From: Candidatus Krumholzibacteriia bacterium
GTDB taxonomy: Bacteria > Krumholzibacteriota > Krumholzibacteriia > JAJRXK01
Direction of reading: 5' to 3'
Assembly: GCA_041484665.1 (NCBI GenBank)
Contig: JBGPIA010000007.1
Location: 96,001-160,000 of the forward strand
DNA: 64,000 nt
The notes beneath the pieces were generated by a model. It had not been told where the DNA came from and did no database searches. It worked only from the letters and a program-made list of their open reading frames with translations. This document shows positions 1 through 64,000 of the stretch, piece after piece. Made by a program: the position numbers and the translations under genes. The stretch's first letter is position 1, and every line of letters starts with the position of its first letter.

Positions 1-27
1 CCCCGCACCAGACATCCGCCGTTGCCG

Positions 28-60
28 GCCGCTCGTCGGACACACGTCGCCGCCCGTCGG
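28..60 (+). promoter_or_regulatory. Putative LytTR-family binding site (direct repeat, 21-bp period)
   Basis: GCCGCTCGTCGG (28-39) and GCCGCCCGTCGG (49-60) lie two helical turns apart, ~90 bp upstream of an operon encoding a LytS/LytTR pair. The core resembles the AlgR-type CCGTTCGTC box. Confidence 0.55.
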
Positions 61-149
61 CCCGGCGCCGCGCGCTGCGCGCGCGGGTCCTAACCTGGCC
101 CCAGCCGAAGTGGCGATCGAGGGGTTGGCAATCGAGAGGAAGGTGCGCC

Positions 150-1301
150 ATGAGAACATCGAGTGGATCCCGTGCGCTGAGACTGCTGGCGTTGGCCATG
201 GCTTGCGCCGTGCCGGGCGGAGCCCCCGCAGCCCACGTTCCTGCCCAAGGCGACGTCGAGGCCTGGATCGCGCGCTGCGCGGGCGCGTGGGCCGGCAATG
301 ACAACACCACTCCGCTGGGACCCATGCCGTTCGCTCTGGTCTTCGACCGCGAGGCCGATGGCAGCTTGCACGCCCACAGCGCGCTGAGCCAGGCAACGTG
401 GGTGGACCTGCGTTTCCACCAGGATGACCACGATCGGTCCGGCGGTTGGCGGCTCACCGAGAGCGCGGCCATGGAAGGGCTCGGTGAGCAGTCGTACACG
501 CTGGCGCCGACCGCGCTGGACCATGGGACCATGATCTGGCAGACGCGAGAGCGGCCCGATTTCCTGCGCTGCGCGATGACGCCCGCAAACGAGACCCTTA
601 CGATGGTCGTGCACCTGCGCGGGCAGGAGCACGTGCGCTTCAACCTGGCGCGGGTCGAAGGCGCCGGCGCCGACCAACTGCGTGAGGCCCTGCGTGCTGC
701 CGCGGCGCGCCCGGCTGGGGAGGCCGGCGGATCGCGGCCGGGCTTCGCGGCGGCCGCGCCCACTTGCGAGAGGCAGGGAGCGGCCACAGCCGCCGGCGGC
801 ACGCAACTGGCAGCGCCCGGCGCCGGCGACGGCTGCAAGGCGGGCGCCACATCGCAAGCGCTCGCAGCGGCACGCGCGGCGGTGCGCGCTCACCCGCAGG
901 ATGCCCCCCTCCACCTGGCGCTGGCGTACGCGCTGGCTGGGCGGATGACATCGACGCCTCCGGCAGAGCTGACCGCGTGCGCCGCCGAGCTGTACGGGGA
1001 GCTGCAGCAAGCGGTGGCGCTCGACCCGCAACTTGCCCAGGCCCACTTCGCGCTGGCGCGGTACTATCTCGAGGCGCCGGCGATCGCCGGGGGCTCGCTG
1101 GATAGGGCCGTGGAATGCGAGCAGACACTGCGCCGGCTCGGATCGCCCCTGGGTGAGGTGGTCGGCGCGTGCATCGAGGCCAAGCAGGGGCGTACGGCGG
1201 ACGCCACGGCGCGGCTGCATCGAATCCTGAGCGAGCATCCGGACCTCGAGGCGGCGCGCACCTGCCTCGAGCGCGTCGCGTCCTCGCCGAGCGCCAACTG
1301 A
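150..1301 (+). CDS. Secreted protein with C-terminal TPR-like region
   Basis: GAGGAAGG RBS, N-terminal signal-peptide-like stretch (RALRLLALAMACA), C-terminal TPR-like helices (AVALDPQLAQAHFALARYYLEAPAIAGG). Confidence 0.75.
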   Translation: MRTSSGSRALRLLALAMACAVPGGAPAAHVPAQGDVEAWIARCAGAWAGNDNTTPLGPMPFALVFDREADGSLHAHSALSQATWVDLRFHQDDHDRSGGWRLTESAAMEGLGEQSYTLAPTALDHGTMIWQTRERPDFLRCAMTPANETLTMVVHLRGQEHVRFNLARVEGAGADQLREALRAAAARPAGEAGGSRPGFAAAAPTCERQGAATAAGGTQLAAPGAGDGCKAGATSQALAAARAAVRAHPQDAPLHLALAYALAGRMTSTPPAELTACAAELYGELQQAVALDPQLAQAHFALARYYLEAPAIAGGSLDRAVECEQTLRRLGSPLGEVVGACIEAKQGRTADATARLHRILSEHPDLEAARTCLERVASSPSAN

Positions 1302-1396
1302 ACGGCGGCGGCGCGAGCACGCCGCTAGGGCGACCGGGTCCGCGCAGCACGGCGGATCGGCATCGACTCAAGACCGCCCCGGGGAAGGACCGCGCC

Positions 1397-2536
1397 ATGA
1401 TCGAGGAGCCGCTGCGACGGCAGACCGCCAGGCACTGCGGGGAAGCGACCGGCGGGGGGGCGCCGCTGCGCACCCCCCCGCGCGGATCGCGCCGCCGCTC
1501 GCTCGTCTCGGCAGCCGGGCTCTACCTGCTGGTGCCGGCATTCCTCACGGTCATTTTCCTGCAGAACCAGAGCGGACCGACGCTGCACGCCGTCGCCCTG
1601 TCCTACCTGGCCAACCTGATCATCACGCTGTGCATCGGCCTCCCGATCACGGGTCTGTGCACGTGGGTGCCCTGCCGTCTGCGCGCCGATGCCTGGCCCG
1701 GATGGGCCCGCCTGCTGACCTACGCCGGGCTGGTGATCCTGGGCGTGGCGGTGGGCGGCGAGGTGGCGCTGCAGCTCTTGCGGCGCCTGTTCCACCTGGC
1801 TACGCTCGCGAACCTGCGGCTGGAGATCTACCGCATCGGGCTCGTGGTCAGCGCGACGATCGTCGGGGCGCGCTACGCCTATGAGCAGCTCCGCCGGCGC
1901 GCCCGCGACGTGGAGCTGCGCGAGGAGAGTGCGCGGCGCGAGGCGCTGCGCGCGCAGCTTGCGGCGCTGCAGGCGCGCACCGACCCGCACTTCCTGTACA
2001 ACAGCCTCAACACCGTCGCCGCGCTCATCGAGGAGGACCCCAAACTGGCCGAGCAGGCGCTGCAGAAGCTCTCGGCGCTGTTCCGCTACGCGCTCGACGG
2101 CTCGCGCCTGCCGCAGGTGACGCTCGGCCAGGAGGTGCGCGCGGTGTCCGACTACCTCGCGTTCCAAGCGCTCCGCTTCGGCGACCGCCTGCGCAGCCGC
2201 ATTGAGGTGGATCCCGAAGCCTCGCCATTGGCGGTTCCGCCGCTCGTGCTCCAACCCCTGGTGGAGAACGCGGTCCACCACGGCATCGCGCCGCGTCGCG
2301 AGGGCGGCTGCGTGAGTGTGCGCGCCTGGCTGGACGGCGACTCGCTCTTGCTCGAGGTGGAGGACGATGGCAAAGGCCCCGGCGCTTCCGAGCACGCGGG
2401 CTCGCAGACCAGTCTGGCCGACTTGCGCGAGCGGCTGCGCCTGCTCCATGGCGATGCCGCTGCGCTCTCGGCCGGCGCCGCCGTGGGCGGAGGCTACTGC
2501 GTGCGCGTGCGGCTGCCGCGGATCGCGACGCCATGA
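1397..2536 (+). CDS. LytS/AlgZ-family sensor histidine kinase
   Basis: About four TM helices, H-box QARTDPHFLYNSLN, LQPLVENAVHHG, EDDGKG. ATG at 1397 follows GAAGGA. Stop overlaps the next start (ATGA). Confidence 0.9.
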   Translation: MIEEPLRRQTARHCGEATGGGAPLRTPPRGSRRRSLVSAAGLYLLVPAFLTVIFLQNQSGPTLHAVALSYLANLIITLCIGLPITGLCTWVPCRLRADAWPGWARLLTYAGLVILGVAVGGEVALQLLRRLFHLATLANLRLEIYRIGLVVSATIVGARYAYEQLRRRARDVELREESARREALRAQLAALQARTDPHFLYNSLNTVAALIEEDPKLAEQALQKLSALFRYALDGSRLPQVTLGQEVRAVSDYLAFQALRFGDRLRSRIEVDPEASPLAVPPLVLQPLVENAVHHGIAPRREGGCVSVRAWLDGDSLLLEVEDDGKGPGASEHAGSQTSLADLRERLRLLHGDAAALSAGAAVGGGYCVRVRLPRIATP

Positions 2537-3288
2537 GCGATACTTTGCGCGTGCTGGTGGTCGACGACGAGCCGCTCGCTCGCCGGCGGCTGCTGCGCAT
2601 GCTCGGGCGCATTCCCGGCGTCGAGGTCGTGGGCGAGGCGGGCGATGGCGATCAGGCCCTGCGGCAGATCCGGGAACTTGCGCCCGACGCCGTGCTGCTG
2701 GACATCCGCATGCCCGGGCTCGACGGCCTCACGCTCGCGACGCAGACCCCTGGTCTGCCGCCGGTGATCTTCACGACCGCCTACGACGAGTACGCGGTGA
2801 GGGCCTTCGAAGCGGCGGCCGTCGATTACTTGCTCAAACCCATCGAGGGGCCGAGGCTGGAGCAGGCCCTCGACCGCGTGCGGCGGCGCAAGCCCTTGGA
2901 TGACCCCGGCAAGCTCGCCACGCTGCTGAGCTCGCTCTTGAGCAGTCGCGCGCCCATGGAATCTCCACGCATCACCGCCCGACTGGGATCTGCCCTGCGT
3001 GTGTTCGACGCCCGCGCCATCACTCGGTTCCACGCCGCCGACAAGTGCACGCTGTTCAAGCATGGCGGCAAAGAGTACGTGCTCGACGACAGCCTGGACG
3101 CCCTCGAGCAGCGCCTGGCGCCGGCCGGCTTTCTGCGCGTGCACCGCGCCGAGCTGATCAACCTCGAGCACGTGACGGCGCTGCGCGCGTACGATGGCGG
3201 GTGGATCGTCGAGCTGACCGACGATCAGACCGCACCCGTCAGTCGCCGCCATGCGCCCGCGCTCAAGCAGAGGCTTGGGATTGTCTGA
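2533..3288 (+). CDS. LytTR-family response regulator
   Basis: Receiver motifs VDDEPLAR, LLDIRMP, FTTAY, LLKP; LytTR domain motifs FLRVHRAELINL and PVSRR. Confidence 0.93.
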   Translation: MSDTLRVLVVDDEPLARRRLLRMLGRIPGVEVVGEAGDGDQALRQIRELAPDAVLLDIRMPGLDGLTLATQTPGLPPVIFTTAYDEYAVRAFEAAAVDYLLKPIEGPRLEQALDRVRRRKPLDDPGKLATLLSSLLSSRAPMESPRITARLGSALRVFDARAITRFHAADKCTLFKHGGKEYVLDDSLDALEQRLAPAGFLRVHRAELINLEHVTALRAYDGGWIVELTDDQTAPVSRRHAPALKQRLGIV

Positions 3289-3470
3289 CGGCGGCCTGTT
3301 GCGCGCCTCGCGGTTGCACTACACTGGACAGGGCGCCCCGCACTGCCCCCTCGGTTGCCTGGGCGCCGCGCCCTGCGAGGATCGTCACGCCCTTCCGAGA
3401 TCCGCCCGGTCCAAGGCCCCCGCGCCCGATCGCGTGTCGCGCCGCAGCCACGCTGGTCGCCACGATCAGC

Positions 3471-6400
3471 GTGATCGCGGGTGCGCTCGCGGCGACGGCC
3501 TTTGCGCCTTCAGCGCCGGCCCCCACCAGCAGCTCCCAGGCGACTGCGGACGCGGCCCGGCCTGCGACGGCGGCGACCGTGGACTCTCTGCTGGACCGCG
3601 GCGAATTCCCGCAGGCCGAGCGCGTCGCCCGCGCTGTCCTGGCCGACGCCGAGCGCGATCACGGCCCGGACAGTGCCCAGACGGGGGCCGCCCTCGATGC
3701 ATTGTTGCAGGCCCTGGCGCAGCTCGAGAAGGGGGCCGACGCACAGTCGCAGGCGCTCGCCGCGCGCGCCCTCGCGCTGAAGCAGCGCTTGTACGGCCCG
3801 GACCACGACGAGCTGGCGATCACGCTGACCCGCGCCGGACGCCTGCAGCAGCAGGCCGGCGAGGTGGCCGCGGCCCAAGCCGGGTGGGAGCGTGCGCTGC
3901 ACATCCGGGAGCGTACCCGGGGGCCCGAGAGCCTCGAGGTGGCGCGCCTGCTCTCGAACCTCGGAGCGCTGAAGCTCGCTGCGGACGACTATGCGGGCGC
4001 ACGCGCCGACATGGAGCGCGCGCTCGCGCTCAAGGAGAAGCTGCTCGGGCCGCAGCACCAGAGCGTCGCCGCCACCCTGATCAACCTGGCCCTGCTGCTG
4101 TCCGATCTGGGGGAGTGGGACACGGCACGGCAGGACATGGAGCGCGGGCTGCGCATCGAAGAACAGCTGATGGGGCCCGACCATCCCGACGTTGCCGCCG
4201 ACCGGGGCAACCTCGGCTGGATCCTCATGCAGGAGGGACAGGACGAGGAAGCGCAGGCGAACTTCGAGCGCGCCCTCGCGGTGCAGGAGCGACGCCTGGG
4301 CCCACAGAGCGCTGCCGTGGCTTCCACGCTCACCAACCTCGCCATCGTTCTGGGCAAACGCGGCGACCTCACGCGGGCCCGCTCCATCGACGAGCGCGTG
4401 CTGGCCCTGCGGGAGAAGCTCCAGGGACCACTCCACCGCGACACGGCGGTCGCAGCGACCAACCTCGGAGCAGTGCTCTCTCGCATCGGTGATTACGAGG
4501 CGGCCAGGCGGATGTACGACCGCAGCATCCAGATCATCGAGCAGAGCGAGGGCCCCGAACACACCGACCTCGCCACCAACTTGCTCAACCGCGGCACAGA
4601 CCGCCTCGCCCTGGGCGATCTTCCTGGCGCGCGCTCCGATCTGGAACGGTCGCTCGCGCTGTTCACCAAGAGCCTGGGACCGGAGCACCGCACGCTGGAG
4701 TTCGCGCTGGCGCCCCTGGGGGACTGCGCGATGCTGCAGGGCGATCCGCAGGCAGCCCGGGCGTTCTACGAGCGGGCACTGCAGATCGCGCGCGAAGCCG
4801 GGTCGCGGGAGAAGGCCAGCGAAGCCGGCCCCCTGCGCGGGCTCGCGGCGGTCCTGCTGGCGCAGGGACGCGCGGCCGACGCGGAGCCGTTGCTGCAGCA
4901 AGCGCTCGCGGCGGTGCGGGAGGGGCTGTCTCCCACGCATCCGGCTTCGGCCCGCGCGCTGTTGTCGCTGGCGGATGTCTACGCACGCACCGGTCGGCCC
5001 GAAGCGGCCGTCGATGCCGCGATCGCGGCCGAGCAGATCGCGCGCGAGCACCTGCGCCTGGTCGTCCGCGGCCTGCCCGAGCCCGAGTTGCTCGCGTGCG
5101 TCCGCGCCCGGGCGTCGGGCTTCGATGCCATCGCAACGCTCGCCGCGTCCGATCCAAAGCTTCCGCCCGCAGTCGTGCAACGCGCCTGGGACGCGGTCGT
5201 CCGCTCCCGCGCTCTGGGCCTCGACGAGCTGGCGACGCGGCACGTCCAGATGCAGATGCTCGACGACCCCCAGTCACGGACGCTCGCCGCCACCTACGCC
5301 GATGCCAGCGCGCGCCTGGCAAACCTGCTGGTCCGGGCCCCCCAGGCCGGCAACGAGCACTACCGCAGCGCGGTGGAACACACGCGGGCGGAGCAGGAGT
5401 CCGCCGAGCTCGCGATGCTCTGGCGCAGCGCGCCGCTGCGCGCCCGGTCGCAACGTCAGCAGATCGGCCTCGCAGAGGTGGTTGCCGCGCTCCCCCCGGA
5501 CGCCGCCTTGGTAGCGTACACGCTCTACGAGCCACGGATGGTGTCCAGCTCGACGGGCCTGGGCGCGGCGTGGGGTGCCACGGTTCCGCTCGGCGCGCGA
5601 GGCGCGCCGTCGTACGTGGCGTTCGTGCTCTCCGCGAAGGGGGCTGCGCCGGTGGCCGTGCCGCTGGGCGCCGCGGCGGCGATCGATTCGCTGGTGGGAG
5701 CGTGGCGAGCCGTCGCAGGGCTGCCTCCCAAGGCCGCCGGCGGCTCTGCGCCCGCCGGTCCGGGCCAGGACGCTGAGGCGGCCTGCCGGGCGGCGGGGTT
5801 GGCGCTGGCCGAGCGCGTGTGGACACCCGTGGCTGCCCGTCTGCGCCCGGCGGGCACCGTGTTCGTCGTGCCCGACGGGGAGCTGCACCTCGTCAACCTC
5901 GCCGCGCTGGCAGACAGCAGCGGAACATTCCTGGTCGAGTCCGGCCCCCTGTTGCATGTCCTCTCCGCCGAGCGCGATCTGGTGCCCGTTTCCGAGCCGG
6001 CACCGGCGACCTCCGGGATGCTCGCGCTGGGCGATCCCGACTTCGACGCCCCGTTGACCGTGGAGGCTCCACGGGCGCCCGCTCAGCACGGCGCTGAGCC
6101 CGCACTGCTGGCCTCCGCCAGCTTCCGCGGAGCGGCCCCGCCGTGCGCAACGTTTGCGTCGTTGCGTTGGGGCCGCTTGCGCCAGAGCGGCCGTGAGGTC
6201 GACGATGTCCTGCACCTGTGGCGCGCCGCGGCGCGTAAGCATGCCCGCTCGATCGAAGCCACTCGCAGGGGCGCCGGCCGCCGGGAGCAGGAGCCCGCCG
6301 TGAGACTCACGCGGGCTGCGGCGACGGAAGCCGCCTTCAAGCGCGAGGCGCCACGCTACCGGATGTTGCATGTGGCAACGCACGCCTTCTTCGTCGCAGG

Positions 6401-6950
6401 CAGCTGTGCGATTGCATCGCCGGGGCAACGCGGTATCGGAGGGCTGGTTGTGGAGTCTGCCCCGGGGGCGGACGCCGGTTCGCCGGCACAGATCTCTGAG
6501 GGCGACACGCCGGCCAGCGCGCTGCAGCTCGCCGGCTTGGTGCTCGCCGGAGCGAACCACCTAGGCGACGCTCCGGCCGACGGCGAGGATGGGGTCCTGA
6601 GCGTCGAAGAGGCTGCCGTCCTCGATCTGCGCGGTGTCGAGTGGGCGGTGTTCTCCGCGTGCAATACCGGTGTGGGCGCTACGCGAGCGGGAGAGGGCGT
6701 ATTCGGCTTTCGCCGTGCATTCCAGGTCGCGGGTGCGCGCACCCTGATCCTCAGCCTATGGCCCGTGGAGGACGCCGCCACCCGCCGCTGGATGCGCGCG
6801 CTCTACGAAGCTCGTCTCGAAGGCGGCCTGAGCACGGCCGAAGCGGTCCGCGCCGCCAGCCTGCGCATCTTGCAAGAGCGTCGCCACGATGGAGACAGCA
6901 CCCATCCGTTCTATTGGGCCGGTTTCCTCGCCTCGGGAGATTGGCGCTAG
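3471..6950 (+). CDS. TPR-repeat CHAT-domain (caspase/separase-like) protease; start uncertain (~3290-3471)
   Basis: About ten kinesin-light-chain-type TPRs (ERALALKEKLLGPQH), then a CHAT domain: VVPDGELHLVNL, catalytic His in LHVATHA, catalytic Cys in FSACNTG, LSLWPV, HPFYWAGF. The hydrophobic N-terminus suggests export. Confidence 0.88.
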   Translation: MIAGALAATAFAPSAPAPTSSSQATADAARPATAATVDSLLDRGEFPQAERVARAVLADAERDHGPDSAQTGAALDALLQALAQLEKGADAQSQALAARALALKQRLYGPDHDELAITLTRAGRLQQQAGEVAAAQAGWERALHIRERTRGPESLEVARLLSNLGALKLAADDYAGARADMERALALKEKLLGPQHQSVAATLINLALLLSDLGEWDTARQDMERGLRIEEQLMGPDHPDVAADRGNLGWILMQEGQDEEAQANFERALAVQERRLGPQSAAVASTLTNLAIVLGKRGDLTRARSIDERVLALREKLQGPLHRDTAVAATNLGAVLSRIGDYEAARRMYDRSIQIIEQSEGPEHTDLATNLLNRGTDRLALGDLPGARSDLERSLALFTKSLGPEHRTLEFALAPLGDCAMLQGDPQAARAFYERALQIAREAGSREKASEAGPLRGLAAVLLAQGRAADAEPLLQQALAAVREGLSPTHPASARALLSLADVYARTGRPEAAVDAAIAAEQIAREHLRLVVRGLPEPELLACVRARASGFDAIATLAASDPKLPPAVVQRAWDAVVRSRALGLDELATRHVQMQMLDDPQSRTLAATYADASARLANLLVRAPQAGNEHYRSAVEHTRAEQESAELAMLWRSAPLRARSQRQQIGLAEVVAALPPDAALVAYTLYEPRMVSSSTGLGAAWGATVPLGARGAPSYVAFVLSAKGAAPVAVPLGAAAAIDSLVGAWRAVAGLPPKAAGGSAPAGPGQDAEAACRAAGLALAERVWTPVAARLRPAGTVFVVPDGELHLVNLAALADSSGTFLVESGPLLHVLSAERDLVPVSEPAPATSGMLALGDPDFDAPLTVEAPRAPAQHGAEPALLASASFRGAAPPCATFASLRWGRLRQSGREVDDVLHLWRAAARKHARSIEATRRGAGRREQEPAVRLTRAAATEAAFKREAPRYRMLHVATHAFFVAGSCAIASPGQRGIGGLVVESAPGADAGSPAQISEGDTPASALQLAGLVLAGANHLGDAPADGEDGVLSVEEAAVLDLRGVEWAVFSACNTGVGATRAGEGVFGFRRAFQVAGARTLILSLWPVEDAATRRWMRALYEARLEGGLSTAEAVRAASLRILQERRHDGDSTHPFYWAGFLASGDWR

Positions 6951-7660
6951 CGCACCGGACGCGGCACGCGAGGGGCACCCGGCCCATTGGGAGCGTCACG
7001 CTCGCCCGGTGTACCGGGTTCGCCCCCCCGCTCGCCCCGCGGCTCCCCGAGGAACTCACGCAGCTGCTTCACGTGCTCCCACATGTCGCGCTTGCGGCGC
7101 GGATCGCGCAGCAAGAACGCCGGGTGGTAAAGCACCATGAACTGGATGCCGGGATAGCCCGCCAGCGTGAAGAAGCGCCCCGCCTCGCGCTCCATACTGA
7201 TCTCGCCGTGGTCGGGGTCCATCCACTTGAGGGCCACGGCGCCCAGCAGCAGGACCACCTTCGGCTTCACCAGCTCGATCTGGCGCTCCAGGAACGGCCG
7301 GCAGGTTCGCGCCTCCTCGGAGCTGGGCGCGCGGTCGGTCTCTGGCATGCACTTCACGACGTTGGTGATGAGCATGTCGCGGTTGGTGTCCAGCCCGATG
7401 GCCGCCATGATCTTGTCGAGCAGCTCGCCGGCGCGCCCCACGAATGCCTGCCCGGTGGCGTCTTCATTGGCGCCCGGGCGCTCGCTCACGATCAGGATCG
7501 GCGCGTGGGGATTCCCGCGGTCCAGGACGATCTTCGACCTCGCGCGGCACAGGGAGCACCGCCGGCAGTCGTAGGCGCGCAGCGCCGCCGCGAATGCGGC
7601 GTAGTCGGCCGCGGCGAGAACGGCGTTGTATCCTTGATCGAACAGATCTACCTGGGGCAC
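6947..7660 (-). CDS. udg: Uracil-DNA glycosylase, family 4 (Fe-S)
   Basis: CRRCSLC, SERPGANEDATGQAFVGRAG, TNVVKC, YHPAFLLR. Confidence 0.9.
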   Translation of the reverse strand: MPQVDLFDQGYNAVLAAADYAAFAAALRAYDCRRCSLCRARSKIVLDRGNPHAPILIVSERPGANEDATGQAFVGRAGELLDKIMAAIGLDTNRDMLITNVVKCMPETDRAPSSEEARTCRPFLERQIELVKPKVVLLLGAVALKWMDPDHGEISMEREAGRFFTLAGYPGIQFMVLYHPAFLLRDPRRKRDMWEHVKQLREFLGEPRGERGGEPGTPGERDAPNGPGAPRVPRPVR

Positions 7661-7793
7661 GGCCTGCGCTCCGCAGTGTTCGTCTGGCCCGGGGACCGGG
7701 GCAGCACACCGCTGGAAAGCGTACGCCTTACCCCGGACGGGTCAAGTGCGCGGGGAAGGCGCGCTCCGCGGCGCATTCCCCCGCGCGGCCGGG

Positions 7794-8465
7794 TTAGAGG
7801 CCGATGAGGCGGAAGCGCACGGGGCGCGATGCAGGGCCCTGCGCTCCACCGGCCTGCGGGACGACGATCCAGTAGCCCTCCGTGACGCCCTCCCACGCAA
7901 CGGCTTGCGCGGGCAGCACGTAGGTGGTGTCGGAGGTCACAGCATCGTGCAGCAGTCGCGCTCGTCCGTCAAAGAGACGGAACCGGTACGATTCTGCCAG
8001 CGGGTCGCGCGTCCAGGTGAAGCGCGCGGGCGGCTCGGCCAGATCCCCGCTCTGCGCGAGGCCGACAACCGTCGCGCCGGAGCCGCGCAGCACCGGGGGC
8101 TTGCGCTGTGGCTGGGAGACCAGCCGCGGCAGCAGGAACAGGAGCAGCACGAGCGAAGCCGCCAGCGGCAGCACCACCCGCAGCTGCAGCAGCGCGATGC
8201 GCCGCCTTGGCGTGGGTGCGGTCTCTCGCGCTTGCGGGCGGATCGCCGAACCTGCATGGGGCAGGGGGCGCTGCGCCGCCTCGCGGAAGACTCCGCGCAA
8301 ATTGAGCTCGGCGTACAGCGCCGCGGACATGGCATCATCGGCGAGCACGCGCCGCTCCAGCTCCTCGCGTTCCGGAAGCGTCAGGCGCCCTTCCACGTAG
8401 TCCGCGATGCGAGCGGCGTCCTGCTCGGGGATCCCCGGCCGCTCGTCGTTTCCCGCATCAGTCAT
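7794..8465 (-). CDS. Putative membrane-anchored anti-sigma factor
   Basis: Start overlaps the ECF sigma stop (ATGA). N-terminal anti-sigma-like helices (IADYVEGRLTLPEREELERRV), one TM segment (VVLPLAASLVLLLFLL), then a VLRG motif and a small beta-rich extracytoplasmic domain. Confidence 0.75.
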   Translation of the reverse strand: MTDAGNDERPGIPEQDAARIADYVEGRLTLPEREELERRVLADDAMSAALYAELNLRGVFREAAQRPLPHAGSAIRPQARETAPTPRRRIALLQLRVVLPLAASLVLLLFLLPRLVSQPQRKPPVLRGSGATVVGLAQSGDLAEPPARFTWTRDPLAESYRFRLFDGRARLLHDAVTSDTTYVLPAQAVAWEGVTEGYWIVVPQAGGAQGPASRPVRFRLIGL

Positions 8466-9082
8466 ACCAGCACTCCCCTGCTGTGGAGGATCGAGCGCAG
8501 CCGCTCGCGGCAGCGGTAGATCCGCCGGTACAGCACCGCCTCCTGCAGCCCCTCGCGCTGCGCGATCGCGGCCGGCTTGTCGCCGTCCACGATCCCCCGC
8601 AGGTATCGACCGCACGTCTCGCTTTCTGCACCGAGGACGTCGAGCGCCTCGTGCAGCAGGCGGGCCGTCTCCCCGCTCTCGAGCGACTCGAGCGGGGTGG
8701 GCTCCGGCCGCCCGCGCGCGGCATCCTGGAGCTGGTGGTGAGCCTGCGACGTGGGATCGGACGCCCGCCGGCGCGTGCGCTCGCGCTGGTAATAGTTGCC
8801 GATCGTGTTGCGCAGCACCTGGAAGCACCACGCGAGCGACGGCTCGTCTTCGAGCATGGCACCGGGGCCGGCCGCCGCGCCCTTCTCCACCACGATCACG
8901 AGCGCCTCCTGGACAAGATCCTCCGCGGTGGCCCGCGGGACCCTTCGGGCGGCGATGGCGAGAAATCGGGCGCGCAGCTGGTCGAGCCACTCCTCGTGGT
9001 GGCCGCGCTCCCGTGCAGTGGAGGTGTTTGCCGGCAAGGCAGGATCTCCCGTCGGGACTGGCGAACGGGCGCTTGTGGCCAT
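8462..9082 (-). CDS. ECF-subfamily RNA polymerase sigma factor
   Basis: Region 2 motifs AEDLVQEAL and AWCFQVLRN; region 4 HTH (AAIAQREGLQEAVLYRRIYRCRERLR). About 206 aa. Confidence 0.85.
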   Translation of the reverse strand: MATSARSPVPTGDPALPANTSTARERGHHEEWLDQLRARFLAIAARRVPRATAEDLVQEALVIVVEKGAAAGPGAMLEDEPSLAWCFQVLRNTIGNYYQRERTRRRASDPTSQAHHQLQDAARGRPEPTPLESLESGETARLLHEALDVLGAESETCGRYLRGIVDGDKPAAIAQREGLQEAVLYRRIYRCRERLRSILHSRGVLV

Positions 9083-9263
9083 GACCGCGCAGGCACCCCG
9101 GAGCCGGTCCCTCCGGATGCGCAGTGTAGCGGGAGTACGGGGGGCGGGAAAGGGACGACCCGGCCCATCCGGCAAGCACACTGCACGGGCACAGGCGGGT
9201 CGACCCGCAGCGCGCGCAGGAGCGTTGGCTGGCGCGGCCCGGCCGCGAGGGCGTAGCGTCCGG

Positions 9264-10391
9264 TCAGGCCATCTGCAGCACGTTGTAGTAGTTGTCGCGC
9301 ACGGCGGGCTTGAATCCCGCCTCGCGGATCAGGTCGTCCATCTGCTCGCGCGTGAGGCGGAAGTGCACTCCAGCCTCGGCCACTACGTTTTCCTCCATCA
9401 TGGTGCTGCCGAGATCGTTGGCGCCGAAGAAGAGCGTCAGCTGACCGATCTTGCGCCCTTGAGTGACCCACGAGGCCTGGAAGTTGTCGATGTTGTTCAG
9501 CGTGATGCGGCTGATGGCCAGCGTGCGCAGATAGTCGACGCTGCCCTTCTGGCCGCCCACGCCGATCAGCTCCAGTTGCTCGGGGTGATCGCGCGCCATG
9601 GGGGTGTTGGCCGGCTGATACGTCCAGCAGATAAACGCTGTGTAACCACCGGTGCGTTCCTGGCTCTCGCGGATGCGCAGCAGGTGCTCCACGCGCTCGG
9701 GGAGCGTCTCCACGTGCCCGAACATCATTGTGGCGCTGGTGCGCATACCCTGCGCGTGCGCCTCCTCCATGATCTCGGTCCAGCGCTGGGCGGTCACCTT
9801 GGTGGGCGCCAGCAGGCTCCGCACGCGGTCGTTGAGGATCTCGGCGCCGCCGCCGGGGATGCTGTCGAGGCCGGCCTCGTGCAACTCGCGGATCACCTCG
9901 CGCGTGGGCAGCTTGAACACCCTGCCGAAGTGCTCGATCTCGCTGGGGCTGAATCCGTGGATGTGGATCGGATAGCGCTCCTTGATCCCGCGCAGCAGCC
10001 CCTTGTACCAGTCCAGCGTCAGGTTGGGATGGTGGCCGCCCTGCAGCAGGATCTGCGTGCCGCCGATCGCGAGCAGCTCTTCGATCTTGTGGTGGATCTG
10101 CTCGCTGCTCAACACGTAGGAGTCCTCTTCTTTCTTGTGGCGGTAGAAGGCGCAGAACGTGCAATCGACGTAGCAGACGTTGGTGTAGTTGATGTTGCGG
10201 TCGATGACGTAGGTCACCAGGTCGGGTGGGCACCGGCGCAGGCGGATGTCGTGGGCGGCGCGCCCCAGGGCGTGCAGATCGGCCTCCTCGAACAGCAGCA
10301 GCACCGCGCCGCCAGCCAGGCTCTCGCCGGCCACGGCCTCCTGGAGGATGTCCTCGACCTCGGGAGTGCTGCTGTAGGTCCAGGCTGCCAT
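9264..10391 (-). CDS. mqnC: Cyclic dehypoxanthinyl futalosine synthase (radical SAM)
   Basis: TYVIDRNINYTNVCYVDCTFCAFYR, LLQGGHHP, SIPGGGAEIL, QASWVTQG, GANDLGSTMMEENVV. Confidence 0.93.
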   Translation of the reverse strand: MAAWTYSSTPEVEDILQEAVAGESLAGGAVLLLFEEADLHALGRAAHDIRLRRCPPDLVTYVIDRNINYTNVCYVDCTFCAFYRHKKEEDSYVLSSEQIHHKIEELLAIGGTQILLQGGHHPNLTLDWYKGLLRGIKERYPIHIHGFSPSEIEHFGRVFKLPTREVIRELHEAGLDSIPGGGAEILNDRVRSLLAPTKVTAQRWTEIMEEAHAQGMRTSATMMFGHVETLPERVEHLLRIRESQERTGGYTAFICWTYQPANTPMARDHPEQLELIGVGGQKGSVDYLRTLAISRITLNNIDNFQASWVTQGRKIGQLTLFFGANDLGSTMMEENVVAEAGVHFRLTREQMDDLIREAGFKPAVRDNYYNVLQMA

Positions 10392-10500
10392 GGCCGGGTG
10401 AAGATAGCGCAGATCGGGCGGGCCAACCACGGGGCGTGCGGGGCCGGGTGACCGGGGGCGGAGGGGCGGGGGGAGCCGCGCACCCATGTTGCCGGCGGGT

Positions 10501-10523
10501 CCGTAAGCACAATGTGCGTACGG
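10501..10523. repeat. 23-bp palindrome, copy 1 (one mismatch)
   Basis: CCGTAAGCACAATGTGCGTACGG, intergenic. Confidence 0.85.
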
Positions 10524-10557
10524 CGCGGGCCGTAGCGCAGTCGTGTTCCGGGCGGGA

Positions 10558-10580
10558 CCGTAAGCACAATGTGCTTACGG
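10558..10580. repeat. 23-bp palindrome, copy 2 (perfect)
   Basis: CCGTAAGCACA-A-TGTGCTTACGG: perfect 11-bp arms, 57 bp after copy 1. Confidence 0.9.
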
Positions 10581-10601
10581 GACCGGCCGGGACATCGCTG
10601 T

Positions 10602-12536
10602 CTAAGGAGTGGGCGGCACGTCGGAACCCGCCGCGGCGCCGCGCCGGGTGTAGAGCCAAGAGACGCCAAGCAGCACGACCGCCGCCACCAACAGGCTCGA
10701 CACCCGGTAGACGGCGGCCAGCCCCGACAGATCGACCAGCAGCAGCTTGGCCAACAGCAGCCCGAAAACCGTCAGCCCGAACCAGCGGGCTGCCGCGCTG
10801 CCGCGAGCGAAGCCCAGCGCGCTGGCGGCCGCTCCGTAGAGCGCCCACGCGATGGAGATCGCCGCCTGCGTCCAGCGGTACGCGGCGCGCACTGTCCCCA
10901 CGTCCTCGCCGGCGCGCAGGCGCATGCGGCCGCCCTGCTCGGTGAGACCTGCGGAGATCACCAGCAGCCCCGTCGCGCCCGCGACGATCCGCAGCCAGCG
11001 ACCGACCGGCACCCCGAGCACGCGCATCCCGGCGCGGTGCGCGATCCAGCCCGCGCACGCGTAGCCCGCGGCGCACAGCAGCAGCACCGCCGTGTGCACG
11101 CCGAGCTGCGGCGCCAGTCCCCGGCCCATGTGGGCGAAATCGATCACGATCATGTGCCCAAGCGCCATGGCCAGCACGGCGAAGCTCATCGCCTTCATCC
11201 AGCGGATGCCCGTGCGCACGGCGAGCCAAAGCAGCAGATTGCCCTCCGCCACCCACGCAAACGTGACGGCGACACGGTCCAGCTCCGCCGGGACGGTGAT
11301 GATCGCGAACGTCAGAGCGACAGCCAGCAGGGTCTCGAAGGCGAGGGCCGGCTGCGGCACGCCCGCATCGGCTGCGCGGCCGCTCACGAGAACCGCCTGC
11401 GCCAGATGGAACATTGCGAGGCTGGCCGCGATCCAGCCCAGCCCGGCGCGCCGCTCGACGTGCAGCAACCACGCGCTCCACAGGAAGAACGCCGCGGCCG
11501 CGCCGATCCAAAGCACGAGGTCCGATGCCACAAAGGGGCGCCGGCGGGGCAGCCGGCGTGCGTAGGGCGTCAGGGCGAACAGCAGGAAGGTCAGCGCCTG
11601 TGCCCCCCACACGCTGGCAAAACGTCCGGCCCCGTACTCCCGTTGCGTCCAGCGCGCCCACGTGAGGTTGGTGCCCGCCAGCGCGACCGCATCGAGCCAC
11701 GCCCAACCCCGCCGCGTACCGAGCGCAAGCGCCATCAGGTCCACGCACAGCAGGAACAGCGCAAGTTGGAACGCCGCCTGACCGCCACCGGCGAGCAGCG
11801 GCGAGAGGAAGCCGCCCGCCAGCGCCACCACGGCCACCGCCTGCGAGCCCATCGCCAGGGCCACGAGGGCGCCCGCCACCGTGACCGCGACCATCGCCGC
11901 CAGGGCCGCGGCGGAGGGCATCAGCCCGTACAGCGCGTGGGCGACGTAGAGTGTCGCATAGAGGATCGCGAGCCCCGCGCCGGTGACGCCCTGGGCGAAG
12001 ATCCGTTGCCCGCGTCGCTGCAGGGCGAGGCCACCGCCCGTCATGACCGCGCCGGCGACCAGGCCCAGCGCCACGCGCCCGGCCGGGCCCACCCAGTCGT
12101 GGTCGAAAGCATGCTTGAGCAGGAAGATGACGGCGACGACCAGCACAACTGCGCCGACGCGGTTGAGCACCTTGCCGCCAAGTAAAATCTCGAGCTCGTG
12201 TGCCGAGTGCGCGTGGTTCGCCTCGCGGGCGCGATCGCGCAGCCGACGCGCGAGCGTGCCCGCCGCCGTCGGCGCCCCGGCCGCCGCGGCCGCCGCCCGA
12301 GTCAACGGCGTCGTCGGGGTCGTCGCAACAAGCAGCGCTGCTGGAGTCAACGGCTCGCCCGGCGTGAACGGGCGACGTGCGCCGCTTCCATCCAGCTCGA
12401 TCCACCGATCCTCGAGGCCGCGCACCGCGCTCTCCAGCAGCGCCAGCTTGCCCTTGGCCTGCAACGCGACGACCAGCGCGAGCAACGGCACGCCCAGCAG
12501 GACTGCCACGATCACGATCGCGAAAAGGAATTCCAT
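10602..12536 (-). CDS. DUF2339-family multi-pass membrane protein
   Basis: LEILLGGKVLNRVGAVVLV, DWVGPAGRVALG, many TM helices, C-terminal KLLLVDLSGLAAVYRVSSLL. Confidence 0.85.
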   Translation of the reverse strand: MEFLFAIVIVAVLLGVPLLALVVALQAKGKLALLESAVRGLEDRWIELDGSGARRPFTPGEPLTPAALLVATTPTTPLTRAAAAAAGAPTAAGTLARRLRDRAREANHAHSAHELEILLGGKVLNRVGAVVLVVAVIFLLKHAFDHDWVGPAGRVALGLVAGAVMTGGGLALQRRGQRIFAQGVTGAGLAILYATLYVAHALYGLMPSAAALAAMVAVTVAGALVALAMGSQAVAVVALAGGFLSPLLAGGGQAAFQLALFLLCVDLMALALGTRRGWAWLDAVALAGTNLTWARWTQREYGAGRFASVWGAQALTFLLFALTPYARRLPRRRPFVASDLVLWIGAAAAFFLWSAWLLHVERRAGLGWIAASLAMFHLAQAVLVSGRAADAGVPQPALAFETLLAVALTFAIITVPAELDRVAVTFAWVAEGNLLLWLAVRTGIRWMKAMSFAVLAMALGHMIVIDFAHMGRGLAPQLGVHTAVLLLCAAGYACAGWIAHRAGMRVLGVPVGRWLRIVAGATGLLVISAGLTEQGGRMRLRAGEDVGTVRAAYRWTQAAISIAWALYGAAASALGFARGSAAARWFGLTVFGLLLAKLLLVDLSGLAAVYRVSSLLVAAVVLLGVSWLYTRRGAAAGSDVPPTP

Positions 12537-12785
12537 GGCCCTTGGCCCCGGGGGACCGCACGAAGGGCGCGGATCACCCGCACGCTGCGCGCAGATCGCT
12601 GTCAGTTCGCTCGGGGACCGCCCCCGGCCCGCCGGCAGTCTGGCACGCACCCAGGCGAATCGTCCATCGCCCAGGCACTCGGCCATGGCGAGGCGGCACA
12701 GGGCGTAAGTCCGCGCGGCAGCAAGAGCCGGTGCCAAACCGGCTTCCTTGGGGTAGACTGGCCGCCGGCCCCGACCGGAGCTCCC

Positions 12786-13133
12786 TTGGAGACAGCCTGC
12801 AACATCGGGCCGTCGCAGCAGCGCCGCCGGCTCATCGTCGGTATGCCGCTGCTCTTCGCCGGCGTCGTCGCGTCGTTCCTCACGCGCAGCGTCCTCGCGC
12901 AATTGATCGCCTTCCTCGGCTTGCTGACCGTGCTCCAGGTTCCTACGCAAACCTGCGTCGCGCTCGCCCTGCGCGGCGAGAAGAACCTCGACCAGGGGCC
13001 GGTCCGGCTGGACGATCCCGCGGAGATCGCCTTCTTCCGCAGGCGCGCGCTGCAGGTCGTGGCGCTGGCGTTGTTGGCGACGCTGCTGCTGTGGGCCGCC
13101 AGCCGTGCCTGGTTCCGCTTCGCCCGGGCTTGA
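12786..13133 (+). CDS. Small hypothetical membrane protein
   Basis: TTG start after [15 protein letters not shown] followed by three hydrophobic segments. Fills the gap before the next gene. Confidence 0.6.
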
Positions 13134-13179
13134 AGCCCTCCGTCCGACCCCCCCATCCAGATCGCAGGAGGAACCCCCA

Positions 13180-16100
13180 GTGAGACGCACGCTCTTCGCA
13201 TCGCTCGCGTTCGCCGTGCTCACGGCAAAGGCCGTGCTCGGCATCGATCTCGCCGTGGCCGCTGCGCCACCGAAGGCCGGCGCGAGCGCGAAGCAGCCCG
13301 GCGACCCCGCCCAGGACGTGAAGGTGAGCGCGGCCAAGACGGCGAACGACGAGTCCAAGCCGGAGAAGGACGGGACCAAGGCCGAGAAGAAGAAGGAAGC
13401 GCCCAAGCGAGCCAAGGACGAGAAGGCCAAGGGCAAGCAGGACGAGAAGAAGGAGAAGCTGAGCGCCGAGACGCTGGCGGGGCTCAAGTTCCGCTCGATC
13501 GGCCCCGCTCTCACGTCGGGGCGTATCGTGGATCTGGCCGTGCACCCGAAGGACCAGAGCGTCTATTTCGTGGTCGCCGGGTCGGGCGGCGTGTGGAAGA
13601 CCACCAACCACGGCACGACGTTCAAGCCGGTGTTCGACGGCGCCGGCTCCTATTCGGTGGGGTGCGTCACGATCTCCGCCGCGGACCCGCTGCAGGTGTG
13701 GGTGGGCTCGGGTGAGAACAACAGCCAGCGCAGCGTCGGCTACGGCGACGGCGTCTACAAGTCCGTGGATGGTGGCGAGACCTTCGACAACGTCGGGCTG
13801 AAGGACTCGGAGCACATCGGCCGCATCGTCGTCCATCCGCAGGATCCCGGGGTCGTCTACGTAGCGGCACAGGGTCCGCTGTGGGGCCCGGGTGGCGACC
13901 GCGGCCTCTACAAGACGCAGGACGGCGGCAAGACCTGGAAGGCCGTGCTGACCATCAGCGAGAACACCGGCGTCTCCGATGTCGTCATGGACCCGCGCAA
14001 CCCCGACGTGCTGTACGCGTCAGCCTACCAGCGCCGCCGCCACGTCTGGACGCTCATCGACGGTGGCCCCGAGTCGGCCATCTACAAGAGCGTGGACGCC
14101 GGACAGACCTGGACCAAGCTGACGAAGGGGCTGCCCGGCAAGGACAGCAAGGACGTCGGCCGCATCGGGCTGGCCATCGCGCCCGCCGATCCCGACGTGG
14201 TCTACGCCATCATCGAGACTCCCGACGATGACAAGGGCGTGTACCGCACCACCAATGCGGGGGCGAGTTGGGAGAAGCGCTGTGGTTACGTGGCCAGCAG
14301 CCCGCAGTACTACCAGGAGCTGTTCTGCGACCCCAAGGAGGTGGGCCGCCTCTACTCCGTGGACTTCTCCATCATGATGAGCGAGGACGGCGGCAAGACC
14401 TTCAACAAGCTGGCCGAGGTGGCCAAGCACGTAGACAACCACGCGCTGTCGATCGACCCGCAGGACACGCGTCACCTGCTGTCCGGCTGCGACGGCGGAC
14501 TCTACGAGACGTACGACCGCGGCGCGACGTGGATCTTCAAGGCCAACCTGCCCGTCACGCAGTTCTACCGCGTTGCTGTCGACAACTCCGAGCCGTTCTA
14601 CTACGTGTATGGTGGCACGCAGGACAATTTCAGCTTGGGGGGCCCATCGCGCACCACCAGCGCCAGCGGCATCCTCAACGCCGACTGGTTCGTCACCACC
14701 GGCGGCGACGGCTTCTTCAGCCGCGTGGACCCCGTCGACCCCAACATCATCTACTCCGAGTCGCAGCACGGCGGCCTCGTGCGCTTCGACCGGAGCAACG
14801 GCGAGACCATCGACATCCAGCCGCAGCCCGGACCCGACGATCCGGGGTTGCGCTGGAACTGGGACTCTCCCCTGATCATCAGCCCCCACTCGCCTGCGCG
14901 GCTGTACTTCGCGGCGCAGCGCCTCTTCAGCAGCGACGACCGCGGTGACAGCTGGAAGCCGGTCAGCCCCGATCTCACGCGTCAGGTGGACCGCAACAAG
15001 CTCGCGGTGATGGGCAAGGTGTGGAGCGTGGACGCGGTGGCGAAGAATGCCTCGACGTCGTTCTACGGCAACATCGTGGCCCTCAGCGAGTCGCCGCTGG
15101 TCGAGGGGCTGCTCTACGTGGGCACCGACGATGGCCTCGTCCAGGTCACGCAGGATGGCGGCAAGGCCTGGAGCAAGATCGACAAGTTCGCCGGCGTCCC
15201 CGACATGACCTACGTGCGCCGGCTGGAAGCCTCACTGCACGATCCCAACACCGTCTACGCGGTGTTCGACAACCACAAGATGCACGACTTCAAGCCGTAC
15301 CTGCTCGTGAGCCGTGACCGCGGCGCGACCTGGACGTCGATCGCGGGCGACCTCCCGGCGCGCGGGCAGGTCAACTCGCTCGCGCAGGACCCGGCGAGGG
15401 CCGACCTGCTGTTCGCCGGCACCGAGTTCGGCCTCTACGTGACCCTCGACGGCGGCAAGAAGTGGATCCAGCTCAAGGGTGGCCTGCCCACCGTCCAGAT
15501 CCGCGACCTGGCGATCCAGCAGCGCGAGAACGACCTGGTGGTCGCCAGCTTCGGGCGCGGCTTCTACATCCTGGACGACTTCACGCCGCTGCGGAAGCTC
15601 AGCGCCGCGGCCCTCGAACAGCACGCGGCGCTGAGCTTCCCGGTGAAGCCGGCGTGGATGTACATGGAGAAGCAGCCGCTCGGCCTGCCCGGCAAGGCGT
15701 TCCAGGGCGACAGCTTCTACGCCGCGTCCAACCCGCCGTTCGGCGCTACGTTTACCTACTACCTGCGCGACGAGCTCCAGACGCGCAAGGCCAGGCGCCA
15801 GGGCGACGAGAAGAAGACCCGGGAAGCGGCCGGGATTGTCTCGTACCCGAGCTGGGACGCGCTGCGCGCCGAGGCGCGCGAGGATGCGCCGGTGGTGATC
15901 GTCACGATCAGCGACGAGGATGGCGACGTCATCCGGCGCCTGACCGGACCCACCGACGCGGGCATCCACCGCGTGTCGTGGGACCTGCGCTATCCACCCC
16001 CCGACCCCACCAACCTCAATCCTGGCGAGCCGAACATCTTCGCGCCGCCGCCGATGGGCCCGATGGTCGCTCCCGACACCTACCGCGTCACCTTCGAGCA

Positions 16101-16662
16101 GCGCGTCGACGGCGTGATGAGCCCGTTGTGCGACCCGCAGATGTTCCGGTGCGTGGCGCTGGGGACCGCAACGCTGCCTGCCAAGGACAAGGAGGCGGTC
16201 CTGGCCTTCGAGCGCAAGACGGCCCGATTGCAGCGCGTTGTGTTGGGCAGCGTCGAGGCGGCACGCGAGGCGCAGACGCGCCTCGACCACGTGAAGAAGG
16301 CCATCACCGACGCGCCCGACGCCGCGCCGGCGTTGCGCGAGCAGGCCATCGCGCTGGAGCGGCGCCTGAAAGACCTGCGCGAACGGCTGGAGGGGGATAC
16401 CGTCCTGCGCTCCCACAACGAGCCGACGCCCCCGTCGATCAGCGAGCGCGTCGGGCAAATCGTCACCGGGCACTGGACGTCGACCTCGGCGCCCACGAAG
16501 ACGCACCAGGACAATTATGCGATCGCCGCGCAGCAGTTCGGGCAGGTCCTCGAGCAGTTGCGCACGCTGATCGAGGTCGATCTGCGCGGCCTGGAGGACC
16601 AGATCGAGGCGGTGGGCGCTCCGTGGACGCCCGGGCGCGTCCCGCGCTGGAAGTCCGAGTAG
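13180..16662 (+). CDS. Secreted BNR/Asp-box (VPS10/sortilin-like) beta-propeller protein
   Basis: AGGAGG RBS and GTG start, signal peptide, Lys/Glu-rich linker, [13 protein letters not shown], repeated SxDxGxTW boxes, C-terminal coiled coil. Confidence 0.9.
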
Positions 16663-16782
16663 ACCGCAGCGGGTAGCAGGGGGCGATGGAAGCGCCGGCG
16701 GCCGGGGGGTCTGGACACTCCGGCGGCGGGACGTGGTGGCCCGCCCGCAGCAGCGGCGCGCGCCCGGCCCTGTCACGGGCGC

Positions 16783-17535
16783 TCAGGCGTGCGGGTGGCG
16801 ATGCTGGAGGATGTGCGGCTTCTCCAGACCGTGCGCCAGCATGAACGCCTCGTCGGACAACAGCTCCACCGTCGGCCCGTCGGCGAGCACGCGTCCCTCG
16901 TCCAGCACGATCGTGCGCGGGCAGAGCTCCACCACCAGCTCGAGATCGTGGGTAGCGATGATCTTCGTGGCGGGGATGCGTCGCAGCAGCTCCTTCAGCT
17001 GGCGCTTGGCACGCGGGTCGAGGTCGCTGGTCGGCTCATCCAGTGCGAGCACGCGGGGCCGGCAGGCGAGGATCCCCGCAAGACACACGCGCTGCTTCTC
17101 GCCCCCGCTCAGGTGGTGGGGCGAGCGGTCCTCGAAGCCGGCGAGCCCGACCTGCGCGAGAGTCTCGAGCACGCGCGCGCGCAGCTCACCATCGCTGGCG
17201 CCGAACTGCTGCGGACCGAACGCCACGTCCTCGTACACGGTGGGGCAGAACAGCTGGTCGTCGGGGTCCTGGAACAGAAGCCCCACGCGGCGGCGGATCA
17301 TCTCCAGGTTCCGCGGCTCCACCGGGTCGCCGCAGATGAAGACCGACGGCACTGGCCCGAGCTTCTCGGGCAGGATGCCGTTGAGATGCAGCAGCACGGT
17401 GGACTTGCCGGCACCGTTGGGGCCGATGAGCCCCACGCACTCCCCCTCGCCGACCTTGAAGCTCACCCCGCGCAGCGCCAACTCGCCGTCCGGATAGCGG
17501 AATTGGAGATCGCGGACCTCGATGGCGTCGCTCAT
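16783..17535 (-). CDS. cbiO: ECF (Ni/Co) transporter ATPase
   Basis: Walker A GPNGAGKST, FQDPDDQLF, LSGGEKQRV, LDEPT, ATHD. Confidence 0.92.
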   Translation of the reverse strand: MSDAIEVRDLQFRYPDGELALRGVSFKVGEGECVGLIGPNGAGKSTVLLHLNGILPEKLGPVPSVFICGDPVEPRNLEMIRRRVGLLFQDPDDQLFCPTVYEDVAFGPQQFGASDGELRARVLETLAQVGLAGFEDRSPHHLSGGEKQRVCLAGILACRPRVLALDEPTSDLDPRAKRQLKELLRRIPATKIIATHDLELVVELCPRTIVLDEGRVLADGPTVELLSDEAFMLAHGLEKPHILQHRHPHA

Positions 17536-18143
17536 CGCCAGCCCCGCGCGCGCATGGCGGCATAGATGCGCTCGCCGCGCTCCGACGACCGCACGAACAG
17601 CTGCGCCGCCACCGAAGCCAACGACGTCCACGCCAGCCAGCGCCTGCGAACGAACGTGCGGCTGGCCCGCGCCCGCTTCAAGCGATCCGCCTCATCGAGC
17701 AGCACGCTGAGATACCGATACATGAGGGCGAGCACCGTTACCATCAGCGCCGGCACGCGAGCGCGCCGCATCAGCTGCAGGAGGTCGGAGAAGGGCGTGA
17801 CGGCGGAGAAGAGGACCATGGCGCAGAGGCAGAGCGTGCTCTTGGCCAGCACGGTGAGGAAGACGGCTGCGCCGTGGGGCTGCAGCACGCTCAGAGCGGC
17901 AACCCCCAGCGCGAATGGCTCGAGCAGGAGTACGCGCTTGCCCAGCTGCGCCGGCGGAATACGGCTGAGCGCAGCGGCCGCGAGCAGCACGAGCGCGACC
18001 GCAGCAAGCGGCCAGGCGCTTCCGACGGGGGTGAGCACGACTGCGAGAACCGCTGCCAGCGCCAGCAGCAGTTTGGCGCTCGCCTTTGTCCGATGCACCG
18101 GGCTCTGCAAGCGGCTGTAGCGACCGAGGAGCTCGAGGCGCAC
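17532..18143 (-). CDS. cbiQ: ECF (Ni/Co) transporter T component
   Basis: SPVHR at the N-terminus, TM helices, MYRYL, ARASR, ERIYAAMRARG. Lies between cbiM and cbiO. Confidence 0.88.
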   Translation of the reverse strand: MRLELLGRYSRLQSPVHRTKASAKLLLALAAVLAVVLTPVGSAWPLAAVALVLLAAAALSRIPPAQLGKRVLLLEPFALGVAALSVLQPHGAAVFLTVLAKSTLCLCAMVLFSAVTPFSDLLQLMRRARVPALMVTVLALMYRYLSVLLDEADRLKRARASRTFVRRRWLAWTSLASVAAQLFVRSSERGERIYAAMRARGWR

Positions 18144-18156
18144 GACGAGGGCGAAC

Positions 18157-19116
18157 TCACGCCTGCGGCAGCGGAGGCTTGCGGCTCTTTGCTACGGGCA
18201 CGATCGCGCGGGCCAACAAGAACGCCAGCCCGAAAGCCACCGCGGTGCCGATGGCGCCGGCCAGCGCAGTTGCCGCCGCCGCCGACCCGATTCCCGCCAG
18301 CCGGTAGCCCGCCCACGGCGACGGCACCAGCGACCGGACCGCCGCCTGGTGCCCGAATCCAAGGGCCGCGGCCACCTTCTCCAACCCGTCGGGCCACGGC
18401 GACGCGAAGGGCGCGACGAACAGGGCGAGCACGGCCGCCACGACGAGGCCGTACACGAGCACCTCGCCTAAACCCGTGCGCGCGGACTCGTTGTGATCGA
18501 TCAGCTCCGGTCGCGTGCGCCGGATAGCGGCGAGCACGAGCGCGGTGATCAGGCCCTCGCCCAGGCCGATCAGCATGTGCACGTTCGCCATGGCTGGAAA
18601 GCCGGCCGACCAGGACACGGTGCCTGACCAGGCGAGCTCTCCGGCGCAGCAGATCGAGGCCAGCACGGTGGAGCACCACGCAGCGAAGGCCACCGCCAGG
18701 AACCACCCGCGCTCCCCGGGGAACAGCCTGCGCACGGCGCGATGGATCGCGTAGCCGGAGAGCGCCGCCACCAGCGCCATGTTCAGCACGTTGGCTCCCA
18801 GCGCGAGCACGCCTCCGTCGGCGAAGAGCAGACATTGCACGATGAGCACGGACGTCAGGACGACGACCGCCGCGCTCGGGCCCAGGAGCACCCCGACCAG
18901 CACCGCGCCCATCAGGTGCCCCGACGTGCCTCCCGCCACCGGGAAGTTGAGCATTTGCGCGGCGAACACGAACGCGGCCGTCAGCCCCATGAGCGGCACG
19001 TTGCGGGGCGGCACGTGGCGGCGGGCCTGCCGCAGCGCAAACCCGACCCCGGCCAAGGACAGCCCGGCGGTCGCCGCGGCGGTGCGCGCATCCAGGAATC
19101 CATCGGGGATGTGCAT
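18157..19116 (-). CDS. cbiM: ECF Ni/Co transporter S component, CbiM/NikM fused to a PDGLE (NikN-like) domain
   Basis: Metal-binding N-terminus MHIPDGF (usually the NikM type), QMLNFPVAGGTSGH, C-terminal ASPWPDGLE. Confidence 0.92.
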   Translation of the reverse strand: MHIPDGFLDARTAAATAGLSLAGVGFALRQARRHVPPRNVPLMGLTAAFVFAAQMLNFPVAGGTSGHLMGAVLVGVLLGPSAAVVVLTSVLIVQCLLFADGGVLALGANVLNMALVAALSGYAIHRAVRRLFPGERGWFLAVAFAAWCSTVLASICCAGELAWSGTVSWSAGFPAMANVHMLIGLGEGLITALVLAAIRRTRPELIDHNESARTGLGEVLVYGLVVAAVLALFVAPFASPWPDGLEKVAAALGFGHQAAVRSLVPSPWAGYRLAGIGSAAAATALAGAIGTAVAFGLAFLLARAIVPVAKSRKPPLPQA

Positions 19117-19332
19117 CGCTTGAACGCCGTCCTGAGTTCGGGGTGCGCCGCGCGGCTGCCAGGATACACCCGCCGCATGGCGGGCGCCGCTCAAGTGCCG
19201 AGCCTGGCCGCGCTCGCCGCCCAGGCGGCCGGACTGCCACCAGCGGCGCTTGGGGCCCGGGCTGCAGCATGCGCGCAGCGAGGGCGGGGCTGGCGATCGC
19301 ACCGCCGTCACGTCGCGTGCGACGCAGCGGAC

Positions 19333-19929
19333 CTACTGCCCTAAGTAGTGCCCCTTCAGCGACCCCCAGCTTGCCTGCCCCGTGGGTACGGGTGGCTCGA
19401 GGTGAGCGGGGTTGACGACCGCGCAGCCTCGATACGCCGCACCAAAGGGCCGCAGGTCATCCACGTGCTGGCAGGTCACGTAACCCGGGCTGGGCGGGCT
19501 GAAGCTCGACGGCGATGAGGGCCCCAGGCAGATCGTGAGGTCATGCGTGGCCGCCAACATCAGGACGGAGTAGTCGACGAGAACGGCCTGACCGCTCGTC
19601 GCGACGCACGATCCAGTGCCGACGATCCAGTTGTCGTCACCTTGGCCCAGATCGACCGAGCGCCCCGGTGGGAGCGCTCGGGACGGGACGATCATCTGCC
19701 CCGGGAAGAAGAGCCGGCACTCCCACCCGAGCAGACCTCCCGGGGGCGCGGTTGCGACCAGATAGAGATGGAAGCCCATGAACGCCAGGGCGGTCATGGA
19801 GGTCTGCGTCGCGGCGCGGTCGAAGAAGACTCCCAGGTCGCCCGGCTGGGGCTGGCCGTGCGCGCACGTCGCGGCGACCAGCACGCACGCGAGCGTGAGC
19901 AGAATCGAGATGCCACTGCGGTGATCCAT
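19333..19929 (-). CDS. Secreted hypothetical protein with SWGxxKxxY C-terminal tail
   Basis: GGAGG RBS, signal peptide, ends in VPTGQASWGSLKGHYLGQ. Confidence 0.78.
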   Translation of the reverse strand: MDHRSGISILLTLACVLVAATCAHGQPQPGDLGVFFDRAATQTSMTALAFMGFHLYLVATAPPGGLLGWECRLFFPGQMIVPSRALPPGRSVDLGQGDDNWIVGTGSCVATSGQAVLVDYSVLMLAATHDLTICLGPSSPSSFSPPSPGYVTCQHVDDLRPFGAAYRGCAVVNPAHLEPPVPTGQASWGSLKGHYLGQ

Positions 19930-19979
19930 GATTCCTCCCGTATGCCGCTGAAGGAGCGAGCCTCCGCATCTCGCGGCCA

Positions 19980-20582
19980 TCATGGACAGTGGGATGCCAG
20001 CGTCACGCTGGGCGTGATCAGTCCGACGTCGACCAGGGTTATCTGGCCATCGTGATCGAAGTCGGATCGGAAGTTGTAGGTCTGCAGGTCCTGGGCAAAC
20101 ACCGCGACGTCTCCCAGATCGACCTTGCCGTTTGCCGTGATGTCTGTGCTGTTCACCTGGATGGGAAGCGGCGGTCCAACGAGCGCCATGCCGTGGACCA
20201 TGACCTGCAGCCCGCTGCGGGTTGCCCCGCCTCCCATGAGGGAGTTGCCGATGGTAGTGGTTCCGCTGGCGTCGGTGTTGTGATCGGCGACGGTGAGCGC
20301 GCCGCTGCAGATGCGAAGCTCGCCCGCAACCGCCGGCACCAACCAGATCTCCGAGGCCGGATAATTCGGGATGGGCGCCCCCGCGCCGTCACGCACGACC
20401 ACGGTCACCCGCGCGCCGATGGACGCGAGCGACTGGCCCGTGCCGGCAGGCGTGATGTAGATCGCGCCTCCGGCTGTCGTGGCGCTGCATTGTGCCGGAT
20501 CGGGAGACTGGCCGTGGGCGAGCGGCGTTGCCGCGCTGACCAACGTAACCGACGCGAGCACGGCGGCGAGCGGTCGGAACAT
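19980..20582 (-). CDS. Secreted protein with C-terminal dockerin/EF-hand-like repeat
   Basis: GGAGGT RBS, signal peptide, two Ca-loop-like repeats (DITANGKVDLGD, DFDHDGQITLVD). Confidence 0.78.
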   Translation of the reverse strand: MFRPLAAVLASVTLVSAATPLAHGQSPDPAQCSATTAGGAIYITPAGTGQSLASIGARVTVVVRDGAGAPIPNYPASEIWLVPAVAGELRICSGALTVADHNTDASGTTTIGNSLMGGGATRSGLQVMVHGMALVGPPLPIQVNSTDITANGKVDLGDVAVFAQDLQTYNFRSDFDHDGQITLVDVGLITPSVTLASHCP

Positions 20583-21045
20583 GATGACACCTCCAAACAG
20601 AGGGAGGGCGCTGGATTGAAGGCCGCCAGCGGACCCGCCTGGGCACCGGTCGTCACCGGTGCCCGACTCGGAAGGTAGGATCCGGCTCAGCGCAGAGCAA
20701 GCTCCCAAGCCCCTGGTACAAAGCGGGATGTTGCGGGGGCGTGGGCGTGAGTGACGGCGGTCTCGCAGCGTGACTCGCCCGCGCTCGCACGCCGCAGGGG
20801 CCTGCCAGGATTGCCGAGAAGGTGGGGGCTGTTCGCCAGATTGGCGAAGGCATGTCACAAAATCGGTACGGAACACTTGCTGGTCAGCGCGATGCCAAGA
20901 CAGCGGAAAGCAACAAGTCCGCGGCGATCATACAGTTCAACACCTCGTGCGAACCCGGCGCTCTGGACCCGCGGTCCGCACGCCGGCGCGGCCCGGCGAC
21001 CTCGCCTCCGGTCCCCAGCCACACGCCCCGCGCCCGATCCGGCGC

Positions 21046-23739
21046 CTATTTCACGAGCGTCAGCCCCCGCGTCAGCGTCTCGCCCGCGGCGCGTACGCGC
21101 GCCACGTATGGCCCAGAGGCCACGCCCAGCCCCTTGTCATCCTGACCATCCCAGACCACCGCCTGCTCGCCCGGCTGCAGCCACGCGTCGCGAAGCAGCG
21201 CGCGCACGCGCCGCCCGCGCAGATCGAAGACGTCGAGGCTGACGGCAGCGGGCGCGCCCAGCGTGAAGTGGAGCGTTGTGCGCGGGTTGAATGGGTTGGG
21301 GGCATTGCCGAGCGCCGCGAGCACGCGCCGCGGCGGCGGGTCGAGCGCCACGCCCACCGGAGCGTCCGGCAGCGGCCGTTCGTACACGCCATTGCCGTGC
21401 GTGGCCACGCGCAGCCGGCGCTGCGCCGGCGCAATGCTGAGGTCCATGACGATCACGGCGTCGGGGAGCCCATCGCGCAATTCCTGCCAGGTCGCGCCCG
21501 TGTCGAACGACACGTACACGCCCAGGTCGTTGCCCGCGAGGACGTGATTGGTGTGGAGCGGGTCCACGATCACCGCGGAAGTGGGCACGTCGGGCAGCGT
21601 TGCTCCGATATCCTGCCAGCTCACGCCCGAGTCGGGCGTCCGGAACAGATGGGATGTGCCGAAGCCGGAGAGCGCCACGTACGCGATCTGGTGGTCGGCC
21701 GGGTCCAGTGCGATGTCCATGGGATAGCGGTTGGGTAGCGTGCCCGTGATGTTGGTCCAGCTTGCCCCACCGTTGGCGGAACGGTAGAGGCAACGGCCAC
21801 TGGGATCGGGCACGGTGCCCGCGTAGAGCACCAGTGGATCGGTGGCCGAGACCGCCAGCGCGAGGATCATGTTGCCGTTGATGGGACCGCCTGCGCTCCA
21901 GTTCGTCCCTTGATTGAACGAGCGGTAGACCAGATTGCGCGCGGCGTAGATCGTGCCGGGACTGCTGGGCGCCAGCAGGTAGGGCGCCACGAACGCCGTG
22001 AAGGTCGCGCTTCCGGGCGGCGTGACGTCCTGCCAGTTGGCTCCGCCGTCGTACGAGCGCAGCAGGTTCAGGTACTGCCAGGATCCGTAGATCGTCTGCG
22101 GGTTCGTGCGATCGATCGCCGCCCAACCGCCGTCGCCGCCGATCTGCCGGTTCCACGCCGGGGTGCCCTGGAAGATCGCCGTGTAGTTGTCCTGCAGGCC
22201 ACCCAGCGCCGGCACGGTGTCGGTGGCCGCGGAGGCGAAGCCATTGTAGAACTGCCCGGTCTGGTACCCGCCGTTGCAGCCCTGGAACGTCGAGCCGCCG
22301 TCGATCGTCCGGAACACCCCGCCGTCGGTGCCGAAGTACGCAACGCTGCGATTCGAAGGATGGAACACGACGCAGTGGTGGTCGGCATGGGAGTAGTTGG
22401 GAGCGCCCTCGGGTCCGCCGATGGGGACCGGTCCGAAGTCGGACTGCCTCCAGTCGGAGGCCTGCACGAGCGCCGGCGGGGTGGGCCCCGTCTTCCAGAT
22501 GTCCACGCCGACCGTATAAACCCGATTGGGGTCGGCGGGATCGACGGCGATGTCATGGGCGAACCACCCCTGGTAGTTGGCGTAGTCGATCGTCGAGATG
22601 ACCGCCCACGTCTCGCCGGCATTGGTGGAGCGGGCCAGCCAGGTCCCTGCTCCGTCGGTGCTGCCATTGCCGATGCTCGCGTATACGGTGTTCGGGCTGG
22701 AAGGCGCGCTGGCCAGCTCCGCCTTGCCGCCATAGTTGAACGGCAGCCCGGAGGTCTGATGGGTCCAGGTCTGGCCGCCGTTGAGTGTGCGGTAGATGCC
22801 GAATCCGATGGTCGTGAAGTTGCCGCAGGCGACCAGCACCGTGTCCGGGCGCGCCGGGTGGACCTCGAGATCGGTCGCCATGACGACGTTCAGCGAAGGC
22901 GTCCAGCTGACCCCCGCGTTCTGGGACAGAAAGACGCCCTCGGTGGTGGCCGCCCACACGCGCGACGGCGTGCCGGGGTCGATGCGCACGGTCCACACTC
23001 CGCGCCGCTGCGCTTGGCTCCAGTCCAGGCTCTTGGTCCAGGTCTTGCCGCCATCCGTCGTCTTGAGGATCCCGATCCCGTAGCTACCGCGCGTGGTGCG
23101 CTCGGCCACGCCCCCGAGGGTGTTCTGGTAGGCGTAGACCTCGCCGGTGCCGATGTAGATGAGGTCGGAGTCGGTGGAAGCGATGGCGATCGTGCTGACG
23201 GCCAGCACGGGAAACCCCGTGGGCACGTACGCCCACGCCTGCGCGCCCACGCCGCCCGTACGACTACGCCACAGTCCGCCGCCCGCAGACCCGGCGTAGA
23301 CCGTGCTCGCGTTCTGTGGGTTGAACGCCACCACCAGTGTGCGGCCGCCGATGTTGCGCGGCCCCAGCGCGCGCCACGCACCGGCGAGCTTGCCTTGCGC
23401 CCCCTCGGGTGCCGCGAGCACGGCGCGCGAGTAGGCGAAGCCGTCGGCGTGGCCGCGGTCGGGGATCACCCTGGCTGGGTAGGCGCGCGGCTGCGTCCAG
23501 AAGTCCAGCGCGTCCATCGCGCCGGAAGTCTCGGGGGGCTCGCGGCGCAGAAGGCGCTCGCGATCGAGCGAGTCCCCGCGTTTGGGCGAGTGCCCACGAT
23601 CGAGCGGGTGCCCGCGATGGCGAGCAACAGCGCGATCGCGCTCGAGGACTTGCGGGCGCGAGAGGAGGAAGGCCAGGCCAGCGGCAACGACGCAAACACT
23701 GCCGAGGATAGCGGCGACGCGCGCGGTCCCACGCAGCAT
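21046..23739 (-). CDS. Secreted BNR-repeat beta-propeller with FlgD-like/T9SS-type C-terminal domain
   Basis: GGAGG RBS, signal anchor, LGPRNIGGRT, TTDGGKTW-type repeats, C-terminal PNPFNP and VFDLRGRRV...WDGQDD...SGPY. Confidence 0.88.
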   Translation of the reverse strand: MLRGTARVAAILGSVCVVAAGLAFLLSRPQVLERDRAVARHRGHPLDRGHSPKRGDSLDRERLLRREPPETSGAMDALDFWTQPRAYPARVIPDRGHADGFAYSRAVLAAPEGAQGKLAGAWRALGPRNIGGRTLVVAFNPQNASTVYAGSAGGGLWRSRTGGVGAQAWAYVPTGFPVLAVSTIAIASTDSDLIYIGTGEVYAYQNTLGGVAERTTRGSYGIGILKTTDGGKTWTKSLDWSQAQRRGVWTVRIDPGTPSRVWAATTEGVFLSQNAGVSWTPSLNVVMATDLEVHPARPDTVLVACGNFTTIGFGIYRTLNGGQTWTHQTSGLPFNYGGKAELASAPSSPNTVYASIGNGSTDGAGTWLARSTNAGETWAVISTIDYANYQGWFAHDIAVDPADPNRVYTVGVDIWKTGPTPPALVQASDWRQSDFGPVPIGGPEGAPNYSHADHHCVVFHPSNRSVAYFGTDGGVFRTIDGGSTFQGCNGGYQTGQFYNGFASAATDTVPALGGLQDNYTAIFQGTPAWNRQIGGDGGWAAIDRTNPQTIYGSWQYLNLLRSYDGGANWQDVTPPGSATFTAFVAPYLLAPSSPGTIYAARNLVYRSFNQGTNWSAGGPINGNMILALAVSATDPLVLYAGTVPDPSGRCLYRSANGGASWTNITGTLPNRYPMDIALDPADHQIAYVALSGFGTSHLFRTPDSGVSWQDIGATLPDVPTSAVIVDPLHTNHVLAGNDLGVYVSFDTGATWQELRDGLPDAVIVMDLSIAPAQRRLRVATHGNGVYERPLPDAPVGVALDPPPRRVLAALGNAPNPFNPRTTLHFTLGAPAAVSLDVFDLRGRRVRALLRDAWLQPGEQAVVWDGQDDKGLGVASGPYVARVRAAGETLTRGLTLVK

Positions 23740-23936
23740 GTTGTTCCTCCAGCTCTTGGGGATCTGGGCGCGGTGGGATCGCCCCTGCATTCCCAAGGAT
23801 ACGGCGGCGGGCCGGGGCGAGGAAAGCCCAGCGCGCCGGGACTCCGGTGCGCCGGGTCACCGGATCGGTTACCTTCTCCCTCTTTCCGCATCGTCTGGCG
23901 CAGGCGCCGTGCCCGCGTGCCCCCGGAAGTCTCCCC

Positions 23937-25220
23937 ATGCTGCGTTCCTACCTGAGCCTCCCCCGGTCGGTCCACGTGCTCTGCGTGGGCACGCTGATCA
24001 ACCGGGCCGGCACGCTGCTCATGCTGTTCCTCGCGCTCTACCTGCAGAGCGAGCTGGATCTGAGCATTGAGACGATCACGCGCATCATGGGCACGTTCGG
24101 GCTGGGCGCCATCGGCGCGGCCCTGGTGGGAGGCCACCTCGCCGACGTGATGGGCCGCAAGCGGGTGATGGTGGGCAGCCTGGCGGGAGCCGCAGTCGTG
24201 CTGGGGTGCTTCCCATTGCTGCGCTCGCCCGTCGCTGTGGTCGGCGGCCTGCTGCTGCTGGCGTTCATCGGGGAGATGTACCGCCCCGCGACGCAGGCCA
24301 TGATCGCCGATCTGGTGGAGCCGCAGATCCGCCCACGTGCCTTCACGCTCCTCTACGTGTCGGTGAACCTGGGCTTCGGCATCGCGCCGCTCGTGGGCGG
24401 GCTGATTGCGAAGGTCGGCTTCCGATGGCTGTGCTGGGTCGACGGGCTGACGTCGGGTGTCTACGCGTTGATCGTCTTGCTGCTCATCCACGAGACCCAG
24501 CGGGCGCCGGTTCCGCTCGCGAATGAGCGCGTGGCAGCCGGTGCGCAGGAGCACCAAGCGCTCAGGCCGGCGGCGGATGCGGCGGCAACCGTGACGGCCC
24601 GCGCGGCGGCGCGACACATCCTGCACGACGGAACGATGCTCGCCTTCGCCGGAAGCACGTTCCTGATGGCGATGTGCTTCATGCAGTCGTTCTCGACGTT
24701 TCCGTTGTTCCTGCGGCAGCGGGGGATCGACGCCGCGGGCTTCGGGAGAATCCTCTCACTGAACGGCTTCATGATCACGTTCCTCCAACTGCCCCTGACG
24801 CACCTCCTGGAGCGGCGCCGGCGCGACCTCGTCGCGGTGGCAGGTATGTTGCTCATCGGCGCCGGATTCGGACTGAACGCCGTGGCGCACGGTGCGCGGC
24901 AATTCGCGGGCGCGGTCGCGGTGTGGACGTTTGGTGAGATGCTGCACGCGTCGGTGGCCCCGACCATCGTGTCCGAGCTGTCACCTCCGTCCCTGCGCGG
25001 GCGCTACATGGGCGTGTTCGGGATGTGCTTCTCGATCGCGAACATGCTGGCCGCCCCACTGGGCGGCATCATCCTGGCGCGTCACGGCGGCAAAGGCCTC
25101 TGGGGCGCAATGTTCGGACTGGCAGTGGGTGGCGCTCTGCTGTGCGCGCTGGCCGGACCCGGGATCGTGAGGCGGGCGAGCCGTAGGGAACGGCCCGCGC
25201 CGGCAGCCGCAGCAGCCTAG
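23937..25220 (+). CDS. MFS transporter
   Basis: About 12 TM helices, motif A GHLADVMGRKR, SLRGRYMG. Confidence 0.9.
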   Translation: MLRSYLSLPRSVHVLCVGTLINRAGTLLMLFLALYLQSELDLSIETITRIMGTFGLGAIGAALVGGHLADVMGRKRVMVGSLAGAAVVLGCFPLLRSPVAVVGGLLLLAFIGEMYRPATQAMIADLVEPQIRPRAFTLLYVSVNLGFGIAPLVGGLIAKVGFRWLCWVDGLTSGVYALIVLLLIHETQRAPVPLANERVAAGAQEHQALRPAADAAATVTARAAARHILHDGTMLAFAGSTFLMAMCFMQSFSTFPLFLRQRGIDAAGFGRILSLNGFMITFLQLPLTHLLERRRRDLVAVAGMLLIGAGFGLNAVAHGARQFAGAVAVWTFGEMLHASVAPTIVSELSPPSLRGRYMGVFGMCFSIANMLAAPLGGIILARHGGKGLWGAMFGLAVGGALLCALAGPGIVRRASRRERPAPAAAAA

Positions 25221-25257
25221 GGCCACGCGAGACGCAGGCCCCGTGCGTGGTGCCGCG

Positions 25258-26100
25258 CTATCCCTTGCGCCCCGGCCAGCTCAGCTTCACGAACAGGGTG
25301 GCGGTGGTGTCACCGCGCTTGAGGCCCGGCGTTCCGTTGTTGCCCACATAGCTCACGCCCACGCCCAGGCGTCCGCTCACCGGCTTCACAGTGGATAGTC
25401 CCCAGGCCAGCGAATCGCCGTCATGGACGTAGTGGCCACGCAGGTCCTTGAGGAACAAGACACCGACGTCGCCGTGCATGCCCCACACCTGCGGAGCCGG
25501 CAACCGCAGCGCGATGAACGGACCGCTCCCGGAGCGCGAGTTGAGCAGGATCCCCTCCAGCCCCAGTAGCATCGGCGCCGTGTTGGTGTCGGTCCACAGG
25601 CTCCCGTAGCCCACGCGCAGGTCGGAGCCACCCAGAGCCCAGATGAGCGACCCGCAGTTGCTGGCTCCACCCTGCTTCACCTGGGCCTCGTAGGTGTTGC
25701 CCATCTGCCGCTGGACCGGGGCGACGCGATGGCCGGAGACGTGATGGAACTCCGCTTGGAAGCCCAGCCCGGGCGGCGCCATGCGCAGCGCCATGTTGTA
25801 CTCCGTGCGCCCGGGCTGGACGATCAGGCTGAGTGGATCGTGGGGATCGCCGAAAACGGGGCTGTCGAAGCGCAGCTGGACAGCCAGGCCGATGGCGTCG
25901 ACCAGCGGCGCATGGGTCTGTACGCTCCAGAACGCGACCGGATCGTTGCGTTCCAGTTGCGAGCACGCGAGCTGGCCCCAGGTGGCGGAAACGCGCAAGG
26001 TCTGCTGCTCCCGCGCAGGCGCGCCCGCTGCGAAGCAGACGCGCGCCAGCAGCACCCACAGCAGAGCTACACTGATCGGAGCAAGGATTCGTCGCAGCAT
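25258..26100 (-). CDS. Hypothetical exported protein, possibly an outer-membrane beta-barrel
   Basis: Signal peptide, amphipathic beta-strand-like segments, C-terminal LFVKLSW. Confidence 0.6.
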   Translation of the reverse strand: MLRRILAPISVALLWVLLARVCFAAGAPAREQQTLRVSATWGQLACSQLERNDPVAFWSVQTHAPLVDAIGLAVQLRFDSPVFGDPHDPLSLIVQPGRTEYNMALRMAPPGLGFQAEFHHVSGHRVAPVQRQMGNTYEAQVKQGGASNCGSLIWALGGSDLRVGYGSLWTDTNTAPMLLGLEGILLNSRSGSGPFIALRLPAPQVWGMHGDVGVLFLKDLRGHYVHDGDSLAWGLSTVKPVSGRLGVGVSYVGNNGTPGLKRGDTTATLFVKLSWPGRKG

Positions 26101-26411
26101 GGAGCCAACGCGCGGAAGCGGACCGGGCTGCGTCCCACCACGAAGATTCTAGCACGCGGCAAGGGGCGCGATACGACGATGTGTATCGAATTGCGAGATG
26201 ATCGGGCTTCCACCAGCTGCAAGCGCGCACAGACTGCGCTGCCAGCAGCCACCGACGAGGAGCGAGCGGCCCTCACGCGTCCTTACGCACCCGCGCCGCA
26301 CCGCGGGAGTGCGCCAAGACCGCGCCGTGGGGCCGCTCGTAGCGCGACGCAACGATCGGGAGCGATGCGGTCGCGCACGACGCCGCGCACCAGCGCGCGC
26401 GGCCGCGCGTC

Positions 26412-27669
26412 CTACCGCACGAGAGCGAGCGGCGTGCTCTGCAGCTTTGACCCGCTGCGGACGATTGCCACGTACACTCCGGACGCGACACCGAGGCCAG
26501 CTTCGTCGCGGCCATCCCAGCGCACGCGGTTGAGACCCGCTACGGCGCGACCGCCAAAGAGACTGCGCACCCGCCGGCCGCGCGCGTCCACGATCAGCGC
26601 CTCGACCGCAGCCGCGTGGCGCAGTACGAAGCGGATCTCGGTGGATGGGTTGAAAGGGTTGGGCGCTCCGGGCAGCAACCGCAGATTCGCCGCGCTACGC
26701 GCCCCCAGCTCCGGCGGTCCCGCGGGCGTGCCGGAGACGTTCTGCGCGTGGTCGAACGGACCCAGGTCGGCTGCGGTGCCGTCGGGGTCGTGGGGCAGCG
26801 AGGGGTCGCCCGCGTCGATGGCGGGACTCCACGCCAAGAGCGTGAATCCGCCGTGGTCCGGATCGGCCAGCAGCGGATCGCCGTCGAGATTGCCATAGAC
26901 GCCGTCGCCGGGCGCGACATCGTTCGCCTGCGCGCCGGTCAGGTCGCTGCCGCCGACCAGGATCGCCGCCACGGCGTTCCCGTAGAACAGATTGAACGCA
27001 ACGACATACGGAAGCGTGCCCAGGGCGCAGATGCCGCGGCCGCACGCCCGGCGTGCCATTCTGGTAGAAGATGTTGTGGCGGATCGTGCGGGCGCTGCTC
27101 TCGTTGAAGAGCAGTCCGTTGCTCGTGCCACGCCCGATCAGGTTGTGCTCGACGATGCCGCCGCTGAACTCACCGAGCTGGACTCCGTGCGGGTCGACCC
27201 CATCGGTCGGATCGCTATCGAAGCTCTGCCAGGCCACGTTGTGATGGATTCAGGGCTGCGCCGTGCCGCCCACGTAGATCGCCGCTCCGCGCCGCCGCGC
27301 GGCGTTGGCCTGCAGCAGGTTGTGGTCGATCTGGAAGTCGCCCGCCAGCACGTTGATCCCGCCGCCGCGGTCGGCCGCGCCGTTGGTGATGCTGAACCCG
27401 CTCCCCCGCCCGCCAGAGGCTGTGTTGCACACCACCACCGAATTCGCGGCGTTGCCCTGGAGGATTGACAGTCCCATGCCGGCACCCAGCAGCGTCAGCC
27501 CACTCTTGTCCAGGGTCAGCGGGAGAGTCTCGCCGGTCTGCGGTCCGTACGTGCCGGGGCCGACCGCGATCGTGTCGCCCGGCGTCGCGGCGGCAATGGC
27601 CGCCGAGACGGTGCCGTGGTCGGCGGGAACGCGCCGGATCGCGGCCGACGCCGTCCCAAGCGTGAGCAT
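26412..27669 (-). pseudogene. Disrupted secreted beta-helix (DUF1565-like) protein with FlgD-like C-terminal domain
   Basis: One coherent protein (TVSAAIAAATPGDTIAVGPGTY...GETLPL...SPAIDAGDP...PNPFNP) is split by an in-frame TGA at 27250-27252 and a frameshift near 27040-27045. Confidence 0.75.
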
Positions 27670-28019
27670 GCAGGCGAGAGATGCGCCTGCGCGGACGAGC
27701 GCACGGAGAACCGCGACGTGGCGCGCCCTTGGGCGGTGAACCGCGCCTAGGAGTGCCGCCGGGAATACCCCGAATCGGTGCAATCGAGCGTGGACCAGCA
27801 CGCGGTCTGCCTCCTGGGAGAGATGGGACACTGCCCACGGCCGGCCGAAGCGCGGCCCGGGCGCGGCAGAGGCCTCACACGGCCACCCCTGCGCCCCAGC
27901 CTGGGGGCTGTGCCATCCAAAACGATGGAATGTAGACGCTGGTTCCCGCGGCGGCCAGAACGCGCGCCGCGCTAGGGTCGGCGGATCGGGCGCGCAGTGG
28001 CGGGCACCCGGCTTGCGGA

Positions 28020-28850
28020 CTACGCCTCCGCCAGCGAGAACGCCTCGCGCCCCACGCAGAGATTGTGCTTGGCCGCGAGCTCCGCGAACCGCGCCAGCCC
28101 CGCCAGCTCCGCCTCGCCCAGGTCGTAGTGCATGGCATCGCGCCAGTAGGACTCGATCCACGCCGTGCCCAGGCCGCGCGTGGCCGACTCGCGCTCTGCC
28201 AGCGCGTGGAGCTGCGCCAACCCGCGGGCCTTGGCCTCCCGCAGGCGTGTCACCAGCTCGGCGCGCGCAGCGGCTCCAGGCGCCTCGGTCAGCTCCGTGG
28301 ACAACACCCATGCGGCGTAGACGAACGGCAGCCCGGTCAGCTCGCGCCACATCTCGCCCAGGTCGTAGTCGTGCAAGCCGGTTGCGTCGACCTGCGTCGC
28401 GCGGTCGCCGATCACCAGCACCGTCTCGTGGTGCTCGAACAGCGCCTCGGGCCGCGGCTTTGCCACATGCATGTCGGGCTGGCAGCCGTACAGCTCGGCC
28501 AGCAGCACGCGCAACAGCGCCACGCTCGTGCGCGAGGCGCGGTCGACGGCGATCGACGTGGCCTCGGGCAGCGCCACCTTCGAGAAGACCCTCACCGTGT
28601 GCACGGGCCCGTGCGACGCGATGCAGATGCCGGGCACGATCGGGCCGCCCACGCCCCGCAGGTACTCCACGACCGGGATCAAGCCCACGTCGATGCGGTC
28701 CTCGAACAGCGCGTCGGCCAGGCGCGCCGGAAGGTCGAGCGACAGCGCGACGTCGCGTTGCTCCCGCAGCCCCTCGATCAGGGGCACGCTGTTGAGGAAC
28801 GAGACCGCGCCAATGCGGTACGGATCCGGATGCTCAACGCGATGGATCAT
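28020..28850 (-). CDS. mqnA: Chorismate dehydratase (futalosine pathway)
   Basis: IGAVSFLNSVPL, SRTSVALL, LVIGDRA, DLGEMWRELTGLPFVYAAW. Confidence 0.92.
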   Translation of the reverse strand: MIHRVEHPDPYRIGAVSFLNSVPLIEGLREQRDVALSLDLPARLADALFEDRIDVGLIPVVEYLRGVGGPIVPGICIASHGPVHTVRVFSKVALPEATSIAVDRASRTSVALLRVLLAELYGCQPDMHVAKPRPEALFEHHETVLVIGDRATQVDATGLHDYDLGEMWRELTGLPFVYAAWVLSTELTEAPGAAARAELVTRLREAKARGLAQLHALAERESATRGLGTAWIESYWRDAMHYDLGEAELAGLARFAELAAKHNLCVGREAFSLAEA

Positions 28851-29956
28851 GACTCCTCGAAGATACCGTTGCGATGCACGGGCTCGAAACGCTCCTCGGC
28901 CAGCCAGCGACGCAGCTCGGTCTCGGTCAGGTCGGCGGACTCGAGGTCCGCCTTGCGATCGCGCGGCGCCAGCGTGACCCGTCCCTCCAGGTCGTCGGCT
29001 CCACAGGCCAGCATGAGCTGCGCCATCTTCAGATCGCTACGGTTGTACAGCACGCGCACATGCGGCACCTCCGCCAGTCCGAGCCTGCAGGCCGCGAGGA
29101 ACTTGAGTTCGTCGAACCCGCCGGTCAAGGAGAGATCGCGCTCTGCGCGGCCGACCCTTTCTGCCGCGGCCACCGGCGCAACGCTCTGGAACACCTGGAC
29201 CTCCGCCTGCAACCGCCCGATGGCAACGATCTGCCCCAGCACCGCGCCGGACTCGATGTGCGGCCCGTACACGACCGACGCGTTGCCCCGCAGCCCTGCC
29301 TCCGCCGCAGCGCGCCAGAACCCCTCCCACCGTTGCTGAGCCTGCGGCCCCTGTGTCGGATGGACCGCGGGGTGTGTCCCGTCGGACACGACCTGCAGAC
29401 CCGCCTTCGACAGCGCGCGCAGGGCCTGCGCGTCAGGCGTCCGGCCGGTGTCGAGCCTGCGGATCAGATCGCTGGCGCAGCCGAGCTGGAGGGTGGAGCG
29501 TCTCGGCCGCAGATCGGGCTCCGCCCCGGGCAGGCTGTGCAAAGCCTGCGCCAGCGTCTCCAGGAGCTCCGTCAGGCGCACCATGTCGTCCCCGGGCGCG
29601 CCCGCGTGCGGTGGTAGCAACACGTGGAGATCGCTCACGGGCGGCTGCGCGAGCGCCGGGACCGCGGCCGCCAGCGCCAGCGACGCCGCCGGCGCGCAAG
29701 CCCATGCCGAGGCCCCCTCCTGGGTCTCCCCACAGATCGGGCAGGCGCTTGCCCCCGATTGCACGTCGAGATGGGCAACCGTCACGTAGGTCGTGCGTCC
29801 GCCGTGGCGCTCGCGTCGCAGCTGGTCCGCTTGCCGCGCGGGCTCCAGCGGGTGCGGCCCGGTCAGCAGCCGGGCCAGCCCGTCGCGGTCGAGCGGGAAA
29901 TCCACGGGCCTCCGTCGTGGGCCATCATCTTGGGGGGTCACCCTGCGGTCCGTCAT
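28847..29956 (-). CDS. Divergent MqnE/CofH-like protein with an incomplete radical SAM motif
   Basis: ADQLRRERHGGRTTYV, GLRGNASVVYG, and AQLMLACGADDLEG resemble MqnE. The cysteine motif is GASACPIC (CxxC only). Translationally coupled to mqnA. Confidence 0.7.
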   Translation of the reverse strand: MTDRRVTPQDDGPRRRPVDFPLDRDGLARLLTGPHPLEPARQADQLRRERHGGRTTYVTVAHLDVQSGASACPICGETQEGASAWACAPAASLALAAAVPALAQPPVSDLHVLLPPHAGAPGDDMVRLTELLETLAQALHSLPGAEPDLRPRRSTLQLGCASDLIRRLDTGRTPDAQALRALSKAGLQVVSDGTHPAVHPTQGPQAQQRWEGFWRAAAEAGLRGNASVVYGPHIESGAVLGQIVAIGRLQAEVQVFQSVAPVAAAERVGRAERDLSLTGGFDELKFLAACRLGLAEVPHVRVLYNRSDLKMAQLMLACGADDLEGRVTLAPRDRKADLESADLTETELRRWLAEERFEPVHRNGIFEES

Positions 29957-30082
29957 GGGGCCAACCTCGCGGCCCAACCGCAGCCCAGCCGCGGGCCAAC
30001 CTGGGGCCATCCTCGAGAAATCCTCAGCTCATCGTGGGGTCGTCCTGGCGCGCCCTTCCCACATCCCGGCCCGCCCTCGCCG

Positions 30083-30937
30083 TCATCCCAGGTACAGGTC
30101 GGCGGCGGTGAAGAGCAGGAATGCGAGGCCCACGTAGCTGTTCACCGTGAAGAATGCACGGTCGATGTGGGTCAGGTCACCTCCGCGCACCAGCCAATGC
30201 TCGTAGAACAGCAGCGCGGACACGACCGCCACCCCCAGCATCGCCAGCCCGCCCAGCCCAGCCGCGCCCACGGCCATCAGGAACAGCCCGACCGCGGCCA
30301 CGTGCATCCAACGCGCGACCCACAGGGCAGATCGATCCCCGCTGCGGGCGCTCAGGGAGTGGAGTCCCATGCGGCGGTCGAACGCGGTGTCCTGGCAGCC
30401 GTAGATCATATCGAAGCCCGCGACCCAACAGAGCACCGCCGCCGCCAGCAGCAGTGGAAACGGCGCGAATCGCCCGCGCACCGCCAGCCAGGCTCCGACC
30501 GGCGCGGTGGCGAGGGACAGCCCCAGCACCAGATGGCTGGCCGCGGTGAAGCGCTTGGTGAACGAGTACAGGCAGATCACGCCCAGGGCGACGGGCGAGA
30601 GCGCAAGGCACAACGGGTTGAGCTGCCAGGCCGCGAGCACGAGCAGCCCGGCCGCCGCCATTGTGAACGCGATCACGGGCCCTCGGCGCAGCTGCCCCGT
30701 GGGGAGCTCGCGCTGCGCGGTGCGTGGGTTGAGGGCGTCCAGCCGATGGTCTGCCAACCGGTTGAAGGCCATCGCGGTGCTGCGCGCCCCTGCCATGGCC
30801 AGCAGGATCCAGCCCACGGTCGCCGCCCGCGGCCGCCCCTCACTGGCCACCAGCAACGAGAGCACGGCGAACGGCAGGGCGAACACCGTGTGCTCGAACT
30901 TGATCATGCGCAGGATCAGGCGGATCGAACGGAGCAT
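30083..30937 (-). CDS. ubiA: UbiA-family polyprenyltransferase (MqnP-type)
   Basis: MIKFEHTVFALPFA, AMAFNRLADHRLDALNPRT, YSFTKRFT, GFDMIYGCQD. Confidence 0.92.
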   Translation of the reverse strand: MLRSIRLILRMIKFEHTVFALPFAVLSLLVASEGRPRAATVGWILLAMAGARSTAMAFNRLADHRLDALNPRTAQRELPTGQLRRGPVIAFTMAAAGLLVLAAWQLNPLCLALSPVALGVICLYSFTKRFTAASHLVLGLSLATAPVGAWLAVRGRFAPFPLLLAAAVLCWVAGFDMIYGCQDTAFDRRMGLHSLSARSGDRSALWVARWMHVAAVGLFLMAVGAAGLGGLAMLGVAVVSALLFYEHWLVRGGDLTHIDRAFFTVNSYVGLAFLLFTAADLYLG

Positions 30938-31217
30938 GGATCGGGTCGCGAACGGCCGCGGTTGTTGCGGGTGCCGCGGACGTGGCGGGAGTCGTAGGGG
31001 GCTGTTGTGGACCGCCAGGCGACGCCGCGCATTCCCGGGTGCCGTCCGCAGGCGGTTTGACCGTGACCGACGCGACAGCGTACCATGTTGGTGGCCCTCC
31101 CACGACCCCGCACTGCACCACCGCAGCGGGTCGTTGCTGCCGCCGATGGTCAATGACACGGCTGCCAGCCACGGCACGCTCGGCCGAACGCAACCCGCCC
31201 CCGTGGAGATCCCGTCC

Positions 31218-33926
31218 ATGCGCTGGATGGCCGCCCCTGCGCTGCGCCTCTGGTTCCCATGCCGCCTTGCCGTCGCCGTCGCCGGTCGGGCTCGCGCTCA
31301 CACTGGCCGGATCCTTGGGCTCGCCAGCGTCACCGCTGCGCTCGTCGCGGCAGCCTCCGCGCTCGTCCCGGCGCTGGCAACCCCGCGTGAGGCCGGCGCC
31401 GCCTCCGCGTCGCACGACCTGCCCGCCGTCGCGATGGGGCCGGTGAACGTAGCGGGTGGCCCCGTGCTCGACGCCCGGCTGCGGTACTTGCGCGGCCAGC
31501 AGCAGGTGAACAAAGCCCCGCTTGGCGTGCGGGACCTCGTGCCCATCACCCTGCGCTTCGCCGCTCCCCCCGACGCCGCGACCCTCGGCCAGGCGCGCGC
31601 CGCCGGCGCACAGTTCTATCCGGAGGTATGGCGGGGCGCGCGGGCGGGCGGTCGAGCGGTCGCGGCGCAGCCCGGCGCGCGCGCGGCCGTTCCCACCGCC
31701 GGCGCGGGCCGGGCCGCGCCCGCATCCGGCGCCGAGCTCGCCGCGCAACAGGGCATCTTGGGCGCCCGGACGATCTTCCCGGCCACGGTCGCCTGGGCGG
31801 ATCTCGACCAGCTCGCCGCGCTGCCCGCAATCCTACGCGTCGAGGCCTCCTGGAGCCCGCAACCCCGGATCGCCCCGCTGTACCAGACGCGCGCGATGGT
31901 TGGCGCCGAGGCCGCCTGGCAGCTCCACGACGCGCAGGATCGGCCGCTCTTGGGAACGGGTGTCGTGATCGGCGACGTCGACACCGGCGTCGACGTCTAC
32001 CACCCGGATTTCTGGCGCGCCGACGGGCCCAGCTACAGTTGGATCGACGTCGACGACAGCGGCACGCTGACCGACGGGGACGCCGTCGACCTCAATGGCA
32101 ACCTGGCCGCTGACGCGGGTGAGACGGTGCGCTGGCTGGATGCGCCCGGCAACGCGCCCGGGCAGGCCGGCGTGCACAATCCCACGATCGACCACGTGTA
32201 CCTGGATGCGAACGGCAACGGCGTGCGGGACTTCGGTCCGCCCGCCTTCGGCGAGACCGATCCCACCTTCGGCGAGCGCGTCTTGCGTGGGCGCGACCTC
32301 GACAGCGATGGGGTGCTGGAGCCTGGCGAGCCGCTGGTTGCCCTGCAGTCGTGCAAGGTGCTGGCAGTCTACCAGACCGACGACACCGTCCGGCGGCTGG
32401 GCGTCGACCTGATGGGCAACGAGGGCGACACCTTCGGGCATGGCACCAACGTCGCCAGCATCCTCGCGGGCGGCGAGCCGGGCCGCTGGTTCGGCGGGCT
32501 CGCGCCGGGAGCATCACTGCTGTTCGCCAACATCACCTTCCAGGAGGACCCACCGTTCGTTACGCCGCTGGACGTGCGCATGGCGTGGTTGGTGAGCCAG
32601 GGCGCCGACGTGATCCTCTACGAGGACGGCGAGTGGATCTGGCACTTCCTGGACGGCTCCGACAACGTCGAGCAGCTCCTCGATGAGTACGCCGCGATGG
32701 GCGTGATCCAGGTCGCAGCTGCCGGCAACCTGGCCACCGGCGGAATGCACTGGAAGGAGTCGCTGGGCGTCGCGACGGGAGACAGCGTGGTGGCGCTGCT
32801 GCACTCCGCGTCGAGCACGTCCAGCCTCCCCATCACCAAGGCGTGGGGCCAGTTCTACTGGATCCCGCGCGCCAACGAGACGGTGGAGGTGGCGCTGCAG
32901 ACGCCCAACGGGCACCGCCTGGTGCTGGGCGCAACGGGACAGACCGTGGCACTGCCCGGTTACGACGTCTACGCGGCCGCCGATCTGAGCCCGCGCGGCA
33001 CGTATCGCGTCGACTTCGGGCTGGCGCTGTCCGCCGATTCGACCACGACGCGCCTGGACGGCCAGTGGCGCTTCGTGCTGCGGCGCACGGGCGCTTCGGC
33101 CGGCAGCCCCCTGGCCGTGCACGCCATGTCGTTCGACAATCGCAGCGGATGGTTCGGGAGCACGACCTGGGGCAGCGCCACGATGGAAGGCACCGTCACC
33201 TGGCCGGCGACCGCCGACAGCGCGATCGTGGCAGCCGCCTACAACCCGGCGGGCGGCGCCCTCAACAACTTCAGCGGACGCGGCCCGCGCGTGGACGGGC
33301 GCAACGTGATCGACGTCACCGCGCCCGGCAGCATCACGTACACGGCGTATCGCAATCAGGACCGGGGTGGCGTCCCCGGCGGCTACGGCGCCTTCGGCGG
33401 CACGAGCGCCGCCACGCCCCACGTGGCGGCTTCCTGCGCGCTGCTGCGGCAATGGAATCCCTACGCGACGCAGGGCCAGATCCGACACATGCTGCGCCTG
33501 GGCGCCATCGTCGACGGCCAGACCGGCGCGGTGCCCAACGACGACTGGGGCTACGGCAAGCTGCAGGTGTACCAAGCTGCGCTCGTGGGACCCTCGGGCA
33601 CGCAGGGCGAGGGCGACACCCCCGGCTCGCGCCCACCGGAGCGCGGCACACGGCCGATCGTCGCGCCCAACGTACCCAACCCGTTCAATCCGGCGACGTC
33701 GATCCGCTACGAGCTGCCCCACGCGGGCGATGTCGTGGTGGAGATCTTCGACCTGGCGGGACGGCGGGTCGCCACGTTGCGCCGTGGCAGCGAGCCCGCT
33801 GGCGCGCATGCGGTGCGCTGGAACGGCGCCGACGATGCCGGAACGCGCGTGGGCAGCGGTGTGTATCTGGTGCTCGTGGGCCTGGATGGCGAGGCGGCCG
33901 CCCGCAAGATCGCGCTGATCAAGTAG
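31218..33926 (+). CDS. S8 subtilisin-like serine protease with FlgD-like/T9SS-type C-terminal domain
   Basis: Catalytic triad GDVDTG / GHGTNVA / GTSAATP, AAAGN, Ca-loop inserts (DVDDSG, DLNGN), C-terminal PNPFNP. Confidence 0.88.
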   Translation: MRWMAAPALRLWFPCRLAVAVAGRARAHTGRILGLASVTAALVAAASALVPALATPREAGAASASHDLPAVAMGPVNVAGGPVLDARLRYLRGQQQVNKAPLGVRDLVPITLRFAAPPDAATLGQARAAGAQFYPEVWRGARAGGRAVAAQPGARAAVPTAGAGRAAPASGAELAAQQGILGARTIFPATVAWADLDQLAALPAILRVEASWSPQPRIAPLYQTRAMVGAEAAWQLHDAQDRPLLGTGVVIGDVDTGVDVYHPDFWRADGPSYSWIDVDDSGTLTDGDAVDLNGNLAADAGETVRWLDAPGNAPGQAGVHNPTIDHVYLDANGNGVRDFGPPAFGETDPTFGERVLRGRDLDSDGVLEPGEPLVALQSCKVLAVYQTDDTVRRLGVDLMGNEGDTFGHGTNVASILAGGEPGRWFGGLAPGASLLFANITFQEDPPFVTPLDVRMAWLVSQGADVILYEDGEWIWHFLDGSDNVEQLLDEYAAMGVIQVAAAGNLATGGMHWKESLGVATGDSVVALLHSASSTSSLPITKAWGQFYWIPRANETVEVALQTPNGHRLVLGATGQTVALPGYDVYAAADLSPRGTYRVDFGLALSADSTTTRLDGQWRFVLRRTGASAGSPLAVHAMSFDNRSGWFGSTTWGSATMEGTVTWPATADSAIVAAAYNPAGGALNNFSGRGPRVDGRNVIDVTAPGSITYTAYRNQDRGGVPGGYGAFGGTSAATPHVAASCALLRQWNPYATQGQIRHMLRLGAIVDGQTGAVPNDDWGYGKLQVYQAALVGPSGTQGEGDTPGSRPPERGTRPIVAPNVPNPFNPATSIRYELPHAGDVVVEIFDLAGRRVATLRRGSEPAGAHAVRWNGADDAGTRVGSGVYLVLVGLDGEAAARKIALIK

Positions 33927-34043
33927 CGCCCGGCGCGGCGCTTGGCAGCCAACGCGCCCGTGCGGTCAGACCCGCGAGGCTGTGGGCCCACGATCCCACG
34001 GTCGACGGCTTCTCCCGAGCGCCGGGATGAAGGTGGCGCGAGA

Positions 34044-34277
34044 TCAGCTCCCGCGCCGCCAGCGGCGGAAGGCGGAGAACAAGAGCGAGCCCAGCACCGA
34101 GACGACCAGGCTCGAGACGATCGGAATGCAGACCGTTGTGTTGCCCTTGCGCCAGGTGATGTCGCCGGGCAGGCGGCCCAATGGCAGGCCGATCTTGCTG
34201 ATGCCCCAGACGAGCAGCCCCACCGCGGCAATGCCCAGCCCGACCAGAACCAGCAGCCTGCTCAGCTCCATGATCAT
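34044..34277 (-). CDS. DUF2905-family small membrane protein
   Basis: LGRLPGDI...PIVSSLVVS. Start overlaps the ubiX stop. Confidence 0.85.
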   Translation of the reverse strand: MIMELSRLLVLVGLGIAAVGLLVWGISKIGLPLGRLPGDITWRKGNTTVCIPIVSSLVVSVLGSLLFSAFRRWRRGS

Positions 34278-34885
34278 GACGGTCGTTCCTCCTGCGGGTC
34301 GTCCCCCCACGGCTGAACGAGGCGGACCGCCACGCCCAGCTGGGTGCAGACCCTCTGCACGATGAAGTCTACCAGATCGTCGATGCCACGCGGGCGGTGG
34401 TAGAAGCCGGGCGCCGCGGGCATCACGACGGCACCCGCCCGCGTCACCTGCGCCATGTTCTCCAAGTGCACCAGGCTCAACGGCGTCTCGCGGAACAACA
34501 GCACGAGCCGCCGCCGCTCCTTCAGCATCACGTCCGCGGCGCGGGTCACCAGGTCGTCGCTCGCGCCATGTGCGATGCGCCCGAGCGTCCCGAGGCTGCA
34601 TGGCACGATGGCCATCCCCTGGTAGGGGGCCGACCCGCTGGCCATGGGCGCGCGGAAGTCGCCGCGTTCGAAGAGGCGCAGCCGGCCGCGCCCATGGGCG
34701 CGACGCTGCGACTCCTCCAGGACCTCCGGCAGAGGCCGGTCGAGCTCGGTGCGGCACACCTCGTCTGCCTGCGGGCTCCAGGTGAGGTGGAGTTCCTCCC
34801 CGGCGTCCAGCAGCACCTGCAGCAGGCGCCGCCAGTACGGCGCCCCGCTGGCTCCGGTGATGGCGATGGCAATGGGCGCGGCCAT
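34274..34885 (-). CDS. ubiX: Flavin prenyltransferase
   Basis: AITGASG, ASGS, PCSLGTL, RAADVMLKERR, RETPLS, PGFYHRP. Confidence 0.93.
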   Translation of the reverse strand: MAAPIAIAITGASGAPYWRRLLQVLLDAGEELHLTWSPQADEVCRTELDRPLPEVLEESQRRAHGRGRLRLFERGDFRAPMASGSAPYQGMAIVPCSLGTLGRIAHGASDDLVTRAADVMLKERRRLVLLFRETPLSLVHLENMAQVTRAGAVVMPAAPGFYHRPRGIDDLVDFIVQRVCTQLGVAVRLVQPWGDDPQEERPS

Positions 34886-34995
34886 GGCGATGACGATAGG
34901 GCAGCCCGCGCGGGACGGCCACCTCGCAGCCACCTGGTTGCGGCAGACGCAGCCCCGCTCTGATCCAGCCCCGCCCTTGCGAGGCCCGCGCGGTC

Positions 34996-36300
34996 CTAGC
35001 GCCCCGCCACCACCGCCTTGAACGACTCCTGCGCCGCCTGCAGGGTGCGCTCCACTTCGGCGGGCCCGTGAACGGCGCTCACGAAGAACGCCTCGAACGG
35101 CGATGGCGCCAGGTAGACCCCGCGCTGCAGCATCGCGGCGTGGAAGCGATAGAACGCCGCGCTGTCGGACTTCACGGCGTCGGCGAAGTTGCGGATCGGC
35201 CGGCCGGCGTCCGCGAAGTACGCGCAGCCCATGCTGCCGACCGACTGCACGCGTAGCGGCACGCCGGCTGCGCGCGCGGCGGCAGCCATCCCCTCGCAAA
35301 GAGAACGGGTCGTGGCCTCCAGCCGCCCGAACAGAGCGGGGTCGTCGCGCAGGATGCGCAGCACGGCCAGCCCGGCGGCCACCGCCAACGGGTTTCCGCT
35401 GAGCGTGCCCGCCTGATAGATGGGCCCCACCGGGCTGATCTGCTCCATCAGGTCGCGCCGTCCGCCGTAGGCGGCCAGGGGCAGCCCGCCGCCCACGACC
35501 TTGCCCATGGTCGTCAGGTCGGGCGCGATCCCGAAGCGTCCCTGGGCGCTGCGCGGCCCGGCGCGCAGGCCGGTCATCACCTCGTCGAAGATGAGGACAG
35601 CGCCGTGGCGCGTGCACAGGTCGCGCAGTCCCTCCAGGTAACCCGGCTCGGGCAGCGCGCAGCCCATGTTGCCGGCCACCGGCTCCACGATCACCGCGGC
35701 GATCTGGCCCGCGTTCGCCTCGAACAGACGCGCCACCGCGGGCAGGTCGTTGTACTCGCAGGTCAGGGTGTCGGCGGCGGTCTTCGGCGGCACTCCGGGG
35801 CTGCTGGGCGTGCCGTGGGTGGCCAGCCCGCTGCCGGCCTGGATCAGGAAGGCATCGCCATGGCCGTGATAGCAGCCGATGAACTTCACGAGCTTGTCGC
35901 GCGAGGTCGCGCCGCGCGCCAGGCGCACGGCGGACATGGTCGCCTCGGTGCCGCTGCTGACCAGCCGCACCATCTCGACGCTCGGGAAGGTCTCGATCAA
36001 GAGCTCCGCCAGCTCCACCTCTCGCCGCGTCGGCGCGCCGAACGTGGTGCCATCTCGCGCGGCCTGCGCGATGGCCGCGAGCACGGCCGGGTGGGCGTGA
36101 CCGAGGATCAGCGGGCCCCAGCTGCCAACGTAGTCGACGTAGCGGTGGCCGTCCTCGTCGTGCAGGTAGGCACCCTCTCCCCGCACGATGAATGGTGGCA
36201 GGACGTGGGCGCCGCGGAAGGCCCGCACCGGGCTGTTCACACCCCCCGGGATCACCCGGCGTGCGCGCTCGAACAGCTCCTTGCTGATGGACTGGTCCAT
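34996..36300 (-). CDS. hemL: Glutamate-1-semialdehyde 2,1-aminomutase
   Basis: IPGGVNSPVRAF, YVGSWGP, SGTEATM, FDEVMTG, GKVVGGG, AGTLSGNP. Confidence 0.96.
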   Translation of the reverse strand: MDQSISKELFERARRVIPGGVNSPVRAFRGAHVLPPFIVRGEGAYLHDEDGHRYVDYVGSWGPLILGHAHPAVLAAIAQAARDGTTFGAPTRREVELAELLIETFPSVEMVRLVSSGTEATMSAVRLARGATSRDKLVKFIGCYHGHGDAFLIQAGSGLATHGTPSSPGVPPKTAADTLTCEYNDLPAVARLFEANAGQIAAVIVEPVAGNMGCALPEPGYLEGLRDLCTRHGAVLIFDEVMTGLRAGPRSAQGRFGIAPDLTTMGKVVGGGLPLAAYGGRRDLMEQISPVGPIYQAGTLSGNPLAVAAGLAVLRILRDDPALFGRLEATTRSLCEGMAAAARAAGVPLRVQSVGSMGCAYFADAGRPIRNFADAVKSDSAAFYRFHAAMLQRGVYLAPSPFEAFFVSAVHGPAEVERTLQAAQESFKAVVAGR

Positions 36301-36546
36301 GGGAATCGAAGCGAAGGCTAGCGTCTGGTGCGCGCCTTTCCAACCAGGAACTGGTCTGCGGGCCGGCAGGACCCAGGCTCCACCGCCGGTCGATGCGGAG
36401 TTCGCATCACGTCGATGGGGGCGGCTGCCTGCTTCCAATCCGGCGGTGCAACGGCTAGAATCGATGGCATCGGCCCCCAGGGTCGGCTGCACGGCGCCCC
36501 CGGCACGCGCCGGCTCGCAGCGCTCCCCCCCACGACGGATCCGCCG

Positions 36547-37131
36547 ATGACGCCTTTCGCTCCCGCACTCAACGGTCACGCCCAAGACCTGATTCGGCGT
36601 CTCGACGGCGCGGTCGCGGCCGCGGACACCGCCTTGGCTTGCCAGAACGTGAAGCGCGTGCTCGAGGATGTGGTCTGTAGCGAAACCCAGATCCTCGGCG
36701 ATCCCTTCCTGGAGCCCGCGCCCGGAACCTACGCGCGGAGGCTTCTTCATCGTGACCCGGGCGGTCGCTACACGGTGGTCGTGATGGTCTGGGATCGCGG
36801 CCAGGGGACCCCGCTGCACGATCACTCGGGCATCTGGTGCGTGGAGTGCGTGTACCGTGGCCGCATCGAGGTGAGCTCCTTCGACATCAAGGGCGATCCG
36901 TCTGCTGCGGTCGTCGACTTCGTCTGCCGCTCGGATATCGTGGCGGGGGTGGGCGAGGCCGGAGCGCTCATCCCGCCGTTCGAGTACCACTGGATCCGCA
37001 ACCCCGACCCCACTGCGGCCGTCACCGTGCATGTCTACGGCGGCGAGATGAACCGGGCCAATACCTTCCTCCCACTCCCGGGCGGAGGGTATCGGCGCGA
37101 GACGCACGAGCTCAGCTACACCACGGGCTGA
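36547..37131 (+). CDS. Cysteine dioxygenase-family cupin
   Basis: YARRLLH, WDRGQGTPLHDH, EYH, VHVYG (three-His metal site). Confidence 0.85.
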   Translation: MTPFAPALNGHAQDLIRRLDGAVAAADTALACQNVKRVLEDVVCSETQILGDPFLEPAPGTYARRLLHRDPGGRYTVVVMVWDRGQGTPLHDHSGIWCVECVYRGRIEVSSFDIKGDPSAAVVDFVCRSDIVAGVGEAGALIPPFEYHWIRNPDPTAAVTVHVYGGEMNRANTFLPLPGGGYRRETHELSYTTG

Positions 37132-37167
37132 GCGGACCGCGTCCCGGATGAACGTCTCCCCTGGTCG

Positions 37168-38337
37168 ATGATCTCCTCTCGCGACGCCTCTCCCGACGCC
37201 TCCGCCAGCGCCCCGCTGGCTGCACGGGCCTGCGGGCCGTCGCCGTCTGGCGCCGCGGCGGCCTTGGGGCGGTCCAGCGACACGCAGCGCTCCACCACGC
37301 CCGGCGACTCGTCGAATGCCGGCCCATCCGGCGCCACGCCGCGCCGTTGGAGCGCCATCGTGCCGGGGCTCTTGCTGTGCGTGGCGCTCGCCGCGGCCTC
37401 GCTGCTGCTGGCGGGGCACCCGTGGATCAAGGACACGCTGCATGTCAGCGCGCTCCTCTTGGTGATCCTGCTGGGGATGGCCTGGACTGCGGTGCTGGGC
37501 GTTCCCGCGCCTGCCCGCCCGGGCGTCTTGCTGGCGCAGCGCCCAGTGCTGCGCTGGGCCGTGGCCGGGCTGGGATGGCGGCTCAGCATCGCCGAGCTCT
37601 GGAAAATTGGCGGGCCGGGGCTGGCCGTGGTGCTGGTGTCGACGCTCGCGGCGCTCGTGTTCGGCTGGTGGATCGCGCGCCGCCTGGGCGTGGACGAGAA
37701 ACTGGCCCTGCTGCTGGGGGTCGGCGGGGCGATCTGCGGAGCCTCGGCGGTGGTGGCGGCCGATAGCGTCGTGCAGGGTGAGAAGCGCGACTCGGCGCTG
37801 GCGCTCGCCATCATCACGCTGCTGGGTACGATCGGCATCGTGCTCTATCCGCTGCTGCAGCGCGCGCTGGGCATGAGCGACTTCGTCTACGGCGTGTGGG
37901 ACGGCGCAAGCCTCCACGAGATGGCGCAGGTCGTGGCGGCGGGGTTTGGAGTGAGCGAAGAGGCGGCGCGTGTGGCGACCGTGGTCAAATTGGCGCGCAT
38001 CTGCCTGCTGGCCCCCGTCGTGGTGGGTCTGGGTTGGTGGATGCGCCGGCGCCACGCCCACACCGGCCAGGCACACGTTGCGCCGGTACCGTGGTTCCTG
38101 GTGCTGTTCGTGGTGTTCGCGGCAGCCAGCTCTAGCGCGCTGTTGCCGCCGCGGTGGCTGGCCGCAGCGCGCCAGGCCGACCTGTGGCTCTTGTGCGTGG
38201 GAATGGCCGGCGTGGGTCTGCAAACCGGTTTCGCGCAGCTGCGCGCGGCGGGGCTGCGTCCCATCGCGGCCGCAGCCTTGCAATGGGTGTTCCTCGCGCT
38301 GCTGGCCTACCTCTTGGCATGGAGGCTGTGCCGGTAG
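37168..38337 (+). CDS. YeiH/PSE-family putative sulfate/sulfite exporter
   Basis: GGAICGASAV, ASLHEMAQVVAA, VKLARICLL, PWFL, GMAGVGLQT. True start may lie downstream. Confidence 0.85.
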   Translation: MISSRDASPDASASAPLAARACGPSPSGAAAALGRSSDTQRSTTPGDSSNAGPSGATPRRWSAIVPGLLLCVALAAASLLLAGHPWIKDTLHVSALLLVILLGMAWTAVLGVPAPARPGVLLAQRPVLRWAVAGLGWRLSIAELWKIGGPGLAVVLVSTLAALVFGWWIARRLGVDEKLALLLGVGGAICGASAVVAADSVVQGEKRDSALALAIITLLGTIGIVLYPLLQRALGMSDFVYGVWDGASLHEMAQVVAAGFGVSEEAARVATVVKLARICLLAPVVVGLGWWMRRRHAHTGQAHVAPVPWFLVLFVVFAAASSSALLPPRWLAAARQADLWLLCVGMAGVGLQTGFAQLRAAGLRPIAAAALQWVFLALLAYLLAWRLCR

Positions 38338-38414
38338 CGGCGCCGTGCGCAGCCACCCGGGCCCATCGCGATCCCGCCGTACCGGGAGGAGGCTTCCGCG
38401 CAGGACAAAGGCGG

Positions 38415-39119
38415 TCAGCGGGAGGTCGCAGCGGCACCCTGCTCGGATCCTCCTGCGGGGCTCGACTTCGCGGAAACGGCCACCGACGGGCCAGCGGGAT
38501 CGCCGACGGAGGCGCTCCCCGCGGCCATCTGCGCCATCGCCAGCGCGAGCCGGACCGTCTGCCCGATCCAGCGGGCCGGGGCTTCGCTGGCACGATCGGC
38601 AGCCTGCGGCAGCCAGCTCAGCAGATGGCGCTGCAGGTACTCCGCCCGCGCGCGGCCGATCTGCGCCAACGCCTCCCCCTGGCAGCCGCGGCGCAGCGTC
38701 TCGTCCTCCAGATGGAAGAGATGCGCCACAAACTCCAGCTGGTGTCGCAGGTGGTCTGCGGTCTCGTTGGCGCTGGAGCGCAGGCGCAGCCCAAACGCTT
38801 GGTAGAAGAGGATGTTCTCGTGCAGAACCTGCGGCACTGGACCGCGCCGGTTGTAATGCGACTCCAGCAGCGGCACCGGTGGGTGCGGCGCCCCCGCGTC
38901 GAAGGCCTCGATGTACTGGGCTTCGTACGCCTTGGCGCGCGTGGGGAGCCGCAGGGCTCCCTCGCGCTGCGGCCAGTCCGCCAGCTGCGCCAGACGCGCG
39001 AACATGCTGCGCGTGGAGCGAGCGCTCAGCCATTCCCACTGCTGCGCGCTCGGGGCGCGGAAGAGATCGTGCATGAAGAGGAAGGCGGCCTTCAGATCGG
39101 ACGGTGCGACCGTGGTCAT
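38415..39119 (-). CDS. TorD/DmsD/NarJ-family molybdoenzyme maturation chaperone
   Basis: YIEAFD...PLLESHY, FYQAFGL, ETADHLRHQLEF. Last gene of the molybdoenzyme operon. Confidence 0.85.
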   Translation of the reverse strand: MTTVAPSDLKAAFLFMHDLFRAPSAQQWEWLSARSTRSMFARLAQLADWPQREGALRLPTRAKAYEAQYIEAFDAGAPHPPVPLLESHYNRRGPVPQVLHENILFYQAFGLRLRSSANETADHLRHQLEFVAHLFHLEDETLRRGCQGEALAQIGRARAEYLQRHLLSWLPQAADRASEAPARWIGQTVRLALAMAQMAAGSASVGDPAGPSVAVSAKSSPAGGSEQGAAATSR

Positions 39120-39880
39120 TATGGCCCCACCTCGTACCAAGTGCTGAAGTACTTCAGCCCAGCGCGCTGCTGGCGTTCGCCGTCCCAGAAGGCGAAGGCC
39201 AGCGGCGTGCGCGGCGCCGGCGCAGGCAGCTCGAGCACGACCTCCCAGCCGCCCGCCGTGCGCCGCGCCGCGCCCGGAAACGACTCGCCGGTCGGCTCCG
39301 TCGATCCGCGCCCCGCGGCGCGCAGTCGCTCGAAGCCCCGCGCGGCGTCCCAGTAGTAGAGGCTCACCGGAGCGTCCTTGTCACCCATCATGAGCGCCGG
39401 GTACGTGGCACGCTCGCCGTCGGTCGCGGGCACCATCACGCACGCGGCGTCTGCGAAGCGCTCGATATCCATGGAGTGCTCCTTGTAGATGCGCTCGTCG
39501 CCGCCATCCGGGACGCGTTGTGGCGCGCGGGCGCGACTCTCGGTGGGATCCTGCCAGCGCAAGCGCACGAGCAGCTTGTCCTGCACCCTGGCCAGCGTCA
39601 CCCAGGCGACCGGCCGCGCGCCGTCGTCGACGGGATCGCCCTCGTAGATCGGCGGGGTGAGATTCAGATGGAGCGGCGCCTCCTCCAAGCCTGTCCAGCC
39701 ATCCGCGGCATTGCGCAGCTCGTCCGCGCTGCGACCGGACGACGTCACGGACAGCACGACCGCCCCATCCTCGACCGCGGGCGTCGCCTTGGCCGCGGCG
39801 ACCGCCGCCATGGGTACGACCGCGACCAGAAGCCCAGACAGCCGGAGGATCCAGGCTGCTCGCACCTCAATGACAGCCAT
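39119..39880 (-). CDS. Type II DMSO-reductase-family gamma subunit (EbdC-like periplasmic heme b protein)
   Basis: Signal peptide, RLRWQDPT, FADAACVM, LMMGD, AFAFWDGERQQRAGLK (Met/Lys heme b ligand pattern). Confidence 0.85.
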   Translation of the reverse strand: MAVIEVRAAWILRLSGLLVAVVPMAAVAAAKATPAVEDGAVVLSVTSSGRSADELRNAADGWTGLEEAPLHLNLTPPIYEGDPVDDGARPVAWVTLARVQDKLLVRLRWQDPTESRARAPQRVPDGGDERIYKEHSMDIERFADAACVMVPATDGERATYPALMMGDKDAPVSLYYWDAARGFERLRAAGRGSTEPTGESFPGAARRTAGGWEVVLELPAPAPRTPLAFAFWDGERQQRAGLKYFSTWYEVGP

Positions 39881-41084
39881 CGATGGCCTCCTTCGCTGGC
39901 GCGGGCGCGCAGCCACTCGCGCCCAGACCGCACGACGCGCATGCTCCCAGGGACGCTCTGCCGCCGCCTGCGCCCCCGCCACCTTGGCCGCTCCCGCCGC
40001 CTGCAGGAACGGGCAGCGTCCAAGGCGTCAGCGCATCGGGACCCGGCACATGGCGCCGCACCGCTCCCTGCACCTCGGCCGGCGCTGCGGTGAGCACGTC
40101 GTGGGGCACGATCCGGTAGCGCACCTGGTCGTCGCGGCCGATCAACAGTTGCAGCGCCTCGCTGCGCTCGCCGCGCTGCGCGCGCGCCAGCTCGGCCTCC
40201 AGCCGCAGGATCACGTCTGTGACCTGCGGTCCGAACAGGTATTGCAGGTATTCGAGCGGCAGACGCGGGTCGTCCAGAATGCTCTTGCCGGCGTTTCCGG
40301 TCTTGGGCGGGCTGAACGGCGGAACGTAGTAGACGTTGGGCACGGTTCCCTTCCCGGGAAACAGGCCCAAGGCCACCTTGTGCTCCAGCACCAGCTTGTG
40401 CACCGGCGACTGCGGGTCGTCGAGCAGCCCCACGAAGCGGATGCGCCCGGGGCACTGCGCCGCGCAAGCGTTGACCTTGCCCTTCTCCAGGCGCGGGTAG
40501 CAGAAGATGCACTTCTCGCTGCGCTGCGTGACTTCGTTGTAATAGATCTTCTTGTAGGGGCACGCCTTGATGCAGTACCGATAGCCGCGGCAGCGCTCCT
40601 GGTCGATCAGGACGATCCCATCCTCCTGCCGCTTGTAGATGGCCTTGCGCGGGCACGCCTCCAGGCAGGCCGGGTGCGTGCAGTGGTTGCAGATGCGCGG
40701 CAGGTAGAAGAAGTACGGGTTGCTCGGGTCCCAGCCGCCGACATCCTCGTCCCAGTTGGGGCCCCACTGCGGGTCGACGTGGGGCATGACCGGCTTGTTC
40801 TTCCCGTCGAACAGGCGCTGGGCGTAGTCGTACTCGAACGCCTCGCCGTAGTCGGCCTTGGCCGGCAGGGGCGACGGCCGCAGGTGGCGCTGCGCGTCGA
40901 AGCCGCCGCCCAGCGTGTGCCAGCCCCGCGGGTAGCCGGCGCCCGGGTGGGTCTCGACGTTGTTCCAGTACATGTAGTCCATGCCGTCGCCGTCGGTCCA
41001 TTGCTTCTTGCACGCGAGCGTGCAGGTCTGGCACCCGATGCACTTGTTCAGGTCCATGACCATCGCGTACTGGTGCGCGGACAT
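39867..41084 (-). CDS. narH: Type II DMSO-reductase-family beta (Fe-S) subunit, NarH-like
   Basis: MVMDLNKCIGCQTCTLACK, LPRICNHCTHPACLEACP, CRGYRYCIKACPYKK, EKCIFCYPR, CAAQCPGRIR. Confidence 0.9.
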   Translation of the reverse strand: MSAHQYAMVMDLNKCIGCQTCTLACKKQWTDGDGMDYMYWNNVETHPGAGYPRGWHTLGGGFDAQRHLRPSPLPAKADYGEAFEYDYAQRLFDGKNKPVMPHVDPQWGPNWDEDVGGWDPSNPYFFYLPRICNHCTHPACLEACPRKAIYKRQEDGIVLIDQERCRGYRYCIKACPYKKIYYNEVTQRSEKCIFCYPRLEKGKVNACAAQCPGRIRFVGLLDDPQSPVHKLVLEHKVALGLFPGKGTVPNVYYVPPFSPPKTGNAGKSILDDPRLPLEYLQYLFGPQVTDVILRLEAELARAQRGERSEALQLLIGRDDQVRYRIVPHDVLTAAPAEVQGAVRRHVPGPDALTPWTLPVPAGGGSGQGGGGAGGGRASLGACASCGLGASGCAPAPAKEAIDGCH

Positions 41085-41086
41085 GC

Positions 41087-44000
41087 TCAGCTCCTCGCGG
41101 CGGGCCGCTCGTACGCGGCGACGGGTCCGGTGTAGCGCGCGACGTCGACCTTGATATCGCGGTTGTTCCCGGTGGGGCCCCAATAGTTGAGCTTGAAGTT
41201 CAGGTGCCCGTAGCCGCCCACCAGCTGGGTCGGCTTGATCTTGATATAGGTGAGCGACTGCCAGCCGCCCTGCTGGAAGCCCAGGTACTTCTCCCAGCCG
41301 TGGTACATGGTCAGGCGCCCCTTCTTCTCGCCGGGGAGCAGTTTTGCCCGGACGATGGCGTCGCCCTGGTCGTTGTGCACGCGCACCCAGTCGTTGTCGC
41401 CGATCCCGCGCGAGCGGGCGTCGTCGGGATGGATGTAGACGATGGGCAGCCCGCGCTGCAGGCGAAGCATGTAGCGGTTGTCGCGCCAGGTGCTGTGGAT
41501 CGACCAGCGGCTATGGGGTGTGTTCCAGTAGAGCGGGTACTTGGGGTCGTCGACGGGGTCCTTGTGCACGGGGAGCTGCTCGCCGAGCTGCAGATACCAG
41601 TCATGATCTACGTAGAACTGCTGGCGGCCCGTGAGCGTGCGCCAGGGCCGCTTGTGCTCCGTCTGGTGCGTGAAAGGCGTGTAGGCACGTCCGGGCTCGA
41701 TTTCGCTGTTCCACGCCTCGGCGTCGATGGCACGGAAGCGCTGCGGGGCTTGCTGCAGCCCCTGGTAGCTCATTCCGCGCGTCTCGTCGGAGTTGGCCAG
41801 GATGAAATTGGCGAAGGCTTCATCGGAGTCCAGCGTGCCCTCCGCCGTCCACTCCGCCGTGAGCTTCGTGAAGTCGCGTGTCCAGCCCAGGTCGTTGTCC
41901 TGGAACGGTGTCAGGCCCCGCCGCTTCGCCAACTCCTCGATCTTCTGCGCCAGCCCGTGGAAAATCTCCCAGTCCGTCCTCGACTCGAAGAGCGGATCGA
42001 GCACCTTGCTGAACGGGTGCATGTATGAGTGGCAGTCGGTGCTGTTGAGGTCGGCCTTCTCGTAGTAGCTCGCAGCGGGCAGTACCACATCGCTGTAGAG
42101 CGCGGTCGTGTCCATGCGGAAGTTGACGTCGACGATCAGGTCGAGGTCGCGCCAAAGCGAACGCAGGATCGCCTCGTTGCCCTTCGCCTGGTTGAGGTAG
42201 TTGGCGCGCCACACGATCAGCGCACGTGGCTTGCGCGGCAGATCGTGCATCTGCGTGGGCTGGATCGCGGCCCAATCCTGCTTCGGCCACAGCGGCATCC
42301 ACTGATTGCGGACGGCCTCGAGGATCCAGTGCTCGATGGGCTTGCCGGCTACGGAGTGGGGATCCTGCATCTTGCTGTGGCAGTAGGTCCACAGCGTCGT
42401 GTTCTGGAACCGCTGCTTCTTGGGTCCCTGCGGGAAGGACAACCGCTTGAAACCGCGCTCGGGCCAGACGCGCTCCTGCCCCACGTAATGGTTGAAGCCG
42501 CCGCCGTTGCGCCCGACGTTTCCCGTGAGCGCTGCGATCAGGATCAGCGCGCGGTTGAGCAGATCGTTGTGGTACCAATGGTTGACACCGGCGCCGTGGA
42601 TGATCATGGCCGGCGCCCGCGTGAAGCCCTCGGCGAAGCTCAGCAGATCCTGCTCCGACAGCCCGCACGCCTGCGCCGCCCGCGCCGGCTCGTACAGCGG
42701 ATTGGCGAGCGTCTGCTTCAGCAGGCTGAACACGGTGGTGACCTCGACCTGGCGCTCGCCGTCCAGCGTGACGGACCAGCTGCCCGACAGCGCGGGGTCG
42801 ATCCCAGACAAGCGCAGCGACTTGCGCGCGGAGCCCATGCTGCCGGGCACAGGGGCCGGGGCCCCCTTGGCTGCGTCCCAGACGTAGAAGACGGCCTGCG
42901 GATCTCCGGGTGGCGGTCCTTTTTCCCCCTCTGGCTTGCTGGTGCCCTCGCGCGCGCCCGCCGTCTCGCCTTTGCGCTGGGCGGCGCTTGCGCCCTTGGC
43001 ACCGCTGTTCGTCGCGCCGCCGGTCGTGGCGGCCTTTGTCACGCCCAAGCCAGCCGGCGGCTGGACGCGGCCGGCGTCCCAGTCGGCCACCGCGGGCTCC
43101 ACACCGCGCCGGTCCGCAGGCAGATCGGCAGCGCGCAGGTACTTGCCCGTGTCCTTTCGCACCAGGAGCGGCAGATCCGTCTGCTCTTTGATGTAGGGGA
43201 CATCGATTTTGTCCTGCTCGATCAGCCAGCGCGAGACTGCGTTCGCCAGGATGGTGTCCATGCCCGGCGTGATGTGCAGGTACTGGTCGCAGTGGATGGC
43301 GCTGGCGTTGTAGTCGGGCGACACGCAGGCGACCTTTGCGCCGTTGTAGCGAGCCTCCCAGGCGAAGTGCGCGTCGGGAATGCGCGTCGCGTTGATATTG
43401 CTGCCCCACAGTACGATGTACTTGGCGTTGAACCAATCGGCGCACTCGCAGGCCTCGGTCTGTACGCCCCACGTGATGGGCTCGCCTGGGGGAAGATCGC
43501 AATACCAGTCGTAGAAAGAGCAGACCACCCCGCCGAGGTAGTGCGCCAGCCGCACACCCGCGGAGAACGACACGGGCGACATGGCCGGAATCACCGAGAA
43601 GAACGTATTCGTGTCCGGACCATGGCTGTAGATGTTGTCCAGGAGCTTGCCCGCGATGTGCTCCAGCGCCTCGTCCCAGCTCGCCCGCCGCCACTTGCCC
43701 TCTCCGCGTTTGCCGGCGCGGATCAGCGGATACTTCACCCGTTGCGCGCCGTAGACGTATTCGACGAAGCAGGCGCCCTTCTGGCAGCCGCGTGGGTTGT
43801 AGTCGGGCAGGTCCGCGTTGATGCGCGGGTAGTCGGCGGCCTGCTCCTCGCGCAGCATGATCCCGTCCTTGACGTAGACCTTCCAGGAGCAGGAGCCGGT
43901 ACAGTTGGCCGAGTGCGTCGAGCGGACGACTTTGTCCCAGCTGAAGTGCCGCCGGTAGAGCTCCTCCCAGCCGCGATACGGGTACGTGCGCAACGGATCG

Positions 44001-44293
44001 ACGTCGAGGATCTCGAACTCCTCCAGCGCCGCGTTCGTGGGCCGCGCCAGCAGGGCGGCGAGACCCAACCCCGCGCCCGCGCCGACCTTCAGGAAGCGGC
44101 GGCGACTCACCCCGGTGGCGGCGGTCGGCGGCCGCTCGCCCCCGCCTGCTTGCATCGTGGGATGCCCGGTCAAAGTGGGAGCGTCCGGCAGCCTGAAATG
44201 CCCTGACAGCCCGGGATCATCCGGCAGTGCAGCATCCACCGGCCTCGGGCTCGCGGCAGCGTGGGATGGGTCATGGTCGTCCATGGCGGTCAC
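41087..44293 (-). CDS. narG: Tat-exported type II DMSO-reductase-family catalytic subunit, periplasmic nitrate reductase (pNar)-like
   Basis: Tat motif SRRRFLK, FS0 motif HSANCTGSC...PRGCQKG, Mo-ligand motif SFYDWYCDLPPG, HYVGQE, TPHSRWSIHS. About 1000 aa mature. Start could be 44293 or 44284. Confidence 0.85.
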   Translation of the reverse strand: MTAMDDHDPSHAAASPRPVDAALPDDPGLSGHFRLPDAPTLTGHPTMQAGGGERPPTAATGVSRRRFLKVGAGAGLGLAALLARPTNAALEEFEILDVDPLRTYPYRGWEELYRRHFSWDKVVRSTHSANCTGSCSWKVYVKDGIMLREEQAADYPRINADLPDYNPRGCQKGACFVEYVYGAQRVKYPLIRAGKRGEGKWRRASWDEALEHIAGKLLDNIYSHGPDTNTFFSVIPAMSPVSFSAGVRLAHYLGGVVCSFYDWYCDLPPGEPITWGVQTEACECADWFNAKYIVLWGSNINATRIPDAHFAWEARYNGAKVACVSPDYNASAIHCDQYLHITPGMDTILANAVSRWLIEQDKIDVPYIKEQTDLPLLVRKDTGKYLRAADLPADRRGVEPAVADWDAGRVQPPAGLGVTKAATTGGATNSGAKGASAAQRKGETAGAREGTSKPEGEKGPPPGDPQAVFYVWDAAKGAPAPVPGSMGSARKSLRLSGIDPALSGSWSVTLDGERQVEVTTVFSLLKQTLANPLYEPARAAQACGLSEQDLLSFAEGFTRAPAMIIHGAGVNHWYHNDLLNRALILIAALTGNVGRNGGGFNHYVGQERVWPERGFKRLSFPQGPKKQRFQNTTLWTYCHSKMQDPHSVAGKPIEHWILEAVRNQWMPLWPKQDWAAIQPTQMHDLPRKPRALIVWRANYLNQAKGNEAILRSLWRDLDLIVDVNFRMDTTALYSDVVLPAASYYEKADLNSTDCHSYMHPFSKVLDPLFESRTDWEIFHGLAQKIEELAKRRGLTPFQDNDLGWTRDFTKLTAEWTAEGTLDSDEAFANFILANSDETRGMSYQGLQQAPQRFRAIDAEAWNSEIEPGRAYTPFTHQTEHKRPWRTLTGRQQFYVDHDWYLQLGEQLPVHKDPVDDPKYPLYWNTPHSRWSIHSTWRDNRYMLRLQRGLPIVYIHPDDARSRGIGDNDWVRVHNDQGDAIVRAKLLPGEKKGRLTMYHGWEKYLGFQQGGWQSLTYIKIKPTQLVGGYGHLNFKLNYWGPTGNNRDIKVDVARYTGPVAAYERPAARS

Positions 44294-44296
44294 TTT

Positions 44297-45922
44297 CTAT
44301 CGGGTCTGCGCGCCGGCCGGCGCTGCCGCCGTGATGTCGGGTGCACTGGGCGCCGCGGCGGGCGCCCTGGGAGCGACCGAGGGCGTGGTCGAGAGCGCCG
44401 TCATGTCCTGACCGGCGGGCGCTCCGATCCGGCGCAGGAAGGCGATCAGGTCGTCGAGTTGCGGTTCCTGGAAGCCGCCCTCCGCAGGCGCCACAGCGAG
44501 GAATGCGGGCATGGCCGTGTTCCGCCGGCCGAAGGCGATGGTGGCGTACAGGAAGTCGTCGCTGGCGTAACGCTGGAGCGCAGGCGCGACCAGCGACGGG
44601 CCCAGCCTCCCCTCGGCCGACAGTCCGTGGCAGCCCGAGCACTGCTTGGCGAACAGGGATGTGCCCCGCCGCGCGTCGCCACGCGCCGCGCGCGGATGGC
44701 TGCGGATGGGCGCCGTGGCCGCGGTCTGCGTCGCGTCCAGCTCGCGCCCCAGCAGGGTGCTGGCCAGGCGCAGGATCTCCTCCTCGCTCAACCCTCCGGC
44801 GGCCGCTCCCCACGCCGGCATGATCGTCCCGGCGCGCCCCTCGCGGATGTTGGCGGCCACGTACGCGGGCTCGGCGATCCGTTGGTAGGTCTCGCCGCGG
44901 ATCGCGGGGATGAACCGCGCGAAGAACTTGTCGTAGCGTCCGTAGATCCCCGTGTCGTGGCAGCTCTGGCACAGATCGGCGTAGAGCTGGTCGCCGCTGC
45001 GCGGCTCCGGGTGTTGGACGCGATAGAGGGCCAGGTGCTTGAGCGGGCTCAGGTACGATTTCGGGAGGTCACGCTGCTGCAGCGACAGCAGGAACGCGGT
45101 CAGCGCCGTTCGCTCGTCGCGGCTCAGGCCCGGGGTGGGCATCTGGCTGCCGGCGACGACCTGACGCGGATCGTCGAAGTGCTCGATCAGCCATTGGGCC
45201 AGGGTGTGCGGGCCCTGCACGTGGCCAAAGGGGAGCTGCCCGCGGACCTTGAGCCCCTCGTTGTCGAGAGCGGGCCCCAGACTCCCGCCCAGGCCGTCGA
45301 GCTTGTGGCAGCTGCGGCACCCCTTGGACACGAACAGCGCCGCGCCACGGGCGTATACCTCGCCTCCGCGTTGGGCCACCTCGGCGGGCGTGTGGCAGAT
45401 GCCGCAGGAGGACTGCGTCAAGTCCAGCGGAAGCAGCGGGTAGTCCCAGTGCCGGTCCTCGGCCTTGGCATCGGCGAAGTTGGTGGCCGCTCCCTGCCCG
45501 CGGTGGCAGATCGTGCAGCCGAACCGCGCGTCTTCGTGCCACTGCAGATAGGCGCCGGGGTGCGTGCGGTATGGATTGGGGACGTCGGTCATGCGCGGAT
45601 CGTCGTAGCCGGTGTGGCAGCTGACGCAGCGGTCCATCACACCCAGGTCCGCAACGACGATCTGGCGCAGCTCGACGACGTACTGGTCGGCGAGCTTGCG
45701 CCCCCAGTCGTCGCCGGCCTTCTGTCGCAGGATCTGCCCGTACTCGAGCTGGTGCCGCCGCCAGGTCGGCCGCAGGTTTTCCTCGACTGCGGCGTAGATC
45801 AGCACGCCCACCGTGGCCAGGCTCACGGCCAAGAGCCAGAGCTTCACCGCGCGGTCCCGCCGCAGCGCCTCCGCACGTACCGCCTCGGCGATCCCCAGGA
45901 TGTCCTTGCCGTTTGCGCTCAT
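44297..45922 (-). CDS. Membrane-anchored hexaheme cytochrome c
   Basis: N-terminal TM and six CxxCH motifs (CVSCH, CTICH, CGICH, CRSCH, CQSCH, CSGCH). Confidence 0.92.
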   Translation of the reverse strand: MSANGKDILGIAEAVRAEALRRDRAVKLWLLAVSLATVGVLIYAAVEENLRPTWRRHQLEYGQILRQKAGDDWGRKLADQYVVELRQIVVADLGVMDRCVSCHTGYDDPRMTDVPNPYRTHPGAYLQWHEDARFGCTICHRGQGAATNFADAKAEDRHWDYPLLPLDLTQSSCGICHTPAEVAQRGGEVYARGAALFVSKGCRSCHKLDGLGGSLGPALDNEGLKVRGQLPFGHVQGPHTLAQWLIEHFDDPRQVVAGSQMPTPGLSRDERTALTAFLLSLQQRDLPKSYLSPLKHLALYRVQHPEPRSGDQLYADLCQSCHDTGIYGRYDKFFARFIPAIRGETYQRIAEPAYVAANIREGRAGTIMPAWGAAAGGLSEEEILRLASTLLGRELDATQTAATAPIRSHPRAARGDARRGTSLFAKQCSGCHGLSAEGRLGPSLVAPALQRYASDDFLYATIAFGRRNTAMPAFLAVAPAEGGFQEPQLDDLIAFLRRIGAPAGQDMTALSTTPSVAPRAPAAAPSAPDITAAAPAGAQTR

Positions 45923-45931
45923 GGCGACACC

Positions 45932-47488
45932 TCAGTGGACGGGCCAGCGCGAGCTGCTCCAGTAGAAATCCCAATTGGGGCCGCGCAGCTGCGAGCCCAC
46001 GTACGTCAGCACGACGAATCCGGCCAAGAAACACGAGAACAGCGCGATCGCGGACATACGTGTCGAGCCGGTGCGCCGCAGCGCGCCCAGCGACCACAGC
46101 GCGTACGCCAGCGTGAGCAGCGTGCCGGGATTGACGAAGATGATCAGGAGCTGCGGCGCGTGGGGGAACCAGCTGCGAATCCAGCCGAACTCCACCGGGA
46201 CGGCCACCGCGAGCGCGGCCGCAGCCAGGCCGAAGATCAAGCTCTGCACCGCCATGCGCCGGCCGCGCGGGCCGCTGAACCAGATTCCCGGCTCCTCCCG
46301 CTCACGGTCGAGATACGGGATCAGCGCCAGCCCGAGCACCACGATGGCGGGGATGACCAGCCCGCCCATGAACGCCGAGTAGGAGACCATCTCCTGCAGG
46401 CCCAGGAAATACCACGGCGCCTTCGCCGGGTTTTCCGGGATGCTGGGGTTGGCCAGCTCCTTGAGCGGCGCGTCGAACCGGATGCCAAGCACCGTGACCA
46501 GCAGCATGGTGCCCATGAAGACCAGCAACTCGGCGCGCAGCAGGAACGGCCAGCTGGGCAATGTGTCGGCGGGATCGAGGTTGGTGGCGGGCGTGCGGTC
46601 GCGCACGATGCACATGAGACCGTAGGTCTTGCGCGGCGATTGCTCCGGGGCGGCCGGGGGCGTCCCCGCCACGGCGGCGCCCTTGCCCGCCGTGGTGACC
46701 GCCACGCCTGGGCGCGCCAGGCCTCCATCCTTGCGCAGGCGCCAGAAGTGCACGCCCAGAAGCGCCACGACCGAGAGCGGCAGGATCATCACGTGGAGCA
46801 GGTAGAAACGGATCAAGGCCTCCTGTCCGATCTCGCTCGCGCCCAACAGCAGCTGTTTGATGAAACCGCCCGGATCGAGCACGGACGTGATCCCCACGGC
46901 GTCGGTCAGCTCGCGCGGTGAGGCGGCGATGTTGCTGCCGATGGTGATGGCCCAGTAGGCAAGCTGGTCCCAGGGCAGCAGGTAGCCAGTGAACGACAGC
47001 CCCAGCGTGAGCACGAACAGCCCCATCCCCACCAGCCAGTTGAACTCGCGGGGGGCTTTGTAGGCGGCCGTGTAGAACACACGCACCATGTGCAGGATCA
47101 CCGCGATCACCATCAAGTGCGCCGCCCAGCGGTGAATGTTGCGGATGAAGCGTCCGGTGGGCACGACGTAGTGGATGTCCTTCATGCTCTGGTAGGCCGC
47201 GTCGGTCGCGGGTTTGTAATAGACCATGAGCAGGATCCCGGTCGCGACGAGGATGGCGAACAGCGAGGCGGTGGCCACCCCCAGCGCCATGGTCGTGGAG
47301 AAGCGCAGCGTGCGGATGTGCACGCGAGTGGCGTGCAGGTGCAGGAATACGTTTCCGAACACCGCCTGGCTGCGGCTGCGATCGCTCACGGGCGGTCCCT
47401 GCCGCACCAGCGACTCCTTGAACGTGCGCGGCAGCGCCCGCAGGTTCGCGCGGAAGAGGGCCAGCCCGGCCGGGCCGATGGCGGTCAT
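45932..47488 (-). CDS. petB: Cytochrome b of a Rieske/cytb complex (b6-like plus subunit-IV-like in one chain)
   Basis: IHRWAAH, ILHMVRVF, GYLLPWDQ, YLLH...GVHFW. The PEWY position reads KAPWYF. Confidence 0.92.
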   Translation of the reverse strand: MTAIGPAGLALFRANLRALPRTFKESLVRQGPPVSDRSRSQAVFGNVFLHLHATRVHIRTLRFSTTMALGVATASLFAILVATGILLMVYYKPATDAAYQSMKDIHYVVPTGRFIRNIHRWAAHLMVIAVILHMVRVFYTAAYKAPREFNWLVGMGLFVLTLGLSFTGYLLPWDQLAYWAITIGSNIAASPRELTDAVGITSVLDPGGFIKQLLLGASEIGQEALIRFYLLHVMILPLSVVALLGVHFWRLRKDGGLARPGVAVTTAGKGAAVAGTPPAAPEQSPRKTYGLMCIVRDRTPATNLDPADTLPSWPFLLRAELLVFMGTMLLVTVLGIRFDAPLKELANPSIPENPAKAPWYFLGLQEMVSYSAFMGGLVIPAIVVLGLALIPYLDREREEPGIWFSGPRGRRMAVQSLIFGLAAAALAVAVPVEFGWIRSWFPHAPQLLIIFVNPGTLLTLAYALWSLGALRRTGSTRMSAIALFSCFLAGFVVLTYVGSQLRGPNWDFYWSSSRWPVH

Positions 47489-47506
47489 GATCGCGTCCTC
47501 ATCTCG

Positions 47507-47974
47507 CTAGCCCGCAAAGAAGGTTTCGGGGGCGACCTCGCGCTTCGCGTCCACCAGCAGGCTCCCATCGGCCGCGCGCGATACCTCCAGCCAGCGCAGC
47601 CCGCGCGGCGCCGGGCCGCCTACCACCGCGCCCTGCGCGTCGAAGCGCGAGCCGTGGCACGGGCAGCGGAAGCCGTCGGGGGTCTCGCCCACGATGCATC
47701 CCAGGTGGGTGCAGACCAGCGACATGGCCGCGACACCTTTGGCCGTCGAGACGATCCGCACGTTGCGCTCGGGCAGGACGCGCACCGTGCCGGCCGCGTA
47801 CTGCTCCAGGCGGCCGATGCGGAAGCGTGAGCCGGCCTCGGGCAACAGCCGCGGCCTTGGCAGTCGCGCCATGCCGTGCAGCGATCCCAGGACCGCCGCG
47901 GCGGCGCTCAGCAGACCCGCCAGGCTCAGGAAATCACGGCGCGGAATCGGCGCGGGCTCTAGGCGACCTGACAT
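47507..47974 (-). CDS. petC: Rieske [2Fe-2S] protein
   Basis: Tat motif RRDFL, CTHLGC, CPCHGSRF, GPAPRGL. Confidence 0.93.
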   Translation of the reverse strand: MSGRLEPAPIPRRDFLSLAGLLSAAAAVLGSLHGMARLPRPRLLPEAGSRFRIGRLEQYAAGTVRVLPERNVRIVSTAKGVAAMSLVCTHLGCIVGETPDGFRCPCHGSRFDAQGAVVGGPAPRGLRWLEVSRAADGSLLVDAKREVAPETFFAG

Positions 47975-50223
47975 ACGAGCCTCTCCTGGAAGAGGAAGCG
48001 TTCCATGGTGATGGCCCCCGTGGGGCAGCGTTGCGCGCACAACGCGCAGCGGATGCAAATGGTCTCGTCCTTCACGATGGCCGAGGCCTGCCCGGGGGGG
48101 ACGCCGGCCAGCTGTGTGGCGAGCACGTCGGACAGGCGGTCTCGGCCGTGGCTCGCGCTGCCGGCAGCGCTGTCCTTTGCAGTGCCGGCCGCGCTGGCAG
48201 CCGCGATGCTGGCTGCGCTGGCAGCCGGGGTCGGGACTGCACTGGCAGCTGGGCCGCCCACTGCGGCACCGTCCGCGGCACCGTTCGCGGCGGGGACCAG
48301 CCGGTCGACCGACACGATGCGTAAGCACAGCTGCGGGCAGACGTCCACGCAGCCGCCGCAAAGGATGCACTTGTCGCCGTCGAAAATGGTGTTGACGCCG
48401 CAGTCCAGGCAGCGTGACGCCTCGCGGTGCGCCTGCGCGTGCGTGTAGACCATCTCCACGGGAGAGCTTTGGGAGGCCAGCCGCGCCTTCGGAGTTGCGG
48501 TCGGCACCGCGACGCGTCGCGTCGTCTCGTAGCTGGCCTCCCGCAGGTAACCGGGAAGCGCCAGGTGCAGCTCCACATCGCGCGGGGCGAGTGTCCGGCC
48601 GGTGACGGCCCGGTAGATCTCCCGGGCCACCTGCTTGCCCGAGGCCACGGCGTGGATTAGGAGCTTGGGCCCATAGGCGAGGTCGCCAGCGACGTAGAGC
48701 CCCGGTGTGCGCGTGGCGCCGGTGACCGGGTCGCACGCGATTGTCCCGCGCGGCGTCAGCTCGACGGCGTCGCGCTGCGCGTCGACGAAGCGCAGGTCGA
48801 CCTCCTGGCCGATCGCCAGCAGTACCGTGTCGCAGGGGATCGTCTCGCGCACGCTGTCGTCGAAGAGGGGCGCGAAGCGGTGGCGCTCGTCGTACACCCG
48901 CGTGCACGGCCGGAACACGACCCCGGTCACGCGTCCTTGCGCATCCTGCTCGAGCTCGACGGGGCCGAGGCCGTTGCGCCGGACGATCCCCTCCTCGTCA
49001 CCCTCGAGGATCTCCACGTCGTCGGCGGGCATCTCGGCAAGCGACTCCAGCGAGCAGAGCGTCACGGTGCTGACCCCGGCCTCGCGCAGGGCCGTGCGTG
49101 CCGCGTCGAGGGAGATCTGACGCAGCACCGTGCGGCCGACGTCGTAGGCCACGTTGCCGCCGCCGATCACCACGACGCGCCGGCCGAGGGGTACTTGGCG
49201 GCCCAGGGCAATGTCGCGCAGGAACTCCACGCCACCCAGCACTTCCGCGGCACCGGCGCCAGGGATGGGCACGCGGCGGGAGCGTTTGGCGCCCACCGCG
49301 ACGATCACCGCATCGTGGCGCTGGCGCAGCTGCGCCAGCGAGATGTCCTTACCTACCTCGCAGCTGGTGACCGCCCTCACGCCCAGCGCCTCGATCACGG
49401 CCACCTCGGCCCGGATCAGGTCGCGCGGCAGGCGGTACTCCGGCACTCCGATCGAGAGCATGCCGGCCAGCACCGGCTCCATCTCGTAGATCGTGACGTC
49501 GATGCCCAGCAGCGTCAGGTCGTGCGCCGCGGCGAGCCCGGCGGGCCCGCTGCCGATGATCCCCACCGACTTGCCCGTGGCGAGCGGGACGTCGCCCGCC
49601 AGCAGCGACTGCAGGAGCGGCAGCAGCTCCTCGGCACCCGTGCACGGCTGCGCGTCGGGTCGCCGCTGCGCGGCGCGGCGCGCGGAATCCTTGAGGAAGT
49701 CGATCAGGCCGCGGCTGACGTCGGGATGCGCCTCGGGACCATACCGCTCGCAGACGAAGCGCTTCAGCGCTCGGATGGCGATTGGTCGGTCGAGCTCGCC
49801 GCGCCGGCACGCGAGCTCGCACGGCGCGCCGCAGATGCGGCCGCAGATGGACGCCAGCGGGTTCGGACCGCGGGCGATCAGATATGCCAGCTCGAGGTCG
49901 CCCTCGGCGATGGCGCGCACGTAGCCGCGCGCATCGGTGTGCACGGGGCAGGCCGCCTGGCATTTGATCTGGCTCTTCCAGTAATCGAGGTCGGGGATGC
50001 GTACCGGCACCGTCATCGCCGCGGCGGCGTGGGACGGCGGAGCGGAGCCTGGTGGCAGTCCGCCGGCGTGGGGCGGCAGAGCGCACTCTGGTGGCAGTCC
50101 GCCAGCGTGTGGCGGCGTCCCCCGCGCCGCTCCCGAATCGCCGGACGCGCCCGCACGATCTGGCCGGCCGGCCGGCCGGGGCGCGCCTCCCCCTGCAGAT
50201 GGAGCTGGCTCTCGAAGGGCCAA
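47959..50223 (-). CDS. GltD/NfnB/DsrL-like NAD(P)/FAD oxidoreductase with N-terminal Fe-S and C-terminal 2x[4Fe-4S] domains
   Basis: CQAACPVH, ICGRICGAPCELACRR, GSGPAGL, GGGNVAYD, RCLDC, CILCGGCVDVCP, CIRCALCAQRCP. Start is TTG 50223 (AGGAGG RBS) or ATG 50016. No signal peptide. Confidence 0.9.
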   Translation of the reverse strand: MALREPAPSAGGGAPRPAGRPDRAGASGDSGAARGTPPHAGGLPPECALPPHAGGLPPGSAPPSHAAAAMTVPVRIPDLDYWKSQIKCQAACPVHTDARGYVRAIAEGDLELAYLIARGPNPLASICGRICGAPCELACRRGELDRPIAIRALKRFVCERYGPEAHPDVSRGLIDFLKDSARRAAQRRPDAQPCTGAEELLPLLQSLLAGDVPLATGKSVGIIGSGPAGLAAAHDLTLLGIDVTIYEMEPVLAGMLSIGVPEYRLPRDLIRAEVAVIEALGVRAVTSCEVGKDISLAQLRQRHDAVIVAVGAKRSRRVPIPGAGAAEVLGGVEFLRDIALGRQVPLGRRVVVIGGGNVAYDVGRTVLRQISLDAARTALREAGVSTVTLCSLESLAEMPADDVEILEGDEEGIVRRNGLGPVELEQDAQGRVTGVVFRPCTRVYDERHRFAPLFDDSVRETIPCDTVLLAIGQEVDLRFVDAQRDAVELTPRGTIACDPVTGATRTPGLYVAGDLAYGPKLLIHAVASGKQVAREIYRAVTGRTLAPRDVELHLALPGYLREASYETTRRVAVPTATPKARLASQSSPVEMVYTHAQAHREASRCLDCGVNTIFDGDKCILCGGCVDVCPQLCLRIVSVDRLVPAANGAADGAAVGGPAASAVPTPAASAASIAAASAAGTAKDSAAGSASHGRDRLSDVLATQLAGVPPGQASAIVKDETICIRCALCAQRCPTGAITMERFLFQERLVCQVA

Positions 50224-50274
50224 GGCTCCTCCTCGCCGCCCCCGGCCGCGCCGGCAGCCGAGCCGCGGGCGGCG

Positions 50275-51465
50275 CTACCGGGTTACCGCGGGCGGCGCTT
50301 GCGTGCGCGGCCCAACGGCGCCGCCCGCGCTCTGCGCCCCGCCGCCGGGCGACTCGCCGCGCCCGCTGTGGTCGTTGCCACCCCGGCCATTCACGGCGGG
50401 GTGGCCGTACTGCGCGCCGTGGATGTCCTGGATGCGCTCCACGTACTCGCGGTCGCCGATCCCGTTGCGCCACAGCCCTGCGGCGCGCGCGCCCGCGTAG
50501 CCGGCCACGAACAACAACACCACGGCCGTGGCGTAGGTCAGCACACCGATGCGCCGCCCGCCCGCGTGGATCGTGAGCGTGTCGCTCACCGGGCAGACCG
50601 CGACGCAGTCGAGGCACCCGGTGCACTCGGCACTCAGCAAGGCGCCCGCGGTGGAGACCGGCAGACGCGCCATACAGACCTTGTCACACAGCTTGCAGTC
50701 GATGCAGCTGGCCGGCGCGCGGCGCACGCGCACGGGCGAAAGCCGCGAGAGCAGACCCAAGAGCGCGCCGTAGGGGCACAGATACCGGCACCACAATCCC
50801 TGCACGAAGACCGACGCGACGACCAGCACCAGAAGTGTGATGCCCGCCGTCCTGCCCAGTTGGGCGAAGAACAGCGCCATCTTCACGTCGGCGACCCGGT
50901 TGTAGGGTGACTCGAGGAAGAAGCGCAACTCGACTTGGTGCATGGCCGCGATCGAGTAGGCGAAGAAGGCGAGCAACAGGTACTTCAGCCCGCGCAGCGG
51001 CACGTCCAGAGAGCGCCAGATGCGGAAGTTGCGCCCGAACAGCCTGCGGCCCACCCGCGCCAACGCCTCGGACAGGAAGCCCACCGGGCAGATCCACGCG
51101 CAGAACGACTTGCGCAGCAGGAGCGCCAGCGCAGCGGCGATCAGCAGCAGGATCGTGGCCGCCGGGTGGATGCGGTTGAGCGTCCCCTGGTGGACCCAGT
51201 CGACCAGCCCCATGAGGCCACTGATGGGCAGGAAGCCCTCGACGCCGGGAGGCCGCACGGGCAGCGGCAGGGCTCCCTGCTGGGCGGCGCGGTAGAACTG
51301 GGCGAACTGGACTCCCAGCAGCACGCACGTCGCGGCGAACGCCGACTGCACGAGCAGGCGCGCGCGCCACGAGCGGTCGGCTTTGCGGCCCGTGCGGCCG
51401 CCGAGCCACGCGCGCAGGGGGAGGTGGGGGATCGAGGCGGGCAACGTCTGGAGCAGGTGTCTCAT
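50275..51465 (-). CDS. YccM/NapH-like membrane polyferredoxin
   Basis: GVEGFLPISG, FCAWICPVG, WCRYLCPYG, CIDCKLCDKVC, CTGCLDCVAVCP, several TM helices. Confidence 0.88.
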   Translation of the reverse strand: MRHLLQTLPASIPHLPLRAWLGGRTGRKADRSWRARLLVQSAFAATCVLLGVQFAQFYRAAQQGALPLPVRPPGVEGFLPISGLMGLVDWVHQGTLNRIHPAATILLLIAAALALLLRKSFCAWICPVGFLSEALARVGRRLFGRNFRIWRSLDVPLRGLKYLLLAFFAYSIAAMHQVELRFFLESPYNRVADVKMALFFAQLGRTAGITLLVLVVASVFVQGLWCRYLCPYGALLGLLSRLSPVRVRRAPASCIDCKLCDKVCMARLPVSTAGALLSAECTGCLDCVAVCPVSDTLTIHAGGRRIGVLTYATAVVLLFVAGYAGARAAGLWRNGIGDREYVERIQDIHGAQYGHPAVNGRGGNDHSGRGESPGGGAQSAGGAVGPRTQAPPAVTR

Positions 51466-51524
51466 GGCGCTCCCTGCGGCGGCGGTCCGCGCGGGGTCGC
51501 GCTGCGCCAACCGGTCGAGAGCAA

Positions 51525-51549
51525 AAATAGGATATCACGGTCCAGATAT
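51525..51549. promoter_or_regulatory. Putative Rrf2 operator, upstream of the respiratory operon
   Basis: AT-rich AAATAGGATATCACGGTCCAGATAT. Shares AGGATATC-N4-TCCAG with the site upstream of the Rrf2 gene. Confidence 0.6.
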
Positions 51550-51758
51550 CAAAAGAAACTTGGCGCAGCCTTGCCGGCTCGGTGCGCGGGCCTCGCCGGA
51601 CGGCGGACCGCCGGCGCACAGATGTCCGGAATCGATTGCCGTGGATAGACTTCAACGCTGGTGTCGGCCAGCCCTCCCGCTGGAAACCCAGGCTCGTCGT
51701 CTAGACCTTGACTGTTTACCCGGGGAAACCGCGGCGCGGGGGCGGCGGAGGGGAGACC

Positions 51759-52313
51759 CTAGCTCCCCGAGCCGTGCGGCTTCCGGCGCGGCGACCGCGA
51801 GCCGCCCCGGGAGCGATCCAGCGCGCGGGACCTAGGCGGCGGCGCGGGGGCATGGCGTGCCGCTTTGGGTGGCGCGTCTGGAGTCCCGCTCTCGCACAAC
51901 GGAGAGCTGGCACCGGGGCCTCGATCGCGCAGGACGTCGGCGACGGTCGAGGTGGCGAAGACGCGCTCGACCTCGGCAATCGCGCGGTCGAGGCGCTGAT
52001 GCAGCAGGCACAGGTTCGCTCCGTGCATCTCGATCCCCAGGGGGCACTCGCGGATCCGCTGCAAGGGATCGACCACATTGATGACGTCCAGGATCGACAG
52101 TTCGCGCGGCTCGACCGCCAGCACGAAACCCCCGTGCAGTCCACGCTGGGAGCTGACGTAACCGGCTCGGCCGAGGGACTGGAGGACTTTCGAGAGATAG
52201 TCCGCCGGGACCTTCGTGCCGCGGGCGATCTGCCGCGTGGTGTGCGCCGCTTCGCGATGGGCGGCAAGCCATACGATCGCGCGCAGCGCGTACTCGGCGG
52301 TCTGGGAGAACAC
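51759..52313 (-). CDS. Rrf2-family transcriptional regulator (probably Fe-S binding)
   Basis: FSQTAEYALRA, YLSKVLQSL, SQRGLHGGF, CPLG...HGANLCLLH. GTG start inferred. Confidence 0.9.
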   Translation of the reverse strand: MFSQTAEYALRAIVWLAAHREAAHTTRQIARGTKVPADYLSKVLQSLGRAGYVSSQRGLHGGFVLAVEPRELSILDVINVVDPLQRIRECPLGIEMHGANLCLLHQRLDRAIAEVERVFATSTVADVLRDRGPGASSPLCESGTPDAPPKAARHAPAPPPRSRALDRSRGGSRSPRRKPHGSGS

Positions 52314-52451
52314 CAAGGCTGGATCGGCCTCCGGGCCCGACGTTGTGGGACGACCTTGGGGGAGGGCGTTGCGCGGGCCGCGTTTCTGGGGCGGCGTTGG
52401 AGTTGCTCGACGGCGCTCCAGCGGGGCCAGGGGGATCCGGGCCCGCGCTGC

Positions 52452-52476
52452 AATCAGGATATCTTCCTCCAGTTTA
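52452..52476. promoter_or_regulatory. Putative Rrf2 autoregulatory operator
   Basis: AATCAGGATATCTTCCTCCAGTTTA, an imperfect inverted repeat (GGA-N8-TCC) matching the 51525 site. Confidence 0.6.
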
Positions 52477-52770
52477 TGCCGAGCACCGTGGAGGGCAAGC
52501 GGCAAGTCCGGCGCCGCAGCATGGGGCGGCAGTCGAGGGCGGCGAGCGATCCGCGCTGCAAAGAGCGAGCGATGCAGGTGGTGACCGGCGCGAGGAGCAT
52601 GGACCCAGCCGGGGCCGCTACCAAAAAAAGCCAACGATTGGCATGCGGCCGGAATGCGGGTATGGTGGCGGTCGTTGGCCGTGCCTCGCTGCCTGCCCCG
52701 CCGCGGCCGCCGTCACTGCCCTCCCCGGCCCTTCGGCCCGCCCGCCCTCTGGTCGCCGCAGGAGGCGACA

Positions 52771-54573
52771 TTGCAACGTCTAAAAATCGGGATCCTCGAT
52801 CTCGTCACGCAGAGTCCCACGCGTGGTCTCTACGCGCGCGTGATGAATGCCAACCTGGCCAGCATCATGCCCCAGGCGATCGCGGTCTGGTGCGAGGAGG
52901 CGGGCCACGAGGTCCGCTTCATCTGCTATACCGGCTTCGAGAACCTCATCGAGGAGCTGCCCGACGACATGGACGTGCTGTTCATCGGCGCGTTCACCCA
53001 GGCGGCTCAGCTCTCCTACGCGGTGAGCAGTCTCTTCCGCGGCCGCGGCGCACTGACGGTGCTGGGCGGCCCCCACGCCCGCTGCTATCCCGACGACGCG
53101 TGCAAGTACTTCGACTACGTCCTCGGTTTCACCGACAAGACGGTCGTGACCGAGCTGCTGCGCGACTGCAGCCAACACCGTCCGTTGGGCAGGCACATGT
53201 TCGCCAGCAAGCAGCCCGAGGAGATTCCCGGAGTGCGCCAGCGCTGGAAGTTCATCCAGCCCACCCTCGCCAAGGCGCAGACCAGCTTCAAGCTGGTGCC
53301 AATGCTGGGCAGCCTGGGCTGCCCCTATACCTGCAGCTTCTGCATCGACTCGGTCGTCGACTACCAGCCGCTGGGATTCGACCAGATCCGCGAAGACCTG
53401 CGTTTCCTCGTGGCGAACATGCGCAGCCCGATCGTGGCCTGGCACGACCCCAACTTCGGCATCCGCTTCGACGACTACCTGTCGCTGATCGAGGACGCGG
53501 TCCCGCAGGGCAGCATCCGCTTCGTCGCCGAAACCAGCCTGGCGCTGCTGGGCGAGCGCAATCTGCAGCGTCTCAGCCGCGCCGGCTTCCAGGGGATGCT
53601 CCCTGGCGTGGAGTCGTGGTTCACGCTGGGCAACAAGTCGCGCACCGGCAACAGCCAGGGGATGGAGAAGGTCAACCGCGTGGCCGACCAGCTGAATCTG
53701 GTGCTCAAGTACATCCCCTACGTCCAAGCGAACTTCGTGCTGGGCCTGGACGATGACGAGGGCGATGAGCCCTTCGAGCTCACCAAGCGTTTCCTCGATG
53801 CCTGCCCGGGCGCGTTCCCGGGCTACTCGCTGTTCTCCGCCTTCGGCGAGGCCGCTCCGCTCAACCTGGAGCTGCAGCGGGCCGGGCGCGTCCTGCCCAG
53901 CCCCTTCCATTTCCTCAACAACAACCAGGCCGCCAACGTCAAGCTCAAGCACTACAGCTGGCCCGAGTTCTTCGACCGCGTGATCGATCTCACCGAATAC
54001 TCGTTCTCGTGGCGGTCGATCGCGCGGCGATTCCGCGCCAACCAGGGGGCGATTCCGCGCCTGATGAACGCGGTGCGGGCCGTCTCGTCGGAGGGGTTCG
54101 GGCGCATCCGCTACTACAAAAAGCTGCGCCGGCTCCTCGACACCGACGGGTCGTTGCGCAGTTTCCTGGACGGCGAGACCACAACCGTGCCGTCGTTCTA
54201 CGTCAACCGCGTGCGGCACGACCTGGGCGCCTTCTGGGACTTCCTGCCGCCCGGAGCTCTCGAGTACGACGCGAACGCGTACCTACGCAAGGCAGGAGGG
54301 ACGCCCCCCCCGGCGCCCAGCCCCCCGCGGCGGCGGCCGCTGGCCGGCTCGGCCCTGACGACCGCGCAGGCCATCGGTGGGCACGCGGTGGACGCGCAGG
54401 TCGCGCGCGCTCAGATCGCGGGGGCGCATGCCATGGATTCGCACGTTGCACGTGGGAACGTCGTGGGTGCCCACGCCGTGGACGCCGCGATCCCACGTGC
54501 GCACGCCGCGAGCGGGCACGGCGTGAGCCCGCCCTCGGCTCAGCCGCGCGGCAGCGACAGTACCGGGCTGTAG
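52771..54573 (+). CDS. B12-binding-domain radical SAM protein
   Basis: GGAGG RBS and TTG start, VLGGPHA, GCPYTCSFC, HDPNF, GVES, FVLGLD. Low-complexity C-terminal tail. Confidence 0.88.
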   Translation: MQRLKIGILDLVTQSPTRGLYARVMNANLASIMPQAIAVWCEEAGHEVRFICYTGFENLIEELPDDMDVLFIGAFTQAAQLSYAVSSLFRGRGALTVLGGPHARCYPDDACKYFDYVLGFTDKTVVTELLRDCSQHRPLGRHMFASKQPEEIPGVRQRWKFIQPTLAKAQTSFKLVPMLGSLGCPYTCSFCIDSVVDYQPLGFDQIREDLRFLVANMRSPIVAWHDPNFGIRFDDYLSLIEDAVPQGSIRFVAETSLALLGERNLQRLSRAGFQGMLPGVESWFTLGNKSRTGNSQGMEKVNRVADQLNLVLKYIPYVQANFVLGLDDDEGDEPFELTKRFLDACPGAFPGYSLFSAFGEAAPLNLELQRAGRVLPSPFHFLNNNQAANVKLKHYSWPEFFDRVIDLTEYSFSWRSIARRFRANQGAIPRLMNAVRAVSSEGFGRIRYYKKLRRLLDTDGSLRSFLDGETTTVPSFYVNRVRHDLGAFWDFLPPGALEYDANAYLRKAGGTPPPAPSPPRRRPLAGSALTTAQAIGGHAVDAQVARAQIAGAHAMDSHVARGNVVGAHAVDAAIPRAHAASGHGVSPPSAQPRGSDSTGL

Positions 54574-56084
54574 GGCCCCAGCAGCTCCCTGCGCCACCAC
54601 TGCCCCGTCGCGCGCCGCGTCTGCGCGTCCGTGAAGCGGTAATCGTAGAGTTGCGCCCGCACGTAGCGCGGCGGTGTGCCCTGGAAGGGATCGCGCGCCA
54701 GCAGCCGCAGCACCTGCGGCTCGCCTTCCAGCAGCCGGCGCAGGAGTCCCGCAAGCCACGGCTCGCGCCGGAAGGTTGACAGCGCCGCGAACCACATCTG
54801 CCAGTCCAGGCGCGGCTGGTGCGGCGCGACCAGGCGCGGGCGGCGCGTCAGATCACCGGGCTTCCAGCGGAACTCGTAGGGCTTCCAGGTCTGCCCGTCA
54901 TTGCTGCCCTCGATGACGATTTCGGGCCGCTGGGTGGTCATCACCGCGAACAGCCCATAGCCGTTGATCGTTCGCAGCGGCGCCACGGCCGCGAGCATCC
55001 CGTCCACGGGAGAGGACAGCGCGTCCGCGAGCCCGAGCGTGCGCGCGGTCTGTAGCCCGCTCAGCAACAGCAGCACGGCCGCTCCCGCCAGCACCACGCC
55101 CTGCCGCGGGGAGGCGAGGACCGCAGCCGGCGCGGGCGCCCGCTCCGACACCCGCTGGCGCCAGCGCTTCGGTACGCGCCGCACCAGCAGCTCATCATCC
55201 AGCAGCAGCACGCACAGCGCGATCGTGAGCAGGTTGAAAAACGTGTAGCTGCCCGTAGCCGCGATCAGCAGCTGCAGCCCGACCAGCAGCGCGCAGGCCA
55301 AGTGCCGCAGCCGCCGCCGCGCGAAGATCAACAGCGGCGCGGCCAGCTCGATGACGAACATCCCAGCGCAGGACAGCTTGTGGAACCAGACGGGGAGCTG
55401 GTGCGCGTACCAACTCGTCCAGACCGGCAACGGCTGCGTCTGGTAGTGGAAGGTGAGCGCGGTCAGGTTGTGCCACGCGGCGTCGCCGCTGATCAGCTTC
55501 ACGCCGCCGGACATGATCATGAAACGCAGCAATAGCCAGCGCAGCAGGCCGTGGGCGAGGCGCGATACCGGCGGCTCGCGTGAGAGGCCGGGCAAGAGCG
55601 GCCGCTTGGGGGCGAGGAAGATCGCCAGGAATCCCGCCTCCAGCAACAGGAGATCCCACTGGAACGAGAGGAAGTCCTGCCCCAGCACGACCAGCGACAG
55701 GTAGAGCGCCCACAGCAACGCGAGCGCGATGGCCGGCGCGATGCCCACGACCAGCAGCACCGACGCGGCCGTGCCGGCGGCGCACAGCCGCGTCAGCGCA
55801 GCGTCCCCTGCGCCGAGCCAGCCTACAGTCGGCAGGAGCCACAAGCGTTCCGGACCCAGCTGGGCGGCCGCTCGCTGCAGGTAGTCTGCGGCGGGCAAGA
55901 TCCCGCGCTCCCCGATCAGCCCATGCACCTGCGTCCACAGCGACACGAACGCGATCAGGTAGACGATCCCCAGCAGGCGCAGGAAGAGCCAGCGCGAGAG
56001 GAGCCAGGACGGCTGGCCCCCGGCGCTTTGGCGGGTGGGCGGCGCCTTTGGCGCGGGGTCCTGGGGTAAGGCGTCGGCGGTCAC
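54540..56084 (-). CDS. Lipase maturation factor (LMF1) family membrane protein
   Basis: FLRLLGIVYLIAF, FQWDLLLLEAGFL, HYQTQPLP, NGYGLFAVMT, PHQPRLDWQMWFAAL. Confidence 0.92.
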   Translation of the reverse strand: MTADALPQDPAPKAPPTRQSAGGQPSWLLSRWLFLRLLGIVYLIAFVSLWTQVHGLIGERGILPAADYLQRAAAQLGPERLWLLPTVGWLGAGDAALTRLCAAGTAASVLLVVGIAPAIALALLWALYLSLVVLGQDFLSFQWDLLLLEAGFLAIFLAPKRPLLPGLSREPPVSRLAHGLLRWLLLRFMIMSGGVKLISGDAAWHNLTALTFHYQTQPLPVWTSWYAHQLPVWFHKLSCAGMFVIELAAPLLIFARRRLRHLACALLVGLQLLIAATGSYTFFNLLTIALCVLLLDDELLVRRVPKRWRQRVSERAPAPAAVLASPRQGVVLAGAAVLLLLSGLQTARTLGLADALSSPVDGMLAAVAPLRTINGYGLFAVMTTQRPEIVIEGSNDGQTWKPYEFRWKPGDLTRRPRLVAPHQPRLDWQMWFAALSTFRREPWLAGLLRRLLEGEPQVLRLLARDPFQGTPPRYVRAQLYDYRFTDAQTRRATGQWWRRELLGPYSPVLSLPRG

Positions 56085-56206
56085 CGTGGGCGCAGTCTAC
56101 GCCCTGGTCTCGCCGGGAGGCAATTCGTGGGGCCTCGCTTCAATGCGTGCGTCAACCCCCGGCTCCGACGCTCGCGTCAACCCCCGGGTTCGATCCGCCG
56201 GAGCCT

Positions 56207-57190
56207 CTATCCGTTCCATCCGCCCCGCAGCAGCTTGGCCGCGTCGACGGCGCTATACGTGAGGATCATGTCGGCCCCCGCGCGCCGGAATGCCGTGAGG
56301 GTCTCCATGAGGATCCGGTCGTAGTCGATCCAGCCGTTGGCAGCAGCGGCCTTGAGCATCGCGTACTCGCCGCTGACGTGGTAGACGGCAGTCGGCATCC
56401 CGAAACGGTCCTTCACCCGGCGCAGCACGTCGAGGTACGGCAGGCCTGGCTTCACCATGACGATGTCGGCGCCCTCTTCGATGTCGAGCGCCACTTCGCG
56501 CAGCGCCTCGTCTCCATTGGCCGGATCCATCTGGTAGCTCTTGCGATCGCCGAACTGCGGGGGCGACTGGGCCGCGTCGCGGAACGGCCCGTAGAAGGCG
56601 CTGGCGTACTTGGCGGCGTAGCTCATGATCGGCAGATGGGTGAAGCCGTCGTCATCCAGGCGCTCGCGGATGGCCGCCACGCGGCCGTCCATCATGTCGC
56701 TGGGGGCCACGATGTCCGCTCCCGCCCGCGCGTGGGCGAGCGACTCGCGCGCCAGCAGGTCCAGGGTCCGGTCGTTGTCGACGTCGCCGCCCTCGATCAC
56801 GCCGCAGTGCCCGTGGTCGGTGTACTCGCACAGGCACACGTCGGTGATCACCAGCATGTCCGGCACGTGCTCCTTCAGCGCGCGCACCGCGTTGGGGATG
56901 ATCCCCTCGTCGTCGTAGGCCTCGCTGCCCTGGGGATCCTTGCGTGTGGGGATCCCGAACAGGATCGTGGCGGTGACCCCGACCTCCACGGCCTCGCTCA
57001 GCATGTCGATCAGGCGGTCGATCGACAGCTGGTGCTGGCCCGGCATGCTGGGGATCTCGCTCCTGATGCCCTTTCCGGGAACGACGAACGTCGGATAGAT
57101 GAGCTGCTCCGCAGCCAGGCGCGTCTCGCGCACCAGCGCCCGCAGCCGCGGAGTGCGGCGCAGGCGACGCATGCGGTGATCGGGGAACAT
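56207..57190 (-). CDS. hemB: Porphobilinogen synthase (Zn type)
   Basis: [49 protein letters not shown]. Confidence 0.97.
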
Positions 57191-57408
57191 CGGGTCCTCC
57201 TCCTTCGGAGCACAGCGCCGGACGTGCGCCCGGGTGCCGAGAGCTCGCGTGGGGAGATCTCGGGTGCCGAAATCTCAACGGACGGATTCAAGATGCAGGA
57301 ATCCCGATCGCGACGGTCGACCCGGGAGCCGCCCGCCCTGCTCTCCCAGGGGGCTGCCATGTGACGCGGGATGGCGGTTTTATGGCTGGGCCCGCCGCAG
57401 CGGCCCCG

Positions 57409-58068
57409 CTAGCCCCGATAGAGCGCTTTCACCATCCCCCAGCTCTGGTCGCCGGAGGGCGCGTTGGGGACGAACTCGATCGGCCTGGGTGTAATGCGCG
57501 GGTCTCCGCTGGACGTGGACGGTGCGGCGTTGATCACGAGCGCGATGTCCCGGCAGAAGAGGTTGTTCATCGAAATCGTGACGGCGATGCCGGGGAAGTC
57601 GACGCGGGTCGCCACCAGTCCGCTGTCGAAGTGCACGAGTCCCCGACCGGGAAAGCGTACGTCCAGCTGCAGCTGCTGCAGACCGGCCGCGCGGTCGATC
57701 CGATAGATCCCGGCTCCGGTGATCAGCACGGGATCCGTGCTGGTGAGTGTGCGGGGCACGATGAACTTCACATTGCGCACGGTGAAGACCTCGAAGGTCG
57801 CCTCGCGCGTGGAGGGCCAGCGCTCGAAGCTGCCCCGCAGGCCCTCGTTGAGCATGATCGGGCACATGCACGGGGCGAAGCAGCCTTCTTCGTAGACGCT
57901 GCCGCGGCCGAGCTGATAGGAGACCGGACCGCGGCGGTCGACGGGCGCGGCGCTGCCGGCCGCACCGGCAGTGCCCGGCGTGACAGGCACGGTCGCGCCG
58001 AACTCGAGGATGACCAACCCCAGCAGGAGCAGGATTGTTGAACCATGGATCCGGGGGAGTCTGGACAT
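57409..58068 (-). CDS. Secreted hypothetical protein with a GCFAPCMCP motif and SWGxxKxxY tail
   Basis: AAGGAGG RBS, signal peptide, ends in SGDQSWGMVKALYRG. Confidence 0.78.
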   Translation of the reverse strand: MSRLPRIHGSTILLLLGLVILEFGATVPVTPGTAGAAGSAAPVDRRGPVSYQLGRGSVYEEGCFAPCMCPIMLNEGLRGSFERWPSTREATFEVFTVRNVKFIVPRTLTSTDPVLITGAGIYRIDRAAGLQQLQLDVRFPGRGLVHFDSGLVATRVDFPGIAVTISMNNLFCRDIALVINAAPSTSSGDPRITPRPIEFVPNAPSGDQSWGMVKALYRG

Positions 58069-58228
58069 GGCAGCCTCCTTCTCGATGGCGCCGGCCGATG
58101 GGTCGCGCCGTCCGGGCAGGACGGGCCGCGATCCCCCCCACCCTATTTCCGCGCTTCGCGGTCGAGGCTAGCACCAATGGGGGGGAAGGTCCAGGCGCCC
58201 CGGGATGTGGCGGTCGCTGCGCAGGGCG

Positions 58229-58287
58229 CGGGCCGGGGCGCGATGCGGGGCACGGGCCGGGGGCGCGACGCGGGGCACGGGCCGGGG
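58229..58287. repeat. ~24-bp GC-rich tandem repeat (2.5 copies)
   Basis: CGGGCCGGGGCGCGA(T/C)GCGGGGCA units, intergenic. Confidence 0.6.
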
Positions 58288-58315
58288 CCGGCACGCACCC
58301 AGGTCTCCGGCCCGT

Positions 58316-58338
58316 CCGTAAGCACATTGTGCTTACCG
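58316..58338. repeat. 23-bp palindrome, copy 3
   Basis: CCGTAAGCACATTGTGCTTACCG, the same element as at 10501 and 10558 in the opposite orientation. Confidence 0.88.
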
Positions 58339-58360
58339 CCGCGGCGGACAAACCACGGCA

Positions 58361-59356
58361 TCAAACCTGGCCGCCGGCGCCGCCATTGCGGGCCCTCTCC
58401 GCCGCCCGCGCGCCGGCCGCCTCGGCGGCCGCTGCCTTCGTCTCCGCCACAATCTCAGCACCGCCCTGCCCCAGGATCTGCTCGGCAACGCGCCTGCCCA
58501 ATCCCTCAAGATCTGCCGGCGCGCCGCGCGCCTCGGCGCGAAGCAGGACCGTGCCGTCGGGGCGCCCCAGGCGTGCCCGCAACCACAACTCGCTGCCGTC
58601 GATCAGGCAATAGCCGGCGAGCGGCACGACGCAGCCGCCGGCGACCGCCGCAAGCAGCGCGCGCTCGGCGCGCGCGCAAATTGAAGCGTCGTGGTCGTCA
58701 ATCGACGCGACGAGCGCCGCGGCCGGATCGTCCGCGCGGGTCTCCAGGCCGATGATCCCCTGCCCCACTGCCGGCAGCAGTGTCTCCGGCTCCAGGAAGG
58801 CGGTGATCCGGTCGCGCCAACCCAGACGCAGCACACCGGCCGCCGCCAGGATCATCGCATCGAACTGCCCCTCCTCGAACTTGCGCCAGCGCGTGTTCAC
58901 GTTGCCGCGCAGGCCCACCAGATTCAGGTCGCGGCGCATGGCCAGGAGCTGGCAGCGCCGTCGCAGGCTGCCGGTGGCGACCTTCGCCGCCTTGCGCAGT
59001 TGCGCGAGCGGCACACCGTCGCGGTGGAACCACACGTCCCGCACGTCCTCACGCGGGGAGTGCGCGGCGATCGTCATGCCGCCCGCGAGCTTCGCCGGCA
59101 CGTCCTTGAGGCTGTGCACGGCGACGTCGATGCGGCCGGCGGCGAGCTCGCGCTCCAGCGCCTGGGTGAAGACGCCGACCTCGCCCAGGGCGAAGAGCGG
59201 CGTGACCAGGTCGACGTCCCCAGCGCTGTGCACTTCGATGATCTCGACCGCAAGGCCCGGGTACGCCGCGGCCAGGCGGTCGCGTGCCCAGCGCGCCTGC
59301 CACAGGGCGAGCTCGCTGCCGCGCGTGCCCAGTCGCAGCGTGCGCAGGGCGCTCAT
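58361..59356 (-). CDS. hemC: Hydroxymethylbilane synthase
   Basis: GTRGSELALWQ, AVHSLKDVP, TGSLRR, LRGNVNTR, PAVGQG, GGCVVP. Confidence 0.96.
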   Translation of the reverse strand: MSALRTLRLGTRGSELALWQARWARDRLAAAYPGLAVEIIEVHSAGDVDLVTPLFALGEVGVFTQALERELAAGRIDVAVHSLKDVPAKLAGGMTIAAHSPREDVRDVWFHRDGVPLAQLRKAAKVATGSLRRRCQLLAMRRDLNLVGLRGNVNTRWRKFEEGQFDAMILAAAGVLRLGWRDRITAFLEPETLLPAVGQGIIGLETRADDPAAALVASIDDHDASICARAERALLAAVAGGCVVPLAGYCLIDGSELWLRARLGRPDGTVLLRAEARGAPADLEGLGRRVAEQILGQGGAEIVAETKAAAAEAAGARAAERARNGGAGGQV

Positions 59357-61011
59357 CGCGCTGCCACTCCCGCCGCCCCCGCCGGCGCCGCCCCTGCCAG
59401 CGCTGGCCGCGCGGCGGAGGCCGCCTGGGCGGGCGCGAGGAACTCGACGACCTGCTCGGCCACCACCTCGGCATGGGCGACGCAATTGTTGAAGCTGATG
59501 CCGCAGACGCTGTTGCCGGTCAGGAACAGCCCCGGGTGGCGCGCACACTCCTGTCGAGCGCGCGCGACCCGCTGCAAGTGCCCGACCTCATACTGGGGGA
59601 TCCCCAGCGGCCAGCGGAAGACGCGCACGTACGAGGGCTCGCCGCGCACGCCGTAGAGCGGCTCGGTCTCGCGGCGGACCAGCTCGACCAGTTGCGCGTC
59701 GGACAGCGTGCTGGCCTGCGGATCGTGGGTGCCGCCCACCAGCGTGCGCAACAAAACCTGATCCTGCGGCGCCTGCCCCACAAAGGTCGAGCTGCTCCAG
59801 ATGGTGCCCAGCACGCGCACGCCCTCGCGGCGCGGGATGAGCACGCCGAAGCCGTGCAGCGGGTGCGACACCTGCTCGCGGCGGTAGCCGAGGCAGGCCA
59901 CGTGAACTCCAGCGATCCCGATCTCCGCGAGCGCTTCCGCTGCAGGTGCGGCGTAGTCCCGCAGGACCTGGGCGGCGGCATCGGCGGGCATGGCCAGGAC
60001 TAGGGCGTCGCAGTCGAATGTCTCACCGCGCCCCTGGCCACCCAGGCCCTCGAGAGTCACGCGAAAGCCGCCCCGCGGTCCGTAGTCGGAGATCGTGCGC
60101 AGCTGCTGCGCGGTACGGACAGCGCGCCCGCCCAGTTGGCGCACCAGCGCTTCGATCGGTGCGGCCATGCCGCTGCGAAAGGTGTGCAGCACGCCGCCGG
60201 GGCCGGCCTCGACCGCGTTCGCCCGGTTCTCCGCACCGCCTCCGGCCTCGCTTCCGGCCTCGCCTGCGGTTCGGCAGCCAGCTTCGCCTGCGCGCCCCGC
60301 GGCGTCCCGACGTCGGCTCTTCCGCCGCTGCTTCTTGAGCGCCTGCATGCCGCGCAGCAGCCCGCCGTGCTTGCGCTCCAGCTCGACCACTTTGGGGAAG
60401 GCGGCGGCGAGGCTCAGGCGATCGACGTCGCCGGCGTAGATGCCGCTCACCATCGGATCGAGCAACACCGCTGTGAACTCGGGACCGAGGCGGCGGCGGC
60501 CGAAGGCACCGACGGTCTCGTCCTGTTCGAGCGGAATCGCCGGTGGGACGCCGCCGATTGCCGAGAGCGCGGGCAACCCCGCGGCCAGGAGGTCCGGGTA
60601 GCGTCGCGGCGGCTGCCACAGCTCGGCGACCACGCGCAGGCGGCCGCGCCACGAGAGCAGCGGCGAGCGCAGGAATGTCAGTGGGCGCATCGCCAGCGCG
60701 TGCATGCGGCCGCCGCGCAGGATGAAACGCTCGCGCGAGGCGTCGCTGCTGCGAACGAGCTCCCCGCGCAATCCCAGATCGTCCACCAGGCGCAGCGTGG
60801 CGGGCTCGTTGTCCAGGAAACCGGCGGGTCCGGCCTCGCAGAGGAAACCCTGCTCGCGGAGGGTAGCGACCTTGCCGCCGGCCACCTGCTCGCGCTCGAG
60901 CACGATGACCTCGACCTGGATGCCGCGCCGGGACGCCGCCTGACGGAGGCGGAAGGCGGTCGCCAGTCCGGCGATGCCGCCGCCCGCCACCACGACGCGC
61001 CGGGTGGCCAC
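59353..61011 (-). CDS. hemG: HemY-type protoporphyrinogen oxidase
   Basis: GGGIAGL, EAGP, SGIYAGD, GFGVLIP, GIPQYEVGH. GTG start just after the hemN stop. Confidence 0.92.
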   Translation of the reverse strand: MATRRVVVAGGGIAGLATAFRLRQAASRRGIQVEVIVLEREQVAGGKVATLREQGFLCEAGPAGFLDNEPATLRLVDDLGLRGELVRSSDASRERFILRGGRMHALAMRPLTFLRSPLLSWRGRLRVVAELWQPPRRYPDLLAAGLPALSAIGGVPPAIPLEQDETVGAFGRRRLGPEFTAVLLDPMVSGIYAGDVDRLSLAAAFPKVVELERKHGGLLRGMQALKKQRRKSRRRDAAGRAGEAGCRTAGEAGSEAGGGAENRANAVEAGPGGVLHTFRSGMAAPIEALVRQLGGRAVRTAQQLRTISDYGPRGGFRVTLEGLGGQGRGETFDCDALVLAMPADAAAQVLRDYAAPAAEALAEIGIAGVHVACLGYRREQVSHPLHGFGVLIPRREGVRVLGTIWSSSTFVGQAPQDQVLLRTLVGGTHDPQASTLSDAQLVELVRRETEPLYGVRGEPSYVRVFRWPLGIPQYEVGHLQRVARARQECARHPGLFLTGNSVCGISFNNCVAHAEVVAEQVVEFLAPAQAASAARPALAGAAPAGAAGVAAR

Positions 61012-61013
61012 GG

Positions 61014-62444
61014 CTAGACCGTCCGGGAGTAGACCGGTGTTGTGGCGTCCTCGCGCGGTTTCTCCAGATACGCGTCGAACACCATGGCCACGTTGCGCAC
61101 GAGCAGCTGCCCGCGCGCGGTGACCTCCAGCCGTCCGGGGAGCAGGCGCACCAGGCCGTCGCCCGCGTGGTCCTGGAGCTTGCCGAGCTCCACGGCGAAG
61201 TAGCGCCCGAAGTCGACGCCGTAGCGGCGCTCCAACGGGGCGTAATCCAGGGCGAGGTTGCACATGATGCCCATGATCACGTCGCGGCGGATGCGGTCGT
61301 CCTGGGTCATGCGCACGCCACGGTGAGTGGCGAGCTCCTTGGCGTCGACGGCACGGTAGTAGTCCATGAGCTTGGGCGTGTTCTGCGCGTAGAGGCCACC
61401 GACCTCGCTGATGCTGCTCACGCCGAAGGCCAGCACGTCGGTCTCGGGCTTGGTGGTGTAGCCCATGAAGTTGCGCCGCAGCCGCTCGGCGCGGCGCGCC
61501 TGCGCCAGCTCGTCGCCGGGCAGGGCGAAGTGATCCATGCCGATCGGCTCGTAACCCCCTTCGCGGAAGCGGCGCAGCGTGAGGTTGTACAGCGCGAACT
61601 TCAAAGCCGGTGCGGGCATGGCCTCGACGGGGAGCTGCTTCTGGTGCGGCTTGATCCACGGCACGTGGGCATAGTTGAACACGGCCACCCGGTCGGGCGC
61701 CCATTCGATCACGCGGGCCAGCGTGCGGTCAAAGGTCTGCTCGGTCTGGTACGGCAAGCCGTAGATCAGGTCCATGTTGATGGAGGCGAATCCCGCGTCG
61801 CGGCACAGCTGATAGAAACGCCCGGTGAGATCCTCGGGCTGCACGCGGTGGACGGTCTCCTGCACCTGGGGATCGAGGTCCTGCACGCCCATTGAGATGC
61901 GGTTGAAGCCGAGCTGGCGCAGGCGGTGGACGTGCTCGTCCGTCGTGACGCAGGGATCGACCTCCAGGGCGATCTCCGCGCCGGCGCTCACCTTGAAGCT
62001 GGCGTGCACGTAGTCCATGAGACGCGCGAGCTGGTCCGGCGTGAAATAGGTCGGCGTCCCACCACCCAGGTGGATCTGGATCACCTCGCGCACGTCGCCG
62101 AGGTGCGCGGTGAATAGCTCCATCTCACTCTTGAGGCGCTCCAGATAGGGATCGGACACCCAGTCCTTGCGGCTGATCACCACGTTGCAACCGCAGAAAA
62201 GGCAGCGCTCGCGGCAGAACGGTATGTGGAAGTAGAGCGACAGCGGCCGCGGCATGCCGGCCGCCGCGCAGTCGCGCAGGTCGTCGAGGCGCTCGCTCAG
62301 CTCGGCCGGGCCGAAGTTGTCGCGCCAGACCGGGGCCGTCGGGTAGCTGGTGTAGCGCGGCCCCGGACGGTCGTACTTCTTCAACAGCGGCGCGACGTCG
62401 CCTTGGCCAAGCGTCGCGTCGGCAGCGGAGGTGTCCTCGCTCAT
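61014..62444 (-). CDS. hemN: Oxygen-independent coproporphyrinogen III oxidase
   Basis: GPRYTSYPTA, HIPFCRERCLFCGC, GGGTPT, DLIYGLP, IGMDHFA, RNFMGYTT, YSRTV. Confidence 0.96.
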   Translation of the reverse strand: MSEDTSAADATLGQGDVAPLLKKYDRPGPRYTSYPTAPVWRDNFGPAELSERLDDLRDCAAAGMPRPLSLYFHIPFCRERCLFCGCNVVISRKDWVSDPYLERLKSEMELFTAHLGDVREVIQIHLGGGTPTYFTPDQLARLMDYVHASFKVSAGAEIALEVDPCVTTDEHVHRLRQLGFNRISMGVQDLDPQVQETVHRVQPEDLTGRFYQLCRDAGFASINMDLIYGLPYQTEQTFDRTLARVIEWAPDRVAVFNYAHVPWIKPHQKQLPVEAMPAPALKFALYNLTLRRFREGGYEPIGMDHFALPGDELAQARRAERLRRNFMGYTTKPETDVLAFGVSSISEVGGLYAQNTPKLMDYYRAVDAKELATHRGVRMTQDDRIRRDVIMGIMCNLALDYAPLERRYGVDFGRYFAVELGKLQDHAGDGLVRLLPGRLEVTARGQLLVRNVAMVFDAYLEKPREDATTPVYSRTV

Positions 62445-62476
62445 GCGCTCTCCTTGGCCGTGTTGCTCTCGTATAC

Positions 62477-62536
62477 AGTCAGCCCCGGTCAACCACAGTC
62501 AGCCCCGGTCAACCACGGTCAGCCGTGGTCAGCCGT
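62477..62536. repeat. 10-bp-period intergenic tandem repeat
   Basis: GTCA(G/A)CC at 62478, 62488, 62498, 62508, 62518 and 62528. Includes a 20-bp unit AGTCAGCCCCGGTCAACCAC repeated twice. Confidence 0.8.
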
Positions 62537-62553
62537 GCCGCGCACGGCTGGGG

Positions 62554-63624
62554 TCAGGCCGTCGCGGGCGCGCTCTGCTTCACCGCGGCGACGAATGCCT
62601 CGACGCACTCCAGCGGTGTCTGGGGGACCACGCCGTGCCCGAGATTGACGATGTAGCCGGCACGGCCGGCCATCTCGTCGAGCATCGCCTGCGTCCGCCG
62701 GCGGACTTGATCGGGCGTTCCCAAGAGCACCACTGGATCGAGGTTCCCCTGGATACCCACGTTGGCCGGGACGCGCCGTCGCACGTCGCGCAGGCGCATC
62801 CGCCAGTCGACGCCGATCACCGTGCTGCCCGCCGCCGATTGGGCCTCCACCAGGGCCGCACCGCCGTTGACGTAATAGATAGAAGGAGCCCCGGTCTGCA
62901 CCACCCGGTCGAAGACCTGGCGGGCGTACGGCAGGGCAAACTGCTCGAAGTCGTCGGGATGCAAGAGCCCTGCCCAAGTGTCAAACAGCTGGACGGCGTC
63001 CGCGCCTGCCTCCACCTGCGCGGCCAGGTACTCGCCGATCTGGTCGGCCAACAGCTGCAGGACCTGCTCGGCCAGGCGCGGCTCGCGGAGCAGAAGCTGC
63101 TTGGTGCGTGGGAAGAGTCGGCTCGTCTCACCCTCGACCAGATAGGCCAGCAACGTGAAGGGCGCGCCGGCGAACCCTAGCAGCGCCTTGTCGAAGGAAA
63201 GCTCCGCACGCGTGCGGCGCAGCGCCTCGTGCACCCACGGCAGCTGCAACCGCGCATCGACGTGCTGCAGATGCGCCAGCGCCGCGGCGCTGTCCATGGG
63301 CGCGGCGAGCTTGGGCCCACCCTGGTCGTCGAAGCGGAACTCGGCACCCATACCGATCAAGGGCAGCAGGATGTCGCTGAAGATGATCGCAGCGTCGAAG
63401 TCGAACCGCCGGACCGGTTGGAGCGTGACCTCCGTGGCCAGGTCGGCGCGCTTGCATAGATCGAGGAAACTCACGCTCTCGCGCACCGCGCGGTACTCGG
63501 GCAGGTAGCGCCCCGCCTGGCGCATCATCCAGACCGGCGGCCGCGGTACGCGCTCGCGGCGGCAGGCGCGCAGGAACAGACTGTCGGTTCGGACGGGCGC
63601 CGGTGGCGATGCTGGGCGGGTCAT
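62554..63624 (-). CDS. hemE: Uroporphyrinogen decarboxylase
   Basis: PVWMMRQAGRYLPEYR, AAIIFSDIL, GAPFTLLAY, QLFDTW, QGNLDP, NLGHG. Confidence 0.97.
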   Translation of the reverse strand: MTRPASPPAPVRTDSLFLRACRRERVPRPPVWMMRQAGRYLPEYRAVRESVSFLDLCKRADLATEVTLQPVRRFDFDAAIIFSDILLPLIGMGAEFRFDDQGGPKLAAPMDSAAALAHLQHVDARLQLPWVHEALRRTRAELSFDKALLGFAGAPFTLLAYLVEGETSRLFPRTKQLLLREPRLAEQVLQLLADQIGEYLAAQVEAGADAVQLFDTWAGLLHPDDFEQFALPYARQVFDRVVQTGAPSIYYVNGGAALVEAQSAAGSTVIGVDWRMRLRDVRRRVPANVGIQGNLDPVVLLGTPDQVRRRTQAMLDEMAGRAGYIVNLGHGVVPQTPLECVEAFVAAVKQSAPATA

Positions 63625-64000
63625 CTGTGGGCGGCTCCCAGGGGGGTGTCCTGCGGCGCCGATGGGTCTGTTGGGGCTGGAGACTCGGGGCCTTCCGACC
63701 AAGTAGTAGGTACGAGCTGGTGCAGGGTCAAGGCTGGCCTGTCGCGGAACGTGCGGACCAAGCGCACGGCGCTTCCTTGCGGTCGCCCGCGGGCAGAACG
63801 TAGAATGCGCCTCCCTTCCAGGGTTTCCGGCTCCCTCCCGCGGGGGCTCCGTCCAGCGAAGGCTCCCTCCCACAGCGGAGACTTCCTCCCGCCAGCGCAG
63901 GAGCGTGACGCATTGAAGAACGGGCGATCGAAGACTACGCGTGGCAACCGTGACGACCGCGGCAGCCGTGCCGGCCACCGTGACCGTGACGACCGCAAGC

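Follow-up and report, generated by a model that had tools for sequence, protein, structure and literature searches.

A conserved eight-gene cassette with predicted NarG-type molybdoenzyme and anammox-type Rieske/cytochrome b modules in a Krumholzibacteriia genome

Eight tightly packed genes on the minus strand of a Krumholzibacteriia contig form a real and widely conserved gene cluster. On balance we favour the reading that their products make up a supercomplex that acts as a menaquinol:nitrate oxidoreductase and has a branch linked to NAD(P), and hold this to be probable, though with considerable room for doubt. The cassette occupies positions 38415-50016 of a 64,000-nt stretch of DNA, here called the window (Candidatus Krumholzibacteriia bacterium, GCA_041484665.1, contig JBGPIA010000007.1, 96,001 to 160,000 of the forward strand; GTDB lineage Bacteria; Krumholzibacteriota; Krumholzibacteriia; JAJRXK01), and its genes run in the order flavoprotein, Rieske, cytochrome b, hexahaem c, alpha, beta, gamma and chaperone. 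Two modules are predicted to join into one oxidoreductase: a Tat-exported NarG-type molybdoenzyme (alpha, beta, a haem-b gamma and the chaperone), and a Rieske/cytochrome b6-like complex of anammox type, whose further parts are a hexahaem cytochrome c anchored in the membrane and a cytoplasmic NAD(P)/FAD iron-sulfur flavoprotein. Sequence comparison has established the subunit families, topology signals, cofactor motifs and strict conservation of gene order. As topology signals, alpha and Rieske have Tat motifs, gamma has a signal peptide and hexahaem c a TM anchor, while the flavoprotein has none.

Layout of the locus and its recurrence among relatives

The preliminary description of this locus (38415..52313 of the window) had listed ten co-oriented, mostly abutting genes of named families and no NarI or NarK. 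All ten do lie on the minus strand and fall in the predicted families by Pfam and NCBIfam profiles, and neither NarI nor NarK was matched by the Pfam profiles among the ten products. Abutment holds for the eight cassette genes, which from flavoprotein to chaperone are spaced by -16, 18, 9, 3 or 138, -1, -14 and -1 nt, but not for the two upstream genes, where 293 nt separate the Rrf2 gene from the NapH-like gene and 258 nt separate the latter from the flavoprotein gene. An MFS_1 gene lies at 23712-25220, 13 kb off, and the same 64-kb window also holds futalosine menaquinone genes.

The conserved unit is thus one of eight genes and not ten. The NapH/YccM-like membrane FeS protein (50275..51465; Fer4_5 65 bits; TIGR02163, NapH/MauN, 84.8 bits against a cut-off of 213; five TM-like segments) had been counted into the unit, but none of 54 related cassette loci carries such a gene, while orthologues of 55-63% identity occur in 7/9 same-family relatives, all of them without the alpha gene. 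Because of these two counts we regard it as a resident of the host lineage that lies outside the cassette. The Rrf2-family transcriptional regulator (51759..52313, start codon uncertain; PF02082 100 bits; TIGR00738 105 bits, above cut-off) had likewise been placed in the operon. It is present and co-oriented here, but in relatives it is an occasional neighbour: 13 of the 54 loci have a co-oriented Rrf2 gene upstream of the flavoprotein gene, no more than 1.5 kb away. Rrf2 is the likely regulator, and from its upstream position would control the cassette.

The search for the same gene order in related genomes, which the preliminary description had proposed, found the molybdoenzyme joined to the Rieske/cytochrome b/flavoprotein block throughout. 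Counting in the best 78 of 219 relatives, all 78 loci being from MAGs, the flavoprotein, Rieske, cytochrome b and hexahaem c genes are kept in 55/55 loci whose sequence reaches 6.5 kb or more upstream of alpha, hexahaem c in 69/69 loci with at least 1.7 kb upstream, and beta, gamma and chaperone in 58/58 loci with at least 2.8 kb downstream. Recurrence in 55/55 and 58/58 informative loci puts the arrangement far beyond chance, and the gene order of the cassette is conserved across about ten phyla. Since the alpha gene was found in none of 30 sampled relatives of the host genome, the distribution of the cassette is patchy. Neighbours in related loci include a hemerythrin adjoining Rrf2 (L004 and L008), a Crp/Fnr-type regulator (L027) and MoaA/MobAB (L013 and L025). 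The host had been described as a probable FCB lineage, which is plausible given that the nearest named match of HemB, the one marker used, is a Krumholzibacteria MAG at 77% identity and that alpha groups with Eisenbacteria MAGs.

The Rieske/cytochrome b module and the route of electrons

By its sequence features the Rieske/cytochrome b/flavoprotein part is a module of the anammox R/b type. The GltD-like NAD(P)/FAD iron-sulfur flavoprotein (47959..50016; Pyr_redox_2, Fer4_20, two Fer4; PRK12771 384 bits) has no convincing TM segment or signal peptide, the borderline hydrophobic stretch at 550-568 lying inside a ferredoxin motif, and 19 of its cysteines recur in 95% or more of 52 sequences. Its gene overlaps by 16 nt that of the Rieske [2Fe-2S] protein (47507..47974; PF00355), which has an RR signal-anchor and the boxes CTHLGC and CPCHGS-x-F, conserved among 65 sequences. 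The best PDB matches of the Rieske protein, 9rk4 (71 bits) and 9rk3 (54 bits), are Kuste4569 and Kustd1480 of Kuenenia, and it is of the Ser/Phe type like Kustd1480, for which PMC12954380 gives a measured potential of +335 mV. The cytochrome b (45932..47488; PF00033, PF13631; ExtP 243 bits, ExtQ 56 bits) is a fusion of b6-like and subunit-IV-like parts with nine TM-like segments, four plus five, and it matches cytochrome b6 in the PDB (131-133 bits) better than bc1 cytochrome b (about 99 bits). Among 64 sequences, 95% or more keep each of its His119/133 and His232/247, as well as the extra His50/52/57 and His518.

The Kuenenia stuttgartiensis clusters Kuste4569-4574 and Kustd1480-1485, as portrayed in PMC12954380, share with the window a Rieske protein, an NAD(P) oxidoreductase with an FeS chain and a b6-like cytochrome, and their five-helix subunit IV and hexa- or octahaem c have counterparts here; the b6-like half and five further TM-like segments of our cytochrome b match the Kuenenia models. 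In the window, by contrast, cytochrome b is fused to subunit IV, the flavoprotein gene stands in first place, and the haem-cn CxGG motif of the Kuenenia proteins (as listed in PMC5600118 supplement 3) is absent from cytochrome b, with ALGV in its place, so that the low-potential path would differ from the published models. The terminal enzyme is also different, a NarG-type molybdoenzyme here and an HAO-like octahaem protein in Kuenenia, and the hosts of the window type are not anammox bacteria. In Planctomycetota the flavoprotein/Rieske/cytochrome b module is linked to other terminal enzymes of high potential, including one of NXR type (870 bits to 7b04), whose module is 51-52% identical to the window in flavoprotein and 59-62% in cytochrome b; further partners, all below family cut-offs, are NapA-like, cbb3 CcoN-like and HAO/HDH-like.

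The link between the two modules may lie between hexahaem c and gamma, as the preliminary description had proposed. The hexahaem cytochrome c (44297..45922) has one N-terminal TM-like segment and six CxxCH motifs, all invariant in 40 sequences. Gamma (39119..39880) is a predicted periplasmic haem-b subunit of EbdC/Orf7 type with a signal peptide (EB_dh 29.7 bits and TIGR03477 85.6 bits, both below cut-off), with Met149, Met165 and Lys243 unchanged across 38 sequences. Co-folding of subunits, also suggested there, passed for this wiring step with an ipSAE of 0.75 against 0.01 for the best of three controls; this mark is attained by 116 of the 157 solved complexes and by 2 of the 215 mismatched pairs, a calibration that is only rough because own alignments were used. 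The runs share at least 86% of contacts with a partner pLDDT of at least 79. The modelled interface, formed by gamma residues 157-167 and 245-249, sets the sixth CxxCH (residues 425-431) of hexahaem c against the gamma loops with Met165 and Lys243, and the model thus supports binding of hexahaem c to gamma.

In the predicted electron path menaquinol would be oxidised at the Qo site, and the first electron would pass from the Rieske [2Fe-2S] cluster over the six c haems, gamma haem b and the FeS clusters of beta to the Mo-bisMGD of alpha, where nitrate would likely be reduced to nitrite on the periplasmic side. The second electron, in what is the least secure step, would run through the two b haems, and perhaps a further haem bound by the conserved histidines near the N-terminus of cytochrome b, to the FeS chain and FAD of the flavoprotein and reduce NAD(P)+. 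With the flavoprotein in this predicted role, the high-potential nitrate branch would drive a quinol-based bifurcation of the kind suggested for the Kuenenia complexes. The other option is an ordinary Q cycle, in which the second electron would go back into the quinone pool.

Electrons could also flow the other way through the flavoprotein. In this case NAD(P)H would be the donor, reducing n-side quinone by way of the FeS chain and b haems, with the Rieske branch an ordinary Q cycle to nitrate, and the cassette would encode an NAD(P)H:nitrate oxidoreductase that translocates protons, not a bifurcating enzyme that reduces NAD(P)+. A GltD-like flavoprotein is reversible in principle, electrons move downhill from NAD(P)H (-320 mV) to menaquinone, the lack of the haem-cn Cys makes the n-side unlike the anammox models, and avoiding n-side quinone reduction is named as an unsolved problem for the Kuenenia complexes in PMC12954380. 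What makes us consider this unlikely is the Ser/Phe Rieske, as in Kustd1480, together with menaquinone, since the same source takes a high-potential Rieske in a menaquinone organism as an argument that a b haem has a very low potential and that NAD(P)+ is reduced.

The terminal enzyme and its substrate

The alpha subunit (41087..44158, or from an alternative GTG start at 44293, which leaves 138 or 3 nt to hexahaem c, respectively) has the Tat motif SRRRFLK, scores 1111 bits with TIGR03479 (cut-off 985) and contains a 67-residue low-complexity loop at 42899-43099. It is followed by beta, a four-cluster FeS subunit (39867..41087; TIGR03478 492.5 bits, cut-off 480.7; Fer4_11), and, after gamma, by a NarJ/TorD-type assembly chaperone (38415..39119; PF02613 53.8 bits, above cut-off; TIGR03482 93 bits, below cut-off). 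By phmmer, alpha is about equally near to haloarchaeal pNarG (Hfx. mediterranei NarG, 909 bits) and PcrA (888-892), the closest named enzymes, followed by Thermus NarG (550), ClrA (545), E. coli NarG (530), EbdA (383) and Kuenenia NxrA (210). Its motifs are HSANCTGSCSW, with FS0 as HxxNCTGSCSW, SFYDWYCDLPP, identical to E. coli NarG, and HYVGQE, present also in 59/59 clade members. The Glu of HYVGQE aligns with the gate Trp of PcrA (in an alignment to a W-to-E PcrA variant), and haloarchaeal and bacterial NarG have Glu at this position according to PMC8301774. The phylogeny of alpha that had been proposed is realised in part, in trees built without PcrA, SerA, EbdA and Nitrobacter NxrA, where the window alpha groups with Eisenbacteria MAGs and the bacterial clade stands apart from Hfx NarG. 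Judged by these motifs, the oxyanion of the preliminary description narrows most likely to nitrate.

The NarG motifs are also common to NarG-type nitrite oxidoreductases, so sequence does not decide whether the enzyme reduces nitrate or oxidises nitrite. As a periplasmic nitrite oxidoreductase, the enzyme would pass nitrite electrons through hexahaem c to an oxidase, and reverse electron flow would be the task of the Rieske/cytochrome b/flavoprotein part. Two haem-copper oxidases are encoded in the genome, while NirK and NirS were not found in it and its NrfA-like match is weak and sub-threshold, points that we count against the menaquinol:nitrate reading, and some Planctomycetota pair a closely related module with the Kuenenia-type NxrA homologue mentioned above. 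However, alpha is far from the solved periplasmic NXR and nearest to a proven nitrate reductase, that of Hfx. mediterranei, and to PcrA, RuBisCO was not found, and the hemerythrin and Crp/Fnr neighbours of related loci fit an anaerobic reductase. A bc complex run in reverse also falls far short of the energy that it takes to raise electrons from nitrite (+430 mV) to NAD(P)+. We therefore regard nitrite oxidation as quite improbable.

PcrAB (PDB 4ydd, 5e7o) is, like the window enzyme, a periplasmic type II DMSO-reductase enzyme with a FYDWY-x-D Mo-ligand segment; the window differs by its gamma haem-b subunit and Rieske/cytochrome b feed. Pcr uses PcrC and a quinol dehydrogenase instead. A reductase specialised for another oxyanion (perchlorate, chlorate, selenate or iodate) would suit the nearness of PcrA, and side activities are likely given that haloarchaeal NarGH also reduces chlorate and perchlorate (PMC8301774), but it is the least probable of the readings, with Glu in place of the gate Trp, no chlorite dismutase (Cld) in the 93.65%-complete genome or the flanks of 14 related loci scanned, and ClrA lacking the NarG motifs.

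Relation to known systems

The menaquinol:nitrate reading had been framed as a merging of the haloarchaeal pNar and anammox designs, and the Hfx. mediterranei gene order and the Kuenenia matches of the Rieske protein support this. The Hfx. mediterranei cluster narB-narC-narG-narH-Orf7-narJ (NZ_CP039141.1) has the same order of Rieske, cytochrome b, alpha, beta, EB_dh-type haem-b protein and TorD-type chaperone, with a Tat-exported alpha that is about 47-49% identical and carries the NarG motifs, including the gate Glu. It lacks the flavoprotein and the multihaem cytochrome c that the window has, and its cytochrome b is of another subfamily, LLGE/PDWF of the Actinobacteria/Thermus type (PMC3509893; PMC5600118 supplement 3), unlike the b6-like protein fused to a five-helix subunit IV in the window. 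The Methanoperedens nitroreducens Nar cluster (NarG, NarH, NarJ, Orf7, HCO II-like and NapH), as given in PMC4683180, similarly combines pseudo-periplasmic NarGH with an Orf7-type haem-b protein and a nearby NapH-like gene, which in the window is a lineage resident. A Rieske/cytochrome b complex with multihaem cytochromes is the proposed electron donor there, but the genes for this complex sit in another cluster, and PMC4683180 describes no flavoprotein.

The preliminary description knew of no characterised example of this combination, and our literature search likewise found no bench study or prior description of the cassette. If the menaquinol:nitrate reading is true, the debated electron-splitting mechanism would become testable with this cassette.

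Gene layout and conservation of the cassette

The G+C content of the window is about 70% and its raw ORF lists are crowded. The coding frame of each stretch was chosen by codon-position G+C, and families were then assigned with Pfam and NCBIfam. A preliminary description had placed ten co-oriented genes with named families in this region, and all ten were found on the minus strand at 38415-52313 with each family confirmed in Pfam and NCBIfam. From the upstream end they encode an Rrf2 regulator (51759-52313; PF02082), a NapH/YccM-like membrane FeS protein (50275-51465; Fer4_5, with NapH/MauN below cut-off), a GltD-like NAD(P)/FAD FeS flavoprotein (47959-50016; Pyr_redox_2, Fer4_20 and two Fer4), a Rieske protein (47507-47974; PF00355), a cytochrome b (45932-47488; PF00033, PF13631), a cytochrome c with six CxxCH motifs and one N-terminal TM segment (44297-45922), the alpha subunit of a molybdoenzyme with a Tat motif (41087-44158), its beta subunit (39867-41087), an EbdC/Orf7-type gamma subunit (39119-39880; TIGR03477 at 85.6 bits, cut-off 169.85) and a NarJ/TorD-type chaperone (38415-39119; PF02613, and TIGR03482 at 93.2 bits, below the cut-off of 152.3). 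From the flavoprotein to the chaperone the genes are spaced by -16, 18, 9, 3 (138 if alpha starts at the ATG), -1, -14 and -1 nt, and upstream of the flavoprotein there are gaps of 293 nt (Rrf2 to NapH-like) and 258 nt (NapH-like to flavoprotein). Of the 2 promoter-like sites found by scanning (0.7 expected), one precedes the NapH-like gene (51552-51524); terminator-like sites numbered 10, with 5.1 expected, and neither set is informative at 70% G+C. The sequencing runs listed as containing the stretch are 24 sediment-metagenome DNA runs and 0 RNA runs.

To ask how much of this arrangement is shared, alpha relatives were collected by scanning one genome per species. This found 219, and the best 80 were kept, which make up 78 loci of 59-75% identity, all from MAGs, in which the neighbouring genes were located by tblastn with the ten window proteins. 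Among these best 78 loci of 219 relatives, the flavoprotein, Rieske protein, cytochrome b and hexahaem cytochrome c are present in all 55 loci whose sequence reaches 6.5 kb or more upstream of alpha, the hexahaem cytochrome c in all 69 that reach 1.7 kb or more upstream, and beta, gamma and the chaperone in all 58 that reach 2.8 kb or more downstream. Orientation and order of the cassette genes are identical in every counted locus. A search for the same gene order in other genomes had been proposed as a check of the preliminary description, and in the 55 informative loci the Rieske/cytochrome b/flavoprotein block is always linked to the molybdoenzyme. The MAGs are labelled in the majority as Acidobacteriota/Terriglobia, and also as Eisenbacteria, Ignavibacteria, Zixibacteria, Hydrogenedentota, Omnitrophota, Armatimonadota, Myxococcota, Planctomycetota and others.

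The two upstream genes behave differently. A co-oriented Rrf2 match within 1.5 kb upstream occurs in 13/54 loci and a NapH-like match at that distance in 0/54. The NapH-like gene is a resident of the host lineage that lies outside the cassette: seven of nine relatives from the same family, all seven cassette-free, have an orthologue of it at 55-63% identity (L143-L149). The 1.5-kb flanks of these orthologues contain none of the window's neighbour genes. Because Rrf2 is only occasional and the NapH-like gene is absent upstream of the other cassettes and resident in cassette-free relatives, the conserved unit is eight genes, and the ten-gene operon of the preliminary description holds for these eight, with their order kept, includes Rrf2 occasionally and loses the NapH-like gene. 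An alpha orthologue was found in none of 30 sampled relatives of the host genome (9 of the same family, 21 of the same class), so the cassette is patchy in the host lineage.

Several neighbours were recorded on the way. Recombinase/integrase genes closely follow the cassette on its downstream side in L004 and L008, an Ignavibacteria and a Terriglobia locus, and in the same two loci hemerythrin-domain genes adjoin Rrf2 upstream of it (L004:3336-3920, L008:3693-4271). Immediately past the Rrf2 gene of the window is a B12-binding radical SAM protein with weak Pfam matches (52654-54573, +), followed by a bacterial lipase maturation factor homologue (54540-56084, -; LMF1 and LMF1_C, 178-186 bits). 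Haem-biosynthesis genes (hemL, hemB, hemC, HemN-like) are found on either side of the cassette at 34996-36300, 56207-57274, 58361-59587 and 61014-62498, all on the minus strand, and the cassette looks as if it were embedded in a tetrapyrrole gene neighbourhood. Two very large BNR/Sortilin-Vps10 repeat proteins are encoded at 12928-16662 (+, 1244 aa) and 21046-23856 (-, 936 aa).

The molybdoenzyme and its likely substrate

Alpha and beta both exceed the curated cut-offs of the type II DMSO reductase family (TIGR03479, 1111.3 bits against 984.75; TIGR03478, 492.5 against 480.7). In phmmer, alpha scores 909 bits to the NarG of Haloferax mediterranei and 888-892 to PcrA, followed by Thermus NarG (550), ClrA (545), E. 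coli NarG (530) and EbdA (383). The references in our alpha trees were two ClrA, two NXR-type sequences and the NarG of Haloferax, E. coli and Thermus; PcrA, EbdA and Kuenenia NxrA were compared through phmmer bit scores to PDB chains. In the 65-row tree, from which 19 of the 78 loci were dropped (alpha ORF truncated at the end of a contig, shorter than 880 aa or longer than 1150 aa), the cassette alphas form one clade with an SH-aLRT of 97. They do so with support 85/77 in the 36-row tree, where the L124 row is evidently mis-sliced (branch length 7.86) and should be ignored. With these references, a reduced form of the alpha phylogeny proposed earlier, the cassette alphas are thus a clade separate from Haloferax NarG, ClrA, cytoplasmic NarG and the NXR-type. 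Within the clade the window alpha clusters with three Eisenbacteria MAGs (support 100). The family search found no second type II enzyme in the 93.65%-complete host genome. Alpha also carries an Ala/Gly/Lys/Pro-rich loop of 67 residues (42899-43099, -; residues 354-420 from the ATG start), and the stretch between two conserved anchors measures 85 residues in the window, compared with 16-18 in most other alphas and 37-51 in those of the three Eisenbacteria MAGs.

The active-site segments are of the NarG type. The FS0 motif HSANCTGSCSW, of the H-x3-C-x3-C pattern, is found in the window and 58/59 other clade members. The segment SFYDWYCDLPPG, which matches E. coli NarG exactly as far as the Asp that ligates Mo, occurs in the window and all 59, as does HYVGQE. 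The Tat motif of the window alpha is SRRRFLK and that of Haloferax NarG is SRRTFLE; most clade members fit S-R-R-x-F/M-I/L. The locus has the features of the periplasm-facing (pNar) type: its cluster combines Rieske/cytochrome b genes with one for an EB_dh-type haem-b protein and, as the preliminary description had said, there is no NarI among the ten products. The host genome (5.45 Mb in 54 contigs, 93.65% complete) encodes two haem-copper oxidases and has an NrfA-like match of 23.6 bits only; at that completeness the family searches found neither NirK nor NirS, and no RuBisCO. The rpoB search also gave no match, with the control detected in 14/14 genomes, and rpoB is probably on an unassembled piece. 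As a marker of lineage, HemB had a single named near match, from Krumholzibacteria at 77% identity. Given the NarG-type segments and the family-search results for this genome, nitrate is most likely the substrate of alpha, as judged from sequence.

Nitrite oxidation, judged from sequence, is a less likely alternative activity of the same molybdoenzyme. Public annotations of alpha read "molybdopterin-dependent oxidoreductase" or, generically, nitrate reductase or nitrite oxidoreductase subunit, with nothing more specific. A specialised (per)chlorate reductase is unlikely. The high score to PcrA would favour it, but the Glu of HYVGQE, present in the window and 59/59 clade members, aligns with the gate Trp of wild-type PcrA (W461 in mature, W489 in precursor numbering), and that Trp is described as replaced by Glu in haloarchaeal and bacterial NarG in the available text of PMC8301774. 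The window alpha scores slightly higher against the W-to-E PcrA variant (5e7o) than against the wild type (4ydd), and chlorite dismutase (PF06778) was not found in the 93.65%-complete host genome, with the control detected in 7/14 genomes; the gate residue and the dismutase search both speak against identity with PcrA. Alpha is also far from the periplasmic NXR of the Kuenenia/Nitrospira type, with 210 bits to Kuenenia NxrA (7b04) versus 888-909 to PcrA and pNarG; a Planctomycetota homologue (L137) reaches 870.7 bits to the same structure. A canonical cytoplasm-facing NarGHI is dismissed by the lack of NarI among the ten products, the Tat motif on alpha and a TIGR01580 score of 627.8 bits, below the cut-off of 1084.

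The Rieske/cytochrome b complex and its predicted link to the molybdoenzyme

Among solved structures, the Rieske protein matches 9rk4 best (71 bits) and 9rk3 next (54 bits); these are Kuste4569 and Kustd1480 of the anammox bacterium Kuenenia stuttgartiensis (PMC12954380, in part). Its box, CPCHGS-x-F, is of the Ser/Phe type, as is that of Kustd1480, for which the same source gives +335 mV. The N-terminal half of the cytochrome b resembles b6 (131-133 bits) more than the bc1 cytochrome b (about 99 bits), and the nine TM-like segments of the protein divide into four and five; the Kuenenia models likewise place five helices in subunit IV (PMC12954380, available text). Conserved in a set of 64 sequences are the four canonical haem His together with His50, His52, His57 and the C-terminal His518, and the N-terminal His are candidates for ligands of the extra b haem proposed in the Kuenenia models. 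The haem-cn motif CxGG is absent from the window cytochrome b, which has ALGV instead; the Kuenenia, Brocadia and Jettenia rows in supplement 3 of PMC5600118 have CMGG. The flavoprotein has no export signal, and its 19 conserved Cys are arranged as a GltD-type cluster pair at the N-terminus and, at the C-terminus, a ferredoxin-like domain that has further Cys. The cassette thus encodes together a Rieske protein, an NAD(P)/FAD FeS protein, a b6-like cytochrome, a five-helix subunit IV and a multihaem c, the component set by which the anammox-type Rieske/cytochrome b complex is defined in the available text of PMC12954380. Since futalosine-route genes are on the same contig (CofH/MqnC-type radical SAM, 9264-10574; VitK2_biosynth of the MqnA/MqnD type, 28020-29036; UbiA prenyltransferase, 30083-31297; all on the minus strand), menaquinone is indicated as the pool quinone.

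The link between the two halves of the cassette was approached by co-folding, also among the checks proposed earlier. Hexahaem c residues 50-510 (40-row alignment) and gamma residues 38-253 (38-row alignment) scored 0.75 over three runs (0.73-0.80), compared to 0.01 for the best of three controls. The mark used is reached by 116/157 solved complexes and 2/215 mismatched pairs, a calibration that is only rough here because our own alignments were supplied. The runs have at least 86% of contacts in common, with a partner pLDDT of at least 79. In the modelled interface the sixth haem motif (Cys428/Cys431/His432, contacts 425-431) would face gamma loops bearing Met165 and Lys243, which, with Met149, are invariant in 38 sequences. 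The predicted contacts involve hexahaem c residues 425-431 and 465-484 and gamma residues 157-167 and 245-249. The haem-b ligands of EbdC are Met and Lys, and we know of no solved complex of the hexahaem c-gamma pair. The modelling supports binding of the hexahaem c to gamma, the pair for which the co-fold check came out positive. Together with the eight-gene linkage in related loci, this supports the wiring idea of the preliminary description.

Comparison with known systems and a possible modular family

The Haloferax mediterranei cluster shares its gene order with the cassette but has neither the flavoprotein nor a multihaem c, and its cytochrome b belongs to another subfamily (PMC3509893 and PMC5600118 supplement 3, both in part). 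Methanoperedens, according to the available text of PMC4683180, has NarGH, Orf7 and NapH in one cluster and Rieske/cytochrome b in a separate one. Dibrova et al. 2017 (PMC5600118, in part) state that subfamily-G cytochromes b accompany NAD(P)/FeS oxidoreductases "in many other cases" and that clade G' sits in "large conserved operons ... of an unknown function"; members of clade G' have WLGT where the window has ALGV. Two further leads were set aside on the portions available. In Methylomirabilis, the NarG at DAMO_0774-0779, near the cytochrome b DAMO_0768, groups with Nitrobacter-type cytoplasmic enzymes (PMC6094997) and is not part of this cassette. The "NXR" of Zixibacteria RBG-1 is described as NXR-like and lacking conserved Nar residues (PMC3903129). 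The comparative papers examined on cultured Acidobacteria mention no such enzyme in their available text. We found no description of a bacterial pNar with a flavoprotein-bearing Rieske/cytochrome b complex; Kartal et al. 2013, Dibrova et al. 2013 and ten Brink et al. 2013 may bear on this novelty. The cassette is uncharacterised and widespread.

The flavoprotein is not limited to this setting. Of 401 evenly sampled Planctomycetota genomes, at least 61 have a match at E <= 1e-60, a lower bound because a stricter first pass was applied, and 17 of these 61 are at 54% identity or more. Flavoprotein, Rieske protein and cytochrome b are co-oriented in 15/18 regions chosen among the best matches. The downstream partners vary: a NarGH-like pair with the NarH model above cut-off (L124), an NXR-type alpha and beta (L131, L132, L137, L138), a NapA-like protein below cut-off (L136), a cbb3 CcoN-like protein below cut-off with a CcoG/NapH-like one (L130), a CcoG/NapH-like protein (L134), an HAO/HDH-like octahaem protein below cut-off (L139) and unnamed proteins (L125-L129). 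NarH and NXR alone exceed their family cut-offs and all other partner matches are below. The module behaves as a plug-in for high-potential terminal enzymes, a pattern compatible with an uphill branch that would have to be driven by a strong acceptor.

Taken as a whole, we regard periplasmic nitrate respiration fed by its own Rieske/cytochrome b complex as the probable function of the cassette. For the NAD(P) branch, a bifurcating NAD(P)+ reductase is the likeliest role, though we hold this tentatively and not securely. Of the two electrons of each menaquinol, one would then leave for nitrate in the periplasm and one would pass inwards to NAD(P)+. That the whole is a nitrate-driven quinol-bifurcating supercomplex, one member of a large modular family in which a single flavoprotein/Rieske/cytochrome b/multihaem unit is combined with pNar, NXR-type, Nap-like, cbb3-oxidase-like and HAO-like terminal enzymes, is a possibility that we consider rather doubtful at present.

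Since the public annotations of alpha are generic, a widespread periplasmic nitrate reductase from bacteria of soils and sediments, probably proton-motive, may be misassigned in surveys. In anammox bacteria the NAD(P)-linked Rieske/cytochrome b complexes continue to puzzle: they have been proposed, not shown, to divide the electrons of quinol between NAD(P)+ and an acceptor of high potential. The cassette pairs the same kind of complex with a simple, assayable reaction, nitrate to nitrite, and thereby opens the bifurcation hypothesis to test outside anammox bacteria, given a cultured or heterologous host. If the modular-family reading is true, bacteria other than anammox would have in such complexes a general route from the quinone pool to low-potential reductant.

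Follow-up and report, generated by a model that had tools for sequence, protein, structure and literature searches.

A flavoprotein gene without an export signal that runs into the gene for a Rieske protein raises the question of whether NAD(P)(H) exchanges electrons with a Rieske/cytochrome b complex and, if so, in which direction. The locus lies in a window of 64,000 nt (the whole stretch of DNA analyzed, whose positions are used here) of contig JBGPIA010000007.1 (GCA_041484665.1) from a Candidatus Krumholzibacteriia bacterium. It is an operon headed by the flavoprotein gene, with all genes on the minus strand, and it gathers in one cluster a conserved set of FAD/Fe-S oxidoreductase, Rieske, b6-type cytochrome b and multihaem cytochrome c genes; four Rieske/cytochrome b loci were found in the host genome. 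The flavoprotein gene (47959..50016) encodes a cytoplasmic FAD/4x Fe-S oxidoreductase of 685 aa (Pfam Pyr_redox_2, Fer4_20 and Fer4). It is followed by genes for a Rieske [2Fe-2S] protein (47507..47974), with a twin-arginine RRDFL motif and invariant CTHLGC/CPCHGSRF motifs (Ser109, Phe111), for a cytochrome b6 fused to subunit IV in a single 518-aa chain (45932..47488), and for a membrane-anchored hexahaem cytochrome c (44297..45922; six CxxCH; Pfam). The first-pass annotation had delimited the flavoprotein gene correctly except for its start, placed at 50223, which is the TTG of the longest ORF; homologues and the database copy use the ATG at 50016, and the 69 codons in between are of low complexity. 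Since GAGGAG, which resembles a ribosome-binding site, sits just ahead of this TTG, it stays a possible start. Upstream are genes for a NapH/MauN-like membrane polyferredoxin (50275..51465; Fer4_5, TIGR02163 below cut-off) and an Rrf2-family regulator (51759..52322, start approximate; Pfam Rrf2 E 1.5e-28). The former was rejected as a core subunit and appears to be a local addition, as it is not conserved upstream in relatives; matches to it in 80 related loci were weak only and all downstream. Of the 74 related loci whose upstream ORFs were examined, 32 have an Rrf2 gene there.

The 16-nt overlap first noted was borne out, with the flavoprotein stop at 47959 and the Rieske ATG at 47974. Among 75 relatives with a Rieske gene, the two genes overlap in 51, by exactly 16 nt in 27, and lie within 30 nt of each other in 67 (gene starts were picked by script); because near-contact recurs across these relatives, the overlap is not due to chance. 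The Rieske gene is directly downstream of the flavoprotein gene in 75, and a cytochrome b gene is found in 71, of the 80 best relatives, and all loci missing Rieske (5/80) or cytochrome b stop at contig ends. The same order was found in 11 of 13 more distant matches, the others being one truncated locus and one without this order. The first-pass annotation had also considered that close homologues might mostly occur beside glutamate synthase or Nfn partners; no such GltB or Nfn neighbours were found, there being no glutamate-synthase or NfnS domain (E<=1e-10) in any of the 122 ORFs lying upstream at 74 loci.

The proposed contact between flavoprotein and cytochrome b was examined by complex prediction, using a haem-free cytochrome b monomer (residues 22-330). 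An interaction was predicted, but with a weak score of 0.45 (best control, 0.00); at least 63% of contacts were common to the runs and partner pLDDT was at least 75. Of 157 solved complexes, 116 reach the mark taken as support, as do 2 of 215 mismatches; those that do so with scores no higher than 0.60 comprise only 18 of the 157 solved complexes and both mismatches. This weak score would suit a separate, soluble NADH:ferredoxin/flavodoxin-type oxidoreductase that is co-regulated without binding to cytochrome b, as would locus L111, where the flavoprotein gene lies some 6 kb away on the opposite strand, and the 55 of 157 scorable related cytochromes b that have no such gene nearby. Such an enzyme seems improbable given how often, as described above, the flavoprotein gene touches or nearly touches that of the Rieske protein, and given that it accompanies the complex even where relatives have a different terminal enzyme; in addition, all Kuste4569-4574 subunits of Kuenenia co-migrate, as PMC12954380 reports from cited work. 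Synteny and homology to anammox subunits give good support to the assignment of the flavoprotein to the Rieske/cytochrome b complex.

Both dinucleotide folds seen in the first reading are present, an FAD fold with GSGPAG (155-160) and a second fold with GGGNVA (285-290), and across 80 of 80 relatives these motifs and a GD motif (444-445) show little or no variation. Likewise, no export signal was apparent when the protein was inspected from either of its two candidate starts. The fold is of the GltD/NfnA/StnC type with a C-terminal 2x[4Fe-4S] ferredoxin domain. Seventeen cysteines are invariant, and 15 of these, together with Lys85 at the FAD-proximal cluster (80/80 relatives), fit exactly four clusters; because C58 and C564 are each absent from one Kuenenia homologue, the "at least four" clusters originally counted reduce to four, not clearly more. 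The YRR segment of StnC and NfnA aligns to S322-L323-E324, which confirms its replacement, and L323 and E324 are conserved in 80/80 relatives. As we take SLE in this place to mark NAD- rather than NADP-type enzymes, the window flavoprotein looks to be of the NAD type.

Foldseek matched the flavoprotein (E 1e-41 to 1e-27) to NfnA of NfnABC (9bov, 9n5u), StnC (8oh5), NfnI-L (5jca) and GltD (6s6s), with which it shares the FAD and nucleotide domain fold and the first two clusters. Unlike these proteins, it has lost YRR, ends in the ferredoxin domain, and has a membrane cytochrome as partner and no Bfu, Nfn or GltB partner genes. Identity with GltD was rejected (TIGR01316/01317/01318 far below cut-off, no GltB domain upstream, no YRR), as was identity with NfnL (NfnI, NfnSL), for which there is no NfnS partner gene, SLE replaces YRR, and the proximal cluster has Lys85, a Glu ligand there presumably belonging to NfnI-L. 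The structural homology to NfnI-L could suggest flavin-based bifurcation at the FAD, with NADH electrons passing to the haem chain and to a cytoplasmic low-potential carrier. This is very improbable, as the closer matches, NfnA and StnC, share the proximal-cluster Lys and are not themselves the subunits that bifurcate, and no NfnS-like partner or second exit was found.

Quinol bifurcation to NAD(P)+ was reportedly proposed for anammox Rieske/cytochrome b complexes by Kartal in 2013. The first-pass annotation cited this proposal, and its idea is thus not new; the Kuenenia complexes were modelled with AlphaFold3 in 2025 (PMC12954380), where the support for quinol-driven NAD(P)+ reduction, in the parts of that paper drawn on here, consists of Rieske potentials and models only. 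The window flavoprotein shows full-length homology to Kuste4570 and Kustd1483 (33% identity; E 1e-97 and 1e-83), and the closest solved relatives of the Rieske protein are Kuste4569 (9rk4) and Kustd1480 (9rk3). Kuste4569-4574 and Kustd1480-1485 similarly combine Rieske, b6-type cytochrome b, multihaem c and FAD/4-cluster NAD(P) oxidoreductase subunits with an APWY motif, and their electron-path residues map one to one: Kuste4571 His43/Kustd1481 His62 to His50, Arg247 and Arg266/Lys267 to cytochrome b Arg252/Lys253, Kustd1483 Arg550 to flavoprotein Arg663, and the buried Lys at the FAD-proximal cluster to Lys85; in the close relatives compared, these positions do not vary. By contrast, the Kuenenia complexes have split b6/subunit IV, WCMGG with haem cN (loci L115 and L116), YRR (NADP type), the Rieske gene first, and an octahaem HAO-like or unknown acceptor, whereas the window, whose host is not an anammox bacterium, has a fused cytochrome b with Ala68/Val71 and no Cys/Gly, SLE (NAD type), the flavoprotein gene first and a PcrA-related molybdoenzyme. 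The layout is already known from anammox, and what differs here is the fused cytochrome b without the haem-cN Cys, the apparently NAD-type flavoprotein and the PcrA-related molybdoenzyme. The APWY motif, the b6-like N-terminal domain and several paralogues per genome are shared with the APWY clade (PMC4122944) and groups A1-A2 (PMC3509893); in the sections of these papers on the two groupings, CxGG is given for split members only, no flavoprotein partner is mentioned, and a fused, Cys-less, flavoprotein-headed branch is absent. No description of the non-anammox, Cys-less form was found in the literature, where Kartal 2013, de Almeida 2016, ten Brink 2013 and Dibrova 2013 may cover it.

The low-potential branch had been suggested to exchange electrons with NAD(P)(H) instead of, or besides, a Qi quinone. 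The four haem-b His (H119/H133/H232/H247), the Rieske cluster ligands, the Tat motif and APWY in the Qo site are all present, and H50, H52, R252, K253 and E320 are retained, while Ala68 and Val71 replace the CxGG haem-cN motif. Of 70 ungapped close relatives, none has the haem-cN Cys, every one has another residue for the second Gly, and 7 have a Cys one residue earlier. The bc1-type Qi His is also missing, with Arg252 standing at what we take to be its position. Loss of the Cys fits "instead"; "besides" remains, since the window cytochrome b retains His52 and Glu320 and may thus still have a site for a quinone or a non-covalently bound haem on the n-side. Both residues are retained in 35 of 69 relatives, and both are lost in 28, which keep the flavoprotein nonetheless. 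All 12 YRR flavoproteins parsed are paired with Cys-bearing and none with Cys-less cytochrome b; the 87 flavoproteins beside Cys-less cytochrome b comprise 75 with xLE, 5 with ARQ and 7 not parsed. Repeated loss of the Cys upon flavoprotein gain is not supported by the cytochrome b tree (a quick tree with SH-aLRT as its sole support measure, rooted at the midpoint, from which 7 duplicate loci were removed and in which the Cys column was kept). Because Cys-bearing rows form one starred clade, including 15 flavoprotein-bearing anammox-type rows, and 15 of the 55 flavoprotein-less cytochromes b are also Cys-less, the loss appears to be about one event. His50 and Arg252 were rejected as a signature of the flavoprotein path, and are no proof of it, since all 55 flavoprotein-less cytochromes b have both.

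Membership of the flavoprotein in a bc-type complex, as first proposed, is thus well supported, while the choice between a bifurcating and an NAD(P)H-fed complex is not decidable from sequence. Our tentative reading, which we rate as quite possible though short of an even chance, is that the flavoprotein is the cytoplasmic subunit and low-potential exit of the complex and reduces NAD+. Menaquinol would be oxidized at the periplasm-side APWY site, as in the family, and its two electrons split. One would pass, by gene order, through Rieske, hexahaem cytochrome c and gamma/beta subunits to a molybdoenzyme that probably reduces nitrate; the other would pass through haems bL and bH, perhaps a fifth haem bound by the His50 residues of the two monomers, and then four Fe-S clusters and FAD to NAD+. 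This low-potential route is suggested by the Kuenenia model and the conserved residues; those proposed for the dimer-interface haem b (His50, Arg252, Lys253, Arg663) are present and not flavoprotein-specific. Because the anchoring cysteine for the extra haem is absent from the cytochrome b, NAD+ is a likely destination for one quinol electron; with no haem cN covalently attached, the site of quinone reduction on the n-side would be weakened or lost, with NAD+ in its place. With potentials taken as -74 (MK), +420 (nitrate) and -320 mV (NAD), a proton-motive force of 120-180 mV leaves each quinol a computed net drive of +128 to +68 mV. The Rieske protein is of the Ser/Phe type, for which the rule stated in the portion of PMC3509893 on Rieske potentials gives 200-230 mV; bH would then lie at about -233 mV, from where NAD+ reduction is uphill, although Kustd1480, also a Ser/Phe protein, was measured at +335 mV (PMC12954380).

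The host genome carries futalosine menaquinone and complex I genes, and complex I could send NADH electrons back to the quinone pool with proton pumping. Because of complex I and two haem-copper oxidase-family genes, the host looks like a respiring heterotroph without obvious need to make NADH. It is less likely, though plausible, that NADH feeds the complex, the clusters and n-side haems reducing menaquinone at a residual n-side site in an "original Mitchell" Q-cycle and a self-contained NADH-to-nitrate chain. This would be thermodynamically downhill, an NAD-type motif presumably suits catabolic NADH, and the retained His52/Glu320 would fit, as would the make-up of the operon, which is complete from donor to acceptor and often has an Rrf2 regulator, and its patchy spread (present in 3 of 40 relatives and in 0 of 9 from the same family), the pattern that a portable respiratory module should show. 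Donation from the n-side is discussed for b6f with Fd/FNR in part of PMC7908018, but that route is bound there to haem cn, whose anchor is missing here; moreover, 28 of 69 relatives are without all four n-side residues, and the route bypasses the host's proton-pumping complex I, an objection also raised in PMC12954380.

The hexahaem cytochrome c and the molybdoenzyme, both needed by the mechanism, had been left out of the first-pass annotation. The latter is a DMSO-reductase type II catalytic subunit with a twin-arginine signal (41087..44284; TIGR03479 passed, 1111 vs 985 bits), accompanied by an Fe-S beta subunit (39867..41084; TIGR03478 passed), a haem b gamma subunit (39119..39880; TIGR03477 E 2.7e-24, below cut-off) and a NarJ/TorD-type maturation chaperone (38415..39119; Pfam Nitrate_red_del, TIGR03482 below cut-off). 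Its closest solved match is PcrA (5e7o/4ydd), and with Asp263 at the Mo-ligand position and a NarG-type Glu604 where PcrA has Trp461, it is probably a periplasmic nitrate reductase. Canonical perchlorate respiration, which with PcrA needs chlorite dismutase, is unlikely given Glu604 and since PF06778 was not found in the host genome (93.65% complete). Similar outward-facing type II enzymes are PcrAB (4ydd) and the haloarchaeal periplasm-facing Nar, which the section of PMC3509893 on these archaea places in one cluster with a Rieske/cytochrome b complex; unlike here, that cytochrome b belongs to the actinobacterial/Thermus branch, with no NAD(P) subunit described there. Terminal partners in relatives are NapA-like, NXR-like or Aio/Idr-like enzymes or an oxidase. 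The NXR-type enzymes, at 5 of 80 loci, would fit reversed operation, in which the molybdoenzyme oxidizes a substrate (e.g., nitrite) and the complex reduces menaquinone backwards with a low-potential electron from NADH or the proton-motive force; a reversed Q-cycle is proposed for a Geobacter APWY complex in the section of PMC4122944 concerned. Such reversal has little likelihood here, as the window enzyme is closest to PcrA with a NarG-type Glu, and the partner at locus L045 is an oxidase, which accepts electrons only.

With quinol-driven NAD+ reduction, a broader suggestion, less likely than not, is that a widespread Rieske/cytochrome b branch lacks an n-side quinone site, so that the electron always exits as NADH, which complex I recycles, and that in ordinary respiring bacteria it can be coupled, like a plug-in module, to nitrate- or oxygen-reducing enzymes or to those of the iodate/arsenite type. 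Short-circuit to quinone at haem cN is the larger problem of the anammox model (PMC12954380), which natural haem-cN-less forms would then escape, and the dimer-interface haem may be a trait of the whole APWY clade. Since it lacks the haem-cN anchor, in some of its members also the other n-side residues, and needs no anammox culture, this branch could be a cleaner test system for a Q-cycle ending in NADH. If its Q-cycle does end in this way, many genes labelled "glutamate synthase beta" or "formate dehydrogenase beta" would be misnamed, and many uncultured bacteria could conserve more energy from respiring nitrate than metabolic models now assume.

Read along the minus strand, an Rrf2 gene and a NapH-like polyferredoxin gene precede those for the flavoprotein (50016-47959), the Rieske protein (47974-47507) and cytochrome b (47488-45932). 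A gene for a hexahaem cytochrome c (45922-44297) comes next, and then four genes for a type II DMSO-reductase-family enzyme (44284-38415). The flanking genes form a haem and quinone supply region, with hemL, hemB, hemC and protoporphyrinogen oxidase (34996-36300, 56207-57190, 58361-59548, 59353-61704) and futalosine-type menaquinone genes of the MqnP-like and MqnA/D families (28020-31219). Long, low-complexity Ala/Gly/Pro-rich inserts at 48150-48280 (flavoprotein) and 42870-43100 (Mo enzyme), and a possible long N-terminal extension of the flavoprotein with the same composition (50017-50223), are not found in relatives.

The first-pass annotation had reported that the flavoprotein gene overlaps the Rieske gene and encodes two dinucleotide folds and an altered YRR segment; all three features are real, the overlap being 16 nt and the segment reading SLE. 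In the AlphaFold2 model (pLDDT 86.8), this motif ends the strand following GGGNVA, and residues 580-622 form an Ala-rich disordered insert. The top Foldseek matches were NfnA of NfnABC (9bov), StnC (8oh5) and NfnI-L. An acidic residue at the YRR position usually indicates NAD(H) use and, with xLE in place of YRR, the flavoprotein looks to be an NAD-type rather than an NADP-type form. Alignment of relatives identified 17 invariant Cys, two of which are dispensable in a Kuenenia homologue; the remaining 15, with Lys85, account for four clusters. One related locus (L128:85-4534) carries tandem flavoprotein paralogues, one YRR-type and one CLE-type, ahead of the Rieske gene.

Of the 185 relatives confirmed, the best 80, picked by flavoprotein similarity alone, were analysed; 75 of them have a Rieske gene directly after the flavoprotein gene and 71 a cytochrome b gene, and all loci without one or the other end at a contig edge; the Rieske start is overlapped in 51 of the 75 loci, by exactly 16 nt in 27. 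More distant matches (36-46% range, n=13) had the same neighbours in 11 cases, one locus being truncated and one having none. Relatives occur in Ignavibacteria, Latescibacterota/Eisenbacteria, Binatia, Myxococcota, Planctomycetota, Hydrogenedentota, Wallbacteria, Poribacteria and other groups. Glutamate synthase or Nfn partners had been named initially as evidence against a cytochrome b complex; no glutamate-synthase or NfnS domain was found in 122 upstream ORFs of 74 related loci, 32 of these ORFs being Rrf2. Complex prediction with cytochrome b residues 22-330 as a monomer plus the flavoprotein weakly supported the pairing, with a score of 0.45 versus 0.00 for the best control (contact agreement between runs at least 63%, partner pLDDT at least 75); in calibration the mark was reached by 116/157 solved and 2/215 mismatched pairs, and at scores of 0.60 or below by only 18/157 solved pairs and both mismatched ones. 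Mostly on the basis of synteny, the flavoprotein very probably belongs physically to the Rieske/cytochrome b complex. At one locus (L111), the flavoprotein gene lies approximately 6 kb from its Rieske/cytochrome b genes, on the opposite strand.

The window cytochrome b belongs to the APWY clade (PMC4122944). Its Ala68 occupies the position of b6 Cys35, the anchor of haem cN. Among 70 ungapped close relatives, the residue there is Gly in 61, Ala in 8 and Asp in 1; all 70 lack the final Gly of CxGG, and 7/70 carry a Cys one residue before the haem-cN position. Since haem cN is absent from many working bc complexes, a missing Cys does not equate to a dead Qi site. His52 and Glu320, the latter matching the modelled cN ligand when aligned to KEFL of Kuenenia, are mostly kept or lost together: of 69 sequences, 35 have both, 28 have neither and 6 are mixed. 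The window has both. In a mostly Planctomycetota subclade (L010, L014, L043, L048, L050, L051, L055-L062, L064-L066, L068-L070, L072-L076, L078, L079), both are replaced by hydrophobic residues and the Cys and Gly are also missing; judged from these residues, its members are the best candidates for a complex without an n-side quinone site.

A wider table of 164 cytochromes b was put together by hand from searches of two phyla plus a handful of further genomes and is not a random sample; 8 sequences were left out, 7 as duplicates or near-duplicates and one because it is not of the APWY clade. A flavoprotein gene was found within 3 kb in 102 rows (87 without Cys, 15 with) and not in 55 (40 with Cys, 15 without), 7 rows having too little flank to score; all 12 parsed YRR flavoproteins lie beside a Cys-bearing cytochrome b. 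On the tree, the rows with the Cys group together in a single starred clade (60 rows, SH-aLRT 98) that takes in the anammox complexes. The Cys state changes on approximately one branch, plus two losses, and therefore neither co-evolution of Cys loss with the flavoprotein nor a direction of change is supported. A separate group from the host's phylum (L139-L153) has a fused cytochrome b without Cys, retains both Gly, lacks the flavoprotein, and shows the gene order cytochrome b then Rieske, with a seven-haem cytochrome present.

Quinol bifurcation reducing NAD(P)+ was proposed in 2013 for the Kuenenia complexes Kuste4569-4574 and Kustd1480-1485, as restated in PMC12954380. The route modelled in that paper passes from bN/cN to a new His-His haem located at the dimer interface, then along four clusters to FAD, and quinone reduction at haem cN is named there as the larger unsolved problem of the anammox model. 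Both Kuenenia-type loci (L115, L116) were retrieved, with Rieske ORFs matching stretches of 9rk3/9rk4. The window flavoprotein is 33% identical to each of Kuste4570 and Kustd1483. In cytochrome b, Kuenenia His43/His62 correspond to window His50, Arg247 to Arg252 and Arg266/Lys267 to Arg252/Lys253; in the flavoprotein, Kustd1483 Arg550 corresponds to Arg663. Kuste4570 Arg511 is part of the other ferredoxin motif, and its counterpart in the window is Gly555. Unlike in Kuenenia, cytochrome b and subunit IV form a single fused chain in the window, and the flavoprotein is xLE rather than YRR. His50 and Arg252 were ruled out as a marker of the flavoprotein path because they are present in 55/55 relatives without a flavoprotein gene, including the host's own C4 complex. 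The proposed fifth-haem His and Arg/Lys occur at these 55 loci (e.g., L082, L155-L174); the dimer-interface site may be a feature of the whole APWY clade, or the partner may be encoded elsewhere.

Downstream of the cytochrome c, the best 80 of 185 loci encode NapA/Fdh-like (39), PcrA-like (9), NXR-like (5), Aio/Idr-like (1), haem-copper oxidase (1) or other (1) enzymes, 24 loci being too short. The window Mo enzyme passed TIGR03479 and has PcrA as its closest match, with Glu604 at the position of PcrA Trp461. Glu at this position is the NarG-type state (PMC6650914), and archaeal periplasmic Nar are relatives of PcrA (PMC4623255); nitrate is the likely substrate, as judged from sequence. Among the side cases, an anammox-NXR-type enzyme lies directly downstream of the module in non-anammox bacteria (L032, L034-L036, L042, L104, L108, L109, L114; for L036, best match 7b04, E 1.9e-286). 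At L045:4082-10764, genes for a 1261-aa cytochrome c with 11 haems and for subunits I/III of cytochrome c oxidase close the module. At L028:16360-21869, the genes after the module encode two dihaem peroxidase-like proteins and AioB/AioA-like subunits, a layout which we take to be iodate-reductase-like.

The best reading, which we hold tentatively and at somewhat less than even chances, is a menaquinol-splitting complex that reduces NAD+. Menaquinol would be split at the APWY site, one electron passing to nitrate and the second across the membrane to NAD+, and the NADH could re-enter via complex I. With assumed potentials, the net drive would be +70 to +130 mV per quinol. As counter-evidence, the rule in PMC3509893 places a Ser/Phe Rieske protein at 200-230 mV, which by calculation would make the last step approximately 90 mV uphill; measured Kuenenia Rieske potentials are +303 and +335 mV, the latter for the Ser/Phe-type Kustd1480 (PMC12954380). 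The main rival, which we consider less likely, is that NADH feeds the n-side of the complex. Such n-side feeding has been discussed for Fd/FNR and b6f (PMC7908018). NAD(P)H input was weighed and then disfavoured in PMC12954380.

The host genome (5.45 Mb, 93.65% complete) contains complex I genes, two COX1-family genes and futalosine menaquinone genes; chlorite dismutase was not found in this assembly. It has four Rieske/cytochrome b loci, namely the one in the window and C12, C4 and C2. The C12 locus encodes a flavoprotein paralogue (43-45%) with a CLE motif and a cytochrome b without Cys, the C4 locus has WCAGG in cytochrome b and no flavoprotein nearby, and the C2 locus is of PEWY type. The C12 operon (L081:3576-16298) has the order flavoprotein-Rieske-cytochrome b-octahaem c, with a split cytochrome b, and is preceded by a 463-aa one-haem ORF and a 199-aa secreted ORF without an NCBIfam match. 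The host's class includes genome G031 (locus L006). The close orthologue was found in 3/40 sampled relatives of the host, 0/9 of its family and 12/301 Planctomycetota (E<1e-180); the module is patchily distributed and was probably transferred. No description of a fused, haem-cN-less, NAD-type form wired to oxyanion reductases was found in the part of the literature covered. The kind of complex is already known but uncharacterised, and the window encodes its fused, haem-cN-less, NAD-type form, wired to a probable oxyanion reductase.
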